This document shows positions 1-60,060 of a stretch of 60,060 nt of DNA, in pieces. The translations under genes and the position numbers were made by a program. How positions within the stretch are numbered: position 1 is the first letter of the stretch; the number at the start of each line of letters is the position of its first letter. The notes below the pieces were generated by a model. That model ran no database searches. It saw only the letters and a list, made by a program, of their open reading frames with translations, and was not told the DNA's origin. Source of the DNA: Candidatus Bathyarchaeia archaeon (GTDB lineage Archaea > Thermoproteota > Bathyarchaeia > Bathyarchaeales > Bathycorpusculaceae); contig JBEKHJ010000001.1 of the NCBI GenBank assembly GCA_050012335.1, forward strand, positions 1 to 60,060, given 5' to 3'.

Positions 1-335
1 TGGTGACAAGAGCCGAATTATTGCCAGCACCCGTGTAGCTGCCTGAGCCAACGCCGGTCCAGCCAACCCATAGAAACCGCTCAGATGAGCTGTTCGTTGC
101 AAACGCAGAAAGCGTCACTGAAGAACCATCAGTAACCCAACTTGTCCCAACAGCAGGAGAAGTCGTGCCAAAGTTAGCAGCCAAAGTTAGCAAGTACTGA
201 TGTGTCCATGAAGCCGTCTCGGTGATTGGGCCATTCATGGTGACAAGAGCTGAATTATTGCCAGCACCCGTGTAGCTGCCCGATCCAGACCCGGTCCAGC
301 CAACCCATAGATACCTCTCACTTGAACTGTTGCTT
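1..335. repeat. Intragenic repeat, 237-bp (79-aa) period
   Basis: tggtgacaagagc(c/t)gaattattgccagcacccgtgtagctgcc at 1 and 238; encodes WVGWTGxGSGSYTGAGNNSALVT twice. Confidence 0.85.
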
Positions 336-3300
336 AAAACAGCATAAATTGTCACTGGAGAACCAGCATTAAACCAGCCGCTGACAGGACTAACGCTGCC
401 AAAATTCTTATTCACAGTCAAATAATACTGAGTATTGTATGTACCCGTAACCGTCAATGGAGCGGTCACAGTCTGAGGCGAACCTGGACTTGTATCAGTT
501 AGAACATACTGAGTCCCAGTTGTTCCCGCCACAGTCGACTGATAACTATATGAAATTGATGAGCCACTATCCACCGAAACACTGAAAGGAACGGCACTTT
601 GAACTGGCGTTCCGCCATCAATTTGGTAGGTGACGGTTGGAGCTACAGTTGAACCTGTCTGAGCAAAATTCACCGTGTACACGTAACTCTCTTGAGGACC
701 AATCGATGCCGAAGGTTCAGGAGCAGAGTATTGTCGAACTCGGACGTTGTCAAAGTATTCTCTTGACACTTCTGTATAGGCTGTGTCTAACCTGACTCTG
801 TCTGATGCCACCGCGTCTGCCGTCACTTGGTAAGCGACCCCATTTATTATTACCTGGCTGTTTGCGCCAGCCCAGACTATGGATATGTGATACCACGTGT
901 TCCAGCTTCCACTCTGCAACACCGTGAATGTGCCACTGTGGAACCATTCGAAGTTTGCAGTCCCGGAATCATTGAAGTAGTACAATGTCCCTGACGCCGC
1001 CGATGATGGGGCAACAAGCAGAATCCTACCCTGAGGTTGCGCAGTTCCCGGTGTCCCCGTGCCCAAAGCATCCGTCATGTCCCAATCAAAATCAACCACC
1101 ATGCTGGAAAGACTGAGCGGTATTTCCGCGTACTGGTAGGCGGCATTTGTAGTGTCGTCGTTTACCAGCAGTCCATAACTGCCGGTATGGGCAGCTGACG
1201 CGTCTACGTAGACCTTGGTTGGATCCGAGAAGACCCATGTTGGACCCCCGCCTCCTGAGCCCGTGTCAAGCGATGGATCATATGCTTCGTTGTAGTTGAC
1301 GCCGTATGGGCCGTTAGTATCTGCCCTGCCGCCAACAACATACAGTTTGCCTGATATGACCCCACAGGCTGAACCGTCTCTCGGATGGGAAGCCGGGGAC
1401 CCTGTCGTCCAGCTGTCCGCTACAGGATCATAAACATATGTTGCCTCCGAAAAAACAGCATTGTTAAACCCGTGGGTTACATAGATTTTGCCGTTTATGA
1501 CAGGATTTTCTCTTGTAATTCCGTACAACGCATTTGGAAGAGGCGCTGCGGTCGCCCATGTGTTACTTGCAACATCATAGACCTCGTTGACGCTCGAGGG
1601 CGCAACTGGGTTACCGAGAGAATCATATTGGTAGCCGCCGATGACATAGATTTTTCCGCCGACTACGGCGCAGGTGCCCCAAGTCCTGGGGGTAGGCACA
1701 TCCGCCAATTGAGTAAACGTGCCAGCGACTGGGTCATAAACATAATGGAAGTTTTTGTAGAACAGATGGATCACATTTTGGTACTGTACTCCCATAATGC
1801 CTTGATACGCCAAATTGATGGGTCCATTTGGTCCTGTCGACCAAGAATTCGCCACTGGATCATAGATTTCATTTGTCATAAAAGGGTAGTTGTATGGATA
1901 GCTGTAGGCAATCCCTATTTTCGTAAGTGCCGCGGTAGTCTCGGCACTGTAGAACATTTGGATCCCATTGTTGACTAAAACAATCTTTCCAGTTTCGTCA
2001 ACAGTAGGGGCCGTGCGATAAATGCCCACGTCATCCCATTGACCAGTTGCTCCTATCGATAAGGCAGTACCCCTGTTCACCCAGTTAATCTTATCAGAGG
2101 AAGTCAAAAGAACAAGCTGATAGTCGACAGCTCCACTAAGTTGACGAACCACATACATGTAGTAATCATTAGAGACAGGACTTATCGCCACATTCAGGTG
2201 TCCACAACCGCTTAAGTACGGCCGAGAGACAGAGTTGTCTTGCGGCAAGGCAATAATGGGATTGCCCGTGTTGCGTGAAATGCTACTAATGCTATTCGTC
2301 GTGTCATCCCAAGTGAAAGTTGCCAGTCCCGCATTTCCACGGTTATTACCTTCTGCCTCGTCAGCATAGTAAAGATAGAAGACACCATTTTGGTACAACA
2401 AAGTCGGGGTGCAAACCTTGGATATCCCGCTTGTATCACGTTCCCAAGGTAGACCGTGGGTATCATCTCCAGACAGGATTATTGGGTCAGTGTTGCCGTT
2501 TATGCTGGTGCCACCATACTGTGTCCAAGTTTTGCCGTCTGAAGAATAGGCTAAAGCAATCTTGCGGCTGCCATCAGCCGCGTGTCCTGGATCCCAAACC
2601 ATAAACCACTTGTTGTAGTCAGACACATAGACAAAGTCAGGATCGGGATTTTCCAGATCGTTGAAGGCGCCTGGCGCACCAAGCGATATGACAGGATTAC
2701 TTATTCCAGCATCTGTCCAAGTTATGCCATCGTTGCTCCTAACGACGCTAGGATTCTCAAATGATACCGAAGCAGTAGCATTGTAAGGGGTATACATCAT
2801 CCAATACGTGTAACCGTCTTTTCCACCCGGGAAATATATCACGTCAGGATGCACTACACCACCAGCTCCATACGGGGGGATTGCAAGAGGATTCCCGGCG
2901 TACTTTACGGGTCCAGTACTGGTGCCGCCCATAACGTAGATTTTGCCATTGCACTGCAACGATATTTCACCCCATCTGGGGGTTGGCATATCGGTTTTTT
3001 TCGTCCACGTGTTCGAAGTTGGGTCATAAGCGTAGGTCTGATTTAAAATATCAGTGGCACCGTTATTGTATCCACCGAAAACGTATAGTATGTTGTTGTA
3101 GACTGCGGCAGTACAGTCGGCCGTGTTTGCTGGGATGGGTGCCTTGTCAATCCATGGCGAGGAAGGAGAAGACTGAGTTTCGAAATCGTCATAGAAGGTG
3201 AAAGTCGATTTCCCGCTACTAACGCTGACTGCACTGGGATTATCATAATACATGTATATCGTGGCAGAACCCGATGCAGAAACACTCGGCACATTCACCC

Positions 3301-3604
3301 AGACGACAGCGGAGGTTGAAGAAACATAACTCTCAACCCAGAATGGGATAAGAGTCGCTCCATCATCGCTCGTAAACCGAAGATCAGAAAAATCACTCTT
3401 CATAGTTGAATCAAAGTTCACAGACAATTTCACTTGGTAGTTGGTTAGAGAGTTTAGATTTTGACTGTTATCAATAGTTACTGCCCTTCGCCTTCCCCAT
3501 GGATCCAACCAAGAAGATGAAGCTGACGCTGGGTGTATGAAGACAAATGATTCGAATGCCAGAAACAAAATTAACAAAAGAATTATAGTTTTTCCGTATT
3601 TCAT
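1..3604 (-). CDS. Large secreted surface protein (runs off the window at its 3' end): signal peptide, DUF2341-like domain, Kelch propeller with inserted GH43/GH32-like propeller, LamG-like domain, 79-aa Ig-like repeats
   Basis: Not in the ORF track because it is open to the window edge. Translated by eye from ATG 3604: [20 protein letters not shown]...; DFSDLRFT...IPFWVE...VWVNVP (DUF2341); Kelch LYVFGG/YDPxxNTW; [23 protein letters not shown]. Paralog of 3613-8055. Confidence 0.9.
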   Translation of the reverse strand, partial: MKYGKTIILLLILFLAFESFVFIHPASASSSWLDPWGRRRAVTIDNSQNLNSLTNYQVKLSVNFDSTMKSDFSDLRFTSDDGATLIPFWVESYVSSTSAVVWVNVPSVSASGSATIYMYYDNPSAVSVSSGKSTFTFYDDFETQSSPSSPWIDKAPIPANTADCTAAVYNNILYVFGGYNNGATDILNQTYAYDPTSNTWTKKTDMPTPRWGEISLQCNGKIYVMGGTSTGPVKYAGNPLAIPPYGAGGVVHPDVIYFPGGKDGYTYWMMYTPYNATASVSFENPSVVRSNDGITWTDAGISNPVISLGAPGAFNDLENPDPDFVYVSDYNKWFMVWDPGHAADGSRKIALAYSSDGKTWTQYGGTSINGNTDPIILSGDDTHGLPWERDTSGISKVCTPTLLYQNGVFYLYYADEAEGNNRGNAGLATFTWDDTTNSISSISRNTGNPIIALPQDNSVSRPYLSGCGHLNVAISPVSNDYYMYVVRQLSGAVDYQLVLLTSSDKINWVNRGTALSIGATGQWDDVGIYRTAPTVDETGKIVLVNNGIQMFYSAETTAALTKIGIAYSYPYNYPFMTNEIYDPVANSWSTGPNGPINLAYQGIMGVQYQNVIHLFYKNFHYVYDPVAGTFTQLADVPTPRTWGTCAVVGGKIYVIGGYQYDSLGNPVAPSSVNEVYDVASNTWATAAPLPNALYGITRENPVINGKIYVTHGFNNAVFSEATYVYDPVADSWTTGSPASHPRDGSACGVISGKLYVVGGRADTNGPYGVNYNEAYDPSLDTGSGGGGPTWVFSDPTKVYVDASAAHTGSYGLLVNDDTTNAAYQYAEIPLSLSSMVVDFDWDMTDALGTGTPGTAQPQGRILLVAPSSAASGTLYYFNDSGTANFEWFHSGTFTVLQSGSWNTWYHISIVWAGANSQVIINGVAYQVTADAVASDRVRLDTAYTEVSREYFDNVRVRQYSAPEPSASIGPQESYVYTVNFAQTGSTVAPTVTYQIDGGTPVQSAVPFSVSVDSGSSISYSYQSTVAGTTGTQYVLTDTSPGSPQTVTAPLTVTGTYNTQYYLTVNKNFGSVSPVSGWFNAGSPVTIYAVLSNSSSERYLWVGWTGSGSGSYTGAGNNSALVTMNGPITETASWTHQYLLTLAANFGTTSPAVGTSWVTDGSSVTLSAFATNSSSERFLWVGWTGVGSGSYTGAGNNSALVT

Positions 3605-4941
3605 TTTTTCCTTTATCTCCAATTTCTTGACTTGCGAACCAAAACCCTCATGACAACAAACAACCAACTAACAGCATTAACCGCCGTGACAGTGACAAAC
3701 GCACCAGAAGCAAACGTAAACATAGTCAAACCATTCTGAACAGAAGGCGTGTAGGTTGCATAGACGCTTTGACCGCCACACCCAGGATCACTAGTCATAG
3801 CCTGACATTTAGCAAGCAACTCATTAGCAAAAGTCGTTTTAGTAACATATTCACCATTGCCACCACCAGAATACATCGTCGTCATAGAATTAGACGAAAC
3901 CCAATAGAAATAATAGGTCCCCGCCGACAACGCAATATTAAGACCAGACCAAGTATGCCAACCCGTCGCAGCCACAGTGTAACTTCCAGTCTGCCCCTTC
4001 AACGTGCCCGCCGCGCCGCCTGAACCATCATTAGCGTAAATCCCAACCTTAACATTACAAGTGGCAGTATACGAGTTGATATAAAGGGAAATGCTAGTCA
4101 CAACCCCGTTTTCAGACAAAACGAACCTACAACCGCCTTTGTCATTTTTAGCCCAAGTGTCGACGCTTCCACCAACAGCGGTGTTCCCAAAAACATGTGA
4201 GGTCGGGGTAGGAGTGGGAGTTGGGGTAGGAGTAGAAGTGGGAGTGGGGGTAGGGGTAGGAGTGGGAGTTGGGGTAGGAGTTGCAGTGGGAGTGGGAGTT
4301 GGGGTAGGAGTTGCAGTGGGAGTGGGAGTTGGGGTAGGAGTTGCAGTGGGAGTGGGAGTTGGGGTAGGAGTAGGAGTAGGCGTTGGAGTAGGAGTAGGAG
4401 TAGGCGTTGGAGTAGGAGTTGGTGTAGGAGTAGGAGTTGGAGTTGGGGTAGGAGTTGGAGTTGGAGTTGGGGTAGGAGTAGGAGTGGAAGTTGTGTAGGT
4501 TGCATAGACACTTTGACCACCACACCCAGGATCACTAGTCATAGCCTGACACTTAGCAAGCAACTCATTAGCAAAAGTAGTCTTAGTAACATACTCACCA
4601 TTACCACCACCAGAATACATCGTCGTCATAGAATTAGACGAAACCCAATAGAAATAATACGTACCCGCCGACAACGCAATATTAAGACCAGACCAAGTAT
4701 GCCAACCCGTCGCAGCCACAGTATAACTTCCAGTCTGCCCCTTCAACGTACCCGCCGCACCGCCCGAACCATCATTAGCGTAAATCCCAACCTTAACATT
4801 ACAAGTGGCAGTATACGAGTTGATATAAAGAGAAATACCAGTCACAACGCCGTTTTCAGACAAAACAAACCTACAACCACCCTTATCATTTGAAGCCCAA
4901 GCGTCAACGCTTCCACCAACAGCGGTGTTCCCAAAAACATG
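3285..4941. repeat. 1,657-bp direct repeat, copy 1 (spans a gene junction)
   Basis: Matches 7736-9392 at offset 4451. Identity begins at ctcggcacattcaccc and ends at cccaaaaacatg. The ORF-track shadow peptides are identical in both copies. Confidence 0.95.
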
Positions 4942-7900
4942 CAAAACATAGGAGACCCAGTTCCAGGTTATGCTTGAATCCTGTGTAATGGTGAAAGTCA
5001 CAGTGGTCGCAGAGCCAGAGGCAGGAACACTCCCCGTACCCGTCCAACCTGTACAAGTCCAAATCAGACTGCCCTCAGTCACCGGGCTGGTAACGCTCGC
5101 AGTCACTGTTGCGCCATCAGCGTAGGATTGCACCCCAGCTGTCGGAGAAGGACTACCATGGACGCTCGTAACAGTCAGATACCGCGGAACCTTTTCATCA
5201 CCAATCGAAAACGATGGCTCAACAGCAGCGTATTTGTGAACTACGACGTTGTCAAAGTATTCTCTTGTCAATTCCGGAAGGCTTGTGTCTAACCTGACTC
5301 TGTCTGAGGGAACCGCATTTGCCGTCACTGGATGAGCGACACCGTTTATTATCACTTTGCTGTTTGCGCCAGCCCAGACTATGGATATGTGATACCACGT
5401 GTTCCAGCTTCCACTCTGTAAGACCGTGAAAGCGTTATTGTAGTACCATTCGAACTCTGGAGTTCCAGCATCGTTGAAATAGTACAATGTGCCATTCCCA
5501 TATGACGATGGGGAAACAAGCAAAATTCTACCTTGCGGTTGAGTAGTCGCTGTGCCCAAAGCGTTCGTTATATCCCAGTCAACGTCAACCACCATTGTGG
5601 ACATTGTGGCATCGTGCTCCGCGTACTCATAGCTGTTTGCAAGGTTGTCGTTTATCAGCAATCCATAGCCGCCAGTGTGCGCAGCCGATGCGTCGATGTA
5701 AACCCTCGTCGGGTCGGACAATGCCCATTGAGAAGGTGTCGGATCGTATTGTTCGTTATAGTTAAGACCGTATGGACCAGTCCAATCTGCTCTGCCGCCA
5801 ACAACATACAACTTGTTCGAGATAACTCCGCAGGCAACACCGTCTCGCGCATGTGAAGCCGATGGTCCCTGCGACCAGCTGTTAGTTGAAGGATCGTATA
5901 TGTAGACTGACGTCTGGAAAATGCTGCTGGAGTTCACTCCATGCGTCACATAGATTTTGCCCCCAATAACAGGGTTCTCTCTCGTAACCCCATATTCGCT
6001 AGTTGGAAGCGGAGCCTGCGTCGACCACGTATCGGATGCTGGATCATAGACCTCATTAACGCTTGACGGGTTGATTGGATTGCCACTAGTATCATAAGAA
6101 TAGCCACCAATAAGGTAGATCTTACCATTGACAACCGCACAAGTCCCCCATGTCCTCGGAGTAGGAACGTCTGCTTTCCGAGTGTAAGTCCCCGCCGAAG
6201 GATCGTACACATAATGATACTGATGGTAAAATAGATGAATCACACTCCCGTAAGCAATCCCCATCAGACCCTGATCCCCTATCAGGACAGGCCCACTCGG
6301 CCCTTCTGCCCAATTGTTCGCTGTCGGATCATAGATTTCATTTGACATCGCTTTCACTCCGAACGGGGTAGTGTAAGCAATACCTATCTTACAAGTTGGA
6401 CCGGAGCCGGTTTCACCAGTGTAGAAGAGTTGAATCATGTTATTGAAGAGAACGATCTTGCCAGTCTGATCAACAGTCGGACAAGAACGATAAACGCGAT
6501 CACTGTCCCACATCCCAGAACCTGCCGTCAGGACAGTTCCCTTACTCGTCCACGAAACCTTATCAGACGAAGTAAGCAGAACAACCTGAAAACCAACCGA
6601 AGTTCCCAGCGCCGCCCGACAACCATACATATAATACGTGTTGTCTGTGGGGCTTACGGCCACGTCTATATGGCCAATGCCATTCTCATAAGTGCTGTCT
6701 TGAGGCAGATTTATTATTGGATTACCAGAGTTACGAGTTGGTGCGGTGATGCTATGCGTGGCGTCGTTCCAGGTGAAGGTTGCCAGTCCCGCTTTTCCGT
6801 GATTGGTGCCGCTTGCCTCTTCAGCGTAATAGAGGTAGAAAACACCATTTTCGTATAGCAACGTTGGCGTACAAGTCTTAGAATATATGCCAGAACGTTC
6901 CCAAGCCTGACCGTACGTATCGTTCCCAGCCAAGACAATAGGGTCAGCATTACCGTTCACGGTTGTACCATTATACTCAATCCAAGTCTTACCATCAGAA
7001 GACCAAGCGAGCGCAATCTGCCGACTGTCAGTCTTCACATCGCCAGGATCCCAAACCATGAACCACTTATTATAATCTGAAACGTAAACAAAGTCAGGAT
7101 CAGGATTCTCCTCATCTCCGGGAGCAACGCCGACAGGTATGCTCGGGTTGGTAATTCCGGTTGCGGTCCATGTTATTCCATCGTTGCTCCTCACAACGCA
7201 TGGAGTCTCATTCTTTGAGACCGTCGAGCTATACGGCGTGTACATCATCCAATACTTGTAACCGTCTTTTCCGCTAGGGAAGTATACAACATCAGGATGT
7301 AAAACATTGCCAGAGCCATAGTCTGGGATGTTCAGAGGATTGCCCTGATACGTCTGAACACTGGAAGTTCGCCCCCCAAAAACGTAGATCTTGCCACCAT
7401 ACTGAACCGCTATCTCACCCCATCTCGCGGTAGGCATATCCGCCTTCTGCGACCAAGTATTCGACGCCGGGTCATAAGAATAGGCACTATTCAAAATGTC
7501 ACTAGCAGTGTTGTTATAACCCCCAAACACGTACAACTGACCGTTGTACACTGCAGCCGAAGCATCAGCCGTCTTATATGGCATTGCCGCTTCTTGAGTC
7601 CACCTCGAAGAGTTTGAAGAGTAGGAAGTCTCGAAATCATCAAACAAATCGAAAGTCGAACTTGCATTGGCGACGCTGGTTGCGCTTGGATTCCCATAGT
7701 ACATGTATACTGTCGCCGTGCCCGAAGCAGGAATGCTCGGCACATTCACCCAGACGACAGCGGAGGTTGAAGAAACATAACTCTCAACCCAGAATGGGAT
7801 AAGAGTCGCTCCATCATCGCTCGTAAACCGAAGATCAGAAAAATCACTCTTCATAGTTGAATCAAAGTTCACAGACAATTTCACTTGGTAGTTGGTTAGA

Positions 7901-8055
7901 GAGTTTAGATTTTGACTGTTATCAATAGTTACTGCCCTTCGCCTTCCCCATGGATCCAACCAAGAAGATGAAGCTGACGCTGGGTGTATGAAGACAAATG
8001 ATTCGAATGCCAGAAACAAAATTAACAAAAGAATTATAGTTTTTCCGTATTTCAT
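3613..8055 (-). CDS. Membrane-anchored surface protein: DUF2341-like + Kelch/GH43-like nested propellers + LamG-like + Ig-like + two DUF4082-like domains + PT linker + C-terminal TM
   Basis: ORF 3613-8118. Likely start is ATG 8055 (MKYGK signal peptide, preceded by TAAAGGAAAAA). Kelch GG/YDP/W motifs; long (PT)n tract; hydrophobic C-terminus followed by RKSRNWR. Confidence 0.92.
4200..4492 (-). repeat. Pro-Thr low-complexity linker
   Basis: (ggagtN)n hexamer array encoding about 95 aa of PT/AT. Confidence 0.95.
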
Positions 8056-9392
8056 TTTTTCCTTTATCTCCAATTTCTTGACTTGCGAACCAAAACCCTC
8101 ATGACAACAAACAACCAACTAACAGCATTAACCGCCGTGACAGTGACAAACGCACCAGAAGCAAACGTAAACATAGTCAAACCATTCTGAACAGAAGGCG
8201 TGTAGGTTGCATAGACGCTTTGACCGCCACACCCAGGATCACTAGTCATAGCCTGACATTTAGCAAGCAACTCATTAGCAAAAGTCGTTTTAGTAACATA
8301 TTCACCATTGCCACCACCAGAATACATCGTCGTCATAGAATTAGACGAAACCCAATAGAAATAATAGGTCCCCGCCGACAACGCAATATTAAGACCAGAC
8401 CAAGTATGCCAACCCGTCGCAGCCACAGTGTAACTTCCAGTCTGCCCCTTCAACGTGCCCGCCGCGCCGCCTGAACCATCATTAGCGTAAATCCCAACCT
8501 TAACATTACAAGTGGCAGTATACGAGTTGATATAAAGGGAAATGCTAGTCACAACCCCGTTTTCAGACAAAACGAACCTACAACCGCCTTTGTCATTTTT
8601 AGCCCAAGTGTCGACGCTTCCACCAACAGCGGTGTTCCCAAAAACATGTGAGGTCGGGGTAGGAGTGGGAGTTGGGGTAGGAGTAGAAGTGGGAGTGGGG
8701 GTAGGGGTAGGAGTGGGAGTTGGGGTAGGAGTTGCAGTGGGAGTGGGAGTTGGGGTAGGAGTTGCAGTGGGAGTGGGAGTTGGGGTAGGAGTTGCAGTGG
8801 GAGTGGGAGTTGGGGTAGGAGTAGGAGTAGGCGTTGGAGTAGGAGTAGGAGTAGGCGTTGGAGTAGGAGTTGGTGTAGGAGTAGGAGTTGGAGTTGGGGT
8901 AGGAGTTGGAGTTGGAGTTGGGGTAGGAGTAGGAGTGGAAGTTGTGTAGGTTGCATAGACACTTTGACCACCACACCCAGGATCACTAGTCATAGCCTGA
9001 CACTTAGCAAGCAACTCATTAGCAAAAGTAGTCTTAGTAACATACTCACCATTACCACCACCAGAATACATCGTCGTCATAGAATTAGACGAAACCCAAT
9101 AGAAATAATACGTACCCGCCGACAACGCAATATTAAGACCAGACCAAGTATGCCAACCCGTCGCAGCCACAGTATAACTTCCAGTCTGCCCCTTCAACGT
9201 ACCCGCCGCACCGCCCGAACCATCATTAGCGTAAATCCCAACCTTAACATTACAAGTGGCAGTATACGAGTTGATATAAAGAGAAATACCAGTCACAACG
9301 CCGTTTTCAGACAAAACAAACCTACAACCACCCTTATCATTTGAAGCCCAAGCGTCAACGCTTCCACCAACAGCGGTGTTCCCAAAAACATG
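7736..9392. repeat. 1,657-bp direct repeat, copy 2
   Basis: Identical by eye to 3285-4941, including the PT tract (8651-8943). Confidence 0.95.
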
Positions 9393-10562
9393 TGGGCTCG
9401 GGGTAGGAGTAGGAGTAGCGGTGGGAGTAGGAGTAGCGGTGGGAGTAGGAGTAGCGGTGGGAGTAGGAGAAGGAGAAATTGTATACTCCATTCTTAATCC
9501 ATTTTGGTAAACTGCATAATTAAGAGAATAATACAACACTTGGTTAAGAAACCTGCTGGAGTATTGTGAGCCAAACCAAAAACCGGCAGTGCTAAAGTTT
9601 GTGTAGACGGTCCAAGTTTTGCCCCCGTCAACCGACGTGTAAATAGCAGACGGATTTGAGTCTTGAGTCACGATACTTGCGAAGATTTGTCCTGTAACTG
9701 AATCCTGTTTTATCCATGCAATGCAGCAAGAAGTCCACGGTCCAATGGAAACAGAGGTATAAGTGGAATCGTCAGTCGTTCTATAGATAATGGCATTCGT
9801 ATAATCAGATCCAAACAGTTTTGCACCATCAGCAGTGATGCAAATTGCAACGCACTGTGGCAGCGCGTTCAATATTTTATTCCAAGTGGTTCCCCCATCT
9901 GTTGAGCGCAAAATGTATTCTATATTCCACGGCGAGATAAATTCACCAAAAGTGGCGTAGATGTAGCCAGTGTTTGGATCAACTTTCAAATCGTGAACAT
10001 GTCTAGCAGCTGCATCATAATAGACACTGGTCCAGGTTGCACCATTGTCTATACTCCGATAAATTCGTGCGTTGCCACCCGTGCTACTGTAAGTGTAAAC
10101 ACCAGCATAAAGCCATCCGGGGTGCATGCTGGAACGATCTTCATCAAAAGCCCATTGGACAGTGGACAGGCTCGCCGGATCCAGAGCCAAAACTCTTGTC
10201 CAAGTTGAGCCGCTGTCAGTACTTCTCCAAATCCCCCTATTAGAACCCGCCAAGCTCGCTCCTTCAGGAACAGCATAAACATATCCGTTAGAAGCAACAA
10301 AAACCAACTCTATTTCATCAGCACCTGAAATCGTCTGGAGAGACAACCAAGTTGCACCGTTGTCTGAACTCTTGTAGATTGTATTTCCAGCGCCAGCATA
10401 TATGACCCCGCTTGAAGTAACATCAATACCCTGAAACGCCTTTGTAGTCTCTGTAGATACATACTCGCCCCCCTGCGCAGGTACAACTGAAAATAGGGAG
10501 AAGAATGATCCGGTAATCATGAACACCAAAATCAAGACTACGAAAACTTTTTTATTCTTCAC
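8064..10562 (-). CDS. Membrane-anchored BNR/Asp-box (sialidase/GH74-like) beta-propeller protein with two DUF4082-like domains, PT linkers and C-terminal TM
   Basis: Repeated S-x-D-x-G-x-T-W Asp boxes ([40 protein letters not shown]); RHVH motif; N-terminal signal peptide. Start is GTG 10562 or TTG 10583. Confidence 0.9.
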
Positions 10563-10716
10563 AGTATGTCCACTTCCTTTCAAACACGCTCCCGAGTTAC
10601 ATTACGAGTTTATTAACCCCATGAATAAAAACTTGCCTGCAAAGTTTGATATGTAAAAAAGACCAGAGTGTTAGCGCTAGCGCGCTATTGCGCGGACATT
10701 TTCCACAATTCCGTCA

Positions 10717-11835
10717 TCAAGTCTTCTTAGACTCAGAGGCATCTCTCATCACCAAATCTGCAAAATCAGATTCTCGTTTTGTTAATTGATCAAGATGGTA
10801 TTTTATGAGGCAAGACTCCCTCGCAACACGCGCTGCCAAAAGATAATTTGCCTCGCGCCCTATCAACTTAGCAAAAACGACACCATTTCTACGATCTGCA
10901 GCATTATGCCAAGGATACAGTTTTGCCAAATTCAAAATTCGATAATTCTTGCTGATAGTCGACAAGTATGCCTTCGGCATCTGAACCATGAAAACAAAGG
11001 GCTCGAGCAGAAAATGGTACGCGAGAAAAAGTCTTCTGTATAATTGAAGAAACCAAAATTTGCGGTCAAGCGTTCTTCGAAAATATTGGTCCTTCAGAGA
11101 ATAAGGCACAGGATGACGGTGGGCAATCTCCGAATCATGCTTTCTGGCAAAATAGAGAAACTCACAGACAGGCTTGATCTTCCAACCCTTCAGACAAATT
11201 CTTATGGCAAGATCATAATCTTCGTAGGACACGAGGGTAGGATCATATCCCCCAGCACTTTCAAACGCTGTCCTTCTAGTCAGAGCTACCCCGATGACGC
11301 CTACTTCGCCAATCAATACACTGAACCTATGATAGAGTTTACGGGGAAGTATAGCCTCTTCGCGCTCACCGAAGAATCTACCTCCAGTGTAAACAAGCCC
11401 TATTTTTCTATTTGTCAGCATGAGTCTTAGCGTTTTGGCAACGTAATCTTCAGACATCAAATCATCAGCTCCCATGGCCATGAAAAACTCGCCCCTTGAA
11501 AGCCGAATACCGTTATTCAGCGCTGTCGAAGTTCCTTGGTTTCTCTGAAAAACATATTTGACAGGATAGTTGGCTACAACAGCTTTAGTATCATCAGTTG
11601 AACCATCATCAATAACAATAACTTCTGTATGTGAATAGGTTTGGTTTAAGGCACTTTCAATGGAACCCTTCAAGTAGCGACCATGATTATACGTGGGGAT
11701 AATTATGCTAACCAACCCTTTTTCAAGTGGCGACTGCTCGTTTCTACCAATTTGAACTGAACCGGAATTCACAAAACTCTTCGAAACCATTTTTGATTCT
11801 TCACCCATATCATCGCGCTCTTTCAAAAAGCGCAC
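10717..11835 (-). CDS. Glycosyltransferase family 2
   Basis: VSIIIPTYN, VIDDGSTD, GADD, EDYDL motifs; alternative start ATG 11808. Confidence 0.92.
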   Translation of the reverse strand: MRFLKERDDMGEESKMVSKSFVNSGSVQIGRNEQSPLEKGLVSIIIPTYNHGRYLKGSIESALNQTYSHTEVIVIDDGSTDDTKAVVANYPVKYVFQRNQGTSTALNNGIRLSRGEFFMAMGADDLMSEDYVAKTLRLMLTNRKIGLVYTGGRFFGEREEAILPRKLYHRFSVLIGEVGVIGVALTRRTAFESAGGYDPTLVSYEDYDLAIRICLKGWKIKPVCEFLYFARKHDSEIAHRHPVPYSLKDQYFRRTLDRKFWFLQLYRRLFLAYHFLLEPFVFMVQMPKAYLSTISKNYRILNLAKLYPWHNAADRRNGVVFAKLIGREANYLLAARVARESCLIKYHLDQLTKRESDFADLVMRDASESKKT

Positions 11836-11921
11836 AAACCACTATAGCGGAGTTTTCTGACCACACAACTTCAGAACAAATTTAAATGCAACTCTCGATC
11901 TCCTGCAAAATACTAACTTAG

Positions 11922-13201
11922 CTGAGTGTTTGCGTTTTTACGTTGTTCGGTGTCTAAAGCTTATTTGCTGAACGCTTATACTCAGGATTATGTTCGGCTT
12001 CATAACTAGTATACCAAGAAAGCTCAAGCATCTCTTTTCAAAATTCAAGCCCCTGTTTACCAAGCCTCAATACGAGAACTTCTGCAGAGCTGAAATGGGA
12101 ATAATGGTGGCTGCCCAAGGAGAACACGACATCAAAAGCATAAATCAGCTGTTTATCGATAGAAAAGACCAGAGTAGCCTAAACCGCTTTATGACCAAGT
12201 CAAAATGGAACGTTCAAGACATAGTTAAGAAAGGCAGAGACCTGCTTCTTAGCGAATCAGAGCTAAACTCTGAAGTAGAGTACAAGCTGCTTGATGACTC
12301 TGTATGCAGAAAGTACAGCCCGCAAACAGAAATGGTGTGCTATAATCATTCCTCAACTATGGGAACTGCGTTAAGCCACGATTACGTGACATCGCTCTAC
12401 GTTAATAATGAAGTAGCAGTCTCTGACGGCTTAAAGCTATACGGTAACGAGAGGAAATGCAAAGAGAAAGGGGTAGAATTCAAGACTAAGGTACAGCTTG
12501 CCTGCGGTTTAATCAGAGATCATGTATCAAGAGCCAAACAAACCATCTGCCTTTGGGATTCCTGGTTCATGTGCCAAGACACAGTTTAGGAATGCCAAGC
12601 TCATAGCTATGACTGGATTGGTGAAATCAAAAGCAATAGAATCGTATTCTATGAGAGCAAGCGGTACCGCTTAGATGAGCTTTTTAATAAACTGCGTCTT
12701 GAAGGAAGCTTTTCTGACATAATTGTTAACGGCGAATTGTTTCACGCTTGTAAAGTGGATGTTTTCATGCCAAAGATAGGTGATGTTTCCATAGTTGTAA
12801 ACGTGAAGTCGCAGACTAAGGATACGCATTTGCTGTGTACTGATCTGGTTAACTGTGGTGTTGAGGAGATTGTGGGGCATGCATTGGAGAGGCATAGTAT
12901 AGAGGATTGTTATAAGGAGGCTAAAGCGTTAGGTCTAGGCGAGTACAGGTTTAGAGAGAGCGAAGCGGCGCTTATACACGCGCACCTAGTCTCCCTGGCC
13001 TGCACTCTCCTTGATATTCTCAGGCGTAGGCTTCTCAGGTACTCTATTGTCCATCGCATACTGTCTTTTGAGGCTACGGTTGATTGGCTTAGGAAAAAAG
13101 CCATGCATCTTTTCATGCATAAGGTAAGAAGCTCAACGCAATCGTTTAGAAGCATTTTAAGGATGATAGATACAAGCTAACATGAAAGCGCAAACAGTCA
13201 G
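11922..13201 (+). mobile_element. IS701-family insertion sequence, 1,280 bp
   Basis: 23-bp imperfect TIRs: ctgagtgtttgcgtttttacgtt (11922-11944) and aacatgaaagcgcaaacagtcag (13179-13201), 19/23 match. 4-bp TTAG target duplication at 11918-11921 and 13202-13205 fits the YTAR target of IS701. Confidence 0.88.
11990..13180 (+). pseudogene. IS701-family DDE transposase interrupted by one in-frame TAG (12587-12589)
   Basis: DQSSLNRFM, LLDDS, WDSWF and RHSIEDCYKEAK..LGLGEY motifs. The frame continues after TAG (ECQAHSYDWIGEIKSNR...) into ORF 12737-13180. Confidence 0.85.
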
Positions 13202-13726
13202 TTAGGTAATGTTTACGCGTCTGACCTTGCCAGGACCCGCTTCATACCGTCTTTTCTTTGTGTCATACTCCATTTTTTCTTCATACGGCCGAGCAGGTAG
13301 CCCTTTGCAAGCTGTATTCGGAGGCACATCCTTAGTCACAACGCTTGCCCCCGCCACAAAAGAGTTCTCGCCAATCCTAACATCCGCCATTATAATGACT
13401 CCTCCGCCAATAATGGCTTTGTTAGCAATAATAACAGGTCTCAACTTCTGACTGACCGGGTACAGATCATTCAGCAAAGTTGTGTTCGGACCAATGAACA
13501 CGTTGTCCCCAACAGTGCATTCATTGGAAATAGTCACTGCCGCCTGAATAATACACTCTTTACCTATCTTAACGCCTCTCCCAATGTCCACAAAACTCCC
13601 TATTTTGGTTTCTTCGCCGATTTCGACGTCGTCGCCTATAACAACAAAATTCCAGATAACAACATTTTTCCCAATCTTAACGTTCTTGCCAACTATTACG
13701 CTTTGACCCATCGAAAAAGGTTCCAT
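13202..13726 (-). CDS. Hexapeptide-repeat sugar N-acetyltransferase (WbpD/WxcM-like)
   Basis: IGxxxxIG repeats, NDLYP, GASVVTKDVP..GLPAR. Confidence 0.9.
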   Translation of the reverse strand: MEPFSMGQSVIVGKNVKIGKNVVIWNFVVIGDDVEIGEETKIGSFVDIGRGVKIGKECIIQAAVTISNECTVGDNVFIGPNTTLLNDLYPVSQKLRPVIIANKAIIGGGVIIMADVRIGENSFVAGASVVTKDVPPNTACKGLPARPYEEKMEYDTKKRRYEAGPGKVRRVNIT

Positions 13727-13807
13727 AAACCATCACTCGCCAAACTAGAATATGGGATTCGAGATACTAATCAATCTTCTGTCCGTATCTTTGCAGTTTT
13801 TCGCGCG

Positions 13808-14335
13808 CTAATTGCTCGGATAAATTATGAAATTGAAGTTGAATGTCGTTGCATTATTTGTAACTAGATAACTAGCAACTTCCGAGGAGAACTGAGTGTT
13901 CAACGTTAATGTCAAAAAGATTGTTTGGCCAGGGCTTAAAGGATCTCTTCCGTAATTCCATGATAATCTTATGTATGATTCTATTCCCGGTGGATTCCAG
14001 TCAGTGGTACTAAATGCAAGTCTAATTGGAACGTTGGTTGTACTTTTCAGATAAAACGAGACGGTTCTTGATTCGCCAATTTGGAGAGTTCCCCAATTGA
14101 TTTTCCCATCAACAAGGTCCCCGCCGAAGACCTCTGCACCAATTACAGTAATGGGCGAAGCCGTTACCTGAGTGAGCGAAGCCGTTGGATTTGGAGTTTG
14201 AGTATGGATTGAATTCGTAGCAGTCGGAGTAGGATTAGGCGTAGGAGTCAGATAAGGAGATTTTTGTTTATTCAACAAAAAATTCGATGCAATAGCTGCC
14301 ACTAAGACAATTTTTCCTGTGAACTCAGATCTCAT
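13808..14335 (-). CDS. Hypothetical exported protein with PT-rich linker and beta-rich C-terminal domain
   Basis: 175-aa ORF; short hydrophobic N-terminus, PT tract, INWGTL...GES motif. Confidence 0.7.
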   Translation of the reverse strand: MRSEFTGKIVLVAAIASNFLLNKQKSPYLTPTPNPTPTATNSIHTQTPNPTASLTQVTASPITVIGAEVFGGDLVDGKINWGTLQIGESRTVSFYLKSTTNVPIRLAFSTTDWNPPGIESYIRLSWNYGRDPLSPGQTIFLTLTLNTQFSSEVASYLVTNNATTFNFNFIIYPSN

Positions 14336-14750
14336 TAGACCCTCTGCCTCAACAAAGCCCCAAACGCCCTCCGGAACCCGAGATCAATAATTACATCGGT
14401 AGCGTATCTTTTTTTCTCTCTTGGCGAATTGGATTTCGAGAAGCTTAATTCAATGTAAGTATTTGTCGGTTTTGGCGAAATTCTCAGATAACTCATTTAT
14501 CTCTTAGCATTTGATAATGGTTCTATGACTACTTTTGCTAAACTCTAAAAAAGTGCGCAGACCTTTCTAATTCTGACTCCAAAATTGACTTGTTAATGAA
14601 AATCTGAAAATCAACAAAGAATTGCACGTGTAACTTTTTGCTTCAGAAATTGACCTGAAATCTCAAGAACAAGGCAATTACGTGCAAAATATACATATAC
14701 ATATGCATGTTACGAAGTCATATATATTAAATCCGTTTCCATAGTAAACT

Positions 14751-14978
14751 ATGCCAGTAGGAAACCACACACGCAAGTCAAAAAAGTATGTAGAACATGA
14801 AATAGTCGGGCAGCCGTTCTCTGTAGATTCTGACGAACTTCAGCTATCAGATGAGTGCAATTCTGAATGGGTGGATGCGTGGAAAGCCGCTGCAAAACAA
14901 ACGATTGAATTTGAATTAAATGTTATTGCACAGACTAGACAAGAAAAAAAACTAGTAGGAACCAAAAAATTTAGGTGA
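14751..14978 (+). CDS. Small hypothetical protein
   Basis: 75-aa ATG ORF downstream of an AT-rich TATA-like tract (14719-14731); no motif recognised. Confidence 0.3.
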   Translation: MPVGNHTRKSKKYVEHEIVGQPFSVDSDELQLSDECNSEWVDAWKAAAKQTIEFELNVIAQTRQEKKLVGTKKFR

Positions 14979-15248
14979 ATTTCGGTCAAAACAAACGCGA
15001 TTCATTAAATAAACTGGATAACGCGAAGATCAGAGTTTATCTTACTTTCTGTATTTCGAGGGCAAGTCTTATCTTCAAAATTGATTGCTCAAATAGTGTA
15101 TCCTAACAATTTATGAAGTAAAAAAAGACATGAGCGACTTGAGTTTCAAATACGCTAAGCTATTGTGGATAGAACAATGTGACAACGTAGAATATGCCTA
15201 CTACAACGCGTGCAACGAGTATGGCTGCACCGAGCGTCTGATCTTTGT

Positions 15249-16208
15249 TCAATTGGTTTCGCGCGCGCGGTTATGACCAAATTTGAAATTCGCTGAGTAC
15301 AAAGCACTGGCAATTCTAGCTGCCGATATCATGGTCTCAGTGGTCAACACACCATCTCTTTCTTTCTTGTCGGCATAGTCAAGAAGCGGAACAAGAACTC
15401 TGTCAAGGTTTCTCGTGATTTCGCTCTTAACCGAACGCGTAGAAAAGTCTCGCAAGTGAAACCAAAGATGTAACGGAAGTCTCCGCTCTGCAGCAATATC
15501 TAGTAGTCTCTTTAGAAAAAGGGACTTCGTGCCTCGGTCTATGGCAAAGCTAGGATGCACTTCCCAAAGTGCGCCTACTCTATTTATGTACATGGAGTCA
15601 TTCAGAAAGTCACTCGATTCTCTGTAGCATTCATATCCATATTTTTCCAGAAGGTCTAGATGAGCTACACTGTTACGAGGAAAAATAAAACTTTTTGGGG
15701 TCAGCCCAAATCTTCGCATTCCGTTTGATACCATCTTGAGTTCTGCTTCGGCTTCATTGTACGACAGACTCTTGAACTTCTTGTGGTAGTAGCCATGCGC
15801 GCCAATATCGTGTTTTACCTGTGATTTTAGAAGCCTTACAAGAACCGAATCAGGCACTTCGGTTAGCTGTCCGCGGACAGCGAAAGTCGCTGGTTTATTG
15901 TACTTCTCTAGCAGCTTAATAAGCTCAGGTATTGCAGCCTCTTCTATTTCACCAACGGCATATTCGCTCATTTGACTGCTTACGTTTCGATCGTTTTTTC
16001 CTTGGTTGAGTATGCCCAATTCTTTGCTGCCTACATCAACGTCGATTGATATTATTAGCATTCCTTTCTCAAACTTCGAAACCGGTTTGATAAATTCAAA
16101 GGAAACCGCGTGGAACATTCCCGAGAGAAAGGAAAGAAACGCAGTTCGTCCATCTCCCAGAATTTTTTGAGAAAACGTTTGGTCTGTCGTTTTGATTTGT
16201 GTAGACAT
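15249..16208 (-). CDS. Polysaccharide deacetylase (CE4/NodB-like)
   Basis: ISIDVD, PATFAV, HDIGAHGYYH, SFIFPRN, LHLWFH motifs. Confidence 0.88.
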   Translation of the reverse strand: MSTQIKTTDQTFSQKILGDGRTAFLSFLSGMFHAVSFEFIKPVSKFEKGMLIISIDVDVGSKELGILNQGKNDRNVSSQMSEYAVGEIEEAAIPELIKLLEKYNKPATFAVRGQLTEVPDSVLVRLLKSQVKHDIGAHGYYHKKFKSLSYNEAEAELKMVSNGMRRFGLTPKSFIFPRNSVAHLDLLEKYGYECYRESSDFLNDSMYINRVGALWEVHPSFAIDRGTKSLFLKRLLDIAAERRLPLHLWFHLRDFSTRSVKSEITRNLDRVLVPLLDYADKKERDGVLTTETMISAARIASALYSANFKFGHNRARETN

Positions 16209-16316
16209 AGGTTTTTCAGACTCGGAATTCTTTACTTACATGATTTGGTTTTTCACGAAAAAGCCAATTACTGTGAAAGTGTGCGATTCTTCTTATCTCA
16301 GCATTTTCTAAGGGAG

Positions 16317-16895
16317 TCAGTCAGCATAGCCCACTTTGCCTTTGATCGAATCCTTAATTATTCGCTTTCGCTCTTCGGTCAATCCATGGCGTTCAGTCCA
16401 ACCTTCTTTCGGAAAGCTTGGTCCAGTGCGGATAGCCTGAAGGTGAAAATCCATGAAATCTCGTGTGCTGCGAACGACTCTGGCTGGATTTCCAATAGCA
16501 ACAGAATTGTCAGGTATGTCTCGGCTAACCACGCTCCCGGCTCCAATGATTACATTGTTTCCTACGTGTACATTTGGCAGAATTATGGTTCCAGCTCCTA
16601 TGAAGCAGTTGTTTCCAATGGTCACCGCTCCTATCTTGGAGCAGCCGAGTTGCCGCTTTGTGCTGGCGTCATGTGCCAGAATTACTACATTGCAAGTTAT
16701 TGTACAATTGTCTCCTATTGAGATTAGCCAGGGAAATGATCCGTCTATTATTGCAGATCTTACAATGTAACAGTTGGCACCGAGGTGCAGACCTTTCTTA
16801 ATGAGCCACTTTATTCGCAGTTTGTTTGGTAGTTCAAGCAACTCTTCGAGCACCATATACTTTTGTTCACTCTTTTTTCTTGGTTCTATTAACAA
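16317..16895 (-). CDS. Hexapeptide-repeat O-/N-acyltransferase
   Basis: LISIGDN, ILAHD, IGNNCFIGAG, GAGSVVSRDIP..GNPAR. Confidence 0.9.
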   Translation of the reverse strand: MLIEPRKKSEQKYMVLEELLELPNKLRIKWLIKKGLHLGANCYIVRSAIIDGSFPWLISIGDNCTITCNVVILAHDASTKRQLGCSKIGAVTIGNNCFIGAGTIILPNVHVGNNVIIGAGSVVSRDIPDNSVAIGNPARVVRSTRDFMDFHLQAIRTGPSFPKEGWTERHGLTEERKRIIKDSIKGKVGYAD

Positions 16896-17121
16896 TAAAT
16901 GTTTATCAGATTAATAACAGGCTCTTGAGTCAATCAGCCCATGTTGGGAAACGCGCGTGCTCTGAGGATAATTTGAACTCGTATTTTGGAACTGTGATGC
17001 GCGCATTTGTTTTTTATGAACAGTATTCTTGCTCAGCAACATTTATTAAATCGCAATATACAATAATACATAACTTATATGCGTCATGCCCCTAACATTT
17101 TTAGGGGGGAATCAATCACAG

Positions 17122-18276
17122 ATGAAGTTCAAAAGCCCATATCGAGTCTACATTGTAGTCACAGCATTGGTGCTATTGATAGGCATTTCCTCATTGGCTT
17201 ACGGCTTGATGACAGCGTCAATAACTATACCTTGCACGGGCAGTATAGCGATCCAGAGTGTTTCTTTGCTGCACACTTCAGGCACAGAACTCTACGACAG
17301 CAACAATAGCATAGCCAGACTGTATCTTACTACAATCCACGATGGACAAGGATTTCACATGTCACAAAGCGATATTCAAAATATTAAAAGCATGGGATTC
17401 AAAGGAATACGATTTTTTGTTTATTGGGGAATATGTGAAACTAGTCCAAGCACTGTGAGTACAGCATACTTTTCAAGCGGAACAGGCGAACCAGGAAGCA
17501 ACGCAATAGACAATTTAGTAAACTGGTGTAAAAGTTCTGGATTATACATTATGCTGTGTCCTGGCTGGACAACTACTTGGAATATTCCATCGTGGGCATC
17601 ATCTTCTGCTGGCACTACTACATTTACTACTGCTGGAGGTGGAGGCACCATTGACTTAGCAAACCAAACTACATTAAATGGTATTAACTATCTATATGGT
17701 TGGATGGCTAATAGATATGCTTCATACGCTAATGTTGTGTTTGAGAGTTTCAATGAATTACAAGTGTCCAATCCAGCAACAACTTTACAAAGAACAACAT
17801 TTTCATCATTTAACAATGGATGGATTTCTGCGATAGAAGCAAACGAAGGGTCAATCAATCACATAAAAGTAATTCAGCTACTTTACGATTGGAGCCAATG
17901 GAACTACGTTTTACAAACTTCTAGTCCTGCAACTATTTCAGTTGCACATAGTAACATCATATTTGCTACCCACAGTTATCCACTTGATAAATCATCTTTA
18001 AGCGTAGCCAACGGTTGCGAAAATGCCTGGGTAGGATTTGTTCACGGTCAAAATTATCCCATAATGGACACAGAACATAGTCACTGCCTTGGGGGAGGAT
18101 TCGCAGGACTGCAACAAGCTACAACTTTGTTAGTCAATTATAACAATGTTGGATGGGGGTATTTCGTGTACGAATACTCAGGAAACTCCGACAACACAGC
18201 CAACGTGAACAACCCGACTTACGGAGCATCGATTCTGCCCATACTTCAGCCTTACATGGCTTCATATACCTGGTAA
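17122..18276 (+). CDS. Secreted glycoside hydrolase family 5 (clan GH-A)
   Basis: Signal/anchor helix; MGFKGIRF; acid/base FESFNE; HSY; nucleophile PIMDTE; VGWGYF. Likely start ATG 17122 (track start 17086). Confidence 0.85.
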   Translation: MKFKSPYRVYIVVTALVLLIGISSLAYGLMTASITIPCTGSIAIQSVSLLHTSGTELYDSNNSIARLYLTTIHDGQGFHMSQSDIQNIKSMGFKGIRFFVYWGICETSPSTVSTAYFSSGTGEPGSNAIDNLVNWCKSSGLYIMLCPGWTTTWNIPSWASSSAGTTTFTTAGGGGTIDLANQTTLNGINYLYGWMANRYASYANVVFESFNELQVSNPATTLQRTTFSSFNNGWISAIEANEGSINHIKVIQLLYDWSQWNYVLQTSSPATISVAHSNIIFATHSYPLDKSSLSVANGCENAWVGFVHGQNYPIMDTEHSHCLGGGFAGLQQATTLLVNYNNVGWGYFVYEYSGNSDNTANVNNPTYGASILPILQPYMASYTW

Positions 18277-18507
18277 CCCCGACTTAACAACACCTGCCGT
18301 TCACACCGTCACAGCAAGCAAAACTGGCTACTTAACACCGTCCTATAAATATCGATGCTTTACTCGAAGGCACGTTCACAAACAATATCACACTGCAATC
18401 CGAGATTGTGGCGCTTGCCACAGACGCGAACTGACCTTGCTATGCACATGTGCATGCCGACGGGGTATTTCACTGACGCAACAGCGCACTACCTAGTCTT
18501 GAAAACG

Positions 18508-19443
18508 CTATTCTTCTCCAAGCTGATACCAAATCGAGTGCGGCACAATCCTACTGGCTGAATTATACAATTTAAGTCCCACCCTTTCAATCGGCAAGGG
18601 CAAAGAGTATTCTAACTTCCTATGAACTTTTAGTTTAATTGCCAATTGACCCTTTGTTGTCAGAGGAAGATAGTATCTAGGAAGAGGAAATCTGCAAAAA
18701 CCTTGATGCTCTCTGAATCTATCTAAGCTTGGGATGAAACCATATTTGTTTCCATACACTAGAAATTGCAGACCCTTTTCAGCGCATCTTCTTACAGCTT
18801 CGGATATCAAAGCGTTGTTTGGACATTTATCCCGATGCTTCATAAGCGATACGAAACTTCGAAACATAGCCGCTCGATCGCCGTATGCTATCCAAAGAAT
18901 GCCTACTAATTCGGAATTGAAATAAGCACCTAATACATCTGAATCTCCGATATTTTCGAACTTTCTCTTTAGAGCTTGTAAGTTTTGACCGTATCCTGAA
19001 TATCTTCGACCCTCCCTGTATGGTGTTTCATTGTAAACTTTCTGCACTCCTTTGAGAAATTCTTCGTTGATTTCGGCTTGCTTCACTTTGAGGCCGCTTT
19101 TCTCGGCTTTCTTTACACTCTGTCTTTCTCTCTTCTTAATCCCATAATTCCACCAATCATTATATGAGTTAATGCGCATTATCGCATAGTTCTCTATCTC
19201 TCTGTGAAAAGGATATTTCCCTTCAACCGATCCAAGAAAGTCTCGGCTAATGAACGTAAACAAATCTACTGCGTTGCTTCTGAGGTGAGCTAGAAGCTCT
19301 TTCTCGGGTTCGATGTCGAAAATGTATTCAAAGTCGAAATTGGCAAAAGAGTAAAACCAACGCTTTCCAATCCTACAGGTGATCATAGCATTCTTAGTAT
19401 TTTGGGAAAACACGTTGTCTGCAATGAAGGTCAATTTTACCAA
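18508..19443 (-). CDS. FemAB/GNAT-like acyltransferase-fold protein
   Basis: KKRERQSVKKAEKSGLKV, PNNALISEAVRRC, SLDRFREHQGF patterns typical of Fem-like GNATs in glycan loci. Confidence 0.7.
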   Translation of the reverse strand: MVKLTFIADNVFSQNTKNAMITCRIGKRWFYSFANFDFEYIFDIEPEKELLAHLRSNAVDLFTFISRDFLGSVEGKYPFHREIENYAIMRINSYNDWWNYGIKKRERQSVKKAEKSGLKVKQAEINEEFLKGVQKVYNETPYREGRRYSGYGQNLQALKRKFENIGDSDVLGAYFNSELVGILWIAYGDRAAMFRSFVSLMKHRDKCPNNALISEAVRRCAEKGLQFLVYGNKYGFIPSLDRFREHQGFCRFPLPRYYLPLTTKGQLAIKLKVHRKLEYSLPLPIERVGLKLYNSASRIVPHSIWYQLGEE

Positions 19444-19604
19444 CTCTCTAAGTTTAAGAACCCAGCATTGATTTCAGTATTCTGATCTTTCGCATCGGAT
19501 TTCAAACCAATCAAGGTTTTCAAATCTCTTGATTTCCGTGGACTGTTAAGCCAGCTCTTTTGCTGCAGAAGACCTCTTGATGAAGCCAAGTGCACTAGAT
19601 TGCT

Positions 19605-21872
19605 CTATGGAAAGGATCTGCAATAGATTTCACTGCCACCATCTGAATAAACCATGCTATCACTGGCAAAGATTTGCGAGTAATCGGTTGAGTTCTCTAT
19701 AACTGTGTACCCCACGACTTTGCCATATTCAGTTGATATACTACCGAAGAAGAACAGAGGATTTTGGACTGGAAAGTATTGAGCCGTAGGGACTAACTCA
19801 CTCAGATTTTCAGGAGCAACTAATCCGTAACTATTTAGATAGCGTCTTGAAACTTGATCCGCGAACACCCTTGATGTGTTGCTAGCGTACTCAGCCATCC
19901 AACTACAGGCAGAGATTTCCCGCGAATCTGGATCAAGACTTAGCATGGTAATTGACCAATTGTCACGGTTTCTACTCAAGGCAATGGAAATCGGCGCGTC
20001 GCCGCTGATTTCGTAGACGAATCCAACCTGAAACAAGAAAAAGCAAACTAACATAGCTGCTATAACGGATATCAATATTTTCTTAAAGTGCAAATTTGCA
20101 GTTTTGCCAATTCCAACACGTATCAAAAATTGGGCAATTCCTAGCCAACCTATAACACAAAACGGAGCTAGTATGAGAAGCGCTATGTGATAAAATCTCG
20201 AGATGTTTAGACTTGCAGCAAAATTGGGAAGAACAATGCTCGCAAATAGGATTAGCAGGCCACCAATAGCCATTGCAGAATATTCACGGGCGAACTGAGA
20301 CCTTTTGCGCTCTTTAACCAATACAATCAGCCCAGCTACAATAAAAAGCTGCAGTGCATAGAACAAATACTGGGCAATTTGATGGGCAGGGGAAGTTGCG
20401 ACTGGCACCAAACCGCCTACGCCGGGACCGGAAACATTTGATATAATGGCATTATACATGAAGTTTAATGCGTCTGCCAGACTCGTGGATGCTCCAGGAA
20501 CAACAAACAAGTACCATACAATGCCCACCACGGCGTATCCTAAAACAAATTTGCCAGTGACAAGCTGCTGACTCTCGTCATCATCACGTTTGAAGTAGCG
20601 GGAAATTGAATAGGCAACCATAATCAGGAAAAGGAATATGTAGACAATAGCGTAATGTGACAGGATTATTCCGATGCTGAAAACCACTAGCAGGAGCTTT
20701 CTATAGAATAAGTCAATCTTCTTGTCCACAATCAAGAGTAGCGAAAGAACCAAGAAGAACTCGCCGATCATTTCTCTAGCAAGCCCTAGCATTTGAACGT
20801 AGAACGTGTCCATCGACATTAGAAGGAAGACGCCCAAAAAAGCAACTAAGGGACTTGTCTGCTTGCGGTAAACAAAGTACAAAGTCACGGGTACGAGCAA
20901 GTAAATTAGAGGAAAAACCACTTTAAATATCCATGTTATGTCAAAGTTTAAGAAATGCCCATAAATAACTGGCAAAATCGTAATACTTACCATTCCGCTA
21001 TAAGGATTAAGAATACTTTTGTTCCAAAATGAGCTCATGAAAGTTATGTGTGCATAATAGGTTTCCAGGTGCACATCATAACCAACAAGAAAGCTAGATA
21101 CGAGAGAAATGTGAAAAAGAAGAAAGAAAGCTATGACGAGAATCACGAGAGGATAATAGTCTGCCGGAATCAGTCTATTTGACAAGGCACAAAAAACGAT
21201 TAATGAAGTCAGGATAACTAACAGCATTAGGACAACGGAGTTGTCCGTGACACGCGCCAACTCGGTGCCTATCAGAGTAGCAATGAGAATGGAAACCAGT
21301 ACAATAATTAGCAGCATCTGTCTCACGGAGAACTTGTGTCTCACAGAGAACAGAAGCGAAGGACCTGGTGATTTACACTTAGTCCACAGGAATACGCATG
21401 CAACGACAACGCAAAAATTGATCGCAAATATTATCGTGAATGTAGAGAGTGGTTTCTGGAATCCAAGAATTGGCAGTACTGTATTTAGCAGCAACCCGAT
21501 TGACATTAGAAAGAAAATACTGGTACCTGCTGAGAAAAGAAGAGTAGTATGTAAACTTGGTAACTTGATCTTGGCAATTTTCAGACACAGATATCCAGGA
21601 ATGAAAGTAAGAAAAAGAAAACCAAGCACTTGTCTGGCCACGAAAATATCCAACACTATAGAAACTGCCGTGGCCAGCTGAATGATTAAAATTGTCAGAA
21701 GAATGGTCCTAGATATTGGCAGAAAATCAGGTTCCGAATTATCTGTCTTTCTGAATTGGTTCAGAATCGCTCTTAGAATCGCTCTTGCATTTTCTATACC
21801 TGTTAACAACCATGAAATGAGCCCTTCTCGAGAGCTAACGGAGGTTGCTGGCTCTGAGGATCCTTCTGGCAA
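19605..21872 (-). CDS. DUF2206-family polytopic membrane protein
   Basis: More than 12 TM helices; GYDVHLE, FKVVFP, LAREMIGE, LSHY, ISRFYH motifs. Confidence 0.8.
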   Translation of the reverse strand: MPEGSSEPATSVSSREGLISWLLTGIENARAILRAILNQFRKTDNSEPDFLPISRTILLTILIIQLATAVSIVLDIFVARQVLGFLFLTFIPGYLCLKIAKIKLPSLHTTLLFSAGTSIFFLMSIGLLLNTVLPILGFQKPLSTFTIIFAINFCVVVACVFLWTKCKSPGPSLLFSVRHKFSVRQMLLIIVLVSILIATLIGTELARVTDNSVVLMLLVILTSLIVFCALSNRLIPADYYPLVILVIAFFLLFHISLVSSFLVGYDVHLETYYAHITFMSSFWNKSILNPYSGMVSITILPVIYGHFLNFDITWIFKVVFPLIYLLVPVTLYFVYRKQTSPLVAFLGVFLLMSMDTFYVQMLGLAREMIGEFFLVLSLLLIVDKKIDLFYRKLLLVVFSIGIILSHYAIVYIFLFLIMVAYSISRYFKRDDDESQQLVTGKFVLGYAVVGIVWYLFVVPGASTSLADALNFMYNAIISNVSGPGVGGLVPVATSPAHQIAQYLFYALQLFIVAGLIVLVKERKRSQFAREYSAMAIGGLLILFASIVLPNFAASLNISRFYHIALLILAPFCVIGWLGIAQFLIRVGIGKTANLHFKKILISVIAAMLVCFFLFQVGFVYEISGDAPISIALSRNRDNWSITMLSLDPDSREISACSWMAEYASNTSRVFADQVSRRYLNSYGLVAPENLSELVPTAQYFPVQNPLFFFGSISTEYGKVVGYTVIENSTDYSQIFASDSMVYSDGGSEIYCRSFP

Positions 21873-21874
21873 TT

Positions 21875-23086
21875 CTAATCCTTCTTTTGAATTACTTGAT
21901 CATACAGCGAGATAAGGTCATTACCTATCTTCTCGGGCAAGAACCAATTAACCAGATTTCCAGACTTTGTAGCCATTTCTCTCAGTTTTTCCGGCGAACC
22001 TCCCAATTCGATAGCCGAGTCGGCTAGTTCTTGGACGTCATTTCTCACGACTACTCCACCCGAATCTCGGGCAAATTCCATTCCTGCGACACCTACCGAA
22101 GTTGTTAGCAAGGGCAACGCTGCCTTGAAATAATCCAGAAATCTACTCCGTATCCCCTCAGCCCTGAAGATTGGGACTAACGCAAAATCCGCAGCGTTCA
22201 GATACTCCTGTAGATCTTCCACATATCCAGTGTAAATGAAGGATTCATCATCAACTGGCGGAACTTTACCATAGTAGCCAATTATCATGAATTTAACCTT
22301 TAGTTGCGAATGATTCTGAATGATTCGTGATATGCTGCTCAAGTTTCTAAGAGCATCTATGTTGTAGCGTTCTGACAACATGCCGTGAAAAACTATGACG
22401 ATTGTCCCTCCTTCTATATTCAATTCTGCACGAATAGTAGTCTTTGATTTTCTTATCTTTTGCTCACCCAAGTAAACTGCGTTTGGAATTGCAATTACTT
22501 TTCTAGGGGGTATCCCCCATGAAACGAGAAAGGTTTTAAGCTCTTCGGTAGGGGTCAAATATCTATTAATCGACTTGTCTAGAATCTTTAAGGCGATTTT
22601 AGACATAAAAAATTGAAGCGATTCTGCCCGTTCAGGCAACACTTCCAAACCAGGAAGAAATGGTCTTGCATGAAAATCTGCTATGGTAGGCGTATTTGTA
22701 AACTTCCCCACAAGTGCACCAATCCAGACTGTGTCATTGGCACAGTGAATCACGTCTACGTTGTTCTTCTCAACAACTCTTTTCACAAAAGTGAAGTATT
22801 CAACCATAAGTGTTAGTAAGTAAAGAAATCGAAAGTTGTCTCTCAGAAACTGATGCCCAAGGGGCATTGAATCAACGAGAATTCCATCATGAGCAAAACC
22901 CGATGTTCTAGTCTTGTCGCAATATTCTATGCTATCAGTCGGTTGCCAAGTAACTATACTGACATTACTAACCCGATTTTTGATGGCTCTCGCAAAATTT
23001 AGTGTTCTTATGGCTGTTCCGCCAATCGGAAAGAATCGTGCATTTAAGAAACATACGTGAAATCGGTGCATTGTTAAACGGATCAC
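21875..23086 (-). CDS. Glycosyltransferase family 4
   Basis: PIGGTAIR, IPNAV, ADFALVP...GIRSRFLDYFKAALP. Confidence 0.88.
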   Translation of the reverse strand: MIRLTMHRFHVCFLNARFFPIGGTAIRTLNFARAIKNRVSNVSIVTWQPTDSIEYCDKTRTSGFAHDGILVDSMPLGHQFLRDNFRFLYLLTLMVEYFTFVKRVVEKNNVDVIHCANDTVWIGALVGKFTNTPTIADFHARPFLPGLEVLPERAESLQFFMSKIALKILDKSINRYLTPTEELKTFLVSWGIPPRKVIAIPNAVYLGEQKIRKSKTTIRAELNIEGGTIVIVFHGMLSERYNIDALRNLSSISRIIQNHSQLKVKFMIIGYYGKVPPVDDESFIYTGYVEDLQEYLNAADFALVPIFRAEGIRSRFLDYFKAALPLLTTSVGVAGMEFARDSGGVVVRNDVQELADSAIELGGSPEKLREMATKSGNLVNWFLPEKIGNDLISLYDQVIQKKD

Positions 23087-23109
23087 TCGGCAATTGAATT
23101 TTGGTTCTG

Positions 23110-23793
23110 TTATGGAGTTTTTCCAATTTGATTATGTATAAGTTCGTCCAAATGCTGCTGTACAAATACAAAAGGCGCTTCCGCGCTTACCGTTGGTACT
23201 TCCAGATAATGGCTGATTATTTGATACTCGTTTCTCTTTCTGCGCAAGTATCCTAATCCTAACACATCGTTTTTTCTTCTCTGCACAGTCTTTTCGTTGA
23301 CGTCAATGTTCACCAAAAGCAGCGAACGAGGCATTAATCTGAACATTAACTGCCCCACCAGACTCTTGTGGAGTTCACGGTCATTGGTATCAACCATTAA
23401 GTCAACCACAATATCTGGGATAAAACGATCGCACACGACGGTGAACCCTCGCCAAAGCAGTGGTTTAACCAGCAAATTCACGAAGATCAGGGCATCTAAG
23501 AACTGAACCCACGGCCAAATTCCAGAAATCGCCTTGTTCTCATAGTATTTGTGTTCGGAAACGATAAGTCCACTCTTCGTTTGATGAGTTGTTGTAAACC
23601 CCAACATGCGGCTAGCTATCATGAACGGATACGCAAAAAAATAGGCGGTGCCAAACCAAACGTATTTGCACTTGATTCCAGATTTATGCAGATTATCGAT
23701 CAGTTCTCTAGCGTGAGTTGTTTTCCCACTGCCATCTATTCCAATTAGGCAAATCATCTTTTTTCCAATTGGAGATTCCAGTAGCTGCCTCAT
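23110..23793 (-). CDS. Thymidylate-kinase-like P-loop kinase
   Basis: GIDGSGKTT Walker A; VVCDRF. Confidence 0.85.
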   Translation of the reverse strand: MRQLLESPIGKKMICLIGIDGSGKTTHARELIDNLHKSGIKCKYVWFGTAYFFAYPFMIASRMLGFTTTHQTKSGLIVSEHKYYENKAISGIWPWVQFLDALIFVNLLVKPLLWRGFTVVCDRFIPDIVVDLMVDTNDRELHKSLVGQLMFRLMPRSLLLVNIDVNEKTVQRRKNDVLGLGYLRRKRNEYQIISHYLEVPTVSAEAPFVFVQQHLDELIHNQIGKTP

Positions 23794-24917
23794 TGCCTTA
23801 TCCCTCCTAGATCACGAGCCTGTGCAAAAGACGGCTCCCTTGATCTAATGCTTCTTTCTCTCAAAACGTTGGATGCAACCCAATCTAAATGCCTAAACCG
23901 CCTATATAGAGACAGATCGGATTCGCCAAGAACTCTTTGGATAAAAAAGAGAACTGATAGGCTATATGGAATCTGTAGAGGCGTGCAGCCAGAGCTAAAA
24001 GGTCTCAAGGTTCTTTGAAATAATTTGAAGCAACCGTAGTTCGTTTCCTCAATCTTGATAAGTCTGTCTTGTGACAGCATATTTCTTCCAGATAATTCTT
24101 TGTATATGAGGTTCACAAGAAGTATCGTTAAACAAAAAGCATTATTCCAATTAAGTCTGCTTGCGTGGTCAAACATATAGTCCCAGTTTATGTTGGAGGT
24201 TCTGAGTTTCGAGGTTATCTTAAGTAAGTCTGCTATTTTGACTTCATGGTTCTCGAAGAAAAGATGAGCGCAGGTAATGAGAATGCAGTCCTCCGAAGAA
24301 GGGACGGAAAAACCGTCATAATCATCAGATATATTGCTTCTACGCCAAAGATAAGAAGAGTCTGCGAATTGTGTTCCTTCCCACTCTACTCTAGTATGAA
24401 TATGCAGGGGCAGTACATCTGGCGTTCGCGCGTTTCTGAACAAATATTTGTGCTGTTCTCTTACTTGAGGAAGTTCGGAATATCCAGCTCTTCTCAGTAA
24501 CTTCACAACCTCTCCCAGCATATTGGGTTTTATTAGAATATCGAGGTTGTCGCTTTCGTAGGGAAAATATCCATCGGACTTAATCAACATGAAATCAATG
24601 TCGTTTTCAGAGAATTCGCGTTTGATTTCTCTGAAAGCAACCTGGTCCCTTTCGCTTTTTAGACTTATGTCGTCGCAAAAGACTTTGACACGTGGGAAAG
24701 CCCTGAAGATCCTATCCTTCAAGACAGGATCCAATTCCAGTTTTTTCTGAAAATTCATGACAACCTTATTGTGACGCAAGGTTTCGATCAAACATGACTC
24801 TTTGAGGCTACTAAACTGCTGCCACAGATCCCTTTTTCCTATGAGACAGGGATCAAGGAAATATGCAACCGTCTCAGTTTCAATGCCGCATTCTTTCAAT
24901 TTTAGCCATCTCTGCAT
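23790..24917 (-). CDS. Nucleotidyltransferase family protein (NTP_transf_5-like)
   Basis: FMLIK...ESDNLDILI, LHIHTRVEW, EDCILITCAH. Confidence 0.78.
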   Translation of the reverse strand: MQRWLKLKECGIETETVAYFLDPCLIGKRDLWQQFSSLKESCLIETLRHNKVVMNFQKKLELDPVLKDRIFRAFPRVKVFCDDISLKSERDQVAFREIKREFSENDIDFMLIKSDGYFPYESDNLDILIKPNMLGEVVKLLRRAGYSELPQVREQHKYLFRNARTPDVLPLHIHTRVEWEGTQFADSSYLWRRSNISDDYDGFSVPSSEDCILITCAHLFFENHEVKIADLLKITSKLRTSNINWDYMFDHASRLNWNNAFCLTILLVNLIYKELSGRNMLSQDRLIKIEETNYGCFKLFQRTLRPFSSGCTPLQIPYSLSVLFFIQRVLGESDLSLYRRFRHLDWVASNVLRERSIRSREPSFAQARDLGGIRQ

Positions 24918-26137
24918 GTTACTGTTTCTCTCAACAATTCTTCGAAGTTATGCGTCACATCATCCCAGTCATAAAGACCCGAAACAAAATGCTTTGCTTT
25001 CTCCCCGATCTGAGCAGCTTCTTCGGGGTGATCAGCAAGAAACAAAATAACTTGAGCCAATGCTTGCGCATTGTTTGGTTCAACCAATATCCCTCGCCCA
25101 TTACCAACGATTTCGGAAAGAGTTCCGAGACTTGTGGTAATCACAACCTTCCCCAAATTCATGGCTTCCAGAACAGATAATGGAGGTTCGCTGAAAACGA
25201 TCTTGAAAGGGAGTACAATAACATCAGAGATTAGCAGGTAGTTGATCAGCTGATCTTTGTTCATAATACCGGGAAGAATTTGGACGTTGTTTTCAATCCC
25301 CGTTTGTCTTATCAGTTTTCTTAAATAATCTTCTTCGCTCTTGAGATGCCTATTTTCAGCTGAAGTACCGTTTGTCTTTCGTCTGGAAAGAATTACCAAT
25401 TTTACATTTTTCTTGGATGCCAATATTTTCCGCATACTCAGAACAGCAGTATCAGTCCCTCTCAAGGTGCAAGGTGAACCAAAATACGTGACGATGAACT
25501 CTGTTTGCCCAAAGCCAAATGTGGATCGCGGTAAACCTCTTTCTCCCTCGGATTTGGAGTCTATTCTTTCTATCGTTGAAGGGAGTACTCGGATCTTTTC
25601 TGGATTAACACCTATTTTGCACATGGAATTCTTAAGAGATTGGCCGGGAACAATTATTCTATTAATAAATCTCGAGTTAGCAACACGTTTCATAATGAAT
25701 TTCGGATACATTATTGTAAGTAGTTGAGGAAGAAACAGATTGTGATCAAGATTTAGCAACTCGCGAAAGGAAAGACGGCCTAAACTCCTTAAGGCTGGGA
25801 TGTCCATATCTATATCCCAGATGACAGGCTTTCCAATGGTTCTGAGCTGATTCAAATATATCGCGCTGAGAGGACTTCCATACCAGATAACTACGTCAGG
25901 GTTATCTTTCAATACGACTTTTGCGAGTTCTCGTTTTCCAAAGATTCCCACTAATGTAAGTCGATTGATCCGCGTAACACTTATTCCATCTATCTCTTCA
26001 AACTCACTGGAATTTGGGGTTCTGTCAGATATAATGAAAACAGAGAAACCCCTTTTCGCTGCCATTCGCTTTGATATGGCGAAAACACGGTGCCAAGGTT
26101 GAAGCAGAAGCGAACGGCGACTGAAGCCTTCACACAC
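24902..26137 (-). CDS. Glycosyltransferase family 4
   Basis: SDVIVLPF...PPLSVLEAMNLGKVVITT. Confidence 0.9.
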   Translation of the reverse strand: MCEGFSRRSLLLQPWHRVFAISKRMAAKRGFSVFIISDRTPNSSEFEEIDGISVTRINRLTLVGIFGKRELAKVVLKDNPDVVIWYGSPLSAIYLNQLRTIGKPVIWDIDMDIPALRSLGRLSFRELLNLDHNLFLPQLLTIMYPKFIMKRVANSRFINRIIVPGQSLKNSMCKIGVNPEKIRVLPSTIERIDSKSEGERGLPRSTFGFGQTEFIVTYFGSPCTLRGTDTAVLSMRKILASKKNVKLVILSRRKTNGTSAENRHLKSEEDYLRKLIRQTGIENNVQILPGIMNKDQLINYLLISDVIVLPFKIVFSEPPLSVLEAMNLGKVVITTSLGTLSEIVGNGRGILVEPNNAQALAQVILFLADHPEEAAQIGEKAKHFVSGLYDWDDVTHNFEELLRETVTCRDG

Positions 26138-26177
26138 TATTGCGATCCTCAGCTTCTCTCTACCTCAACTCTTTGTG

Positions 26178-27374
26178 CTATCTACTCTCTCTCACGCTTT
26201 TGTATAAATCAATGTATTTGTTGCTTAAAACTTCCCAGTTGTGATGCTGCTTTACGTATTCGTATGCGTTTTGACCCATCCTATCTCGAAGTCTTTTATC
26301 GGACAAAAGAGTCCCTATTTTAACTGCAAGATCTTTCGAGTCTCTGGGTCGTGCAAGAAAGCCGCTGTACTGGTCTTTAACAATTTCCCTTGTAAACGGA
26401 AAATCAAAAACCACGACAGGTTTTTCCAGTGCCATGGCTTCTAGAACTGACACCGGTTGAGCTTCTCGGAGACTGGGAAATACAGCAACGTCTGCTGCCA
26501 AGATTTCTTCCATTAACTGATTACGGTCCACTTGACCATGGAGGAATATTCTGTCTTTCAGACCCCGACTCAGGATTAATGCTTGAATCTTCTCTTTCAT
26601 CGGGCCTGCTCCAAACATGTTCAGTCTCAGATTTGGATGATTGGGAATTAGATTCTCAAATGCTTGTAGGAGGTAAGTGATTCCCTTATAGTAGTACAAA
26701 CGTCCAGCGAATATTACTGAGGTCGTTGTCACATTTTCCTTCTTCTTGAAGCGATTTTTTATATCTTGGATTTTTCCGAAATCTATTCCGTTGGGAATCA
26801 CCAGTGACTTTCCCAAATCAATATTCCTGTAAAGGGTACTTAATTCGTTGAGCGTTGTCTTGCTGCAGGTTATTATTTTGTCTGAATTGCGCAAACCAAC
26901 CTTGACAAGTGCATCGTTCAAGGGAAACTCAAGAAAGCTGTATCCAAAATCCCCGATGGTCCAAGAGTTGGCTGGTGAATTCGCGAAAGCCCTAAGGTCA
27001 TAAAAAGGAACGCCATGATAAGATGTTATTAGCGGTATTTTCAATTTCCTCTTCAAATAGACGCTCAGAAACGCCATTTGATGGCTAACTGAATGAATTA
27101 TCCCATAATCTCTTCGTTGCTTTAAGATGTTAAGGAAATTCTGGGCTTGAAACCAAAGAAATCGAGGCGGCAGATCAAGACAGGGTAACCTGACTATTTC
27201 TAAATAGTCATTTGGCTTCTCAATAGCAATTTTGTTGGACGCCCCACAAAAAACGGTTGTGTGGATCTTCCGTTTGGAAAGATTGCAAGCCAAATCCCAA
27301 GTGACGGCACCTATTCCTCCGAATAGAAAGGGCGGAAATTCTTCTGAAAGCAACGCGACTTTGGGATTAGACAA
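26178..27374 (-). CDS. Glycosyltransferase family 4
   Basis: EFPP..GGIG, IPNGID, FAGRL..YKG, FPSLREAQPVSVLEAMA. Confidence 0.93.
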   Translation of the reverse strand: MSNPKVALLSEEFPPFLFGGIGAVTWDLACNLSKRKIHTTVFCGASNKIAIEKPNDYLEIVRLPCLDLPPRFLWFQAQNFLNILKQRRDYGIIHSVSHQMAFLSVYLKRKLKIPLITSYHGVPFYDLRAFANSPANSWTIGDFGYSFLEFPLNDALVKVGLRNSDKIITCSKTTLNELSTLYRNIDLGKSLVIPNGIDFGKIQDIKNRFKKKENVTTTSVIFAGRLYYYKGITYLLQAFENLIPNHPNLRLNMFGAGPMKEKIQALILSRGLKDRIFLHGQVDRNQLMEEILAADVAVFPSLREAQPVSVLEAMALEKPVVVFDFPFTREIVKDQYSGFLARPRDSKDLAVKIGTLLSDKRLRDRMGQNAYEYVKQHHNWEVLSNKYIDLYKSVRESR

Positions 27375-27467
27375 TCCTTGAGCTCCATTTGTTTAAAGCA
27401 GGCAATTCTATATCGGTTCATTGAGAACACGCGCGCTATCTGGGTTCTGAATGTAGCAGAAAAAGGT

Positions 27468-28688
27468 TCACGAGACTCTTCGAGTGTTTTCGATTTTCTC
27501 CCATTTATACTTCGGGCCGGAAAGAAGCAGTGATAACAGACTGAATAGGAGAATCAACTCCATCGAAATCAAATCTATAATGGACACAATCATATGAAAA
27601 CTTGAATTGCTCTTCGCGTTCTTCAGTGTGATATCTGTAGCAGGGGAATTAATTTTGAGAGAGGCGAAAACGACAAAACCTGTCAATACCAGCAAGACTA
27701 ATGGCAGGAAGACTGAAAAGAGATTGAAATAGAAAAACACTATCAGCAAATAGCTTGCTAAACAAACCGCAGTCAAAACAGGCGAAATTATGTTCATAAA
27801 GAACTCGAATGGCATTATTACTGAAGAAAATTTTCCATATTCTCTTTTGAAAAGCAGATTGCTGCATCTTAGAAGAGTCTGCTGGTTGCCTTGCCCTCGC
27901 CTAATTTTGTGTTTCATTCGTGTAGAAAATGTTGATGGGGAATATTCAAAGAAGAGTATGCTTGGGTCATAAACGGCGCGGAATCCCTTCTTTCTTGTCT
28001 GAACCGTCAATTCCATATCATCGCAAATACTGTTACATGGGATTGTTCCAAGCAATTCTCTCCGGTAGGCAGAGAACTCGCTTTCACACATCATCACCGA
28101 ATCCAGATTTGTTTCGCCTAGCCTTAATGTGTTGTAGAAATTTCTGTATCCTTGCTCTAACTTGGTAGATGAGGACTCATCAGGGTTCTGGATTACCTCA
28201 ATCCCTGAAACTGCACCAACCGCTGCGTCGTTGAAGTTAGCGGTTGCCTGCAACAACGCGTCTTTGCTAACCATGACATCAGCATCGGAAAGAACAACGA
28301 TGTCACTACTGCAATTCTTCAGCGCGTAATCCAGCGCCGCCGATTTTCCCAACCTTTCCTCTTGTGTAAGCAAACGGATTCTCGTTTTATTTTCCTTCTG
28401 CATTAAGTCATTGACTATCGATCTGGTATTATCAGTCGAGCCGCTATCAACAACTAGAATTTCAAATTTGTCTCGCGGATAATCCAAGCCCAAAGTGTTG
28501 TCAAGTTTTCTTGGAAGTACTTTCGCTTCATTGAAAGTCGCAATTACCATTGTCAAAGTTGGGAAAAAAGGCTTCTTTTTAATTGTTGAAGGCTTTCTTG
28601 CAAATGTTATGGTAAGTAGAAAATATGATAGTAACCCTACCCAAAGAGCTAGAAAGGTTCCGACAAAGACAAGTTCAACTATATACAT
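27468..28688 (-). CDS. Membrane-bound processive-type GT2 (PgaC/cellulose-synthase-like)
   Basis: IATFNE, VVDSGSTD, GKSAAL, SDAD, CDD, KIRR; N- and C-terminal TM helices. Likely start ATG 28688 (track start 28832). Confidence 0.88.
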   Translation of the reverse strand: MYIVELVFVGTFLALWVGLLSYFLLTITFARKPSTIKKKPFFPTLTMVIATFNEAKVLPRKLDNTLGLDYPRDKFEILVVDSGSTDNTRSIVNDLMQKENKTRIRLLTQEERLGKSAALDYALKNCSSDIVVLSDADVMVSKDALLQATANFNDAAVGAVSGIEVIQNPDESSSTKLEQGYRNFYNTLRLGETNLDSVMMCESEFSAYRRELLGTIPCNSICDDMELTVQTRKKGFRAVYDPSILFFEYSPSTFSTRMKHKIRRGQGNQQTLLRCSNLLFKREYGKFSSVIMPFEFFMNIISPVLTAVCLASYLLIVFFYFNLFSVFLPLVLLVLTGFVVFASLKINSPATDITLKNAKSNSSFHMIVSIIDLISMELILLFSLLSLLLSGPKYKWEKIENTRRVS

Positions 28689-30039
28689 GATTTTCGTCAG
28701 TCCAAGTAGTTCTTTTGTCTGTATTTGAGGCACATATTTTTCTTGGCAACTCAATGAGTATCTCATTGTCGCAAGCAATTGAACTAAGAAGTTCTTCATA
28801 CAACGGAAGCCCTTTACTATCGAGGAGACCATATTCAGGGTGAATGAGCAAAACGCATGCGCCTCCTAATTCCTTGATCACCGTTAGAGTGGTGAGATAG
28901 GCTGCAACAACTTCTTTTGGAGCATAACCTAAGACATAAAGGAATTGGTGATCTTGCATTATCGTGACTGGTAATTCCCTAATTCCTGAGATGGATATTG
29001 GAAAAATGGTGCCTATTCCGTGACAGCGCATTGTCCGCGGATGCTTCGCCTCCCAAGTAGGAACAGAGGTATCATATTGATATCCGCAATCCTTTAGGCT
29101 CGAAAAGATGTCGGGATTGTGTTGAAGTAATGGAGCTCGAAAACCAACTACTTTGTTCTTGACTATTTTCTCAAGAGCGCTCTTGGAGTCTTGAAGTCTA
29201 GCAGTTAAGGTCTTTTCAGAAAGAGAAGAAAGACGGCCATCATGTTTCGTATCATGCGATCCGACCTCGCCGCTATTTGCCAGAGTCGCGATAGTTTCCC
29301 GATCCAGTGAATACTCAGCTGAGGGAATGTACCATGCTGAACTAATATCATATTTCTCTTCAAGCTTCTTTATTTTCACTGATCTGAAAAGCCCAGCTCT
29401 TGTTTCTACATCGTGAGTTATTGCACATACGCATTTCTTGTTTTGCCCCCAGCCTCTCAGCCTGATTTTTTTCTCCGACAGATGTTCAATCTTTCTTAAT
29501 AGTTCAAATCGCAAAGCATCTATAGGCAGGATATTGCTTACGTTAAAATCCTTGGCAATGCTGCCTCGTTTCATGAGAGTATTTCGGAAGCGCCTTGGAA
29601 TGATATTGTAAGGCAAGGGCAAAGTTGTAAACAAAGTGTAACTTAGAGATGCTTTTGCACAAAGTGTTTCTCTCATTATTCTCTTGTATTCGTTTACAAT
29701 GTCAAATGCAAGTATGGCAGAGAGGTCTTCGTTTTCTTTTGGAAAGACTTTGCATTCGTAGGTTAGTTCAGGAATAATGCTCAAAGCTAACTCTGAGGTA
29801 GCACGCACAGAGTAATTCCCATGTTTTTTCGTCACACAACGATTGGTACTTTTTGTCCATCGATCAAAGCTAGCTGAACATGATGGGATTACAATTGTCT
29901 GTGAAAAAGCTGATGGGTTTTTGCCATATACGATTGTGACATCAGATTCATCGTGAGGTGTGTAGCTAATGTCCCAGGGAGACAGCAATTCTTGGATAAT
30001 TTGCTCTTCTCGCTCATCGGCAGCGATACTTACTTTCAT
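28675..30039 (-). CDS. Polysaccharide deacetylase family protein
   Basis: THDVET, EVGSHDTKH, GFRAP, YDTS, LLIHP. Confidence 0.88.
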   Translation of the reverse strand: MKVSIAADEREEQIIQELLSPWDISYTPHDESDVTIVYGKNPSAFSQTIVIPSCSASFDRWTKSTNRCVTKKHGNYSVRATSELALSIIPELTYECKVFPKENEDLSAILAFDIVNEYKRIMRETLCAKASLSYTLFTTLPLPYNIIPRRFRNTLMKRGSIAKDFNVSNILPIDALRFELLRKIEHLSEKKIRLRGWGQNKKCVCAITHDVETRAGLFRSVKIKKLEEKYDISSAWYIPSAEYSLDRETIATLANSGEVGSHDTKHDGRLSSLSEKTLTARLQDSKSALEKIVKNKVVGFRAPLLQHNPDIFSSLKDCGYQYDTSVPTWEAKHPRTMRCHGIGTIFPISISGIRELPVTIMQDHQFLYVLGYAPKEVVAAYLTTLTVIKELGGACVLLIHPEYGLLDSKGLPLYEELLSSIACDNEILIELPRKICASNTDKRTTWTDENHVYS

Positions 30040-30244
30040 AGAATTCAGTCTCAGAATATCGGCAAAACAGAATTTACTTTCTTATGCCAAGCTTTAGATA
30101 AGTCAAAGGACCTACTATTCTCCACCAGTCTCTAAGAGATGAAGTTTTGGTGTATCTGGCCTAATGCATGTGCCAATATGTTTTTGAGCGAGATATTAGC
30201 GCGCGTTTCTTATGATTTGTGCCAATCACGCGCGCGGAGGAAAA

Positions 30245-31249
30245 CTAGTGAATAATTTTTGGGCAACGCACGCCATGCGCTCTTGGAGTTACTAGGGATG
30301 CAGCCTTCAGTGCATGGTAAGTTAATATCATGTCCGCACCAGATCTTTTAATCGAGTTCAAAGTTTCCAAAAGCAGTGTGTCAGCATCTATGTGAGCATG
30401 TTCTGCGAGTAGGTTGATCATTGCGTACTCGCCGCTTACTTGATAAGCAGCAATGGGCATCGTGGGGTACTCTTGTTTTACCCGCATAATCAGGTCCAAA
30501 TTTGTTAAAGCAGGTTTAACTATAATTATGTCAGCACCTTCACTGATGTCTAGTTCCACTTTTTGCATAAACATCTTGCCATTTATTATATCAGTCCTAA
30601 ATCTGCTAGAATCGACATTTTGGTGGGCATGAGAAGAGGTCATTGCCTCTTTAAACGGATTAAAAAGACAACTGTCAGTCTTGACGTAGCTCATTATGGC
30701 TACTTCATCAAAACCGGCACTATTCAACGCTTGCCGCATATGCCTGACTTGCCCATCACACATGGCCGCCGGCGCAACAACATCGGCTCCAGCTTCAGCA
30801 TGAACCACAGAAATCTTGCCTAGCATTTCTGCCGTTTTTTCGTTCAACACTTTTCCTTTTTCCGTGTAGACACAGAATTCGTCTTTTGTGTAGTCGCAGA
30901 GGCATACATTAGAAATTAGAACCAGCTCCTCTCCGAACTCGGTTTTTAGCTTCCTGAAGATTTTTGTGTGAAATGCATCTTTCTTTAGCGCTACTGAGGC
31001 ATCAGCATCTTTTGCCTTCACGATACCGAAAACCATAATGGCAGGTATACCGCAGTCGATTGCTTTTCCGCAGGTGTTAACAGCATCGTTTAGAGAAAGA
31101 TATTCCTGACCTTTCATTGAGGGAACTTCAAATTTCCTCCTGTCCTCTCTGACAAATATCGGGTATATTAGGTCGCTTGCAGAAAGTTCAAAAGGTCTTG
31201 CAAGTCGAATCATCTGCTTGGATACTTTAAGTCTGGTCGTCAAATGCAT
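30245..31249 (-). CDS. hemB: Divergent porphobilinogen synthase (ALA dehydratase) homologue
   Basis: DLIYPIFV, Zn cysteines CLC...C, AGADVVAP, IMSYVK, GADIIIVKPA, AYQVSGEYAMI, KRSGADMILTY. Confidence 0.9.
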   Translation of the reverse strand: MHLTTRLKVSKQMIRLARPFELSASDLIYPIFVREDRRKFEVPSMKGQEYLSLNDAVNTCGKAIDCGIPAIMVFGIVKAKDADASVALKKDAFHTKIFRKLKTEFGEELVLISNVCLCDYTKDEFCVYTEKGKVLNEKTAEMLGKISVVHAEAGADVVAPAAMCDGQVRHMRQALNSAGFDEVAIMSYVKTDSCLFNPFKEAMTSSHAHQNVDSSRFRTDIINGKMFMQKVELDISEGADIIIVKPALTNLDLIMRVKQEYPTMPIAAYQVSGEYAMINLLAEHAHIDADTLLLETLNSIKRSGADMILTYHALKAASLVTPRAHGVRCPKIIH

Positions 31250-31405
31250 TTAACAGGTCTCCCTGCACTTTGAGTTCAAAGCGCGTGCTGTTGAACCCAT
31301 TATTGAGGCACTACAGTTAGCGAGTTTATTCTGAATTCGCCCTTATATTTCTATATGTAATACGGTTCAATACAGTTTTTGTACTAAGATCAAGGAAATT
31401 CTATG

Positions 31406-31426
31406 AACAGATTTGCTAAATCTGTT
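31406..31426. promoter_or_regulatory. Perfect 9-3-9 inverted repeat, candidate operator upstream of hemB
   Basis: aacagattt-gct-aaatctgtt, about 50 bp beyond a TATA-like tract (31343-31356). Confidence 0.35.
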
Positions 31427-31814
31427 ACAATAGATTAGGTTAGCGCCTACCGAGACCCACATATTTCTCCTCAGCTTCCAAGCAAAAAACATTTTACAGG
31501 CACCCTGAAAACACCTTAGTGCAATCGAGACGAGATAGGGCATTGCAAATGCGGTATTGTTTACTATTTTTAGTTCATTTCCAAGGAGTTACCCATCAGG
31601 ACACCGAGAAACTTGTTGGCGGTCTTTTCCTAAGAAAAAGCTTTGGACCTTTCCAATTGTGCGTTGTATATGATTTCAATATCTAAGTTTCGAAATAGTC
31701 TTTGAGACAAGCATGGGGAACACAAGCATTTAGGTTAGAAGAAAACATCATCGGCAATTCTTTGAGACATGCACTAGACCGCTGCCAACTCAGATGCGGT
31801 AAGAATATTGTGCA

Positions 31815-33149
31815 CTATGGATCGAAAAATCTCTTCAAAATAGAAGGAGATTCCTGAAAAACCAGAGTAAGAAAGTCTTGGATCCATCGTGAACTAGCAG
31901 ATTTGGACCCATAAAAGATGGGGGTCAGCATATTTGCGTTTAAACCGATTTCGTCCTCCATGATTGCAACCTCGCAGAGTCGGGTGTGTGGATAAATTCG
32001 CATTCTTGCCGTTGAAAAATATCCAAGCTTTCGCCTACACCTGAAGACCGCTTTTGCCCAAAACTCGGCAAGAGCTACTAAGTTTCTAAGATTGCCTCGT
32101 GGGAGATCATAGAAAAAAGTATACCCAACATTAGCGCCTTTAACCTGACACGCCATATCAATTGTGCGTTCAATGTCTGCAATCCTAATTTGCTTCCCCA
32201 AAAAGGTCAGAACCGGATCAGACGCGCCATCGGAATGAAACTCAAATCTCGTGCACCCTGCATCCACAGCCTCACGCATTAACCTGATGTTCAAAAGGTC
32301 CTCCCGAAAATATGCATGCCATTGCACATCCAAATTTCTTTTTCGAATCTCTACACAAATCTCGCTACTATGTCTGGGCGGACAATTGAAAATAGGATCA
32401 ACAAACCAAAAAGATTTCACGTTATAATTATTCACAAGCTCCTCTATCTCATCAACAACCTTACTAGCAGAACGCAGCTGCAGAATATAGTTACCCAAAA
32501 AAGGATCTGTGCAATAAACGCATCCAAAAGCGCATCCACGCTTCGACTGAACATTCAAAGAATAGGGTATCTTTTTGTATTCTGACATATCAAAAAGTTC
32601 CCTTGCTGGAGAAGGCAGAAGGTCAAAAACCGCAGGTTCCTTCACCCCCGTGAACGCAACCCCATCTTCACCCTGAACGAGCAGATTCCTAACCTTCTCA
32701 GGATGGCTAATATTTCTTAGGAGAGTGGCAAAAGTGGTCTCACCATCCGAAACCACCCCAAAATCAATCTCCCGGTTCTCACTCATAATCTCTCTGGAAA
32801 AAACCGAGAAACCAGGACCACCAACAACTATCTTACATGAAGGCGTTGTATTCCGTATTAGCCTCAACATCTTTCTAAACTGCGAGTAGAAACTCGGGCT
32901 TTTGCCGAAGCGGGTATTATTCAGGAAATCCATATTCCTAAAGGAAATGCCGACAACCTCAGGTTGCTCATCCTGAAGACGCTTTGATAACACGCCTAAA
33001 GGATTGCGAATGACATTGGCGTCAAAAACACTCAACTCGTGACCTTCTAGCATCGAAGCAATATACGCCACGCCCAACGGAAACACGCGCGCGTGCGAAT
33101 GAAAGACTGAGTCGTCACCATAGTATTGAGAGCACAGCAAAACCTTCAA
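31815..33149 (-). CDS. Cobalamin-binding radical SAM protein
   Basis: N-terminal PLGVAYIAS...VVGISFRNMD...GGPG B12-binding domain; QSKRGCAFGCVYC motif. Confidence 0.92.
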   Translation of the reverse strand: MKVLLCSQYYGDDSVFHSHARVFPLGVAYIASMLEGHELSVFDANVIRNPLGVLSKRLQDEQPEVVGISFRNMDFLNNTRFGKSPSFYSQFRKMLRLIRNTTPSCKIVVGGPGFSVFSREIMSENREIDFGVVSDGETTFATLLRNISHPEKVRNLLVQGEDGVAFTGVKEPAVFDLLPSPARELFDMSEYKKIPYSLNVQSKRGCAFGCVYCTDPFLGNYILQLRSASKVVDEIEELVNNYNVKSFWFVDPIFNCPPRHSSEICVEIRKRNLDVQWHAYFREDLLNIRLMREAVDAGCTRFEFHSDGASDPVLTFLGKQIRIADIERTIDMACQVKGANVGYTFFYDLPRGNLRNLVALAEFWAKAVFRCRRKLGYFSTARMRIYPHTRLCEVAIMEDEIGLNANMLTPIFYGSKSASSRWIQDFLTLVFQESPSILKRFFDP

Positions 33150-33415
33150 GCTTTCTCCTCATCTCCCAAGCAGAACCAGTTTACGGACACTCTAAAAATA
33201 TCATATATCTTTTTTCAGCGCGCAAAGGTTGCGGCAATTGTGAGCAGTTTCAGCCAACTATGATGTTTTCTGGCGCGCTTTCAGGAAATTTCTTACGCAT
33301 ACTAGATTTACTGTTAGGTCTGGACAACGTTTACCTCAAAGCAAATGTTCGTTTTATTCAAACCTGACGTTTCAAATAAGATGGGGCACTGCATTTGGGG
33401 GGTTGTTGATTCCTT

Positions 33416-34630
33416 CTAGTCCATTTCTGTAGAGTTACCTGAGAGGGTTTTGAGGAGCCTATCGGTGGTTTTTTCCCAAGAAAAAGCTTTGGACCTTTCC
33501 AACGCTTTTTCGCCCATTCTTCGTCTAAGAGAAGAATCTAATGTCAACCTATTCACTGCTGAAGCCCATTCGACCACTGAAGGCTCAAGCAAGAAACCAG
33601 CATCACCAAGAACCCCAGGTACACCGCCTCGATTGCATGCCACCACTGGCTTACCGCAAGCCATGGCCTCAAGAACCACCAGCCCAAAAGTGTCGATAGT
33701 ACTGGGAAACAAGAAAATGGAACATTCCTGCATTAACCTCACAACTTCAGAGTCTGATGGATACAAGACTATCTCAAACCTGTCAGAGATTTCCATTTCC
33801 TCTGCTAGACTAGCTAACTTAGACTTGTACCACATGTGCTGCGGCTCAATGTCTCCTGCAATGGTTAGAGAGCAAGATTCAGGTGCCCTCTTCATTGCCA
33901 TCACTGCGAGCTCCAGAGACTTATGAGGGTGAATCCTTCCAAGGTATAACGCAAAATCTCCTGATTTATCCACAGGATAGAACCTATCGTGGTCAATTCC
34001 CAACGGAACGACTGCTGCTTTTTTGTGTCCGATGGTTCCTTGTCTTCGGGCTTGTTCAAGTTGGAATCGGCTGGGCGCAAGGAAAGTGCTCAGTTTTCGG
34101 AAGCTAGCCTGCTTCAGACTTCTAAATGGAAGTGAATCGTAGAGCCCATCTATTAGTCTTCTGCGCAATGTTGCCTCCATAAAAGGAACATTAAAAGGAG
34201 GAGGCATTGGTCGAAGCACGTTGAGATAAACCATTCCGATGGGTTCATAGAAATTGTAGAAGTATGGAAGCAGCCAATGTTCTCCGTGATATTGATACAG
34301 GGCAACGTCGCATTGGGCATCTGCTATGCTTCTGCTGATTTCAAGTGCGTATTCCGTTTGTCGCCACAAATAAGCAAGTTCTGTCGGAATTTTCAATAAA
34401 TCGCTTTCTCTTCGCGATAATAAAGGGCTTTCTCCGCTTATTGCTTTCTTCCCCGGGACTAAATGAATTGGCATTCCGAGAAATTCCTGAAAACATTTTC
34501 TTGCATCTAGCTTCGTTGTGTAGATTTCAACCTCATGCCCTAGACTCTGCAATTGACGCGTTACCTCATACGTGAAGCGTCTCGAGCCTGTTCTCTGTGA
34601 GAGGTCTTCGTCCACAAAGGCGATTTTCAA
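33416..34630 (-). CDS. Glycosyltransferase family 4
   Basis: PLGID, YLGRIHPHK, FPSTIDTFGLVVLEAMACGKPVV. Confidence 0.93.
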   Translation of the reverse strand: MKIAFVDEDLSQRTGSRRFTYEVTRQLQSLGHEVEIYTTKLDARKCFQEFLGMPIHLVPGKKAISGESPLLSRRESDLLKIPTELAYLWRQTEYALEISRSIADAQCDVALYQYHGEHWLLPYFYNFYEPIGMVYLNVLRPMPPPFNVPFMEATLRRRLIDGLYDSLPFRSLKQASFRKLSTFLAPSRFQLEQARRQGTIGHKKAAVVPLGIDHDRFYPVDKSGDFALYLGRIHPHKSLELAVMAMKRAPESCSLTIAGDIEPQHMWYKSKLASLAEEMEISDRFEIVLYPSDSEVVRLMQECSIFLFPSTIDTFGLVVLEAMACGKPVVACNRGGVPGVLGDAGFLLEPSVVEWASAVNRLTLDSSLRRRMGEKALERSKAFSWEKTTDRLLKTLSGNSTEMD

Positions 34631-34747
34631 GACAATTCCCCGGTCAATTTCGCAAAATTCTCGACAGATACAATGTATGCGCTAGCAAAAAAGAAACAAT
34701 GTGTACTACTTAGGACAATAGAGATTGGAGGCTCGGCAGACACGATT

Positions 34748-35569
34748 CTAAGAATTTTGGCCGGAAGCCGCCTGAAATAGTGCAAAAGCCTTTCTCAACT
34801 TGAAGATATGGAGAAGGCCTCTTCTAATCCTGATTTTGCCAGTTAACCAGGACTTAACCAAATCGCGCACGCTGGCTCCGCTTCCAATAATTAAGGAAGA
34901 CAGAGGAATACTTCCCTCGATAATTACATCAGAGTTCTCCGCTTTTCCCTCTTCCAAATAAACCTTTTCAGGTTCAATGTACACTGAAAATTCTGGAACC
35001 CCTTTTAACCTAAACGAAATACTCATTGCAAGCTCTTTGAACTGCTTTCTAATTGCATCATTTGACTTAATTGCTTGGTCTATTTCCTCAAACTTTTCTT
35101 TTAGCTCTTGACAATTGAAAAGTTTTCTGTAAACAGTGGTGTGATTAGGAGCACTTACGTATCCTGCTGCTGGATGATAGAAACGGTTAACTAACTTAGG
35201 GCGACCAACAAAACTATAGCTCACAACAATCCCTCTCTCCTTAAAGGCTCCAGACAAACGAGGAAAACGAATCAGCTCCAAACCTATCCTTTGACCTCTA
35301 TAATTAGGATGAACAGCAATGTCAGCGCCTAAGGCGGCCTTAACATACGTATTGTTTGACAATTTGAGCTCTCTATATAGCCAGTAATTGGATCCAATTA
35401 GCTTTCCGTCTTTTTCAGCTATTACCACGAGTGAATTGGCAAAACTGGGATTCATTCGATACTTCCAAAACCACAAATTGCTATCCCTGAAACTGGGAAA
35501 AGTAATCTTCAGCAATTCTTTCAGCCCGACTTCATCTTCGTCACGGAACAGTCTGCACGAAAAATTCAA
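34748..35569 (-). CDS. GNAT acyltransferase with C-terminal SCP2-like domain
   Basis: DIAVHPNYRGQRIG CoA-binding motif; C-terminal SDVIIEG...WLTGKIRIR (SCP2-like). Confidence 0.82.
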   Translation of the reverse strand: MNFSCRLFRDEDEVGLKELLKITFPSFRDSNLWFWKYRMNPSFANSLVVIAEKDGKLIGSNYWLYRELKLSNNTYVKAALGADIAVHPNYRGQRIGLELIRFPRLSGAFKERGIVVSYSFVGRPKLVNRFYHPAAGYVSAPNHTTVYRKLFNCQELKEKFEEIDQAIKSNDAIRKQFKELAMSISFRLKGVPEFSVYIEPEKVYLEEGKAENSDVIIEGSIPLSSLIIGSGASVRDLVKSWLTGKIRIRRGLLHIFKLRKAFALFQAASGQNS

Positions 35570-35599
35570 GCATTTCCCCTCATTCAGCGTGTCGCCATT

Positions 35600-36424
35600 C
35601 TACCCTATGTCTGCACGAGGCATGAACCAAGGTGTTCTAATCTGCAACAGATTGAACAATTTTTTGACTTTGGATATCTTCCAAAATGGGTGAAAGCGCA
35701 ATTTTGAAGCCATTACATCTTTCAAAAGACTCTCTGTTCCGAAAATGAGAGCAACAACGGTTGACATTTCAGCCTCTATTGTAGTTCTTTGAACTGGGAC
35801 AGGCTTTTCTAGAATAGTAACTTGGTTCTTTTCAAGTTTTACCCCGAAGCTGGGGAGACACCAAGGCGGACAGTTCTTCAGATTAAACCAGAACACTTCA
35901 TTTATGTCCAAGATTTGGTTTTTGGCTTGGAGAACTTCACGAATCAATTGAGGCAAATCGAGGATGCTTAGGAACATCGCTTCAGAAGGTGACTCTGCAA
36001 AATCCATGTCCTGGCATACTTCACGCACCACCGGGTCCTTGTCGTACGCATTAAAAACCACAGAACTGCTACCAACGCTTTTGGCATAATTCTCCGCCCA
36101 ACTGAGAAGTTTTGAAACAACAACCTTTGCTATATTAGACGAATCGTAACAGAGTTCCCAAATGTTACCAGATTTTCCAACCACAACATAGCCTACAATT
36201 TTATTCTGTTTTTCCAGGATCAGGATGCCTTTTTCCTCGACATCTGGACGTTTCAGACAGCACCAACGCCAGTATTCAACGGTCCTTGGAACAAAACCAG
36301 CCAAGTTAGCGTTTTGGGCATTGAAAAGAAGCACAAGTGAAGTCTCGTCGCCTTGCTCATACGTCCGAGAACTATATTCGCCCGTATTGTCAGCCAATTT
36401 CTTCGCTCCTTGTTTCAATCTCAT
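35600..36424 (-). CDS. GNAT-fold protein with C-terminal SCP2-like domain (Eis-like second half)
   Basis: RTYEQGDE, VPRTVEYWRW, IVGYVVV, LLSWAENYA; WFMPRADIG terminus. Likely start ATG 36424. Confidence 0.72.
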   Translation of the reverse strand: MRLKQGAKKLADNTGEYSSRTYEQGDETSLVLLFNAQNANLAGFVPRTVEYWRWCCLKRPDVEEKGILILEKQNKIVGYVVVGKSGNIWELCYDSSNIAKVVVSKLLSWAENYAKSVGSSSVVFNAYDKDPVVREVCQDMDFAESPSEAMFLSILDLPQLIREVLQAKNQILDINEVFWFNLKNCPPWCLPSFGVKLEKNQVTILEKPVPVQRTTIEAEMSTVVALIFGTESLLKDVMASKLRFHPFWKISKVKKLFNLLQIRTPWFMPRADIG

Positions 36425-36464
36425 ATTGAAATACACTGCAAAAAAAAGACCCACGAAACGCACA

Positions 36465-37766
36465 CTAGAATACTGTTCGCTCAGTCTTCGTCTGGAATAA
36501 TCGTTCAGCGGCTTCCAGCAATCCGTTGTCGCTGCTTAAAGCCGCCGCTCTCAGTTGCTCTATAGGAATTTGCGCAACTCTTTCAATTAGCTCCCTCGAG
36601 AAACGTTCTATGATGGCAAGCTTCTCTTTGTCCGATATGCCCATTTTACGTATTGCTCTTGTTAGTTCCTTCAATCTTATCTCTTCGTATCTCTTGAAGA
36701 TTTCATTGATTAATGGTTGCGCAACAAGCTTTGAGAGTTCTATTTCAAAGCGGCTCAGTTCCTCAGAAACTATGACTTTCGCCTTCTCAGCCTCAATCGT
36801 TCTATTTCGCAAGGTCTGGTCAACTATCTGTTTCAAATCATCAATTGTTTTCAGGCAAATTCCATCTAGAAGACCCACTTCTTCTTCAATTGCTCTAGGC
36901 TGCGAAATGTCAATCATCAACGCCTGTTTCGATCTTGGTGGATCAGTCATAAAAGAAATCAGCTCCTGTTCCGTGAAAAGTGGCGCCTTAACTGAGATTG
37001 CAGTAATCACCAAATCCGCATGGCAAATCGCAGCAAGAACGTCACTGAAAGGAATCGCAAACCCAGACACCTTTTCTGCAAGAACCTGACTCTTTTTGAA
37101 AGTTCTGTTGGTGATTGTCATTGCAGGAACCCCATAACTCTTCAATGCTTCGGCCGCAAGTGTTCCTGCTTCTCCTGCCCCTATGATTAGAACTTTCTTT
37201 GATTTCAAATCGCCTAGTTTATTTGATGCAAGGTCGACTGCTGCCGAACTTATCGAAACTGAACCCTCATTAATCTTTGTTCTTGTTCTGACTAGCTTGC
37301 CGGTGTTTAGTGCTTTCATAAATACTTTATCAAGCAGTTGCCCCGTAGACCCGTGCTTCCTTGCAGCCAAGAAAGCCTTACGCACCTGACCGATAATTTG
37401 ATCTTCGCCTAATACCATCGACTCCAGTCCAGAAGTCAAATAGAAAAGATGCTCCATCGCCTTTTTTTCGTAATAAAGTTGTGCCAACTTTGCGATAATA
37501 TCGGAACTCACACCTGTGATAGTGCTCCATTTTTTGAGTATTTGCTTTATTGCCTCATCGCGATCTGGCGTATTTAGCTTGCAGTATATCTCCACGCGAT
37601 GACAGGTCTGGATAAGAACACATTCTTGCGCAATTTTCTCCGAACAAAGAGCCTGCACGAACGCACCTTTGTCCTGGAGAGTGAGAGATTCAAGGACCGG
37701 TACGCTTGCGTGCTTGTAAGAAACGGAAAGACAAACCAGCATGAAAAGCCCAACTTTAATGTACAT
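36465..37766 (-). CDS. hemA: Glutamyl-tRNA reductase
   Basis: QTCHRVEIY catalytic Cys, GLESMVLGEDQIIGQV, SISSAAV, IGAGEAG, NRT, IDISQPRAIE. Confidence 0.95.
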   Translation of the reverse strand: MYIKVGLFMLVCLSVSYKHASVPVLESLTLQDKGAFVQALCSEKIAQECVLIQTCHRVEIYCKLNTPDRDEAIKQILKKWSTITGVSSDIIAKLAQLYYEKKAMEHLFYLTSGLESMVLGEDQIIGQVRKAFLAARKHGSTGQLLDKVFMKALNTGKLVRTRTKINEGSVSISSAAVDLASNKLGDLKSKKVLIIGAGEAGTLAAEALKSYGVPAMTITNRTFKKSQVLAEKVSGFAIPFSDVLAAICHADLVITAISVKAPLFTEQELISFMTDPPRSKQALMIDISQPRAIEEEVGLLDGICLKTIDDLKQIVDQTLRNRTIEAEKAKVIVSEELSRFEIELSKLVAQPLINEIFKRYEEIRLKELTRAIRKMGISDKEKLAIIERFSRELIERVAQIPIEQLRAAALSSDNGLLEAAERLFQTKTERTVF

Positions 37767-37783
37767 TTAACTGGAGTTGCAAT

Positions 37784-39067
37784 TTACTTTTCAACGATTA
37801 CTTTAAGGTATTTACCTTCCAATTGACCTACAGGAATAAAGACCACTTCATTGAAATTTATTCCTACACGATTCTTAATATCGTCGGTAATTTCCTTCCT
37901 AAGCGAAATCTCCGCGGTCTGGGACAATGCGCCATTAGTTTCTACTCTAAGCAAAGTCTCGTGTTTGGGCGTACGTTTATCAACGATTATTTGACATCTG
38001 CCAGTAAGTTCATGGAACTTCCCGAGCAAGAATTCAACGTGACTTGGAAAAACAGTTACGCCTCGGATCTTTGTCATGTAATCTTCTCGATCGATGTCAG
38101 CGCCGATTTTCAGATCGCACATGCCGCAAGAACATTCCCCAAACCCAAAATAGGTTGTTATGTCACGGGACAAATACCTTATCAACGGAAAGGCCTCCCT
38201 TTGAAGACTAGTGACCACCAGTTCGCCTCTTTCTCCAACGTCAAGAGGCTCATGAGTTTCCGGATCCACGATCTCAACTAAGTAATAGTTGCCCCAAATG
38301 TGATGCATATTCTGGTCCTCTCTGCAGTTGACAGAGAAACCTGGAAACTCTGTCGAGCCATAGTCGCTGATGACCTTTTCGTATCCACCCTCCCTTTTGA
38401 GGATTTCAACTTGACTTGCAGTAGGTTTCTCTGCCACACAAAAAGCAGTTTTCAAGTTATAATTCCTAAGGTTTTCTCCAAGAGCTTTAGCCACTTCCAA
38501 TATTCTAAAATGGTAGCTAGTAGCTGCATAAAGAATGGTAGTCCCGAATTGTTTGATTATGAGAATTTGACGCTCTGAGTCAGCTGGACCAACGGGAATT
38601 ACGAAAATCCCGGCCCGTTCGGCGCCCCAATGCATTGACCAACCGCCTTGCCACAAGCCATAGGCAGAAGTAATCTGAACTATATCCTTTTTTGTTGCGC
38701 CATGGTAGAAAAGCCTTTGCGCAGATGCATCTGCAATCATATTTATGTCTTTACGAGTGTGCGCAATTTTCAGCGGATGCCCAGTGGTTCCGCTTGACAG
38801 CCGCACAGTGGCAATTTTAGAGCAAGGCACAGCTAAGATTTCGTGGAAGTTTTGTTCCAATTCTTCTCTCGTGATAAAAGGAATTTTGGTTACGTCTTGC
38901 AGACTCTTGATGTCAGAGGGGTGTATTCCTGCTTTCTCGAATTTTAACCGGTAAAAACTACTGTTCGCGTAGACCCTATTCAATTGCTTCTGCAATAACC
39001 TTAGCTGCAGGCTTTTCAGTTCATCTATTGAAGAGTAAGTCTTGCAATCCCAGAATGGTTTATTCAT
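37784..39067 (-). CDS. Phenylacetate-CoA-ligase-family (ANL) acyl-adenylating enzyme
   Basis: LSSGTTGHP, YGSTE, GELVVTSL...PLIRYLSRD, KIRGVTVFPS. Confidence 0.9.
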   Translation of the reverse strand: MNKPFWDCKTYSSIDELKSLQLRLLQKQLNRVYANSSFYRLKFEKAGIHPSDIKSLQDVTKIPFITREELEQNFHEILAVPCSKIATVRLSSGTTGHPLKIAHTRKDINMIADASAQRLFYHGATKKDIVQITSAYGLWQGGWSMHWGAERAGIFVIPVGPADSERQILIIKQFGTTILYAATSYHFRILEVAKALGENLRNYNLKTAFCVAEKPTASQVEILKREGGYEKVISDYGSTEFPGFSVNCREDQNMHHIWGNYYLVEIVDPETHEPLDVGERGELVVTSLQREAFPLIRYLSRDITTYFGFGECSCGMCDLKIGADIDREDYMTKIRGVTVFPSHVEFLLGKFHELTGRCQIIVDKRTPKHETLLRVETNGALSQTAEISLRKEITDDIKNRVGINFNEVVFIPVGQLEGKYLKVIVEK

Positions 39068-39108
39068 AATTTTTTCTTCCTCAATTATTATTAACTGTCA
39101 TCTCAGCA

Positions 39109-40386
39109 TCATGCCAGTTGACGAAGGGCATCTGAAAAACATTCAACGGTTTTCTCCAAATCCTCAGGTGAATGCGCCTTTGACAGGAAACAGGTTTCAA
39201 ACTGCGACGGAGGTATAAACACGCCCTTTCTCAAGAGCTCAGCATGAAACGCCATGAACTTGTGATTATCCGACGCCTTGGTACTAGCATAGTCAAACAC
39301 AGGTTTATCGGTGAAGAACAACTGAAACATAGACGCAACATGGTTAATCTGTAGGTTCAAACCAAGTGCGGAAACCGTCTCACCTAACGGCTTCACAATC
39401 GCCTCGCACTTCCGCTCCATCTCAACATAGAATGCCTTACCGCTCTCTTTCAACAATCCAAGTGTCGCCAAACCAGCAGCAACACTCAACGGATTCCCAC
39501 TATAAGTCCCGGCCTGATATACCTTGCCAGATGGCGAAATTAGCTTCATAATATCCTCTTTACCTACGTACGCAGCCATCGGCAAACCGCCACCCAAAAT
39601 CTTCCCCAGGGCGGTCATGTCAGGCGTCACACCAAAATACTCCTGTGCTCCTCCAAGAGCAAGCCTAAAACCAGTAATAACCTCGTCAAAAATCAACACA
39701 ACACCGTAAACTTCAGTTAGCTCCCTCAGCGCCTGCAAGAAACCCGGCTTCGGCAAAACCACGCCGATGTTCCCGATCACGGGTTCAACAATCACAGCGG
39801 CCAAGTCATCCTTGTTCTCTTTCACTGCTTTTTCGAATTTTTCCAAATCATTGAACGGAACCACAACAGTGTTCCGCGTCGTCCCCTCCGGAATCCCAAG
39901 AGAATCAGGCACACCAAAAGTGGACGCGCCAGACCCTGCCTTCACCAAAACACCATCATGAGCACCATGATAGCAACCCTCAAACTTGATGAACTTATTC
40001 TTCCCAGTATAACCCCTCGCCGCCCTGATCGAAGCCATCGTTGCTTCTCCACCAGTGCTGACCAAACGAACCATTTCGGCTGAAGGAACAATCTCAGACA
40101 CCAACTCAGCAAAATCAACTTCCTGTTCTATCGGCGTACCATATAACGCGCCAAACTCAAGCTGCGCCTTGACAGCCTCAACTACCCTCGGATGAGAATG
40201 ACCCAAAATAAGCGGTCCAAAACCCAAGCAGTAATCAATGTATTCATTTCCGTCGACATCAGTAATACGCGAACCCTTACCTTGTTTGGTGAAGAAAGGA
40301 TTAGGCTCAAATGCTCTCACCGGACTGTTCACTCCACCAGGAATAAGCTTTTTAGCTTTCTCAAACAAATCGGCAGATCGTGTCAA
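39109..40386 (-). CDS. hemL: Glutamate-1-semialdehyde 2,1-aminomutase
   Basis: IPGGVNSPVRAF, FEGCYHG, FDEVITGFR, PLP lysine GKILGGGLP, YQAGTYSGNP, PSQFE. Confidence 0.97.
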   Translation of the reverse strand: MTRSADLFEKAKKLIPGGVNSPVRAFEPNPFFTKQGKGSRITDVDGNEYIDYCLGFGPLILGHSHPRVVEAVKAQLEFGALYGTPIEQEVDFAELVSEIVPSAEMVRLVSTGGEATMASIRAARGYTGKNKFIKFEGCYHGAHDGVLVKAGSGASTFGVPDSLGIPEGTTRNTVVVPFNDLEKFEKAVKENKDDLAAVIVEPVIGNIGVVLPKPGFLQALRELTEVYGVVLIFDEVITGFRLALGGAQEYFGVTPDMTALGKILGGGLPMAAYVGKEDIMKLISPSGKVYQAGTYSGNPLSVAAGLATLGLLKESGKAFYVEMERKCEAIVKPLGETVSALGLNLQINHVASMFQLFFTDKPVFDYASTKASDNHKFMAFHAELLRKGVFIPPSQFETCFLSKAHSPEDLEKTVECFSDALRQLA

Positions 40387-40502
40387 TTCCTAACAGCCTC
40401 GATTGGATTAACGAAACCAAAAAAGCGAGGGCTGTCAACCATATCGGACAGATACCCTTGAATCTCGGTTTCCAATGACAATTGCATACAACTCCCTTGG
40501 TT

Positions 40503-41225
40503 CTATTGTTTAGTTCCAAGTTTTAAATAGAAGAGAGGTCTGACTATTCTCCACCAATCTCTGAAAGGAGAAATTTGCGAATACCCGCCTTTGTGTCTGT
40601 GCGAGTATGTTTTGGAAACTGGGGCCTCTATTGTTTTGTAGCCCAAGGTGAGTGCTTTGTAGTGAATATAATACTCCAACTCATAATCGTCGAGCCATCT
40701 TTGCCATATATTTATTCGAGGGTCTTCAAAAATACTCAGTCTATACGCCCTGAATCCGTTGGTGACGTCTGTGCACCTAACTTTCGTCAATAGAGTCCAG
40801 AGAAACGGATAAAATCGACTGAATATTCCCCGAAGAAGCGGATTCTTTACACATCTGCCTCCTGCAAGAAAACGCGATCCCTGAACATAGTCATAGTCTT
40901 CTTTTATTATAGGTTCCAGAAGACGCGGTATTTCACGCGGATCGTCTTTGTTGTTTCCAGCCAATACAACCACAATGCTGAAATCTTTGTCCAGTGCATA
41001 TTGTATGCCCTGTCTTATAGCATATCCAATGCCCTTTCTCTCTTCATTTCTAATCAAGTGAACTTCAATTGGAACTGCCGCACTTAGTATTTTTCCCATG
41101 TCTTTTTTGCTTGCAGCATCCCAGATAACACAAATTTCGTCCACAACTTTTTCTCTAAACTTACTAAGAACCTCAAATATACTATCATTATCACGATAGA
41201 CAGGAATTATGGCAAGGGTTTTCAA
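40503..41225 (-). CDS. GT2, polyprenol-phosphate glycosyltransferase-like
   Basis: GIGYAIRQG, YVQGSRF, TDVTNGFRAY. Confidence 0.88.
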   Translation of the reverse strand: MKTLAIIPVYRDNDSIFEVLSKFREKVVDEICVIWDAASKKDMGKILSAAVPIEVHLIRNEERKGIGYAIRQGIQYALDKDFSIVVVLAGNNKDDPREIPRLLEPIIKEDYDYVQGSRFLAGGRCVKNPLLRGIFSRFYPFLWTLLTKVRCTDVTNGFRAYRLSIFEDPRINIWQRWLDDYELEYYIHYKALTLGYKTIEAPVSKTYSHRHKGGYSQISPFRDWWRIVRPLFYLKLGTKQ

Positions 41226-41234
41226 TTTGTAATT

Positions 41235-41699
41235 TCACTCTTTCTTGTTCCTGTAACCTGTTATCCGTGCCGGATTTCCAACCACGATAGCCCTTTCAGG
41301 CACATCTCTTGTCACCACCGAACCCGCGCCTACCAGCGCCTCCTTCCCAACGGTCACACCAGGCAAAACAACGCAACCAGCACCTAGAGAGGCACCAGAT
41401 TTAACCTTGATCTCAAGAAGAACCCAATCGCCTTTAGCTTTTGGATACTTGTCATTAGTAAAAGTAACATTGGGACCCACGAAAACATTGTCTTCAATAG
41501 TCACACCTGAGGGAATAAAAACAAAAGGTCTAATTTTACAATTGTCTCCAACAACAACGCCTTCCTCTATGTAGACAAAGGCGTCGATTTTGCAGTTCTT
41601 GCCAATTTTGCATTTATACAAGTTTACATGGTCGTGAACTACAGTGCCTTCGCCGATTTCGGCGTTAGTAATGAGCGAGTATTGGGGGCTTTGGTTCAT
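41235..41699 (-). CDS. Hexapeptide sugar N-acetyltransferase (WbpD/FdtC-like)
   Basis: GPNVTFTNDKYP, GAGSVVTRDVP..GNPAR. Confidence 0.92.
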   Translation of the reverse strand: MNQSPQYSLITNAEIGEGTVVHDHVNLYKCKIGKNCKIDAFVYIEEGVVVGDNCKIRPFVFIPSGVTIEDNVFVGPNVTFTNDKYPKAKGDWVLLEIKVKSGASLGAGCVVLPGVTVGKEALVGAGSVVTRDVPERAIVVGNPARITGYRNKKE

Positions 41700-42691
41700 T
41701 AGTCTTTAATACCAACCGTGATTCCATTCTCTTGTTCGAGAGATTGCTTGAGACATTGAAGAACTTTGACGGTCCCGGCCCCGATTGGTCCTGGATTCTT
41801 GTGATTATTTTCATCTCTTATGCTTTTGACGAAATGGTTTACTTCATCAAAAATCGTATTATTCACAGGAACTTTGAGGTCAAAACTGTATTCGTTATTA
41901 TCCTCAAATATCTTTATTGTTTGATCTAGACAATCTACTTTTGCGCTTCTCTTGGAACCTATAATATTTAACTCTCTTGCTTTCACTGGATGCAGCCAAC
42001 TTAGATCAACGTTAACCATTAGATTCTCCCCAAAATCCATGTATAAATACGCAACCTCTTCCAAAGAAGGTCTTCTGTAGGAATGCGCAATGCAAGAAAC
42101 TTTGACTGGCCATTTCTGAAGCAAGAATTGGGCAATGTCAACTGGGTGGGGTCCTAAGTCGAATATAATATCGCGGCCAAGAGGGGAAGGGATCCATGTA
42201 GTCCATTGCATCTTGAGATAGTATAAATCTCCAAAATATTTCTGCGCTATTAGTTCTTTCATTTTTCTTATAGCATTGTTAAACCGATAAATATGCCCGA
42301 CTTGCAAACACAAATGCCTTGATTGAGCTTCAGCCACCATTTCCCAAGCATCTTCAGATGTCAGAGCCATTGGCTTCTCAATAAGAACATTTTTTTCAGA
42401 TTCTAGAGATTGCAAACAAAAATGGTGATGCGTCTCATTCGGCGTGCAAATGTGAACTGCATCAACATCTGGCGATTTCAAAACCGCCTCATAATCCGAA
42501 CTCAACATACTCTCTGTCACATGCAAAGACTTCCGGCAGTAATCCAAATTGTCGTCTTTCAAATCGCAAACATACAATAAATTAAAGCTCGGATCTACCT
42601 TGGCAAGGTGAAGATACTCCGTAACAACCTTTCTGCCCCAGTAACCTGCCCCAATAACGGCTAAATTCAATCCTTTCACCTCTCTCGACAA
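41699..42691 (-). CDS. Gfo/Idh/MocA oxidoreductase (WbpB-like)
   Basis: GAGYWG, CTPNETH, IEKPM, DLGPHPVD. Confidence 0.92.
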   Translation of the reverse strand: MSREVKGLNLAVIGAGYWGRKVVTEYLHLAKVDPSFNLLYVCDLKDDNLDYCRKSLHVTESMLSSDYEAVLKSPDVDAVHICTPNETHHHFCLQSLESEKNVLIEKPMALTSEDAWEMVAEAQSRHLCLQVGHIYRFNNAIRKMKELIAQKYFGDLYYLKMQWTTWIPSPLGRDIIFDLGPHPVDIAQFLLQKWPVKVSCIAHSYRRPSLEEVAYLYMDFGENLMVNVDLSWLHPVKARELNIIGSKRSAKVDCLDQTIKIFEDNNEYSFDLKVPVNNTIFDEVNHFVKSIRDENNHKNPGPIGAGTVKVLQCLKQSLEQENGITVGIKD

Positions 42692-43806
42692 TTTGAACGT
42701 ACAAAATCTTTGCCATCGAAAAAATTATGGATGTTTTGACTTATATAAATTATTTCGCTTTCCGTAATATTGGGAAAAATCGGAATAGTAAGACAAGTTT
42801 TGCAAAGCTCTTCAGCATTCGGATAATCTCCTTCAGCATACCCGAACATTTGCCGATAGATTGGTTGAAGATGAATCGGCAAAACATAATGGATTCCACA
42901 ACAAATGCCCTGAGATTCCAGCCAACTCTTAAGTTCATCACGATATTTCGAGCGAACAACGTAAAGATGATAAACAGGCTTAATTTCGACTGACCCCTTT
43001 GGGGGCAAAACCAAATCGCCCACACCCTCAAGAGACTTATCGTATTCTTTGGCAGCCTGTTGTCTGCTGCTATTCCAAGCGTCAAGACGCCTAAGCTGAA
43101 CTCTACCGATTGCAGCATTAACAGAATTCAAGCGAGAGGTAAAACCAACCACATCGTGAACATATTGACTCTTGCGCCCGCAATCTCTAAGCTTCGCAGC
43201 CGCTGCCGCAATTTTCTCATCGTTAGTCGTTATCATCCCGCCGTCCCCCCCCACGGTCATGTTCTTGGACGGGTAAAAGCTGAAACAACCAACCGAGCAT
43301 AGACTTCCAGCTTTTTTCCCGTGGTATGAAGCACCATGAGCTTGACAAGCATCTTCGATGACGACTAAATCATGTTTCTTTGCAAGATCATTAATCGAAT
43401 TCATATCCGAGGGATAACCGTACAGATGCACAGGGATAACGGCCTTTGTCTTAGCGGTGATTGCTTTTTCCAGTTTCAGAGGATCAATGTTATTGGTTTC
43501 TGGGCTTATGTCTGAAAAAAAAGGTACCCCTTGAGCATGAATAATCGCGTTAGCACTTGCAATAAATGAAGCAGGCGAAGTCACCACCGTTTGCCCCGGA
43601 TTAATTCCAGAAGCCAGCATAGCAATTTTCAACGCATCAGTGCCAGAACTAGTTGATACTGCGAAGTCTGTTCCGCAGTACTTCGCAAATTCCTCCTCAA
43701 ACTTATGAACGCTTTCGCCCAAAACAAAGCGCTCGTTTCGAAGAGCGCCTAATGCAGCCTGCTCCATTTCTTCATCGAATACAGGTTTACCTAAAGGTAT
43801 TTTCAT
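42676..43806 (-). CDS. DegT/DnrJ/EryC1/StrS sugar aminotransferase (WbpE-like)
   Basis: SSGTDAL, PVHLYG, IEDACQAHG, FSFYPSKNM. Confidence 0.95.
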   Translation of the reverse strand: MKIPLGKPVFDEEMEQAALGALRNERFVLGESVHKFEEEFAKYCGTDFAVSTSSGTDALKIAMLASGINPGQTVVTSPASFIASANAIIHAQGVPFFSDISPETNNIDPLKLEKAITAKTKAVIPVHLYGYPSDMNSINDLAKKHDLVVIEDACQAHGASYHGKKAGSLCSVGCFSFYPSKNMTVGGDGGMITTNDEKIAAAAAKLRDCGRKSQYVHDVVGFTSRLNSVNAAIGRVQLRRLDAWNSSRQQAAKEYDKSLEGVGDLVLPPKGSVEIKPVYHLYVVRSKYRDELKSWLESQGICCGIHYVLPIHLQPIYRQMFGYAEGDYPNAEELCKTCLTIPIFPNITESEIIYISQNIHNFFDGKDFVRSNCRER

Positions 43807-43912
43807 TTATTTTCACCTGTGATTTTGATTCCTTAAAAAACACTCCGAAAAAAAGAATGTATTAACATTTCTTTGGTGACTGGCAAATGACTTAGTGATA
43901 CCTAACAAAGTT

Positions 43913-44521
43913 TCAGAGGGTTCTTGTAAGATTTAATTGAAGATCTACAAAACGGTCATTAAACGAAATCGCACTAGATGAGCTATTGTAAATCCATAAT
44001 TCAAACAAAAGTTGATATTTGAATGTAGTACTATTTGAATCCCACATGGCGGGCTTATCTACATTAAACGCAACACCGTTTATTTGTAAAGTGTTGATCT
44101 GCGGATTATTTCCTGAAATTGAAGCGTTAGCAACTGAAAAATTCAAGAGACTTTCCCAATTCACGCTATCTTGAATGCTAAACCTATATTCAATCAAGGG
44201 CTGAAGAATACTCGGCGTCCCAAGGGTCGCATTCGGCATTTGATCAGTCTCATTACCAAACTTCACATACAAAACATAGTAAGCTGAAGACCCCAACTGG
44301 TTTCCAACGCCAATATAAACGGAGTAGTTCTGACCAACGGCAATGTTAAACGGGTAATTCGCAGCCATATTGTCTGGACCTAAAAGATAAAGCTCAGAAA
44401 ACTGCTCTCCACCAGGAAGACCAGGAAAACGAATAACACCGCCAAGAGCAGGAGAAGCAATGAGCAAAACGCCAATTAAGCCCACAGCAACAAAAACAAG
44501 TTTGTAACCTTCAAGCTTCAT
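43913..44521 (-). CDS. DUF1616-family protein
   Basis: TM followed by EQFSELYLLGP...NYP, YQLLFELW. Confidence 0.75.
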   Translation of the reverse strand: MKLEGYKLVFVAVGLIGVLLIASPALGGVIRFPGLPGGEQFSELYLLGPDNMAANYPFNIAVGQNYSVYIGVGNQLGSSAYYVLYVKFGNETDQMPNATLGTPSILQPLIEYRFSIQDSVNWESLLNFSVANASISGNNPQINTLQINGVAFNVDKPAMWDSNSTTFKYQLLFELWIYNSSSSAISFNDRFVDLQLNLTRTL

Positions 44522-45036
44522 TGGCTGCTTACCTCTGGTTTTGCTTCTTGCAATTTGCTAATATAACTTCGCTTGAACCGGCGCCAAACCAGAAACAAAG
44601 CCAAAACGAATACGATAGCACCAATTTCTGTAAATGCTATGGTGAACCAGAAGGCGTTTGGAACGGAAACCAAAGCGGTTTGTTTGGCATCTTGAGCGGA
44701 GATCGTGACTTCTTGCGCAATTGGGAGTACGCTGTCTGCTTGGGTTGCGGCTGTGTTGGAATCGCCGGCTCGGAATGAGTTTTCTGCTTGAGCCAAGATG
44801 CCTGCAGCATCATTTAACTGAGCCAGTAAGCCAGTAACGTTTGCGCCTGCTTTTTCAGCGTCCAAAACAGCGTTAAAAGCCTGCTCGACAGCGTTGTTGG
44901 CTGCCTGCAGCTTCGACGCCGTTTGGTCAGTTTGGGCAACCGCAAAATGCATGGTGAAGAAGCTTGTGCCGAACGCTATGATTAATAGAACGCCGAGGAG
45001 CATTTTGCTGCAGGTTTTTATTCGATGTTCCCCCAT
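44518..45036 (-). CDS. Hypothetical membrane protein (signal peptide, helical body, C-terminal TM)
   Basis: AFNAVLDAEKAGANVTGL helical segment; overlaps the DUF1616 gene by 4 bp. Confidence 0.8.
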   Translation of the reverse strand: MGEHRIKTCSKMLLGVLLIIAFGTSFFTMHFAVAQTDQTASKLQAANNAVEQAFNAVLDAEKAGANVTGLLAQLNDAAGILAQAENSFRAGDSNTAATQADSVLPIAQEVTISAQDAKQTALVSVPNAFWFTIAFTEIGAIVFVLALFLVWRRFKRSYISKLQEAKPEVSSQ

Positions 45037-45130
45037 TGACTGTCTTTGTAAAACTCCAGATTCGCCCGGTTAAGATTCAAAAGTACATGCGCATCTTCTA
45101 GAACAAAACACAATCAGAAAAGTGTGCGCT

Positions 45131-45385
45131 TTATTCATAAACTTTTTTCCTGAGTTCAACGTCATGGAAAATAACCCTTTTCTCTTGCTCATCAATTTCA
45201 TAGATAATTCGATATTTTCCAACTCGCACTTTCCATAAACCCTTAAGCGGACCAACAAGCATGGTGCCGTTACCGGGCTTCATGAGCGTTTCTTTAAGCG
45301 TTTCCACAATTCTTGACTTTACTTCGCTTGGCAATCGTTTCTCTTTTTTAAGAAACGCTTTAGAGAATCTCGCAGTGTAGGGCAT
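45131..45385 (-). CDS. RelE/ParE-family toxin
   Basis: LVGPLKGLWKVRVGKYRIIYEIDE...RKKVYE. Confidence 0.9.
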   Translation of the reverse strand: MPYTARFSKAFLKKEKRLPSEVKSRIVETLKETLMKPGNGTMLVGPLKGLWKVRVGKYRIIYEIDEQEKRVIFHDVELRKKVYE

Positions 45386-45386
45386 G

Positions 45387-45608
45387 TTATTTCAAGACTT
45401 TTTCCAAGTCATTAATCGAGCACTCAACGTACTCGCCCTTAGCCACCTGCTTTTTGCTTTCCTCAATAGCCTTCAATGTTTCTTCATCTGCAAGCGTCTC
45501 TAACGTTGCAAGTATCTGCTCCATCTTAATGTAAGTGCCGACCATTTCCTTGAAAAGCTCCTCTGGAATAACGATTCCTTCCTTTGTAACTTTGACCTTT
45601 GCCTCCAA
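45387..45608 (-). CDS. Putative cognate antitoxin
   Basis: Small acidic protein immediately upstream of the toxin (ETLETLADEETLKAIEESK). TTG 45608 is preceded by AGGTG. Confidence 0.8.
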   Translation of the reverse strand: MEAKVKVTKEGIVIPEELFKEMVGTYIKMEQILATLETLADEETLKAIEESKKQVAKGEYVECSINDLEKVLK

Positions 45609-45828
45609 CTGAATGCACCTGAATAATAGACTGCTTAAGCGGCTTTTAATTCTTTTCAAATGAAATCTTCAATTTCGAACCTCCGAAATCTACCCTCAAC
45701 ATGAACATAACAAAAAACCAAAATAGTTAACAATCAAGAAAAACTTTGGTTTTCCAGAAACCTCAGACAAACCTGATCACAAAGCTGCCCAAGAACTACA
45801 TGAACATATTATCCATGGCCTGAATAGG

Positions 45829-46143
45829 TTAACTGTCTGGGCATAATTCATCTAAAACTTTTTTTGAGTTAATTATATAGTTTAACTGTTTCTCAGCGTG
45901 CTTGTTGATTTTGCAGTAATCTTTGTAAGCATTTAGGAAATCATGCCCTTTGCTAGTAAGCGTATAACATTGTCGTTCTCGTTCAAAACTTATTAGTGAT
46001 GCTTCGAGAATTTCAGATAAATATTTGATTAAGACCTTGTAGCTCAAGTTGGCTTTGAACATTATCTGCGTTTTTTTGGCATCTGAACTGACAACTTCAA
46101 GTATGTCAGCTATTATGTCATGTCTATGTCTATAATTACCCAA
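45829..46143 (-). CDS. Archaeal winged-HTH transcriptional regulator (HTH_45-like)
   Basis: RHDIIADIL...KKTQIMFKANLSY...YTLTSKG. Confidence 0.88.
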   Translation of the reverse strand: MGNYRHRHDIIADILEVVSSDAKKTQIMFKANLSYKVLIKYLSEILEASLISFERERQCYTLTSKGHDFLNAYKDYCKINKHAEKQLNYIINSKKVLDELCPDS

Positions 46144-46232
46144 GATGAATTCCTCAATAACTTCAAATAACGTGAATATTGAAATGGTTGAGAATGTTGA
46201 TGGCTAATTTTTAGTTAGCTATTGAAAAAAAA

Positions 46233-46616
46233 CTATTTGTGAAGCCAGCCTCTGCCGCCTTTTTTAGGCTGCTGTCGCTTTTCAGTTTTCCCAGCGAGGT
46301 AGATCTCATCGCGCTTCCTTTTGCGGGGCTGTTTTGTAATTTGAGTTTTGACAAATTTATTCCATCCTCCTACTGCCTGGCTTGGAGGAATGTATCTTTC
46401 AGCGTTTTCTATTTGGTGTTGTTGTAGGATGTCTTTGAAGTTTAATTCTCTGTAGTTTCTTGTTGCATGGATGATTGTTCCTCTATCAACATAAAGCATT
46501 GAATAGTCGTGGATGGCTATGCCTTCGGCTCGGACTTTGTCATCAACTCTTTCTTGCCAGAGTTTTTTCCATTCTGTTTTAAGTTCGTCAACTAATGCTT
46601 TTTGATCCATAACCAT
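46233..46616 (-). CDS. Hypothetical protein
   Basis: 127-aa ORF with GGAGGG RBS; basic C-terminus KKGGRGWLHK. Confidence 0.75.
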   Translation of the reverse strand: MVMDQKALVDELKTEWKKLWQERVDDKVRAEGIAIHDYSMLYVDRGTIIHATRNYRELNFKDILQQHQIENAERYIPPSQAVGGWNKFVKTQITKQPRKRKRDEIYLAGKTEKRQQPKKGGRGWLHK

Positions 46617-47106
46617 ATCTACTTAATTCCCTCCCTGACAGGAGCAGATAAGAACCTTAGTCGATATGCTGGTTACTCCTTTCTCCCTTTTGGATCGCTC
46701 TCTCCCCAGAGCACTTGCTTAAACACTGCTTACACAATGGATATATAAATAATATTCTCTAGAAGAAAGCTTTTTTTTTCTATTTCAACAGCCGTTTTTA
46801 TCTATACAATACGCTAGGTTGACTAGTCAACTGCGGTCGTGCGCTTGTTCCATGCGATTGCTGTTGGTGTTAAGAAACGCAAGCTGGTTGGATGATGACT
46901 TTTTAATGTTTGATGAGGAGTAAAAGAGAGTGATTTTGATGTTAATTGGATGTTATTGGGTTATAAAATCGATAAAAAAACTCTTCGAAATTGAATAGTT
47001 ACCTAAAAAGTTAAACATTTTTCCTTTCTGTTGCTTCCTTGACGTTTAGAAAATAGCGCGTGAAAAAATATGGCTCCACTTATTTGAAGGCAAAATGAAC
47101 TTGTGG

Positions 47107-48498
47107 TTAGTGTATCTTGTTCATTTCTTGTTTCTTCAGGTGGATGGCTGCAACGGTTGCGTTAACATTCTTTTCTTCAACCACAAGTATTATTTGTGAG
47201 GTGTGAGGAGCAAAGATGCCGCGTTTAATGTTGATGCCTGATATTGCGCTGATGGCTAGTGAAGCTACGCCTGGCGAATCCTTCATTCTGTCGCCGATGA
47301 GGGTGACTACGCCTAAGCCGTATTCTACCTTCATGTTTTCGTCAAAGCCCTTTAGTTTTTCCTCGTTTTTCTTTAAGAAGTCCTCGTCTAAGAAGAGGAA
47401 ATCGCGGATCCTTTCACCTGTCTCCATGGTTTCGGCGCCTAAATCCATGAAGTCGTTTCTTCTTTCCCATATTCTCAAGGAATCTTCCAGTGACCTGCTT
47501 TTCTCGTCATTCATTGATAGGATCGCGCAGCCGGATTTGCCTGTTAAGCATTTCACTATTTCTCCTCCGCTTGTTTCAGACTCAATTACCGAGTACATTT
47601 CAGGCTCGTCGATTGGCACCACCATCAAGGGTTGCATGAAGTGTCTGGCCATGGCGATTGCAGGGCTCTGTACTATTTTCATACCCATCATTGAAGCTTT
47701 ATGAGCCTCATTATAAGTAAGCGCCTTAACATGCTTAGTCTTCTGTCCACGCACCACTTTCGGGTCAGCGCTTTGTACTGGTACGTCTTTGTACAATAGT
47801 GTTTCAGTTGAGTACAGATCTTTCAAGAGGCAGGAAGTGAAAACTGCTGTTAAATCCGAACCGCCTCTGCCCAATATGGTTTCAAGACCGTCGGCTGTAA
47901 CCCCTAAGAAGCCTGCTAAAGTAACTATTTTGCCGTCTTCCAGCGGTTCGATTAATGTGTGGATTCTTTTTTTGCTTAACTCGTAATTTGGCATGGCATC
48001 CTCAAAATTGTCGTCGGTCACAATGGGCCAATCTTGCAGCGAGACACTGCAAGAGTCTAAGCCGTGGCTTTTCAAAATGTAATCTCCCAAGGTGGACATT
48101 GCGAGTTCCCCGCCTAAAGTGAGGATTCTTGCTTTAATGTTGCCGCTGAAACGTTTATTAACCGAGTCAAGAGTAGCCTCTGTTAACGCCTTGTAATTAG
48201 CCAATTCATTTACCGCTTGCTCATGCCATTTGCCTTTAACGTGAGCCTTCGCAATTCGTTCATAAACTTCAAAAACAGGCTCCAGAGGAAGCGGTGTTGA
48301 CTGCGCATAGGATTCACCTATCCCTATAAGCGCGTTAGTGCAACCCATAGGCGCTGAAAAAACAACGATTGGACCAAATCGGTCTTTTTCGTTGATTTCT
48401 TTTATCCGTTTTATGATTTTTGGGATTCCTTTGCCTTCCGCGTCTAAGAGGCTGCCGCCGAATTTTGCTACTGAAAGAGCCTTGAAAGTGCATTCCAC
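47107..48498 (-). CDS. lysC: Aspartate kinase
   Basis: VAKFGGS, VVFSAP, GFLG...LGRGGSDLTA, SADPKVV, C-terminal ACT-like domain. Confidence 0.9.
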   Translation of the reverse strand: MECTFKALSVAKFGGSLLDAEGKGIPKIIKRIKEINEKDRFGPIVVFSAPMGCTNALIGIGESYAQSTPLPLEPVFEVYERIAKAHVKGKWHEQAVNELANYKALTEATLDSVNKRFSGNIKARILTLGGELAMSTLGDYILKSHGLDSCSVSLQDWPIVTDDNFEDAMPNYELSKKRIHTLIEPLEDGKIVTLAGFLGVTADGLETILGRGGSDLTAVFTSCLLKDLYSTETLLYKDVPVQSADPKVVRGQKTKHVKALTYNEAHKASMMGMKIVQSPAIAMARHFMQPLMVVPIDEPEMYSVIESETSGGEIVKCLTGKSGCAILSMNDEKSRSLEDSLRIWERRNDFMDLGAETMETGERIRDFLFLDEDFLKKNEEKLKGFDENMKVEYGLGVVTLIGDRMKDSPGVASLAISAISGINIKRGIFAPHTSQIILVVEEKNVNATVAAIHLKKQEMNKIH

Positions 48499-48561
48499 CT
48501 AATACGAGTTAGCAATCAAATCTAGCTTTAATAATTTTCTAAATCCTGCATTGTTAGGGCA

Positions 48562-49917
48562 TTATTTGTAATTAATATCATCTGCCGATTCTGGGGGCAA
48601 TTGTTTTTTCCCAATCAAAAACGTTGCCAATAATGTGACTCCAATAATGGCTGCGGCGGCTACTGCCCATAGAGGAAAGGTACTGCTGCTTGCATAAAAT
48701 TCGTTTGGGTTGATGCTAGCAGTCGGGGTAGACAAAGGACTTGTTGTTTGAGGTGGTGTAGGTTCAGGTTTTGGCGATGGCGAAGGACTGGGCGAAGGTG
48801 AATTAGTGGGGGTGGGTGTGGTCGTAGGATTAGCTTGTTGAGGTGCGGGTGTTGGGTTCTGTGTTGGTTGGGGCGTTGGTGACTCTGTTGGAGATGGAGA
48901 TGGGGTCGGGGAAGGCGTTGGAGTTGGAGATGGTGTTGGAGTTGGAGTAGCGGTTGGTGAAGGTGATGGCGAAGGCGTCGGGGTAGGCATGGCTGTTGGT
49001 GTTGGACTAGGGGGCGGCTCAGGCCCTGTTACGGTTGGACCTGAAAACTGAAGTGGCCAACCTAGTGCCGTTATTTGGCCTGATGAACTGCTTGTGAACA
49101 TGAAGTAGTATGTATGGGAGCTAGCGGAAAGAGTTGTTGAATAGCGGTAGATACCGTTAGAGCCAGAACCGCTGTAGACAGTCATCGAATGAAGCGTGTT
49201 ATCGATGATAACGTATGGCAAGGAAGGACTCGCTCCACTCGGGTCATAGTAATTGACATAATAGGAGAAGTTTGTAGCGGTGGTTCCTGATAATGGAGCT
49301 ACATAACCATTCGACAATGTCGCTGAAGGAGCAGGTGTTGGTGTGGGCGTTGGCGTAGGGGTTGGAGTAGCGGTTGGTTTAGGTGTTGGCGTAGGCGAGG
49401 GCGAAGGGGTCGGCGTTGGGGAAGGTGATGGCGAAGGAGTTGGGGTGGGCGTAGGTGTTGGGTTGGGCGTTGGTGTAGGGGTTGGGCTCGGAGTAGGGCT
49501 TGGCGTTGGAGTTGGAGTAGGTGTAGGCGTGGGTGATGGCGTTGGAGACGGCGTAGGTGTAGGCGTGGGTGATGGCGTTGGTGTTGGCGTAGGGCTGGGT
49601 GTTGGGCTTGGGGTCGGAGTTGGTGAAGGAGTTGGAGTAGGGGTTGAAGTTGGCGTTGGAGTGGGAGTTGGATCATCCAATGGTGCTTGCCCTTGGTCAG
49701 CTAAAACCGTGAAATCGATGTTGTTTCCTTGTTTGCCATTATCTGCGGGTATTGCGTTTATGATATTGTAGTATAAAGTAATGTGGGTTGGCAGTTTATA
49801 ATTAACAAAACTCTCTACATGTGTTTCTGCTGCGAGCAGCATAACTATTGTTAAAAATAAGATAACTGCGAAATATGAAACCTTGAGAACACGTGTTTTC
49901 TTAACCATTTTTGTCAA
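48562..49917 (-). CDS. Pro/Thr/Ser-rich membrane-anchored surface protein with one Ig-like domain
   Basis: N-terminal TM, two long PT/PS tracts flanking a beta-rich domain, C-terminal TM + KK. Confidence 0.85.
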
Positions 49918-50131
49918 TCTCTAAACTTAGAGGCTCTCTTTAGCTTGATCAGCGAAAAAGTAAACAATTGAGGCAAGCTGTGCTTTGTTCATAAGAGTTT
50001 ATCAAAAATAAATATCCTTGTGGATTCAGTGCAGAACCAACATGTGTATTAATCTTGTTAATGGTTTATGGAAAAAGAAAAAGGAAATAAGCGCCGAGAG
50101 GCTCACAACTAGAAGAGGGTTCTGTTGAGTT

Positions 50132-50539
50132 ATGTATGAAGGGTATGTGTTTTTGTGCAATACGTCTTCTCGGCAGCTATGCCTTAGCAGGAAACGTTAT
50201 ACTTGCGTAGGCGAGAAAACCAAGCCCGCTGAAATTAAGAAGGGTTCAGTGATTTTCCTCTATAACGTTGATGATAAGAGTCTGCTTGGACCCTTTACAG
50301 CTTTAACTGAAGGCGGAGACGAATTGGATGCAGGCACGTGGGTTATGGATGTTGATGAACATATACCGTCCGAAGATATCAAGGTAACTTGGGAAGACCT
50401 TCATATAATTCATAATGCACCTGAAAAGCTTCCATTTCTAGACGAACCTAAAACATGCAAGTTATCTACTACTCAAACGCAGCGGGTTTTGGATTTGCTA
50501 AAAGATGGACCACTTTATCTTTATGCCAAAAGCCAGTAA
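50132..50539 (+). CDS. DCD (development and cell death)-like domain protein, PUA/EVE-like fold
   Basis: GYVFLCN...C...IKKGSVIFLYNVDDKSLLGPFTALTEGG...W resembles the DCD pattern GxIFxCN...IxPGxxLFLYNxxxxxLxGxFxAxSxG. Confidence 0.7.
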   Translation: MYEGYVFLCNTSSRQLCLSRKRYTCVGEKTKPAEIKKGSVIFLYNVDDKSLLGPFTALTEGGDELDAGTWVMDVDEHIPSEDIKVTWEDLHIIHNAPEKLPFLDEPKTCKLSTTQTQRVLDLLKDGPLYLYAKSQ

Positions 50540-51085
50540 GCACAAGTTCAAGAATTTAGTGATTTGCAAGTTTCTTAGCTTCTAAACTAATAATTTTGTG
50601 GCAGTTAATGCATCGAGTAAAAGTCAACTCGAAACCATTGAGTATGTCAAAGCATTTTTGCGTGTATAGTCTTTGTTTTTCATGATTACAATTAAGTTGG
50701 CTAGTATCCACTAGCCTCTCCTCATCCATTCTCCTTCCCCAATTCTCATCACTTTTAATAGAGTAATAACTCTTTTGGAACGTAAATGTTAGCTGTAACC
50801 TGCTTTAATCGCCAGGCAGTTAAAAAAAGAAAAAAACAAATTTATTCTTGTTTTGCTACAAACTCAACCTTAACGGGTATAGGTTACTAAGCGGGTGTTT
50901 TCAAGCAGTTTTGCCTTTGCTTTAATTTTAGCTATTTCATTCACATATACGAAAAAGTAATTTAGCAAATTTAAGAATTCTGTTGCTTTAACTTGGGGTT
51001 CAAAAACTAGTGAGCAAATGTGAAGCGTTAAATATCATAATACTTGTTTTGAATTAGCGCACAAAGCTACTTGGAGAAATAAGGC

Positions 51086-52156
51086 TTGAAAAGTAAAGGT
51101 CCCTTGTTCATTGTTCCTTGGCGATGCACTTTCGCTTGTGACAGCAACTGTGTACATTGTATTTCTGCGGGCAAACCGGCTGCTGCAGACGAAGTTGACA
51201 CGGCAGGCGCCATGAAAATTGTTAATGAAGTTTACGATTTTGGCGCAAGTTTCTTCGGAATCACCGGTGGACAACCGTTTCTGCGTAAGGACCTTTTCGA
51301 CGTTATAAGTTATGCTAGAAAGCTTGGTTTGAACACAAGCATCATAACTGATGGACGCTTAATGGACCAGAAAGCCTTTGAAAACATTGTTAAAAATGAG
51401 GTTAAAATTTCTGTCAGCATCGATGGTGCAGAGAAAACAAATGATGCTATTCGTGGAAAAGGCGCTTATGCAGCTGCTGTTTCAGCGATAGAGAAGTTTT
51501 CACGCGAGAAGCTGTTAAACTGCCTTGTATACACGTTTGCCAACGCAGGCGAATCCGTAACAAACGTTAACACGGAAGATATTACGCATGTTCTTGATTT
51601 AGCACGCAAATATGATGCCCGCTGGGTGGTTTTTCACGGTTTTATCCCCTACAGCAAAGAAAAAAGCAGCCTAAAAGCTGACCCTTCACCGCAACAGTAC
51701 GAGTGGGTTTGCAACAAACTCTACGATTTAACTTCAGAGTACAATGGAAAACCAGGAATTAACGTATATATTCCATTCTACGCGCGAGTGGCAAAGCAGC
51801 GAGGGATGCCTGATTTTGATAACTGGTTCAACAACTTTTTCTTGGGCAGATGCTTCTTCGGCAAATTCATGAGCATTGCAGAAAACGGCGACGCAATTCC
51901 CTGCAGCTACAATGATGTCTACAGGCTCGGGAACATTAAGGATAAGTCGCTTAAGGAAATATGGGCTGAAATGCAAAATTCAGCGTTTTTCGTTAAAGTT
52001 AAAGATAAAAGCCACATAAAGGGCAAATGTGGCGTTTGCGAGTACCGTGAGATTTGCGGCGGCTGCCGATCTTCAGCTTTGTTTTATACTGGAGATATTT
52101 TGGGTTCAGACCCACGATGCGCTTATGTTCCTAAAGCTTTGAGGCGAAAAGAATAA
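51086..52156 (+). CDS. Radical SAM/SPASM protein (NirJ/AhbD/PqqE-like)
   Basis: CDSNCVHC, TGGQPFLR, SIDG, SPASM C...GDAIPC...CGVCEYREICGGCR...C. Confidence 0.92.
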   Translation: MKSKGPLFIVPWRCTFACDSNCVHCISAGKPAAADEVDTAGAMKIVNEVYDFGASFFGITGGQPFLRKDLFDVISYARKLGLNTSIITDGRLMDQKAFENIVKNEVKISVSIDGAEKTNDAIRGKGAYAAAVSAIEKFSREKLLNCLVYTFANAGESVTNVNTEDITHVLDLARKYDARWVVFHGFIPYSKEKSSLKADPSPQQYEWVCNKLYDLTSEYNGKPGINVYIPFYARVAKQRGMPDFDNWFNNFFLGRCFFGKFMSIAENGDAIPCSYNDVYRLGNIKDKSLKEIWAEMQNSAFFVKVKDKSHIKGKCGVCEYREICGGCRSSALFYTGDILGSDPRCAYVPKALRRKE

Positions 52157-52374
52157 GGCGCTTATCATTTTAATCTTTAAAAATATTTTTTCTTATCATC
52201 TGAGTTTAGAAACCATGTTATAACTTTAAAATAAAGAGATTCCTCTTTTCTAATGAAAAGCAAGTTTTTACACGCCAAACGCATTAAGGGTAACTAGGAG
52301 TGGCGTGCATCCAAAAAAAATACGGAAGAGAGAGGGGGATAAAGGGAATCTTAATCTGGATGCACGTCACACGT

Positions 52375-52647
52375 TTATGAACTTCTCAGGTGCTGTCGAA
52401 AGAGGGCTCCATAGTTTTTTCTTGATTTGCTATAGTTTAGCTGCGCTTTGGCTTTAGGGTAAACTAGTTTTTGCGAGCCTTTGCTTGTAATGAAGACTGA
52501 CCCGCCGTTTTTCAGGTGCTCCTTGACTTGGAAGAAGTCAACCTGTTTTGCCTCTTGAACCTCAACGTCTTCGCTAGCGTCATTTTCTAGCAGCAGAACT
52601 TGGAACACTGGAGGCTTCGTTTTTTTGTTTGCAATTAGATTCTTCAA
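52375..52647 (-). CDS. Hypothetical protein
   Basis: 90-aa TTG ORF preceded by a GGGAAGGGA RBS-like sequence and a TATA-like box. Confidence 0.7.
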   Translation of the reverse strand: MKNLIANKKTKPPVFQVLLLENDASEDVEVQEAKQVDFFQVKEHLKNGGSVFITSKGSQKLVYPKAKAQLNYSKSRKNYGALFRQHLRSS

Positions 52648-52743
52648 GAATTTTGTCCCTTCCCACAGTTTGAGAGTGATTTATATTTAATTTTAAAAAT
52701 TCTTAAAGGTATGTGATTGTCAAAGCACTACCACAAGGTTATA

Positions 52744-53400
52744 TTACTGCACAATAAACGGCAGGATTTGGCTATCTTTTAACGTTTTAACTATCAAATC
52801 GGGCTTTTCCCTTTCAAGTTCTTGTTTAGAATAAACGCCTGTTAGAACCGCAATGCAACTCATGTTTGCCGATTTAGCGGCTTTGACACCGAAAATCGAA
52901 TCCTCGATAACTACACATTTTTCAGGGCTAGTTTTTAGTTTAGGCGCGGCTTTTAAGAAAATTTGTGGGTCTGGTTTTGAGTGTGAAATTGATTCGGCTG
53001 TAAGAACGGCATCAAAGTATTTTTCCAAGCCGTTTGCTTTTAGCAAGTGGATGATTACTGAGCGGTTATTCATTGATGCTAGGCCCATTTTCAATTTGCC
53101 ATGTAACGCTTCAAGGAGCTCTTTGGCGCCCGGGAACAGTTTCACTTGGTTTGTCAGTTCGATTTCAAGCTGGCTCTTGCGTTCGATTAAGTGCTGGATT
53201 AATTTTTCGTCAAACTGCATTTTTGCTGACCGTAATGTGTCGCGGAAGGTGTCTGCTGCGCCGATTCCGATTCGGCGTTCAATATACTCGTTGCTGACTT
53301 TGCAGTTTATTTCGCTTAGGGCTTTTTGGAATGCGATAACGATTGCTTGCCGTGTGTCGGCTAGGGTGCCATCCCAGTCGAAAATAACCGCTTCAAACAT
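52744..53400 (-). CDS. HAD-superfamily phosphatase
   Basis: FDWDGTL, KPDP, IEDS..G motifs. Confidence 0.93.
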   Translation of the reverse strand: MFEAVIFDWDGTLADTRQAIVIAFQKALSEINCKVSNEYIERRIGIGAADTFRDTLRSAKMQFDEKLIQHLIERKSQLEIELTNQVKLFPGAKELLEALHGKLKMGLASMNNRSVIIHLLKANGLEKYFDAVLTAESISHSKPDPQIFLKAAPKLKTSPEKCVVIEDSIFGVKAAKSANMSCIAVLTGVYSKQELEREKPDLIVKTLKDSQILPFIVQ

Positions 53401-53411
53401 GGCTGGTCTTG

Positions 53412-54218
53412 CTAGTTTAAGTTTAGTTTTTCTCTGATTGCTTGGCTCTTCTTTGTGGCTTCTTCGATTGCGCGTATTATTGCTGGTCTGATTTGGCTTT
53501 GTTCAATTTGGTATATGGCTTCAATGGTTGTGCCGCCCGGAGTTGTTGCCATGTCCTTAATTTTTGATGGTTCCTCATGCAAGTCAATAATAAGTTTGCC
53601 TGTGCCCATTACCGTTTGGGCTGCACTAGTTAACGCTATGTTACGCGGTAACCCAACTTTTAATCCAGCATAAGTCAAAGCCTCAATAATTATCGACAAG
53701 TATCCTGGTCCACTGCCGCTTAAAGCGGTTATTGCATCCATGTATTTCTCATCGATTTCATCACATATGCCCATCATGTTTAACAATGTTTTAACTTTGT
53801 CTTTGTCCTCTTGAGTAACGTTTGCTTCGCAACAGTAAGCCGTGTAGGCTGCTTGCACTAATGCGCCAAGGTTAGGCATAATGCGAACTATCCTTGCGTC
53901 AGGAGCATTCTTCTTCAGAAATTTCAATGGAACAGTAGCGGCTACAGAAATCAACAGTTTGTCCTTGATTTCTTTGCTGATTTCCTTTAGAACTTTTTCT
54001 ACATCACCTGGTTTAACGATTATGAAGATTATGTCTGCGTCTGCGGCGGCTTTTTTGTTGTCTGTTGACGTTTTTACGCCGAGATTTTCAAATTCTTTGA
54101 GTCTTTCAGTTTGAATATCAGCCGCTGTTATTTTGCCTTGGTATCCGCCTTTCAGTAGGCTTTTGATTATGGCGCCGCCCATCATGCCTGCGCCAATTAT
54201 CGTGATTTTATCGTTCAT
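53412..54218 (-). CDS. proC: Pyrroline-5-carboxylate reductase
   Basis: GAGMMG, RIMPN, TALSGSGPGY, TPGGTTI. Confidence 0.96.
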   Translation of the reverse strand: MNDKITIIGAGMMGGAIIKSLLKGGYQGKITAADIQTERLKEFENLGVKTSTDNKKAAADADIIFIIVKPGDVEKVLKEISKEIKDKLLISVAATVPLKFLKKNAPDARIVRIMPNLGALVQAAYTAYCCEANVTQEDKDKVKTLLNMMGICDEIDEKYMDAITALSGSGPGYLSIIIEALTYAGLKVGLPRNIALTSAAQTVMGTGKLIIDLHEEPSKIKDMATTPGGTTIEAIYQIEQSQIRPAIIRAIEEATKKSQAIREKLNLN

Positions 54219-54288
54219 GATTGTTCACTTTGTTGTTTTAAGGACTGGTGGCTTTGCTCTTTAAACTTTTGTTGCTACAAAAAAATTG

Positions 54289-55509
54289 TTACCTAACACC
54301 ACTTGCTTCTTTGAGCAGTTTACGCATTGCTTGGGCAGGCGCATCAGTTCTAATGCCTCGCGTGTTAAAGTGGGTCTGTACAGCTTGGAAACCGCTGTTG
54401 CGGAGCGCTTCGAGGAAGGCTTGTATGGAAGGTGATGGAAGGCCAAGTTTTCCGCTTAGCTTATCAAGTACGTAGTAAGAGATAGGTGCTGAGGCTTCGT
54501 CTTTAGCTAAGGCGAGAAGTTTTGCGATTTTTGCGCTGTTCCTGAAAGCAACTGACTTGTTTTCTTTTATCATCAATTCAATGAAGTTTGGGTCGAAGAT
54601 GTTTCCCAACCACAGGGGACCAGCGTAGTCCATTTTTGAGCCGCATTCAGGACATTTTTCAATGCTTTTGTCGAATGGGTTGCGCGTTGTCTCTCGGTGG
54701 AAACAATTGAAACAATGCAGAATGTAGCCGAGGCTTTTGACGCTCTCATCCGCCTTCTTTGCGCCATACACGATTTGAGCATAAACCCGAATATAATGCT
54801 CACTGCTATGACTGAAAACCACTCGGATGCCAATGTCATGCTTTGCAGCTAAACTGGCGGTGCAACCCGCTAAAAGCCGAACAGCAAGCTCATGGCAATA
54901 CTCCGCTCGCAAGGGTCTGCCGCCGTACTTTCGAATGCAGGCTTTAACGTGTACTCCACACAGCGGCGCCAGGTCGGTTGCCGTTGAAGCTAATAAGCCG
55001 TTATTGCGGATTGCTCGGATGGCTGAGTCTAAGTATGGCGCTGGAGTGCCAAACGGGTCAATATCGACTATATCAAATCTTTTCTTGGGTGAGGCGTTGC
55101 AGCTTAAAACGCAGTTCGCATCCTTATGCTTAACAGCGACCAGTTTTTCAAGACCGTTGATTTGCACGTTGTGCTTTGCGAGTTTGAATGCTCGCTCGTT
55201 AATGTCGCTGATTAACACTTTTTTTACGCCTTGAATTTCGGCGGCGAAGCGGACGCCTCGGATTCCTTGGCTGGTAAAAGGGTCGCAGATGCTGATTTCG
55301 CGGTTAACCATGCGTTGGTAGGCTTGGAACGCTAAAACTGTTAGGTCACGGTTGAACTCCATGACTGGGTTGTAGAAGACTGGAGCTTTAGATGGCGCAT
55401 AGTCTGAAGGCGCAACTCCGTAGGCTTCGAGTTTTGGCACTAGAACTTGTACTTTGCCTTCTTTGATTATTTCGCTTGGAAAATCTGCCTTATAGTCCTC
55501 ATCAACCAT
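54289..55509 (-). CDS. trm1: tRNA (guanine-26-N2)-dimethyltransferase
   Basis: VFYNPVMEFNRD, GIRGVR, DIDPFGTP, TATD, CxxC...CxxC zinc finger, GPLWLG, THF...GIRTDA. Confidence 0.95.
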   Translation of the reverse strand: MVDEDYKADFPSEIIKEGKVQVLVPKLEAYGVAPSDYAPSKAPVFYNPVMEFNRDLTVLAFQAYQRMVNREISICDPFTSQGIRGVRFAAEIQGVKKVLISDINERAFKLAKHNVQINGLEKLVAVKHKDANCVLSCNASPKKRFDIVDIDPFGTPAPYLDSAIRAIRNNGLLASTATDLAPLCGVHVKACIRKYGGRPLRAEYCHELAVRLLAGCTASLAAKHDIGIRVVFSHSSEHYIRVYAQIVYGAKKADESVKSLGYILHCFNCFHRETTRNPFDKSIEKCPECGSKMDYAGPLWLGNIFDPNFIELMIKENKSVAFRNSAKIAKLLALAKDEASAPISYYVLDKLSGKLGLPSPSIQAFLEALRNSGFQAVQTHFNTRGIRTDAPAQAMRKLLKEASGVR

Positions 55510-55567
55510 GTAACGGTGCGCCTCAGCGGTTTGTTTATGAAAAGAATTTTATCGACATATTAGACTT

Positions 55568-56140
55568 ATGGTTATTAATGGTGCGAATCGGTTGCAGAAA
55601 CGTGTTTTGCTTTTAACTGGTGTTCCGGGCGTTGGAAAAACAACTGTACTCATCAAGGCAGTGGACGCCCTTAAAGCGAAGGGCATCAGTGTTGGCGGCA
55701 TGATAAGCCGGGAAGTCCGAGAAGGCAACGTACGCATAGGTTTCGAAATCATAGACTTAACCAACTCCAAACATGGATGGCTGGCGCACATCAACCAGAG
55801 AACGGGTCCGCAAGTCGGCAAGTACCATGTTAACATGGAAGACCTCGAAAAAATTGGCGCCAAAGCAATCGCGGAAGCCGTAGAAAAATGCGACGTCGTC
55901 GCTATTGATGAGATTGGTCCCATGGAGCTTTTCTCGCAGAAGTTCAAGCAAGCCGTAAAGCAAGCGTTAGAGAGCAGAAAGCTGGTGTTAGCTGTTGTGC
56001 ACGGAAAAGCCAGAGACCCGCTAATAAACGACGCAAAACAAAGAGAAGACGCAGAAACATTCACCGTAACATTGGCTAATAGGAATATGCTGGCTGAAGA
56101 GATAACAAAGAAGGCAAAACTAGGACTAAAGTACACTTAG
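55568..56140 (+). CDS. Nucleoside-triphosphatase, THEP1/HCR-NTPase family
   Basis: TGVPGVGKTT, RIGFEI, VGKYHV, IDEIGPMEL. Confidence 0.93.
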   Translation: MVINGANRLQKRVLLLTGVPGVGKTTVLIKAVDALKAKGISVGGMISREVREGNVRIGFEIIDLTNSKHGWLAHINQRTGPQVGKYHVNMEDLEKIGAKAIAEAVEKCDVVAIDEIGPMELFSQKFKQAVKQALESRKLVLAVVHGKARDPLINDAKQREDAETFTVTLANRNMLAEEITKKAKLGLKYT

Positions 56141-56207
56141 GCATTTGCTCTTAAATAAGTGGCTATAATTTTTCCGAGCAGCTACAGCGTAGCATGTCAG
56201 AAACTGT

Positions 56208-56498
56208 TTACTGTTTTTTAGTTCTTGCTTTACGCTTGGTTTCTTGCGGTTTTGACGGTTCATCCCAGTATTTGTCAAATTCTTCTGGTGACATAATGTC
56301 TAAACTGGCTAGTTGCTGGCTGAAAGCGTCAAGTGCGCACGGGTTATTCATGTGCGCATGGTAAACTTCAATTAGAAGATTTATCGCCATTGACTGCGAA
56401 ATCGGCTTTTTCGCCATGAAAGTTAACTCTTCAGCAACCTTAGCCAAATCATCATAGATTTTTTCAGGCAAATTAACGGTTTTAGCCATATCAACCAC
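56208..56498 (-). CDS. Hypothetical protein, possible ribbon-helix-helix-like DNA-binding N-terminus
   Basis: KTVNLPEKIYDDL...SQSMAINLLI. Confidence 0.75.
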   Translation of the reverse strand: MVDMAKTVNLPEKIYDDLAKVAEELTFMAKKPISQSMAINLLIEVYHAHMNNPCALDAFSQQLASLDIMSPEEFDKYWDEPSKPQETKRKARTKKQ

Positions 56499-56584
56499 TA
56501 CAAGCTCTTTGCTACTTGTTCAGCGTCTTTTTTAATTTTCGCCAAATCCTCCGCTGTTGGCTTACCCCTAATGTCGCCAAGCCT
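56498..56584 (-). pseudogene. Flavodoxin-like protein, orphan C-terminal fragment
   Basis: Translates as RLGDIRGKPTAEDLAKIKKDAEQVAKSL*; its TAG overlaps the GTG start of the next gene. Confidence 0.6.
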
Positions 56585-56691
56585 GAAAAATCAAACCTAG
56601 GAACTTTTAAGCGCTGACCTAAATCTAACCATTGCGTAAATCTAAAAATATTAGTTGCTAAGAAAAGGAAAATTGAGAAAGAAATAACGAG

Positions 56692-57045
56692 CTAAGCACT
56701 TTTTTCCGTCATTTTTATCACTGATGGTTTTTCTATCAGAGCAATTATACCGCCTAAAAGCAACATAATACCAGATAACAATAAAATTGTGCTTGTACTT
56801 ATTAATACTAACACACCTGCAACAATCATGAGACCTCCGCCATGTTTCTTACCGATAGCTGCACCATAAAACCCAATTATTCCAGCCACAAGTCCAATTA
56901 TTCCAGAGACAATAAGAGCTCCACCAGAAACGTACATGCCGCTACTCCACCAGAAAACTGTATTAAATCTGAAAACAAGTTGAAAGATAGATAACCCTAT
57001 CACAACCAAACCACCGATGAAGCCCAGATAAAAACTCCACCTCAC
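56692..57045 (-). CDS. Small Gly-rich multi-pass membrane protein (DUF4064-like)
   Basis: Three to four hydrophobic helices with GxxG patterns. Confidence 0.7.
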   Translation of the reverse strand: MRWSFYLGFIGGLVVIGLSIFQLVFRFNTVFWWSSGMYVSGGALIVSGIIGLVAGIIGFYGAAIGKKHGGGLMIVAGVLVLISTSTILLLSGIMLLLGGIIALIEKPSVIKMTEKSA

Positions 57046-57424
57046 CTTTTCGAACCCTCAAAGATAACAAATAAAATGGTATGCAAGCCATCAGTATTTA
57101 AGAATTTTTAAAAATGAAGCTTTTGAGCGCCTCATCTTCTAGCAGGCGTTCGTATTCACTCTCACCCAAGCATTTTCCTCTCGCTAAAATACGTGTCGTC
57201 GCTTGTTGCTAATAAAACTGCTTATGGTTCCGCACGAAAAGGAAAGCGGGCCCGGTGGGATTCTTTCAATTCCCGTTACTTGGGATTTTTCCTTGCACCC
57301 CTCAGTAATGAAGGAAAAAGCATACCCTTGCGGAATAAACTTGGAGTCATCGTCTGAGCTTTATGAGCGTGTATTTGCCGCCATTCAAAGCGTAAAACCC
57401 GAAAACGGCGCGGATCTGCTGAGT

Positions 57425-57544
57425 AGGCTTTTTGAAATCAACTTTTAACCCTGCATGCTCTAAACCATCTCTAATTGCATAAGCGACTTTTTCAGTATTT
57501 CCCGTATTTGACCAGTAAATTACTAACGCTGACTTCAAACTCAT
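57425..57544 (-). pseudogene. Flavodoxin-like protein, N-terminal fragment
   Basis: MSLKSALVIYWSNTGNTEKVAYAIRDGL carries the FMN-binding SxTGNTE loop; resemblance ends after about 40 codons. Confidence 0.75.
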
Positions 57545-57869
57545 CACTGCCAAATAGCTATTTAATGAATTATAAAACAGTTTATACTTAAGATTTCTAA
57601 AGGAGTTACTTCTCATCGGACAGGTTATCCAAAGCAACAGCTTATTTCTTGAGCTGTTTCTTTTTGGTTGATAACCCACTATGTACATCCTAAGAAGACG
57701 TACAAACGAATATGCCGAAGAAACCTATTACTTCAATAATTGGCGGTGGAGGCGTTCAACCGCTCAGAGCCACTTAACCCACACACTCACTTAAGGGGCT
57801 TGCATTCCCCTTTCTCTCCTAATTTCGGGTCAAGCGGTTCTGCAACCTTCATTACAAATTTTTCCACAA

Positions 57870-58163
57870 GCAAAGCACGCATGCAACATCACTTTGAAAG
57901 GCGATAGAAACAATAACAAAATGGAACGCATGAACGGAGAAATAAGAGATAGAGAAAAGACTATGAGGGGATTAAAAACTAAAGATACCGCAATTTTACA
58001 AGGATACCAACTATTCCACAATTACATTAGACCTCATGAAGCCTTAGACGGCAAAACTCCGAGCGAGGCTTGTGGGATAACAATAGAAGGACAAAATAAA
58101 TGGAAAACGCTGATTCAGAACGCTTCTAGAAACCAAGATTTACCCAACCCAAAAGGTATCTAA
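57870..58163 (+). pseudogene. C-terminal remnant of an archaeal DDE integrase/transposase (IS6-like)
   Basis: NNNKMERMNGEIRDREKTMRGLK...HNYIRPHEALDGKTPSEACGI; no upstream catalytic part is present. Confidence 0.8.
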
Positions 58164-58248
58164 TTAATAGGGAAAAACAGATGGATAACCCTAGATGAAC
58201 TAACGAAAATCTTAAAGCTCTTGGGTTATAAATCACAAATCGACTTTC

Positions 58249-58905
58249 ATGTTATCTGCAAAAAAGAAACTAAATTTGGCAATTCTCATTTTCTTTTTAG
58301 CATGGTTTATTACTGCTTCATCGATTCCCAAAGAAGATTATTTATCAGTTCCATCTTTATCGATTACTCAGCACGAAGATGCTAGCGTGAGTTTAACTAA
58401 CAACGCAATTCTTTCCTATCATATGGATGTGACATTTAGTGCAATTGGTAGTTTTAGTGTTAACAACCCCATTACAGTAACCGTTAATATAACAAATGTT
58501 AATGTAACAAATGTAAATTCGCCTAATCTGCTTGCTTATGGTGTTGGTATTGTTTTCTTGAACGCAGTTTCTTATCCAGTAGACGGTAGCAATAATGAAT
58601 ATTCTGGCGTAGTTTTCTTAAATGATGTGGGAAATGGTGAATATCAAGGGACGAACCAACTTGTTTGGTTACAAGATGGACAAACTTGGGCAGTTCTTAC
58701 TACTGGCAAACCACTTGTCCAGATTCCATATAGCTATTTCACTAGCAGTCAACCTATTCTTACAATATCTGGGGTATCTGATACACTTTCAATTATATTT
58801 AGCCAAAATACGGCTAAAATTGCTTGGCAACTAAGTGCCTTTAGCGTTATTATTCTTCAACCTGTATTAGAAGCTCTTTTTTTGAAGAAACAAGATACAA
58901 GATAA
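58249..58905 (+). CDS. Hypothetical exported/membrane protein
   Basis: N- and C-terminal hydrophobic helices, many NxT/S sequons, AT-rich. Confidence 0.75.
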   Translation: MLSAKKKLNLAILIFFLAWFITASSIPKEDYLSVPSLSITQHEDASVSLTNNAILSYHMDVTFSAIGSFSVNNPITVTVNITNVNVTNVNSPNLLAYGVGIVFLNAVSYPVDGSNNEYSGVVFLNDVGNGEYQGTNQLVWLQDGQTWAVLTTGKPLVQIPYSYFTSSQPILTISGVSDTLSIIFSQNTAKIAWQLSAFSVIILQPVLEALFLKKQDTR

Positions 58906-59038
58906 GCCCAATTACCAAAAGAACAAGAGAGAAAAAGGAACATACGAGTTTTATTTTCAAATCAACAAACGGAAATGGAAGACTAAACGTAAATCCAAAG
59001 AAAAGGATACAAAAAATGCCCATAAGAAGTATAGCCAC
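58850..59038 (-). CDS. Small two-TM hypothetical protein
   Basis: Two hydrophobic helices; the frame stays open upstream, so the true start is uncertain. Confidence 0.45.
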   Translation of the reverse strand: MAILLMGIFCILFFGFTFSLPFPFVDLKIKLVCSFFSLVLLVIGLILYLVSSKKELLIQVEE

Positions 59039-59225
59039 TGATAAAGAGTATTTGTTGCCCCGTGATTTCTCAGTTTTTTGCTCAGAACTCAGATGCTCGG
59101 TTCCGAAATCCGATGAAACTTTACATGGAGAGCCTTCCGATGAAGACTTTACAGTGCCCCCAACCCAGATATTTAAAGTATAAATAGCATATAAGCCATA
59201 GTTTAAGCAAGCTTAGGTGACGTTT

Positions 59226-60060
59226 TTGAGAATTGGCTTTTTCGTCTATGAATATCCGCCTCAACTTGTAGGCGGTTTAGGCACTTACGCTGAATACATT
59301 ACCCATGAATTCGTCGACATTGGGCATGATGTCTCGGTTTTTACGCTCAACAATAATGGTTTAAAGACAAGAGAAATCCTGCGAGGAGTAGAAGTTCACA
59401 GGCCGTTAATAGCTGACGCAAGCAACATCTGGCCCTTCTTTGTGGTAGACGACCTAAAAAAATGGGGCACCAACATCAAACTTTTTAACGACATTTTTAT
59501 CTACAACATCCTAAGCGCAACAAAATTCATCAACGGCTTAATAAAAAAAGAAAATTACAATTTTGACGTCGTCTGCGTTCATGATTGGCTAAGCAGTATT
59601 GCAGGCTTAGTAATTAAGAACGAAACCAAGATTCCAGTAGTTTTCCACACGCATAGTACAGAATGGGGCAGAAGCGGCGGACAAGGCTCCGAAGTAGTAT
59701 CCCATTTAGAGCGGGCAATGGCTCAAAATTCCGACCGCATAGTTACTGTAAGTTACGCTATGCAGGACGACCTTGTAAAACACGGCTGGTCGCCTTCAAA
59801 AATCAGTGTAGTCTGGAACGGTGTGGACCCTGAAACGTACAATCCGCAAAACGTGCAGAAAGAAGATGTGGATGCCATCAGAGAAAAATACGGCATTCCA
59901 AACGGTTGGAACATGTTGCTTTTCGTGGGAAGACTTACTTGGGTAAAAGGCGTTCGAAACCTGTTGCAGGCGATGCCTATGGTTTTGAAAGAGTACCCTA
60001 ATACTAAACTGGTTATTTTAGGCAAAGGCGAAGAACAAGCCGACATCATCGAAACAGCAG
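59226..60060 (+). CDS. GT4 glycosyltransferase, glycogen-synthase-like (runs off the window at its 3' end)
   Basis: Not in the ORF track because it is open to the edge. AGGTGA RBS, TTG start, MRIGFFVYEYPPQLVGGLGTY, HDWLS, HSTE, VWNGVD, FVGRLTWVKG. Confidence 0.92.
   Translation, partial: MRIGFFVYEYPPQLVGGLGTYAEYITHEFVDIGHDVSVFTLNNNGLKTREILRGVEVHRPLIADASNIWPFFVVDDLKKWGTNIKLFNDIFIYNILSATKFINGLIKKENYNFDVVCVHDWLSSIAGLVIKNETKIPVVFHTHSTEWGRSGGQGSEVVSHLERAMAQNSDRIVTVSYAMQDDLVKHGWSPSKISVVWNGVDPETYNPQNVQKEDVDAIREKYGIPNGWNMLLFVGRLTWVKGVRNLLQAMPMVLKEYPNTKLVILGKGEEQADIIETA

Follow-up and report, generated by a model that had tools for sequence, protein, structure and literature searches.

Organisation of the locus

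The window analysed here, meaning the whole stretch of 60,060 nt, comes from contig JBEKHJ010000001.1 of assembly GCA_050012335.1 of a Candidatus Bathyarchaeia archaeon (genome G000 below). It contains a cassette of eight genes set among glycan genes (table 1). A preliminary description had reported eight co-oriented open reading frames in this order, and all eight are confirmed on the minus strand. The gaps it gave as about 40 and 17 bp measure 41 bp between hemL and the ligase gene and 17 bp between the ligase gene and hemA, and the glycan genes it saw on both flanks are present (GT2/GT4, deacetylases, DegT, Gfo dehydrogenase and LbH acetyltransferase). Ahead of the last genes of the cassette there are intergenic gaps of 266 bp and 565 bp, which are wide, so the cassette should not be taken as one transcript. 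One run of RNA reads with a word share of 0.05 gave 7 short contigs of at least 99% identity across 27-44 kb; a control stretch was similarly sparse, and these contigs are no evidence of transcription. A scan for sigma-70 promoters and terminators, a model ill-suited to archaea, returned matches at chance level.

Table 1. Features of the cassette and its flanks (positions in the window).
Feature	Position	Strand	Basis or remark
Polysaccharide deacetylase, downstream flank	28675..30039	-	PF01522; might supply free sugar amines
Decayed copy of the 3' end of the GT2 gene 40503-41225	30077..30187	-	tblastn; likely cassette insertion junction
HemB*, porphobilinogen synthase paralogue with rebuilt A-side	30245..31249	-	NF006762, PF00490, residue alignment, tree
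B12-binding radical SAM protein, putative optional C-methyltransferase	31815..33149	-	BzaD/TIGR04072 matches below cut-off, CxxxCxxC
GT4 glycosyltransferase, accessory	33416..34630	-	Family frequent in such islands
GNAT1, GNAT+SCP2 paralogue of GNAT2, core gene	34748..35569	-	Acetyltransf_9; acyl-CoA motif A kept
GNAT2, GNAT+SCP2, core gene	35600..36463	-	Eis-like predicted fold; acyl-CoA motif A mostly absent
hemA, glutamyl-tRNA reductase, cassette-specific clade	36465..37766	-	TIGR01035, TC[HN]RxE motif, tree
PaaK-like AMP-dependent ligase, core gene	37784..39067	-	P-loop and catalytic Lys intact; acid pocket altered, more polar
hemL, glutamate-1-semialdehyde aminomutase, cassette-specific clade	39109..40386	-	TIGR00713, tree, PLP-lysine motif
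Upstream amino-sugar set: GT2, LbH acetyltransferase, Gfo sugar dehydrogenase, DegT aminotransferase	40503..43806	-	

Genes for 5-aminolevulinate and the search for tetrapyrrole genes

HemA (355 bits, cut-off 210) and HemL (600 bits, cut-off 527) both score above their family cut-offs and carry their catalytic motifs, which are found in 14/14 cassette copies of hemA and 13/14 of hemL, so that the C5 route to 5-aminolevulinate (ALA) is represented. The trees trace the cassette hem genes back to canonical archaeal ones. They recover cassette-specific clades of hemL (support 97) and hemA (support 100) and a separate clade of HemB*.

The preliminary description had left room for a second, canonical hem set elsewhere in the genome. 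The G000 assembly (91% complete, 264 contigs) has hemA, hemL and hemB once each, and neither hemC nor hemD, by which a uroporphyrinogen III pathway is recognised, was found in the whole assembly. No cobA was found either, and cobA, sirC, cbiD, cbiL and cbiF of a relative gave no tblastn match in G000. A single TP-methylase match is presumably a Dph5-like protein. A cbiX-like tblastn match on contig C58 was rejected, being outside any called open reading frame. The tRNA-Glu gene was not found in the assembly, which is probably an assembly gap. More widely, 13 of the 17 genomes with HemB* gave no hemC match, among them the one-contig G997 (97% complete), and none of hemC, cobA and hemD was found across 98 HemB* loci (651 kb).

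A porphobilinogen synthase paralogue with a rebuilt A-side

HemB* is a recognisable member of the porphobilinogen synthase (PBGS) family (NF006762, 323 bits against a cut-off of 297; PF00490, E 2e-96), and an existing atlas model matches an ALAD cluster with a TM of 0.96. It forms a long-branch clade (SH-aLRT 98) in a quick IQ-TREE tree of 59 rows, in which P0002 and P0005 are long branches. The catalytic lysines K190 (85/85 rows) and K245 (61/61), the Cys3 metal motif C116/C118/C126 (90/90) and the P-side Ser272 and Tyr311 are all retained. The other half of the active site has been rebuilt, with N114, A161, F/Y/K200 in the lid, S214, R218 and K230. We take D118, S165, R205, R216 and Q220 of E. 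coli HemB to be A-side residues. At these sites HemB* has Asn (90/90), Ala (87/89), Phe (76; Tyr 5, Lys 4), Ser (77; Pro 7) and Arg (83/83), while 72 canonical rows, one of them misaligned, have Asp (71), Ser (72), Arg (72), Arg (70) and Gln (70). Both lid arginines are missing, so HemB* does not have the A-side of a porphobilinogen synthase, and the allosteric-Mg Glu is replaced by Lys (61/61). In total 67 positions are conserved as in canonical HemB and 12 invariant sites are switched, showing that the new residues are fixed and not drifting.

The lid basic residues of PBGS hold the carboxyl of the second substrate (PMC7729013, in part). In the Corynebacterium enzyme D128E keeps 5% activity and R231K a trace (PMC12997798, in part), and numbering offsets suggest that these residues are equivalent to the Asp and Arg sites of HemB*. 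HemB* might still join two ALA molecules, giving porphobilinogen slowly or a regio-isomer, with the pyrrolyl-acetate arm of the product being activated by the ligase before transfer. The family cut-off that it passes and the 67 shared positions would fit this, and pyrrolyl-acetate would resemble the aryl-acetates of PaaK. We consider it very unlikely, since all copies read have lost the Asp and Arg at which even mild mutation is crippling for PBGS (PMC12997798, in part), and since HemB* is retained in 4/4 genomes owning canonical HemB, in which the redundant hemL is missing.

The PaaK-like ligase

The ligase shares with PaaK (TIGR02155; PDB 4r1l, 2y27) its fold and the adenylate-forming motifs (P-loop, hinge Arg, C-terminal Lys), and YG.xE is present. 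It differs in scoring far below the PaaK equivalog cut-off (273 bits against 646) and in its pocket, where the PaaK motifs YGYGLFTGG, FGAE and DIYG give way to TSAYGLWQGAW-type, CV[AST]E and xDYG motifs in 12/12 rows, with small variation. An invariant Asp lies in the pocket where generic PaaK carries Ile or Val. The roles of PaaK residues are partly assumed here, and our literature search found no publication that numbers the PaaK pocket residue by residue. The cassette's own ligase copy scores 786 bits, whereas generic PaaK does not exceed 352 bits in the 400 other genomes of the phylum. The preliminary description had allowed that the ligase might be an ordinary phenylacetate enzyme; a separate ordinary PaaK lies on contig C67, which speaks against this. 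The ligase gene adjoins hemA in nearly all islands, an adjacency that fits direct activation of ALA equally well.

Such direct activation is the basis of another reading, in which the ligase acts first, on ALA, and the GNATs put 5-aminolevulinoyl on sugar amines or N-acylate ALA, with HemB* condensing free with tethered or modified ALA, or cyclising it. The position beside hemA would suit it, the pocket Asp could bind the amine, a tethered A-side substrate would account for the lost lid arginines, and an ALA-CoA ligase is known from the C5N triad (PMC4525017, in part). We nevertheless regard it as unlikely. The A-side amine-binding pair is altered as well (D>N in 90/90, S>A in 87/89), which would be needless for tethered ALA with a free amine, and a bulky substrate would be ill-suited to a closed barrel site.

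The GNAT pair and the accessory genes

GNAT2 has no Pfam match on its own, while its orthologues match GNAT and SCP2. Its predicted model is a GNAT+SCP2 fold (pLDDT 82), with Eis-type proteins as the top Foldseek matches (E 5.5e-8, TM 0.59) and with VIA Z scores of 13-15 (13.8-14.7) against them over about 256-261 aligned residues at an rmsd of 4.1-4.9. Eis acylates amino-sugar amines, but lysines or small amines are acceptors of GNAT-SCP2 proteins as well. The model thus has the GNAT plus SCP2 fold common to the Eis family (e.g. PDB 3n7z, 3sxn, 2hv2). In contrast to the two GNAT and one SCP2 domains in a chain of about 400 aa that characterise Eis, the cassette has two separate paralogues of 265-280 aa with one of each, at about 12% identity to Eis. 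The paralogues match each other at 99% in hhalign. The CoA motif is kept in only one of them: acyl-CoA motif A is present in 11/12 rows of GNAT1, which from this pattern is likely the catalytic acyltransferase. The true start of GNAT2 is probably about 22 codons downstream of the called start.

The preliminary description had listed the GT4 glycosyltransferase and the B12 radical SAM protein in the co-oriented block. Both are present in the window, but they are accessory and not part of the core; four of the 14 islands (G979, G841, G750, G824) show no B12 radical SAM gene in the stretch viewed. The GT4 family occurs in 12 of 48 locus groups. For the radical SAM protein the best NCBIfam matches, BzaD (247 bits, cut-off 450) and TIGR04072 (219), are both under cut-off. 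The B12 domain is present and CxxxCxxC is found in 21/21, and the protein is a probable optional C-methyltransferase.

Conservation and genomic context

Among the 401 genomes examined from the order, 16 have HemB*. Metagenome searches gave 117 motif matches, of which 98 are HemB* and 19 were not HemB and were dropped; some of these loci look identical to genome loci (L164/G302, L180/G811, L201/G979), so the counts are not additive. A contig scan with the HemB* alignment relied on patterns generic to HemB and yielded 80 loci, all canonical and none HemB*, so the range outside the class is poorly probed. The neighbourhood of hemL, ligase, hemA, two GNATs and HemB*, whose recurrence beside glycosyltransferase genes had been proposed as a check, does recur among glycan genes. 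In 14/14 genomes with sufficiently long contigs the ligase and both GNATs share the HemB* contig, in glycan islands, and this linkage spans five families. In G841 the order GNAT2-GNAT1-ligase-hemA-hemL-HemB* is contiguous. Nine of the 401 genomes of the class have strong GNAT2 orthologues, and eight of these nine are HemB* genomes. Some copies are irregular: G130 has two HemB* copies and no ligase orthologue was found on its fragmented contigs, HemB* is frameshifted and GNAT1 short in G996, and GNAT1 is split in G997.

A natural experiment is offered by the genomes with hemC. All 11 hemC-negative islands have hemA and hemL, whereas the hemC-positive islands in view (3/3) are without hemL. The hemC-positive genomes (4/4) retain HemB* next to canonical HemB, although they represent two genera only (three are g6) and not four independent cases. 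Because all four genomes with a canonical hem operon keep HemB* yet have no cassette hemL, ALA is likely the shared input of the cassette and the canonical pathway, and HemB* is not redundant with canonical HemB. The proposal of a dedicated ALA branch is supported in this form: the branch is non-tetrapyrrole, and its conservation extends to the ligase and the two GNATs within glycan islands.

These observations also bear on the possibility that the genes are housekeeping or decaying leftovers of an operon for tetrapyrroles whose hemC and hemD were lost or escaped assembly, and that the neighbours are unrelated. The incomplete state of the G000 assembly and the canonical ancestry of the cassette genes would agree with it. 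It seems extremely improbable to us and is already largely refuted, as hemC is also not found in near-closed genomes, the 12 switched sites are fixed and the linkage with ligase and GNATs holds over five families.

Glycosyltransferase, deacetylase or related glycan genes are present in 38 of 41 dereplicated loci, with a PIG-L deacetylase directly after HemB* in 18, and G000 has an STT3/AglB-type gene. Glycan islands gather unrelated genes, and it is conceivable that the location is incidental and that the cassette yields a free small molecule, a glycoside, a lipid modification or a protein acylation. The flanking glycan genes do differ between islands, and in G072 and G399 an aldehyde oxidoreductase accompanies distant GNAT-SCP2 and ligase modules. 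The cassette is also movable: the decayed fragment beside it resembles the GT2 gene (59% over 37 aa, E 2e-7 in tblastn; 69% of nucleotides over 101 bp). In G217, G374 and G813 the counterpart of this GT2 gene lies directly in front of the deacetylase gene, so the fragment likely marks the insertion junction. We find an incidental location distinctly unlikely, given that the 14 viewed islands place the cassette among glycan genes, usually interleaved with glycosyltransferase, deacetylase and PIG-L genes, and that neither an exporter nor a scaffold synthase showed up as a conserved gene in the clustered neighbours.

A proposed pathway

The reading we prefer, though the balance is about even, is that a six-gene core (hemA, hemL, HemB*, the ligase and the two GNAT-SCP2 genes) makes an ALA-derived pyrrole acid that is attached as an acyl group to amino sugars. 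HemA and HemL, assigned by family membership, would supply ALA. HemB* would hold ALA in its intact P-site and condense it, in a Knorr-type reaction at the Cys3 metal site, with another carbonyl compound in which the amine and acetate arm of ALA are missing. As this partner we would guess a small 2-oxo or 3-oxo acid, e.g. pyruvate, which would give a pyrrole-2-carboxylate with a propionate arm. We suggest a non-amino keto acid because the change from Asp to Asn drops a negative charge at the amine site, Arg to Phe fills the acetate pocket and Gln to Arg brings a new positive charge. No partner-supplying gene is conserved among island neighbours, so the A-side substrate of HemB* is a guess. UbiD and a LeuA-like protein (both G217) and AdoHcyase-like proteins (L150, G381, G981) were considered as suppliers and are not conserved. 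The ligase, whose catalytic motifs are in place, would then form the acyl-CoA, and GNAT1, probably partnered by GNAT2, may pass the acyl group on to a sugar carried by a nucleotide or a lipid, at an amine freed perhaps by the neighbouring deacetylases. Where present, the B12 radical SAM protein might methylate the ring or the sugar.

Relation to known systems

In moenomycin a C5N unit sits on a sugar. The C5N triad of actinomycetes (a cyclising ALA synthase, an ALA-CoA ligase and an amide synthase, for moenomycin and manumycin types) has in common with the cassette a dedicated ALA source and a CoA ligase, and its unit is ALA-derived and amide-attached, comparable to the proposed product (PMC4525017, in part). 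The cassette differs in using the C5 route, in its HemB paralogue and GNAT-SCP2 pair and in its archaeal surface-glycan context; neither a cyclising ALA synthase nor an amide synthase was found among the window genes or clustered neighbours, so it is not a C5N triad. Of the Streptomyces precedents invoked earlier, alaremycin is an inexact parallel, as its AlmA failed to complement a hemA mutant (PMC9356726, in part).

The pyrrole of clorobiocin and coumermycin is made from proline on a carrier protein and transferred to a sugar. Their 5-methylpyrrole-2-carbonyl branch likewise involves an activated pyrrole acid, and the cobalamin radical SAM enzyme CloN6 methylates an sp2 carbon (PMC9204698, in part). 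The cassette has no carrier protein, its methylase is optional and kinship with CloN6 is not implied.

Compared with canonical HemB/ALAD (PF00490), HemB* has kept the fold, the Schiff-base lysines, Cys3 and the P-side Ser/Tyr, with HemA and HemL intact. It departs in its A-side, its allosteric-Mg site, its lack of linkage to hemC/D/cobA and its retention as a second copy. Reviews, as far as the parts consulted go, give HemB only as the ALA+ALA step to tetrapyrroles (PMC7242693, PMC13564367), and we found no description of such a cassette in the literature. We put forward tentatively, at slightly less than an even chance, that HemB* is the first PBGS paralogue turned mixed Knorr pyrrole synthase, in a movable archaeal route that puts a pyrrole-acyl group, sometimes methylated, on surface glycans. 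If true, both the route to biological monopyrroles and the class of glycan modification would be new, and archaeal glycobiology would gain an aromatic, Ehrlich-detectable group in an abundant lineage of sediments and peat. A HemB paralogue under selection to make a different compound would represent a new enzyme activity, and it would be a candidate biocatalyst for making unsymmetrical pyrroles. As a caution for annotation, hemA, hemL and hemB calls in such genomes do not imply haem or cobalamin synthesis. The cassette amounts to six to seven soluble proteins.

The cassette and its genomic setting

All eight genes that the preliminary description had placed in this locus were recovered on the minus strand, and the ligase is flanked by gaps of 41 and 17 bp. 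Six of them form the core of what we call the cassette: hemA, hemL, a PaaK-like ligase, two GNAT-SCP2 genes (GNAT1 and GNAT2) and HemB*, a paralogue of porphobilinogen synthase (PBGS). In profile searches HemA, HemL and HemB score above the curated cut-offs; the ligase resembles PaaK and the B12 radical SAM protein resembles BzaD, both under their cut-offs. The flanks make up a surface-glycan island of GT2 and GT4 glycosyltransferase, deacetylase, DegT, Gfo, LbH and DUF2206 genes. The block has a GT2 gene on one side and a deacetylase gene on the other; in the related genomes G217, G374 and G813 these two genes are neighbours. HemB* is followed by a decayed duplicate of the 3' end of the GT2 gene. 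From this arrangement we read the block as a putative movable module inserted between the two genes.

A second, canonical hem set was sought throughout the genome of the window, G000 (2.1 Mb in 264 contigs, 91% complete). Its hemA, hemB and hemL are each single-copy, and no hemC, hemD, cobA or cbi genes were found across this assembly. Gene content, together with the Atlas clusters closest to GNAT2, in which Ca. Bathyarchaeota is the most frequent taxon, points to Bathyarchaeia. The genome also carries an STT3/AglB-type gene and, separately, encodes an ordinary PaaK with the FTGG motif.

Other features of the window and of related loci are listed in the table. The C-terminal halves of the two Pro-Thr-repeat proteins are apparently identical, and these proteins are possible glycosylation targets or, possibly, an assembly repeat. 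The thymidylate-kinase-like and nucleotidyltransferase genes lie amid GT4 genes and are conserved in G217.

Coordinates of HemB* and of additional features in the window and in related loci
Location	Coordinates	Strand	Feature
Window	3613-8118	-	Large Pro-Thr-repeat surface protein, Kelch/DUF2341
Window	8064-10583	-	Large Pro-Thr-repeat surface protein, BNR-type
Window	11990-13180	+	Two opposite-strand ORFs, presumably transposase pieces; first without Pfam match
Window	23110-24917	-	Thymidylate-kinase-like and NTP_transf_5 nucleotidyltransferase genes
Window	30245-31249	-	HemB*
L040 (G217)	7184-8386		UbiD-family decarboxylase gene
L161	10195-11115		Example of ~305-aa unannotated family, without Pfam match
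L275 (G072:C20)	2744-12133		GNAT-SCP2/PaaK-like ligase module
L276 (G399:C46)	364-5240		GNAT-SCP2/PaaK-like ligase module

Conservation and distribution

The gene neighbourhood recurs: the ligase and both GNATs share an island with HemB* in all 14 genomes with long enough contigs (G000, G302, G202, G217, G395, G356, G811, G997, G979, G841, G996, G981, G750 and G824). Left out of this count were G374, G130 and G830, with fragmented contigs or outside the set viewed; a ligase orthologue was not found in G130. The usual gene order is GNAT2-GNAT1-ligase-hemA-hemL, directly followed by HemB* in G841. The B12 radical SAM gene is in view in 10 of the 14 islands and is thus accessory. Of the 401 class genomes, 9 have a strong GNAT2 orthologue: the eight with HemB* and G381, whose contig stops inside the island. 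A search of 400 other genomes of the phylum, few of which belong to this class, found no ligase orthologue.

A HemB-family match was obtained in 107 of the 401 class genomes, and 8 of those carry HemB* (in one case a piece of 88 residues where the contig ends). In the class genomes HemB* copies stand at 64-74% identity, against 38-48% over full length for canonical copies. At the level of the order HemB* is found in 16 of 401 genomes from five families and 12 genera, and the two samples united give 17 HemB* genomes. A motif scan of metagenome DNA returned 117 loci, 98 of which encode HemB* at 62-81% identity; these fall into 83 clusters at 95%, some loci being the same DNA as the genomes. After dereplication, 41 metagenome loci measure at least 4 kb; 38 of these contain glycan genes, and a PIG-L deacetylase comes directly after HemB* in 18 and a polysaccharide deacetylase before it in 9. 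In such surroundings we consider it quite unlikely that the cassette yields a non-glycan product.

In a set of 1.84 billion protein representatives, HemB* is represented by P0001 and by a fragment, P0004. P0002, P0003 and P0005 are distant relatives with lost lid arginines and a Gln-to-Arg change, and P0002 also lacks one of the three cysteines. In a quick tree HemB* and these sequences form a long-branch clade (SH-aLRT 98). Cassette HemA (support 100) and cassette HemL (support 97), with 15 rows in each case, likewise fall into clades of their own, and the cobalamin-operon copies from the same genera lie outside them.

Probable independence from tetrapyrrole synthesis

We searched all 17 HemB* genomes for hemC; 13 gave no hit, among them G997 (one contig, 97% complete), G811 (7 contigs, 98%) and G302 (100%). 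The gene is present in G217, G395 and G981, and in G374 its start lies at a contig end, adjoining canonical hemL and hemB. Both hemA and hemL occur in every one of the 11 hemC-negative islands in view, whereas hemL is absent from all three hemC-positive islands in view. The only hemL in G217, G374 and G395 is the canonical copy, and in G981 none was found genome-wide; the only hemA of G395 is about 25 kb away and frameshifted. This pattern suggests that 5-aminolevulinate (ALA) is an input common to the cassette and the canonical operon, which could supply it. The four genomes with hemC (G217, G395, G981 and G374) all keep both a canonical HemB and HemB*; three belong to one genus, so that the four represent two lineages. 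We infer from this that canonical HemB cannot substitute for HemB*. The cassette as a whole very probably has a dedicated role outside tetrapyrrole synthesis.

The HemB* active site

Residues were counted in 90 HemB* sequences, many partial, using E. coli HemB numbering from an alignment to 1b4e, plus one. Wherever a sequence covers them, both lysines (K195 and K247), all three cysteines and, on the P side, S273 and Y312 show no variation. Six positions at which canonical rows retain the usual residues are altered: D118 to N (90/90), S165 to A (87/89), R205 to F (76), Y (5) or K (4), R216 to S (77) or P (7), Q220 to R (83/83) and E232 to K (61/61). The functional roles of these E. coli positions are partly presumed. 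We consider PBG (porphobilinogen) or a PBG isomer very unlikely as the acyl donor. In the comparison with canonical HemB, 67 positions are conserved alike and 12 have switched between fixed states. This is the pattern expected if HemB* were selected for a new substrate, and not if it were decaying; that the cassette hem genes are a mere remnant is highly improbable.

Basic lid residues are described as binding the carboxyl of the second substrate (PMC7729013), and in Corynebacterium PBGS the D128E variant is reported to retain 5% of activity and R231K only a trace (PMC12997798). Judging from numbering offsets, these residues would correspond to E. coli D118 and R216. Knorr condensation between P and A sites is described in PMC7725820, PMC7242693 and PMC13564367. 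The charge changes at the active site lead us to guess at a keto acid as the partner of HemB*. No partner-supplying gene is conserved with the cassette, which would fit a common metabolite in this role.

Ligase, GNAT pair and proposed pathway

The cassette ligase retains the P-loop, hinge Arg and terminal Lys, and the pocket motifs of all 12 cassette rows differ from those of 15 generic PaaK rows. Since PaaK pockets are mostly non-polar, as described in PMC9516798, the ligase is unlikely to use phenylacetate. The two GNAT proteins are paralogues of each other (hhalign 99%); the acyl-CoA motif is kept in 11 of 12 GNAT1 rows, and a looser pattern matches only 4 of 11 GNAT2 rows. The best Foldseek matches of a GNAT2 model (pLDDT 82) are Eis-type GNAT-SCP2 proteins, with a full-length match by VIA; when only the GNAT domain is compared, tandem GNATs such as MshD have slightly better scores.

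In the pathway that we propose, HemB* would make a mixed pyrrole acid from ALA and a keto-acid partner, the ligase would activate this acid, and the activated acid would be transferred to sugar amines. We give this sequence of steps an even chance. A scheme in which the ligase acts first and ALA itself is activated and transferred seems less likely. The nearest known analogues are the actinomycete C5N triad (PMC4525017) and the CloN6 pyrrole branch (PMC9204698). Alaremycin, cited earlier as a precedent for diverted ALA, is an inexact comparison because almA failed to restore growth of a hemA mutant (PMC9356726). In a search of titles and abstract beginnings of open-access papers, we found none that described this locus or a HemB paralogue with a role other than tetrapyrrole synthesis.

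Additional observations

Several other genes recur near HemB*. DUF362 genes are found in 15 and SPASM radical SAM genes in 14 of 48 HemB* locus groups, and in 10 of the 48 the ~305-aa family is found downstream of HemB*, adjoining a Gfo dehydrogenase. In a single genome the UbiD-family gene falls within the cassette, flanked by GNAT1 and the B12 radical SAM gene. In L275 and L276 a distant GNAT-SCP2 pair or a GNAT2-like gene adjoins a PaaK-like ligase of 25-29% identity, next to DUF362 and aldehyde:ferredoxin oxidoreductase genes and, in L275, also a deacetylase; these loci may represent a sister module whose acyl donor is made from a different acid supply.

Follow-up and report, generated by a model that had tools for sequence, protein, structure and literature searches.

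What does a homologue of porphobilinogen synthase (PBGS, HemB) do in a genome without hemC, where its gene stands beside genes for ALA supply and among glycan genes? The question is raised by a gene at 30245..31249 on the minus strand of the window, the 60,060-nucleotide stretch of a Candidatus Bathyarchaeia archaeon contig analyzed here. The initial annotation had read its product as a HemB homologue with an intact P-site and a remodeled A-site, possibly condensing ALA with a different carbonyl partner. We call this 334-aa paralogue HemB*. Features below are on the minus strand unless stated otherwise.

Kept and changed residues of HemB*

The assignment of HemB* to the PBGS family was borne out by the PF00490 profile (E 1.7e-96; 323.5 bits, cut-off 24.6) and by the fold: all listed Foldseek matches of its AlphaFold model were PBGS barrels (TM 0.68-0.81). 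The best PDB match was a solved PBGS (E 2.4e-63). HemB* also passed the PBGS equivalog NF006762, with 323 bits against a cut-off of 297; a canonical relative scored 492. Lid residues 193-221 had pLDDT <50 in the model, which does not give the pocket geometry. Seven short contigs from a peat RNA run lay on 17 kb, one of them over 31159-31307; given their uncertain origin from RNA, they were not counted as evidence. A scan for sigma-70 promoters and terminators, which does not cover archaeal promoters, stayed at chance level.

In human PBGS, the P-site ligands are S279, Y318, K199 and K252, and the A-site ligands are R209, R221 and the Zn on C122/C124/C132, according to the accessible part of PMC13465085. 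We mapped the human residues onto HemB* through a eukaryote-like intermediate sequence. The counterparts of K199/K252, C122/C124/C132, S279 and Y318 were kept as K190/K245, C116/C118/C126, S272 and Y311, all at the positions given by the initial annotation. Five other residues were replaced: D120 by N114, S168 by A161, R209 by K200, R221 by S214 and Q225 by R218. In canonical PBGS, the D120/S168 pair presumably holds the A-side amine; its counterparts in HemB* are N114/A161.

For each of these positions, we compared the best 120 of 7989 homologues of HemB* with a canonical control of 104 sequences, 28 from genomes of this class and 76 from metagenome loci. N114, C116, C118, C126, K190, F196, R218, K230, K245 and Y311 were invariant in all 120. 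The Zn loop (residues 114-126; 30872..30910) kept its three cysteines, with N114 in place of Asp and the HGH turn replaced. At A161 (30767..30769), Ala was found in 111 homologues and Ser in 9, against Ser in 104 of 104 canonical sequences. The half that holds the P-site residues K245, S272 and Y311 (30317..30517) was intact, S272 being present in 118 of 120.

The segment with K190 and the lid (residues 187-220; 30590..30691) was rebuilt. In alignments to solved PBGS, one residue was deleted just before K190; this shortening, like N114 and A161, had been seen in the initial annotation and agreed with our position check. Column 200 was Phe in 84 of the best 120 homologues, Lys in 26 and Tyr in 10; thus the previously noted change of Arg to Lys is present in HemB*, but it is a minority state and incidental. 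Column 214 was Ser in 102, Pro in 12 and Gly in 6. Arg occurred in neither column in any of the 120, and the lid Gln was likewise absent. The loss of both arginines therefore stood, while the picture of a lid that was merely stripped did not: R218 and a Lys or Arg at position 216 (119 of 120; R216 in HemB*) were gained. In the canonical control, the Asp, Ser, first Arg, Gln and Glu columns were each uniform in 104 of 104, and the second lid position was Arg in 98 and Lys in 6.

A further change, overlooked in the initial annotation, was K230 (30560..30562), with Lys in 120 of 120 homologues against Glu in 104 of 104 canonical sequences. We take this Glu column to be the allosteric Mg site of PBGS. 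By analogy, K230 may stand in for the allosteric Mg, as arginine does in animal and fungal PBGS according to the text available for PMC7729013, which also describes basic lid residues as binding the A-side carboxyl. Seventy-two columns were at least 95% conserved in the 104 canonical sequences; in the variant, 49 of them were kept, 3 were partly kept, 9 were lost and 11 had switched to another conserved residue. The switched or lost columns were concentrated in the N-terminal arm, the Zn loop, the lid and the Mg site, and in residues 234-313 only 280 and 281 were among them.

In brief, HemB* resembles the Zn-dependent PBGS (HemB/ALAD, EC 4.2.1.24; Pyrobaculum 5lzl, E. coli 1b4e, human 1e51) in its fold (TM ~0.8), lysines, Zn cysteines and P-site Ser and Tyr. 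It departs from them in the A-site, where Asp, Ser, Gln and the two lid Arg have given way to other residues, in the basic residues gained at 216 and 218, in the one-residue deletion before K190, in Lys for the Mg-site Glu and in an altered arm motif; it is never the partner of hemC and sits with a ligase in glycan clusters. Judged by its sequence, HemB* is a structural member of the PBGS family without the A-site and pathway features of EC 4.2.1.24, and not a proven PBG synthase.

The best 120 of the 7989 homologues were 68-100% identical to HemB*, and those named by NCBI came from Bathyarchaeia or Bathyarchaeota with one exception. P0058, a clade member labeled Acidobacteriota, was on a 2.7-kb contig and nested among archaeal sequences; mis-binning is as likely here as transfer. 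When 1.84 billion representatives were searched with a profile, the top match was full-length and scored 637 bits, and the next scored 329; three further full-length or nearly full-length outliers grouped with the variant clade. The long-branch sequences P0122, P0124 and P0125 all have the lid Arg and the deletion ahead of the first lysine, and they grouped with the clade (SH-aLRT 99); in P0125 the Asp is kept, and P0122 is without one Zn Cys.

In a quick tree, the 12 variant rows formed one side of a branch (SH-aLRT 100), and both quick trees gave the variant clade a long stem and short tips. The sister group was not resolved in these trees, and we claim no donor. The dN/dS ratio was 0.02-0.10 in 7 of 153 pairs, the other 146 being saturated at silent sites. 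As far as sequences tell, the clade pattern is consistent with a shift in function and purifying selection thereafter. The initial annotation had named decay and the sharing of the substitutions with housekeeping HemB as outcomes that would count against its reading. Decay was ruled out by the invariant residues in 120 homologues and by dN/dS at or below 0.10 in the seven unsaturated pairs; the same substitutions were found in none of the 104 canonical sequences, 28 of them from this class.

Of 401 genomes sampled from the order, 16 carried the variant, and these were spread over five families. The class and phylum samples gave no carrier from any other order; both carriers among the 401 genomes of the phylum sample belonged to this one. 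No variant was found on plasmids, where all 664 matching records had <60% identity. A related-locus search of genome contigs confirmed one of 79 stretches, a frameshifted variant, and a metagenome scan with generic patterns gave two variant loci among 80 kept, the remainder being canonical control.

Several variant copies were split or fragmentary (L156:17793-18777 in G610, L001:1547-2497 and L152:7527-7838 in G351); in these, sequencing error and loss cannot be told apart. One genome, G130, had two intact variant copies (C2:2233-3204 and C49:4585-5553) and no canonical hemB or hemC.

The gene module and its glycan surroundings

Two genes of the window could supply ALA. The hemA gene for glutamyl-tRNA reductase (36465..37766; TIGR01035 355, cut-off 210) is a locus-specific copy, 36% identical to a canonical relative and with the catalytic-motif Cys present. 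The hemL gene for glutamate-1-semialdehyde aminomutase is at 39109..40386 (TIGR00713 600, cut-off 527). Between them lies the gene for a PaaK-like adenylate-forming ligase (37784..39067) of a distinct clade.

Its best solved matches were phenylacetate-CoA ligases of the PaaK type (TIGR02155; PDB 4r1l, 2y27; E 7.5e-73), and the adenylation motifs were conserved. Unlike PaaK, it scored only 273 bits against a cut-off of 646 for TIGR02155 and 262 against 700 for NF041878, and the segment after the conserved YGL, FTGGLG in PaaK, is Trp-rich in the locus ligase clade. The altered pocket segment and the scores far below the PaaK cut-offs make another acid likely as its substrate.

GNAT1 (34748..35569) is an acyltransferase of a GNAT and an SCP2-like domain, and GNAT2 (35600..36463; GNAT + SCP2 fold) is its paralogue (hhalign probability 98.7). 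What we take to be the usual CoA-binding motif was kept in GNAT1 and absent from GNAT2, whose true start is probably ~24 codons downstream of the called start. The best fold matches of GNAT2 were Eis-type acetyltransferases (GNAT-GNAT-SCP2), and its SCP2 domain was found by profile. In the locus, unlike in the Eis type, the proteins come from two genes, with a single GNAT and a single SCP2 domain apiece, and the whole-chain TM was only ~0.35. Two further genes lie between HemB* and the GNAT pair: an accessory one for a B12-binding radical SAM protein (31815..33149), with close homologues at 8 of 19 clustered loci, and one for a GT4 glycosyltransferase (33416..34630), with close homologues at 6 of 19.

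Thirteen loci were long enough to show the module. The ligase and both GNATs were present in all 13, hemA in 12 and hemL in 10. The ligase/GNAT neighborhood, which the initial annotation had proposed to look for in homologues with the same substitutions, was thus common to all the long loci. At the canonical hemB loci scanned, no homologue of the ligase or the GNATs was found at E 1e-5.

The ligase clade, with scores of at least 750 bits against at most 362 for other ligases, was found in 19 of 401 genomes. It was present in 15 of the 16 carriers of the variant; the sixteenth, G130, has an assembly gap between GNAT2 and hemA. The other ligase-clade genomes were G331, where the variant is cut at a contig end, and three fragmented ones (G311, G457 and G575; 73-87% complete), which had the ligase and no PF00490 match. 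The PaaK-like ligase is the tightest partner of HemB*.

The GNAT pair is less strictly bound. In G357 (98% complete) and G324 (one contig), neither of which gave a hemB match, it stood without a neighboring ligase, hemA or hemL. The pair is therefore not specific to the product proposed below; strict coupling to the ALA module is ruled out, and the assignment of the pair as the transfer step is weakened.

Distant relatives of GNAT1 and GNAT2 (L198 and L199 in G368, L202 in G072, L203 in G533) were seen near a distant PaaK-like ligase, together with an aldehyde ferredoxin oxidoreductase-like gene and DUF362, in genomes without hemB. The ligase and the GNATs may have been recruited from an older module of this kind. 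In G217, the radical SAM gene and GNAT1 of the variant locus have between them a gene for a 400-aa UbiD-family protein (L035:3184-4386), which was seen at none of the other loci scanned.

The module is enclosed by glycan genes. Downstream, at 15249..30039 (mostly minus strand), are genes for polysaccharide deacetylases, GT2, three GT4, DUF2206, a hexapeptide acyltransferase and NTP_transf_5, with a GH5 gene on the plus strand; the DUF2206 product is a membrane protein. Upstream, at 40503..44521, are GT2, hexapeptide acyltransferase, Gfo/Idh/MocA oxidoreductase, DegT aminotransferase and DUF1616 genes. All the extended variant loci examined were likewise set among glycosyltransferase or sugar-modifying genes. 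The neighbors varied from locus to locus; glycosyltransferases, deacetylases, sugar oxidoreductases and DUF2206/DUF1616 were the constant types.

At 41235-43806, the hexapeptide acyltransferase, Gfo/Idh/MocA oxidoreductase and DegT aminotransferase genes stand in a row. To our mind, this trio resembles the WbpD/WbpB/WbpE set for di-N-acetylated uronic acids, and it is a possible source of amino-sugar acceptors. A 311-aa protein encoded at 18508-19443, with no Pfam or NCBIfam match, was also found at the G217 and L001 loci and again on contig C153 of G000, the genome that carries the window. The glycan cluster is flanked, within 3613-10583, by genes for proteins of 1501 aa (kelch, DUF2341) and 839 aa (Vps10-like), possibly surface proteins. 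At the cluster edge (45131-45659), a pair of small neighboring genes has, by eye, the appearance of a RelE-type toxin-antitoxin system.

Separation from haem and B12 synthesis

In the genome G000 (91% complete, 264 contigs), hemA, hemL and a hemB-like gene each occur once, within the HemB* locus. The genome gave no match to PF01379 or PF02602, and queries from the operons of canonical relatives found no hemC, hemD, cobA, sirC, cbiD, cbiG or corrin methylase in it. In those relatives, hemB is in an operon with hemL, hemC, cobA, hemD, sirC and cbi genes.

A scar of these genes was found on contig C8 of G000. In a same-genus relative, a 5.3-kb block of hemD-cobA-hemC-hemL-hemB-sirC is flanked by genes that are now adjacent on C8. 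About 18 codons of the C-terminal tail of hemD were left (C8:22274-22350, L206), directly beside a cbiA-like gene. The housekeeping pathway was therefore deleted within the contig while the copies at the HemB* locus stayed intact, and an assembly gap is ruled out as the reason for the missing hemC. Another remnant, next to tRNA-Val at C58:8637-8949 (L205), consists of the beginning of cbiX and ~25 codons from the start of canonical hemA. On C8, ABC-transporter-like genes, recognized by eye, follow; they possibly serve corrinoid uptake.

Among the 15 other carrier genomes, hemC was present in four, once as a contig-edge fragment. These were exactly the ones with a second, canonical hemB (G217, G454, G467 and G590). 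It was absent from the other 11, including G611 (1 contig, 97%) and G525 (7 contigs, 98%). The absence of hemC reported in the initial annotation holds for G000, and elsewhere the variant was accompanied by hemC only where a canonical hemB was also present. The carriers are kin, so these co-occurrence counts are not independent.

The ALA-supply genes followed the same division. All ten of the long loci with hemL were in genomes without hemC. The three without hemL were in G217, G467 and G590, which all have hemC and a canonical hemB; G217 and G467 also gave a housekeeping hemL, whereas none was found in the fragmented G590. In G467, an extra hemA ~24 kb from HemB* has stops, while HemB* is intact. 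ALA supply was therefore dropped where it was redundant, and HemB* was not.

The shared neighborhood, the restriction of hemC to carriers with canonical hemB and the outcomes for substitutions and dN/dS together give good support to a role outside tetrapyrroles. On these sequence comparisons, we are highly confident that HemB* would have such a dedicated role, whatever its chemistry.

Candidate reactions and their meaning

A different carbonyl partner for HemB* is plausible. Our tentative reading, to which we give slightly less than even credence, is that HemB* would join ALA to an amine-free oxo-acid, and that the resulting non-PBG pyrrole acid would be activated and put on a surface glycan. 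We hold a little more loosely to the narrower proposal that the reaction would be a mixed Knorr condensation of ALA with a central oxo-acid, in a patchy HemA/HemL/ligase/GNAT pathway that would put a pyrrole-acyl group on a bathyarchaeal glycan.

In this scheme, the intact hemA and hemL of the locus would make ALA, as expected from their families. ALA would enter the unchanged P-site, forming a Schiff base on K245 and being held by S272 and Y311. The A-site would take an oxo-acid without the C5 amine, its carboxylate repositioned and held by R218 and K/R216. No conserved gene supplying an alternative A-site partner was found in the module across the loci compared, so the partner would be a common metabolite or an N-acylated ALA. 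Candidate metabolites include acetoacetate, oxaloacetate, succinate semialdehyde and levulinate. The PaaK-like ligase would then convert the pyrrole acid to an activated form, an adenylate or a CoA thioester. Activated PBG would close to a lactam; a pyrrole without the amine avoids this closure. The neighborhood suggests that the GNAT pair would move the acyl group onto an amino sugar, and that the B12 radical SAM enzyme might methylate in an optional step. A glycan is the likely acceptor, as proposed from the neighboring genes.

Some observations speak against hetero-condensation. With K/R216 and R218 in place of the lost arginines, the lid could still hold the ALA carboxylate; the PBGS equivalog cut-off was passed, and Ser was retained at position 161 in 9 of the 120 homologues. 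The three fragmented genomes that had the ligase and no PF00490 match, the GNAT pairs outside the module and the lack of a conserved partner-supplying gene also count against the scheme.

The closest logic among known systems is that of the C5N triad for 2-amino-3-hydroxycyclopent-2-enone in actinomycetes, which, according to PMC4525017, consists of a cyclizing ALA synthase, an ALA-CoA ligase and an amide synthase. There too, a paralogue of a tetrapyrrole-trunk enzyme with conserved active-site substitutions is joined to an acyl-CoA ligase and a transfer enzyme for an ALA-derived unit. In the module here, by contrast, HemA/HemL would supply the ALA, HemB is the enzyme that has been altered, the ligase belongs to the PaaK-like group, GNAT-SCP2 proteins would serve as transferases and the setting is an archaeal glycan cluster. 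No cyclizing ALA synthase gene was found among the 26 locus proteins scanned.

Other reactions could be considered for the same genes. HemB* might still make PBG from two ALA, with K/R216 and R218 in place of the arginines and K230 in place of Mg; the ligase would then take up PBG or its lactam for a purpose outside tetrapyrroles, for example to decorate a glycan. This would agree with the conservation of all catalytic and Zn residues, the near-invariance of the two new basic lid residues, the score above the equivalog cut-off, and the fact that HemA and HemL are the only conserved substrate-supplying genes. The arm of PBG is also aryl-acetate-like, and the ligase's best solved matches are phenylacetate-CoA ligases. 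A basic side chain for the allosteric Mg has its precedent in animal and fungal PBGS, in the available text of PMC7729013. We nevertheless consider it unlikely: the Asp, Ser, Arg and Gln that all 104 canonical sequences have are each replaced, and G217, G454, G467 and G590 keep HemB* beside canonical hemB even though redundant ALA-supply genes were lost or broken there, so HemB* is not redundant with a PBG maker. The loss of the amine-side Asp and Ser and of the carboxylate arginines could be explained with conserved genes alone if the A-site substrate were ALA N-acylated by a GNAT and/or tethered by the ligase as a thioester or amide. HemB* would then act after the ligase and build an N-acyl-PBG-type pyrrole on a carrier. 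ALA-CoA ligases do exist in C5N pathways, as the accessible sections of PMC4525017 describe, but free ALA-CoA cyclizes spontaneously according to those of PMC3679948. The GNAT pair was also found without ALA genes, and the ligase falls in a PaaK-like aryl-acid group, so that this course seems rather improbable.

A still slimmer chance attaches to HemB* forming no pyrrole. It would carry out single-substrate Schiff-base or aldol chemistry on ALA, or bind ALA to protect it or channel it to the ligase, for an ALA-derived acyl decoration. The heavily rebuilt A-site, the altered N-terminal arm motif and the changed Zn cysteine column in outlier P0122 would suit this, but all 120 homologues had both lysines and the three cysteines, the pattern to be expected of an enzyme acting on two substrates. 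That HemB* is a housekeeping or decaying hemB relic, with hemC missed through incomplete assembly, is scarcely credible. Incompleteness of G000 (91% in 264 contigs), the broken copies in G610 and L001 and the fragment in G351 could be cited for it; the deletion of the housekeeping block within C8, the absence of hemC in 11 of 15 other carriers (G611 and G525 among them) and dN/dS at or below 0.10 all contradict it.

No description of such a PBGS paralogue was found in searches of CC-licensed PMC papers and bioRxiv. HemB* is apparently a so far undescribed, conserved variant of PBGS in a glycan-linked module. One consequence concerns annotation. HemB* proteins score above the PBGS cut-off and carry the label porphobilinogen synthase; a set of hemA, hemL and hemB in these genomes is therefore a misleading sign of haem or B12 synthesis.

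PBGS enzymes are regarded as a family with one reaction, and the canonical sequences examined here showed no variation in the A-site. If the hetero-condensation reading is true, a conserved paralogue with a rebuilt A-site would show how an asymmetric condensation can be redirected, and it would be a possible biocatalyst for mixed pyrroles. The tetrapyrrole trunk would then be used outside tetrapyrroles, for an undescribed surface modification in a widespread group of sediment and peat archaea.
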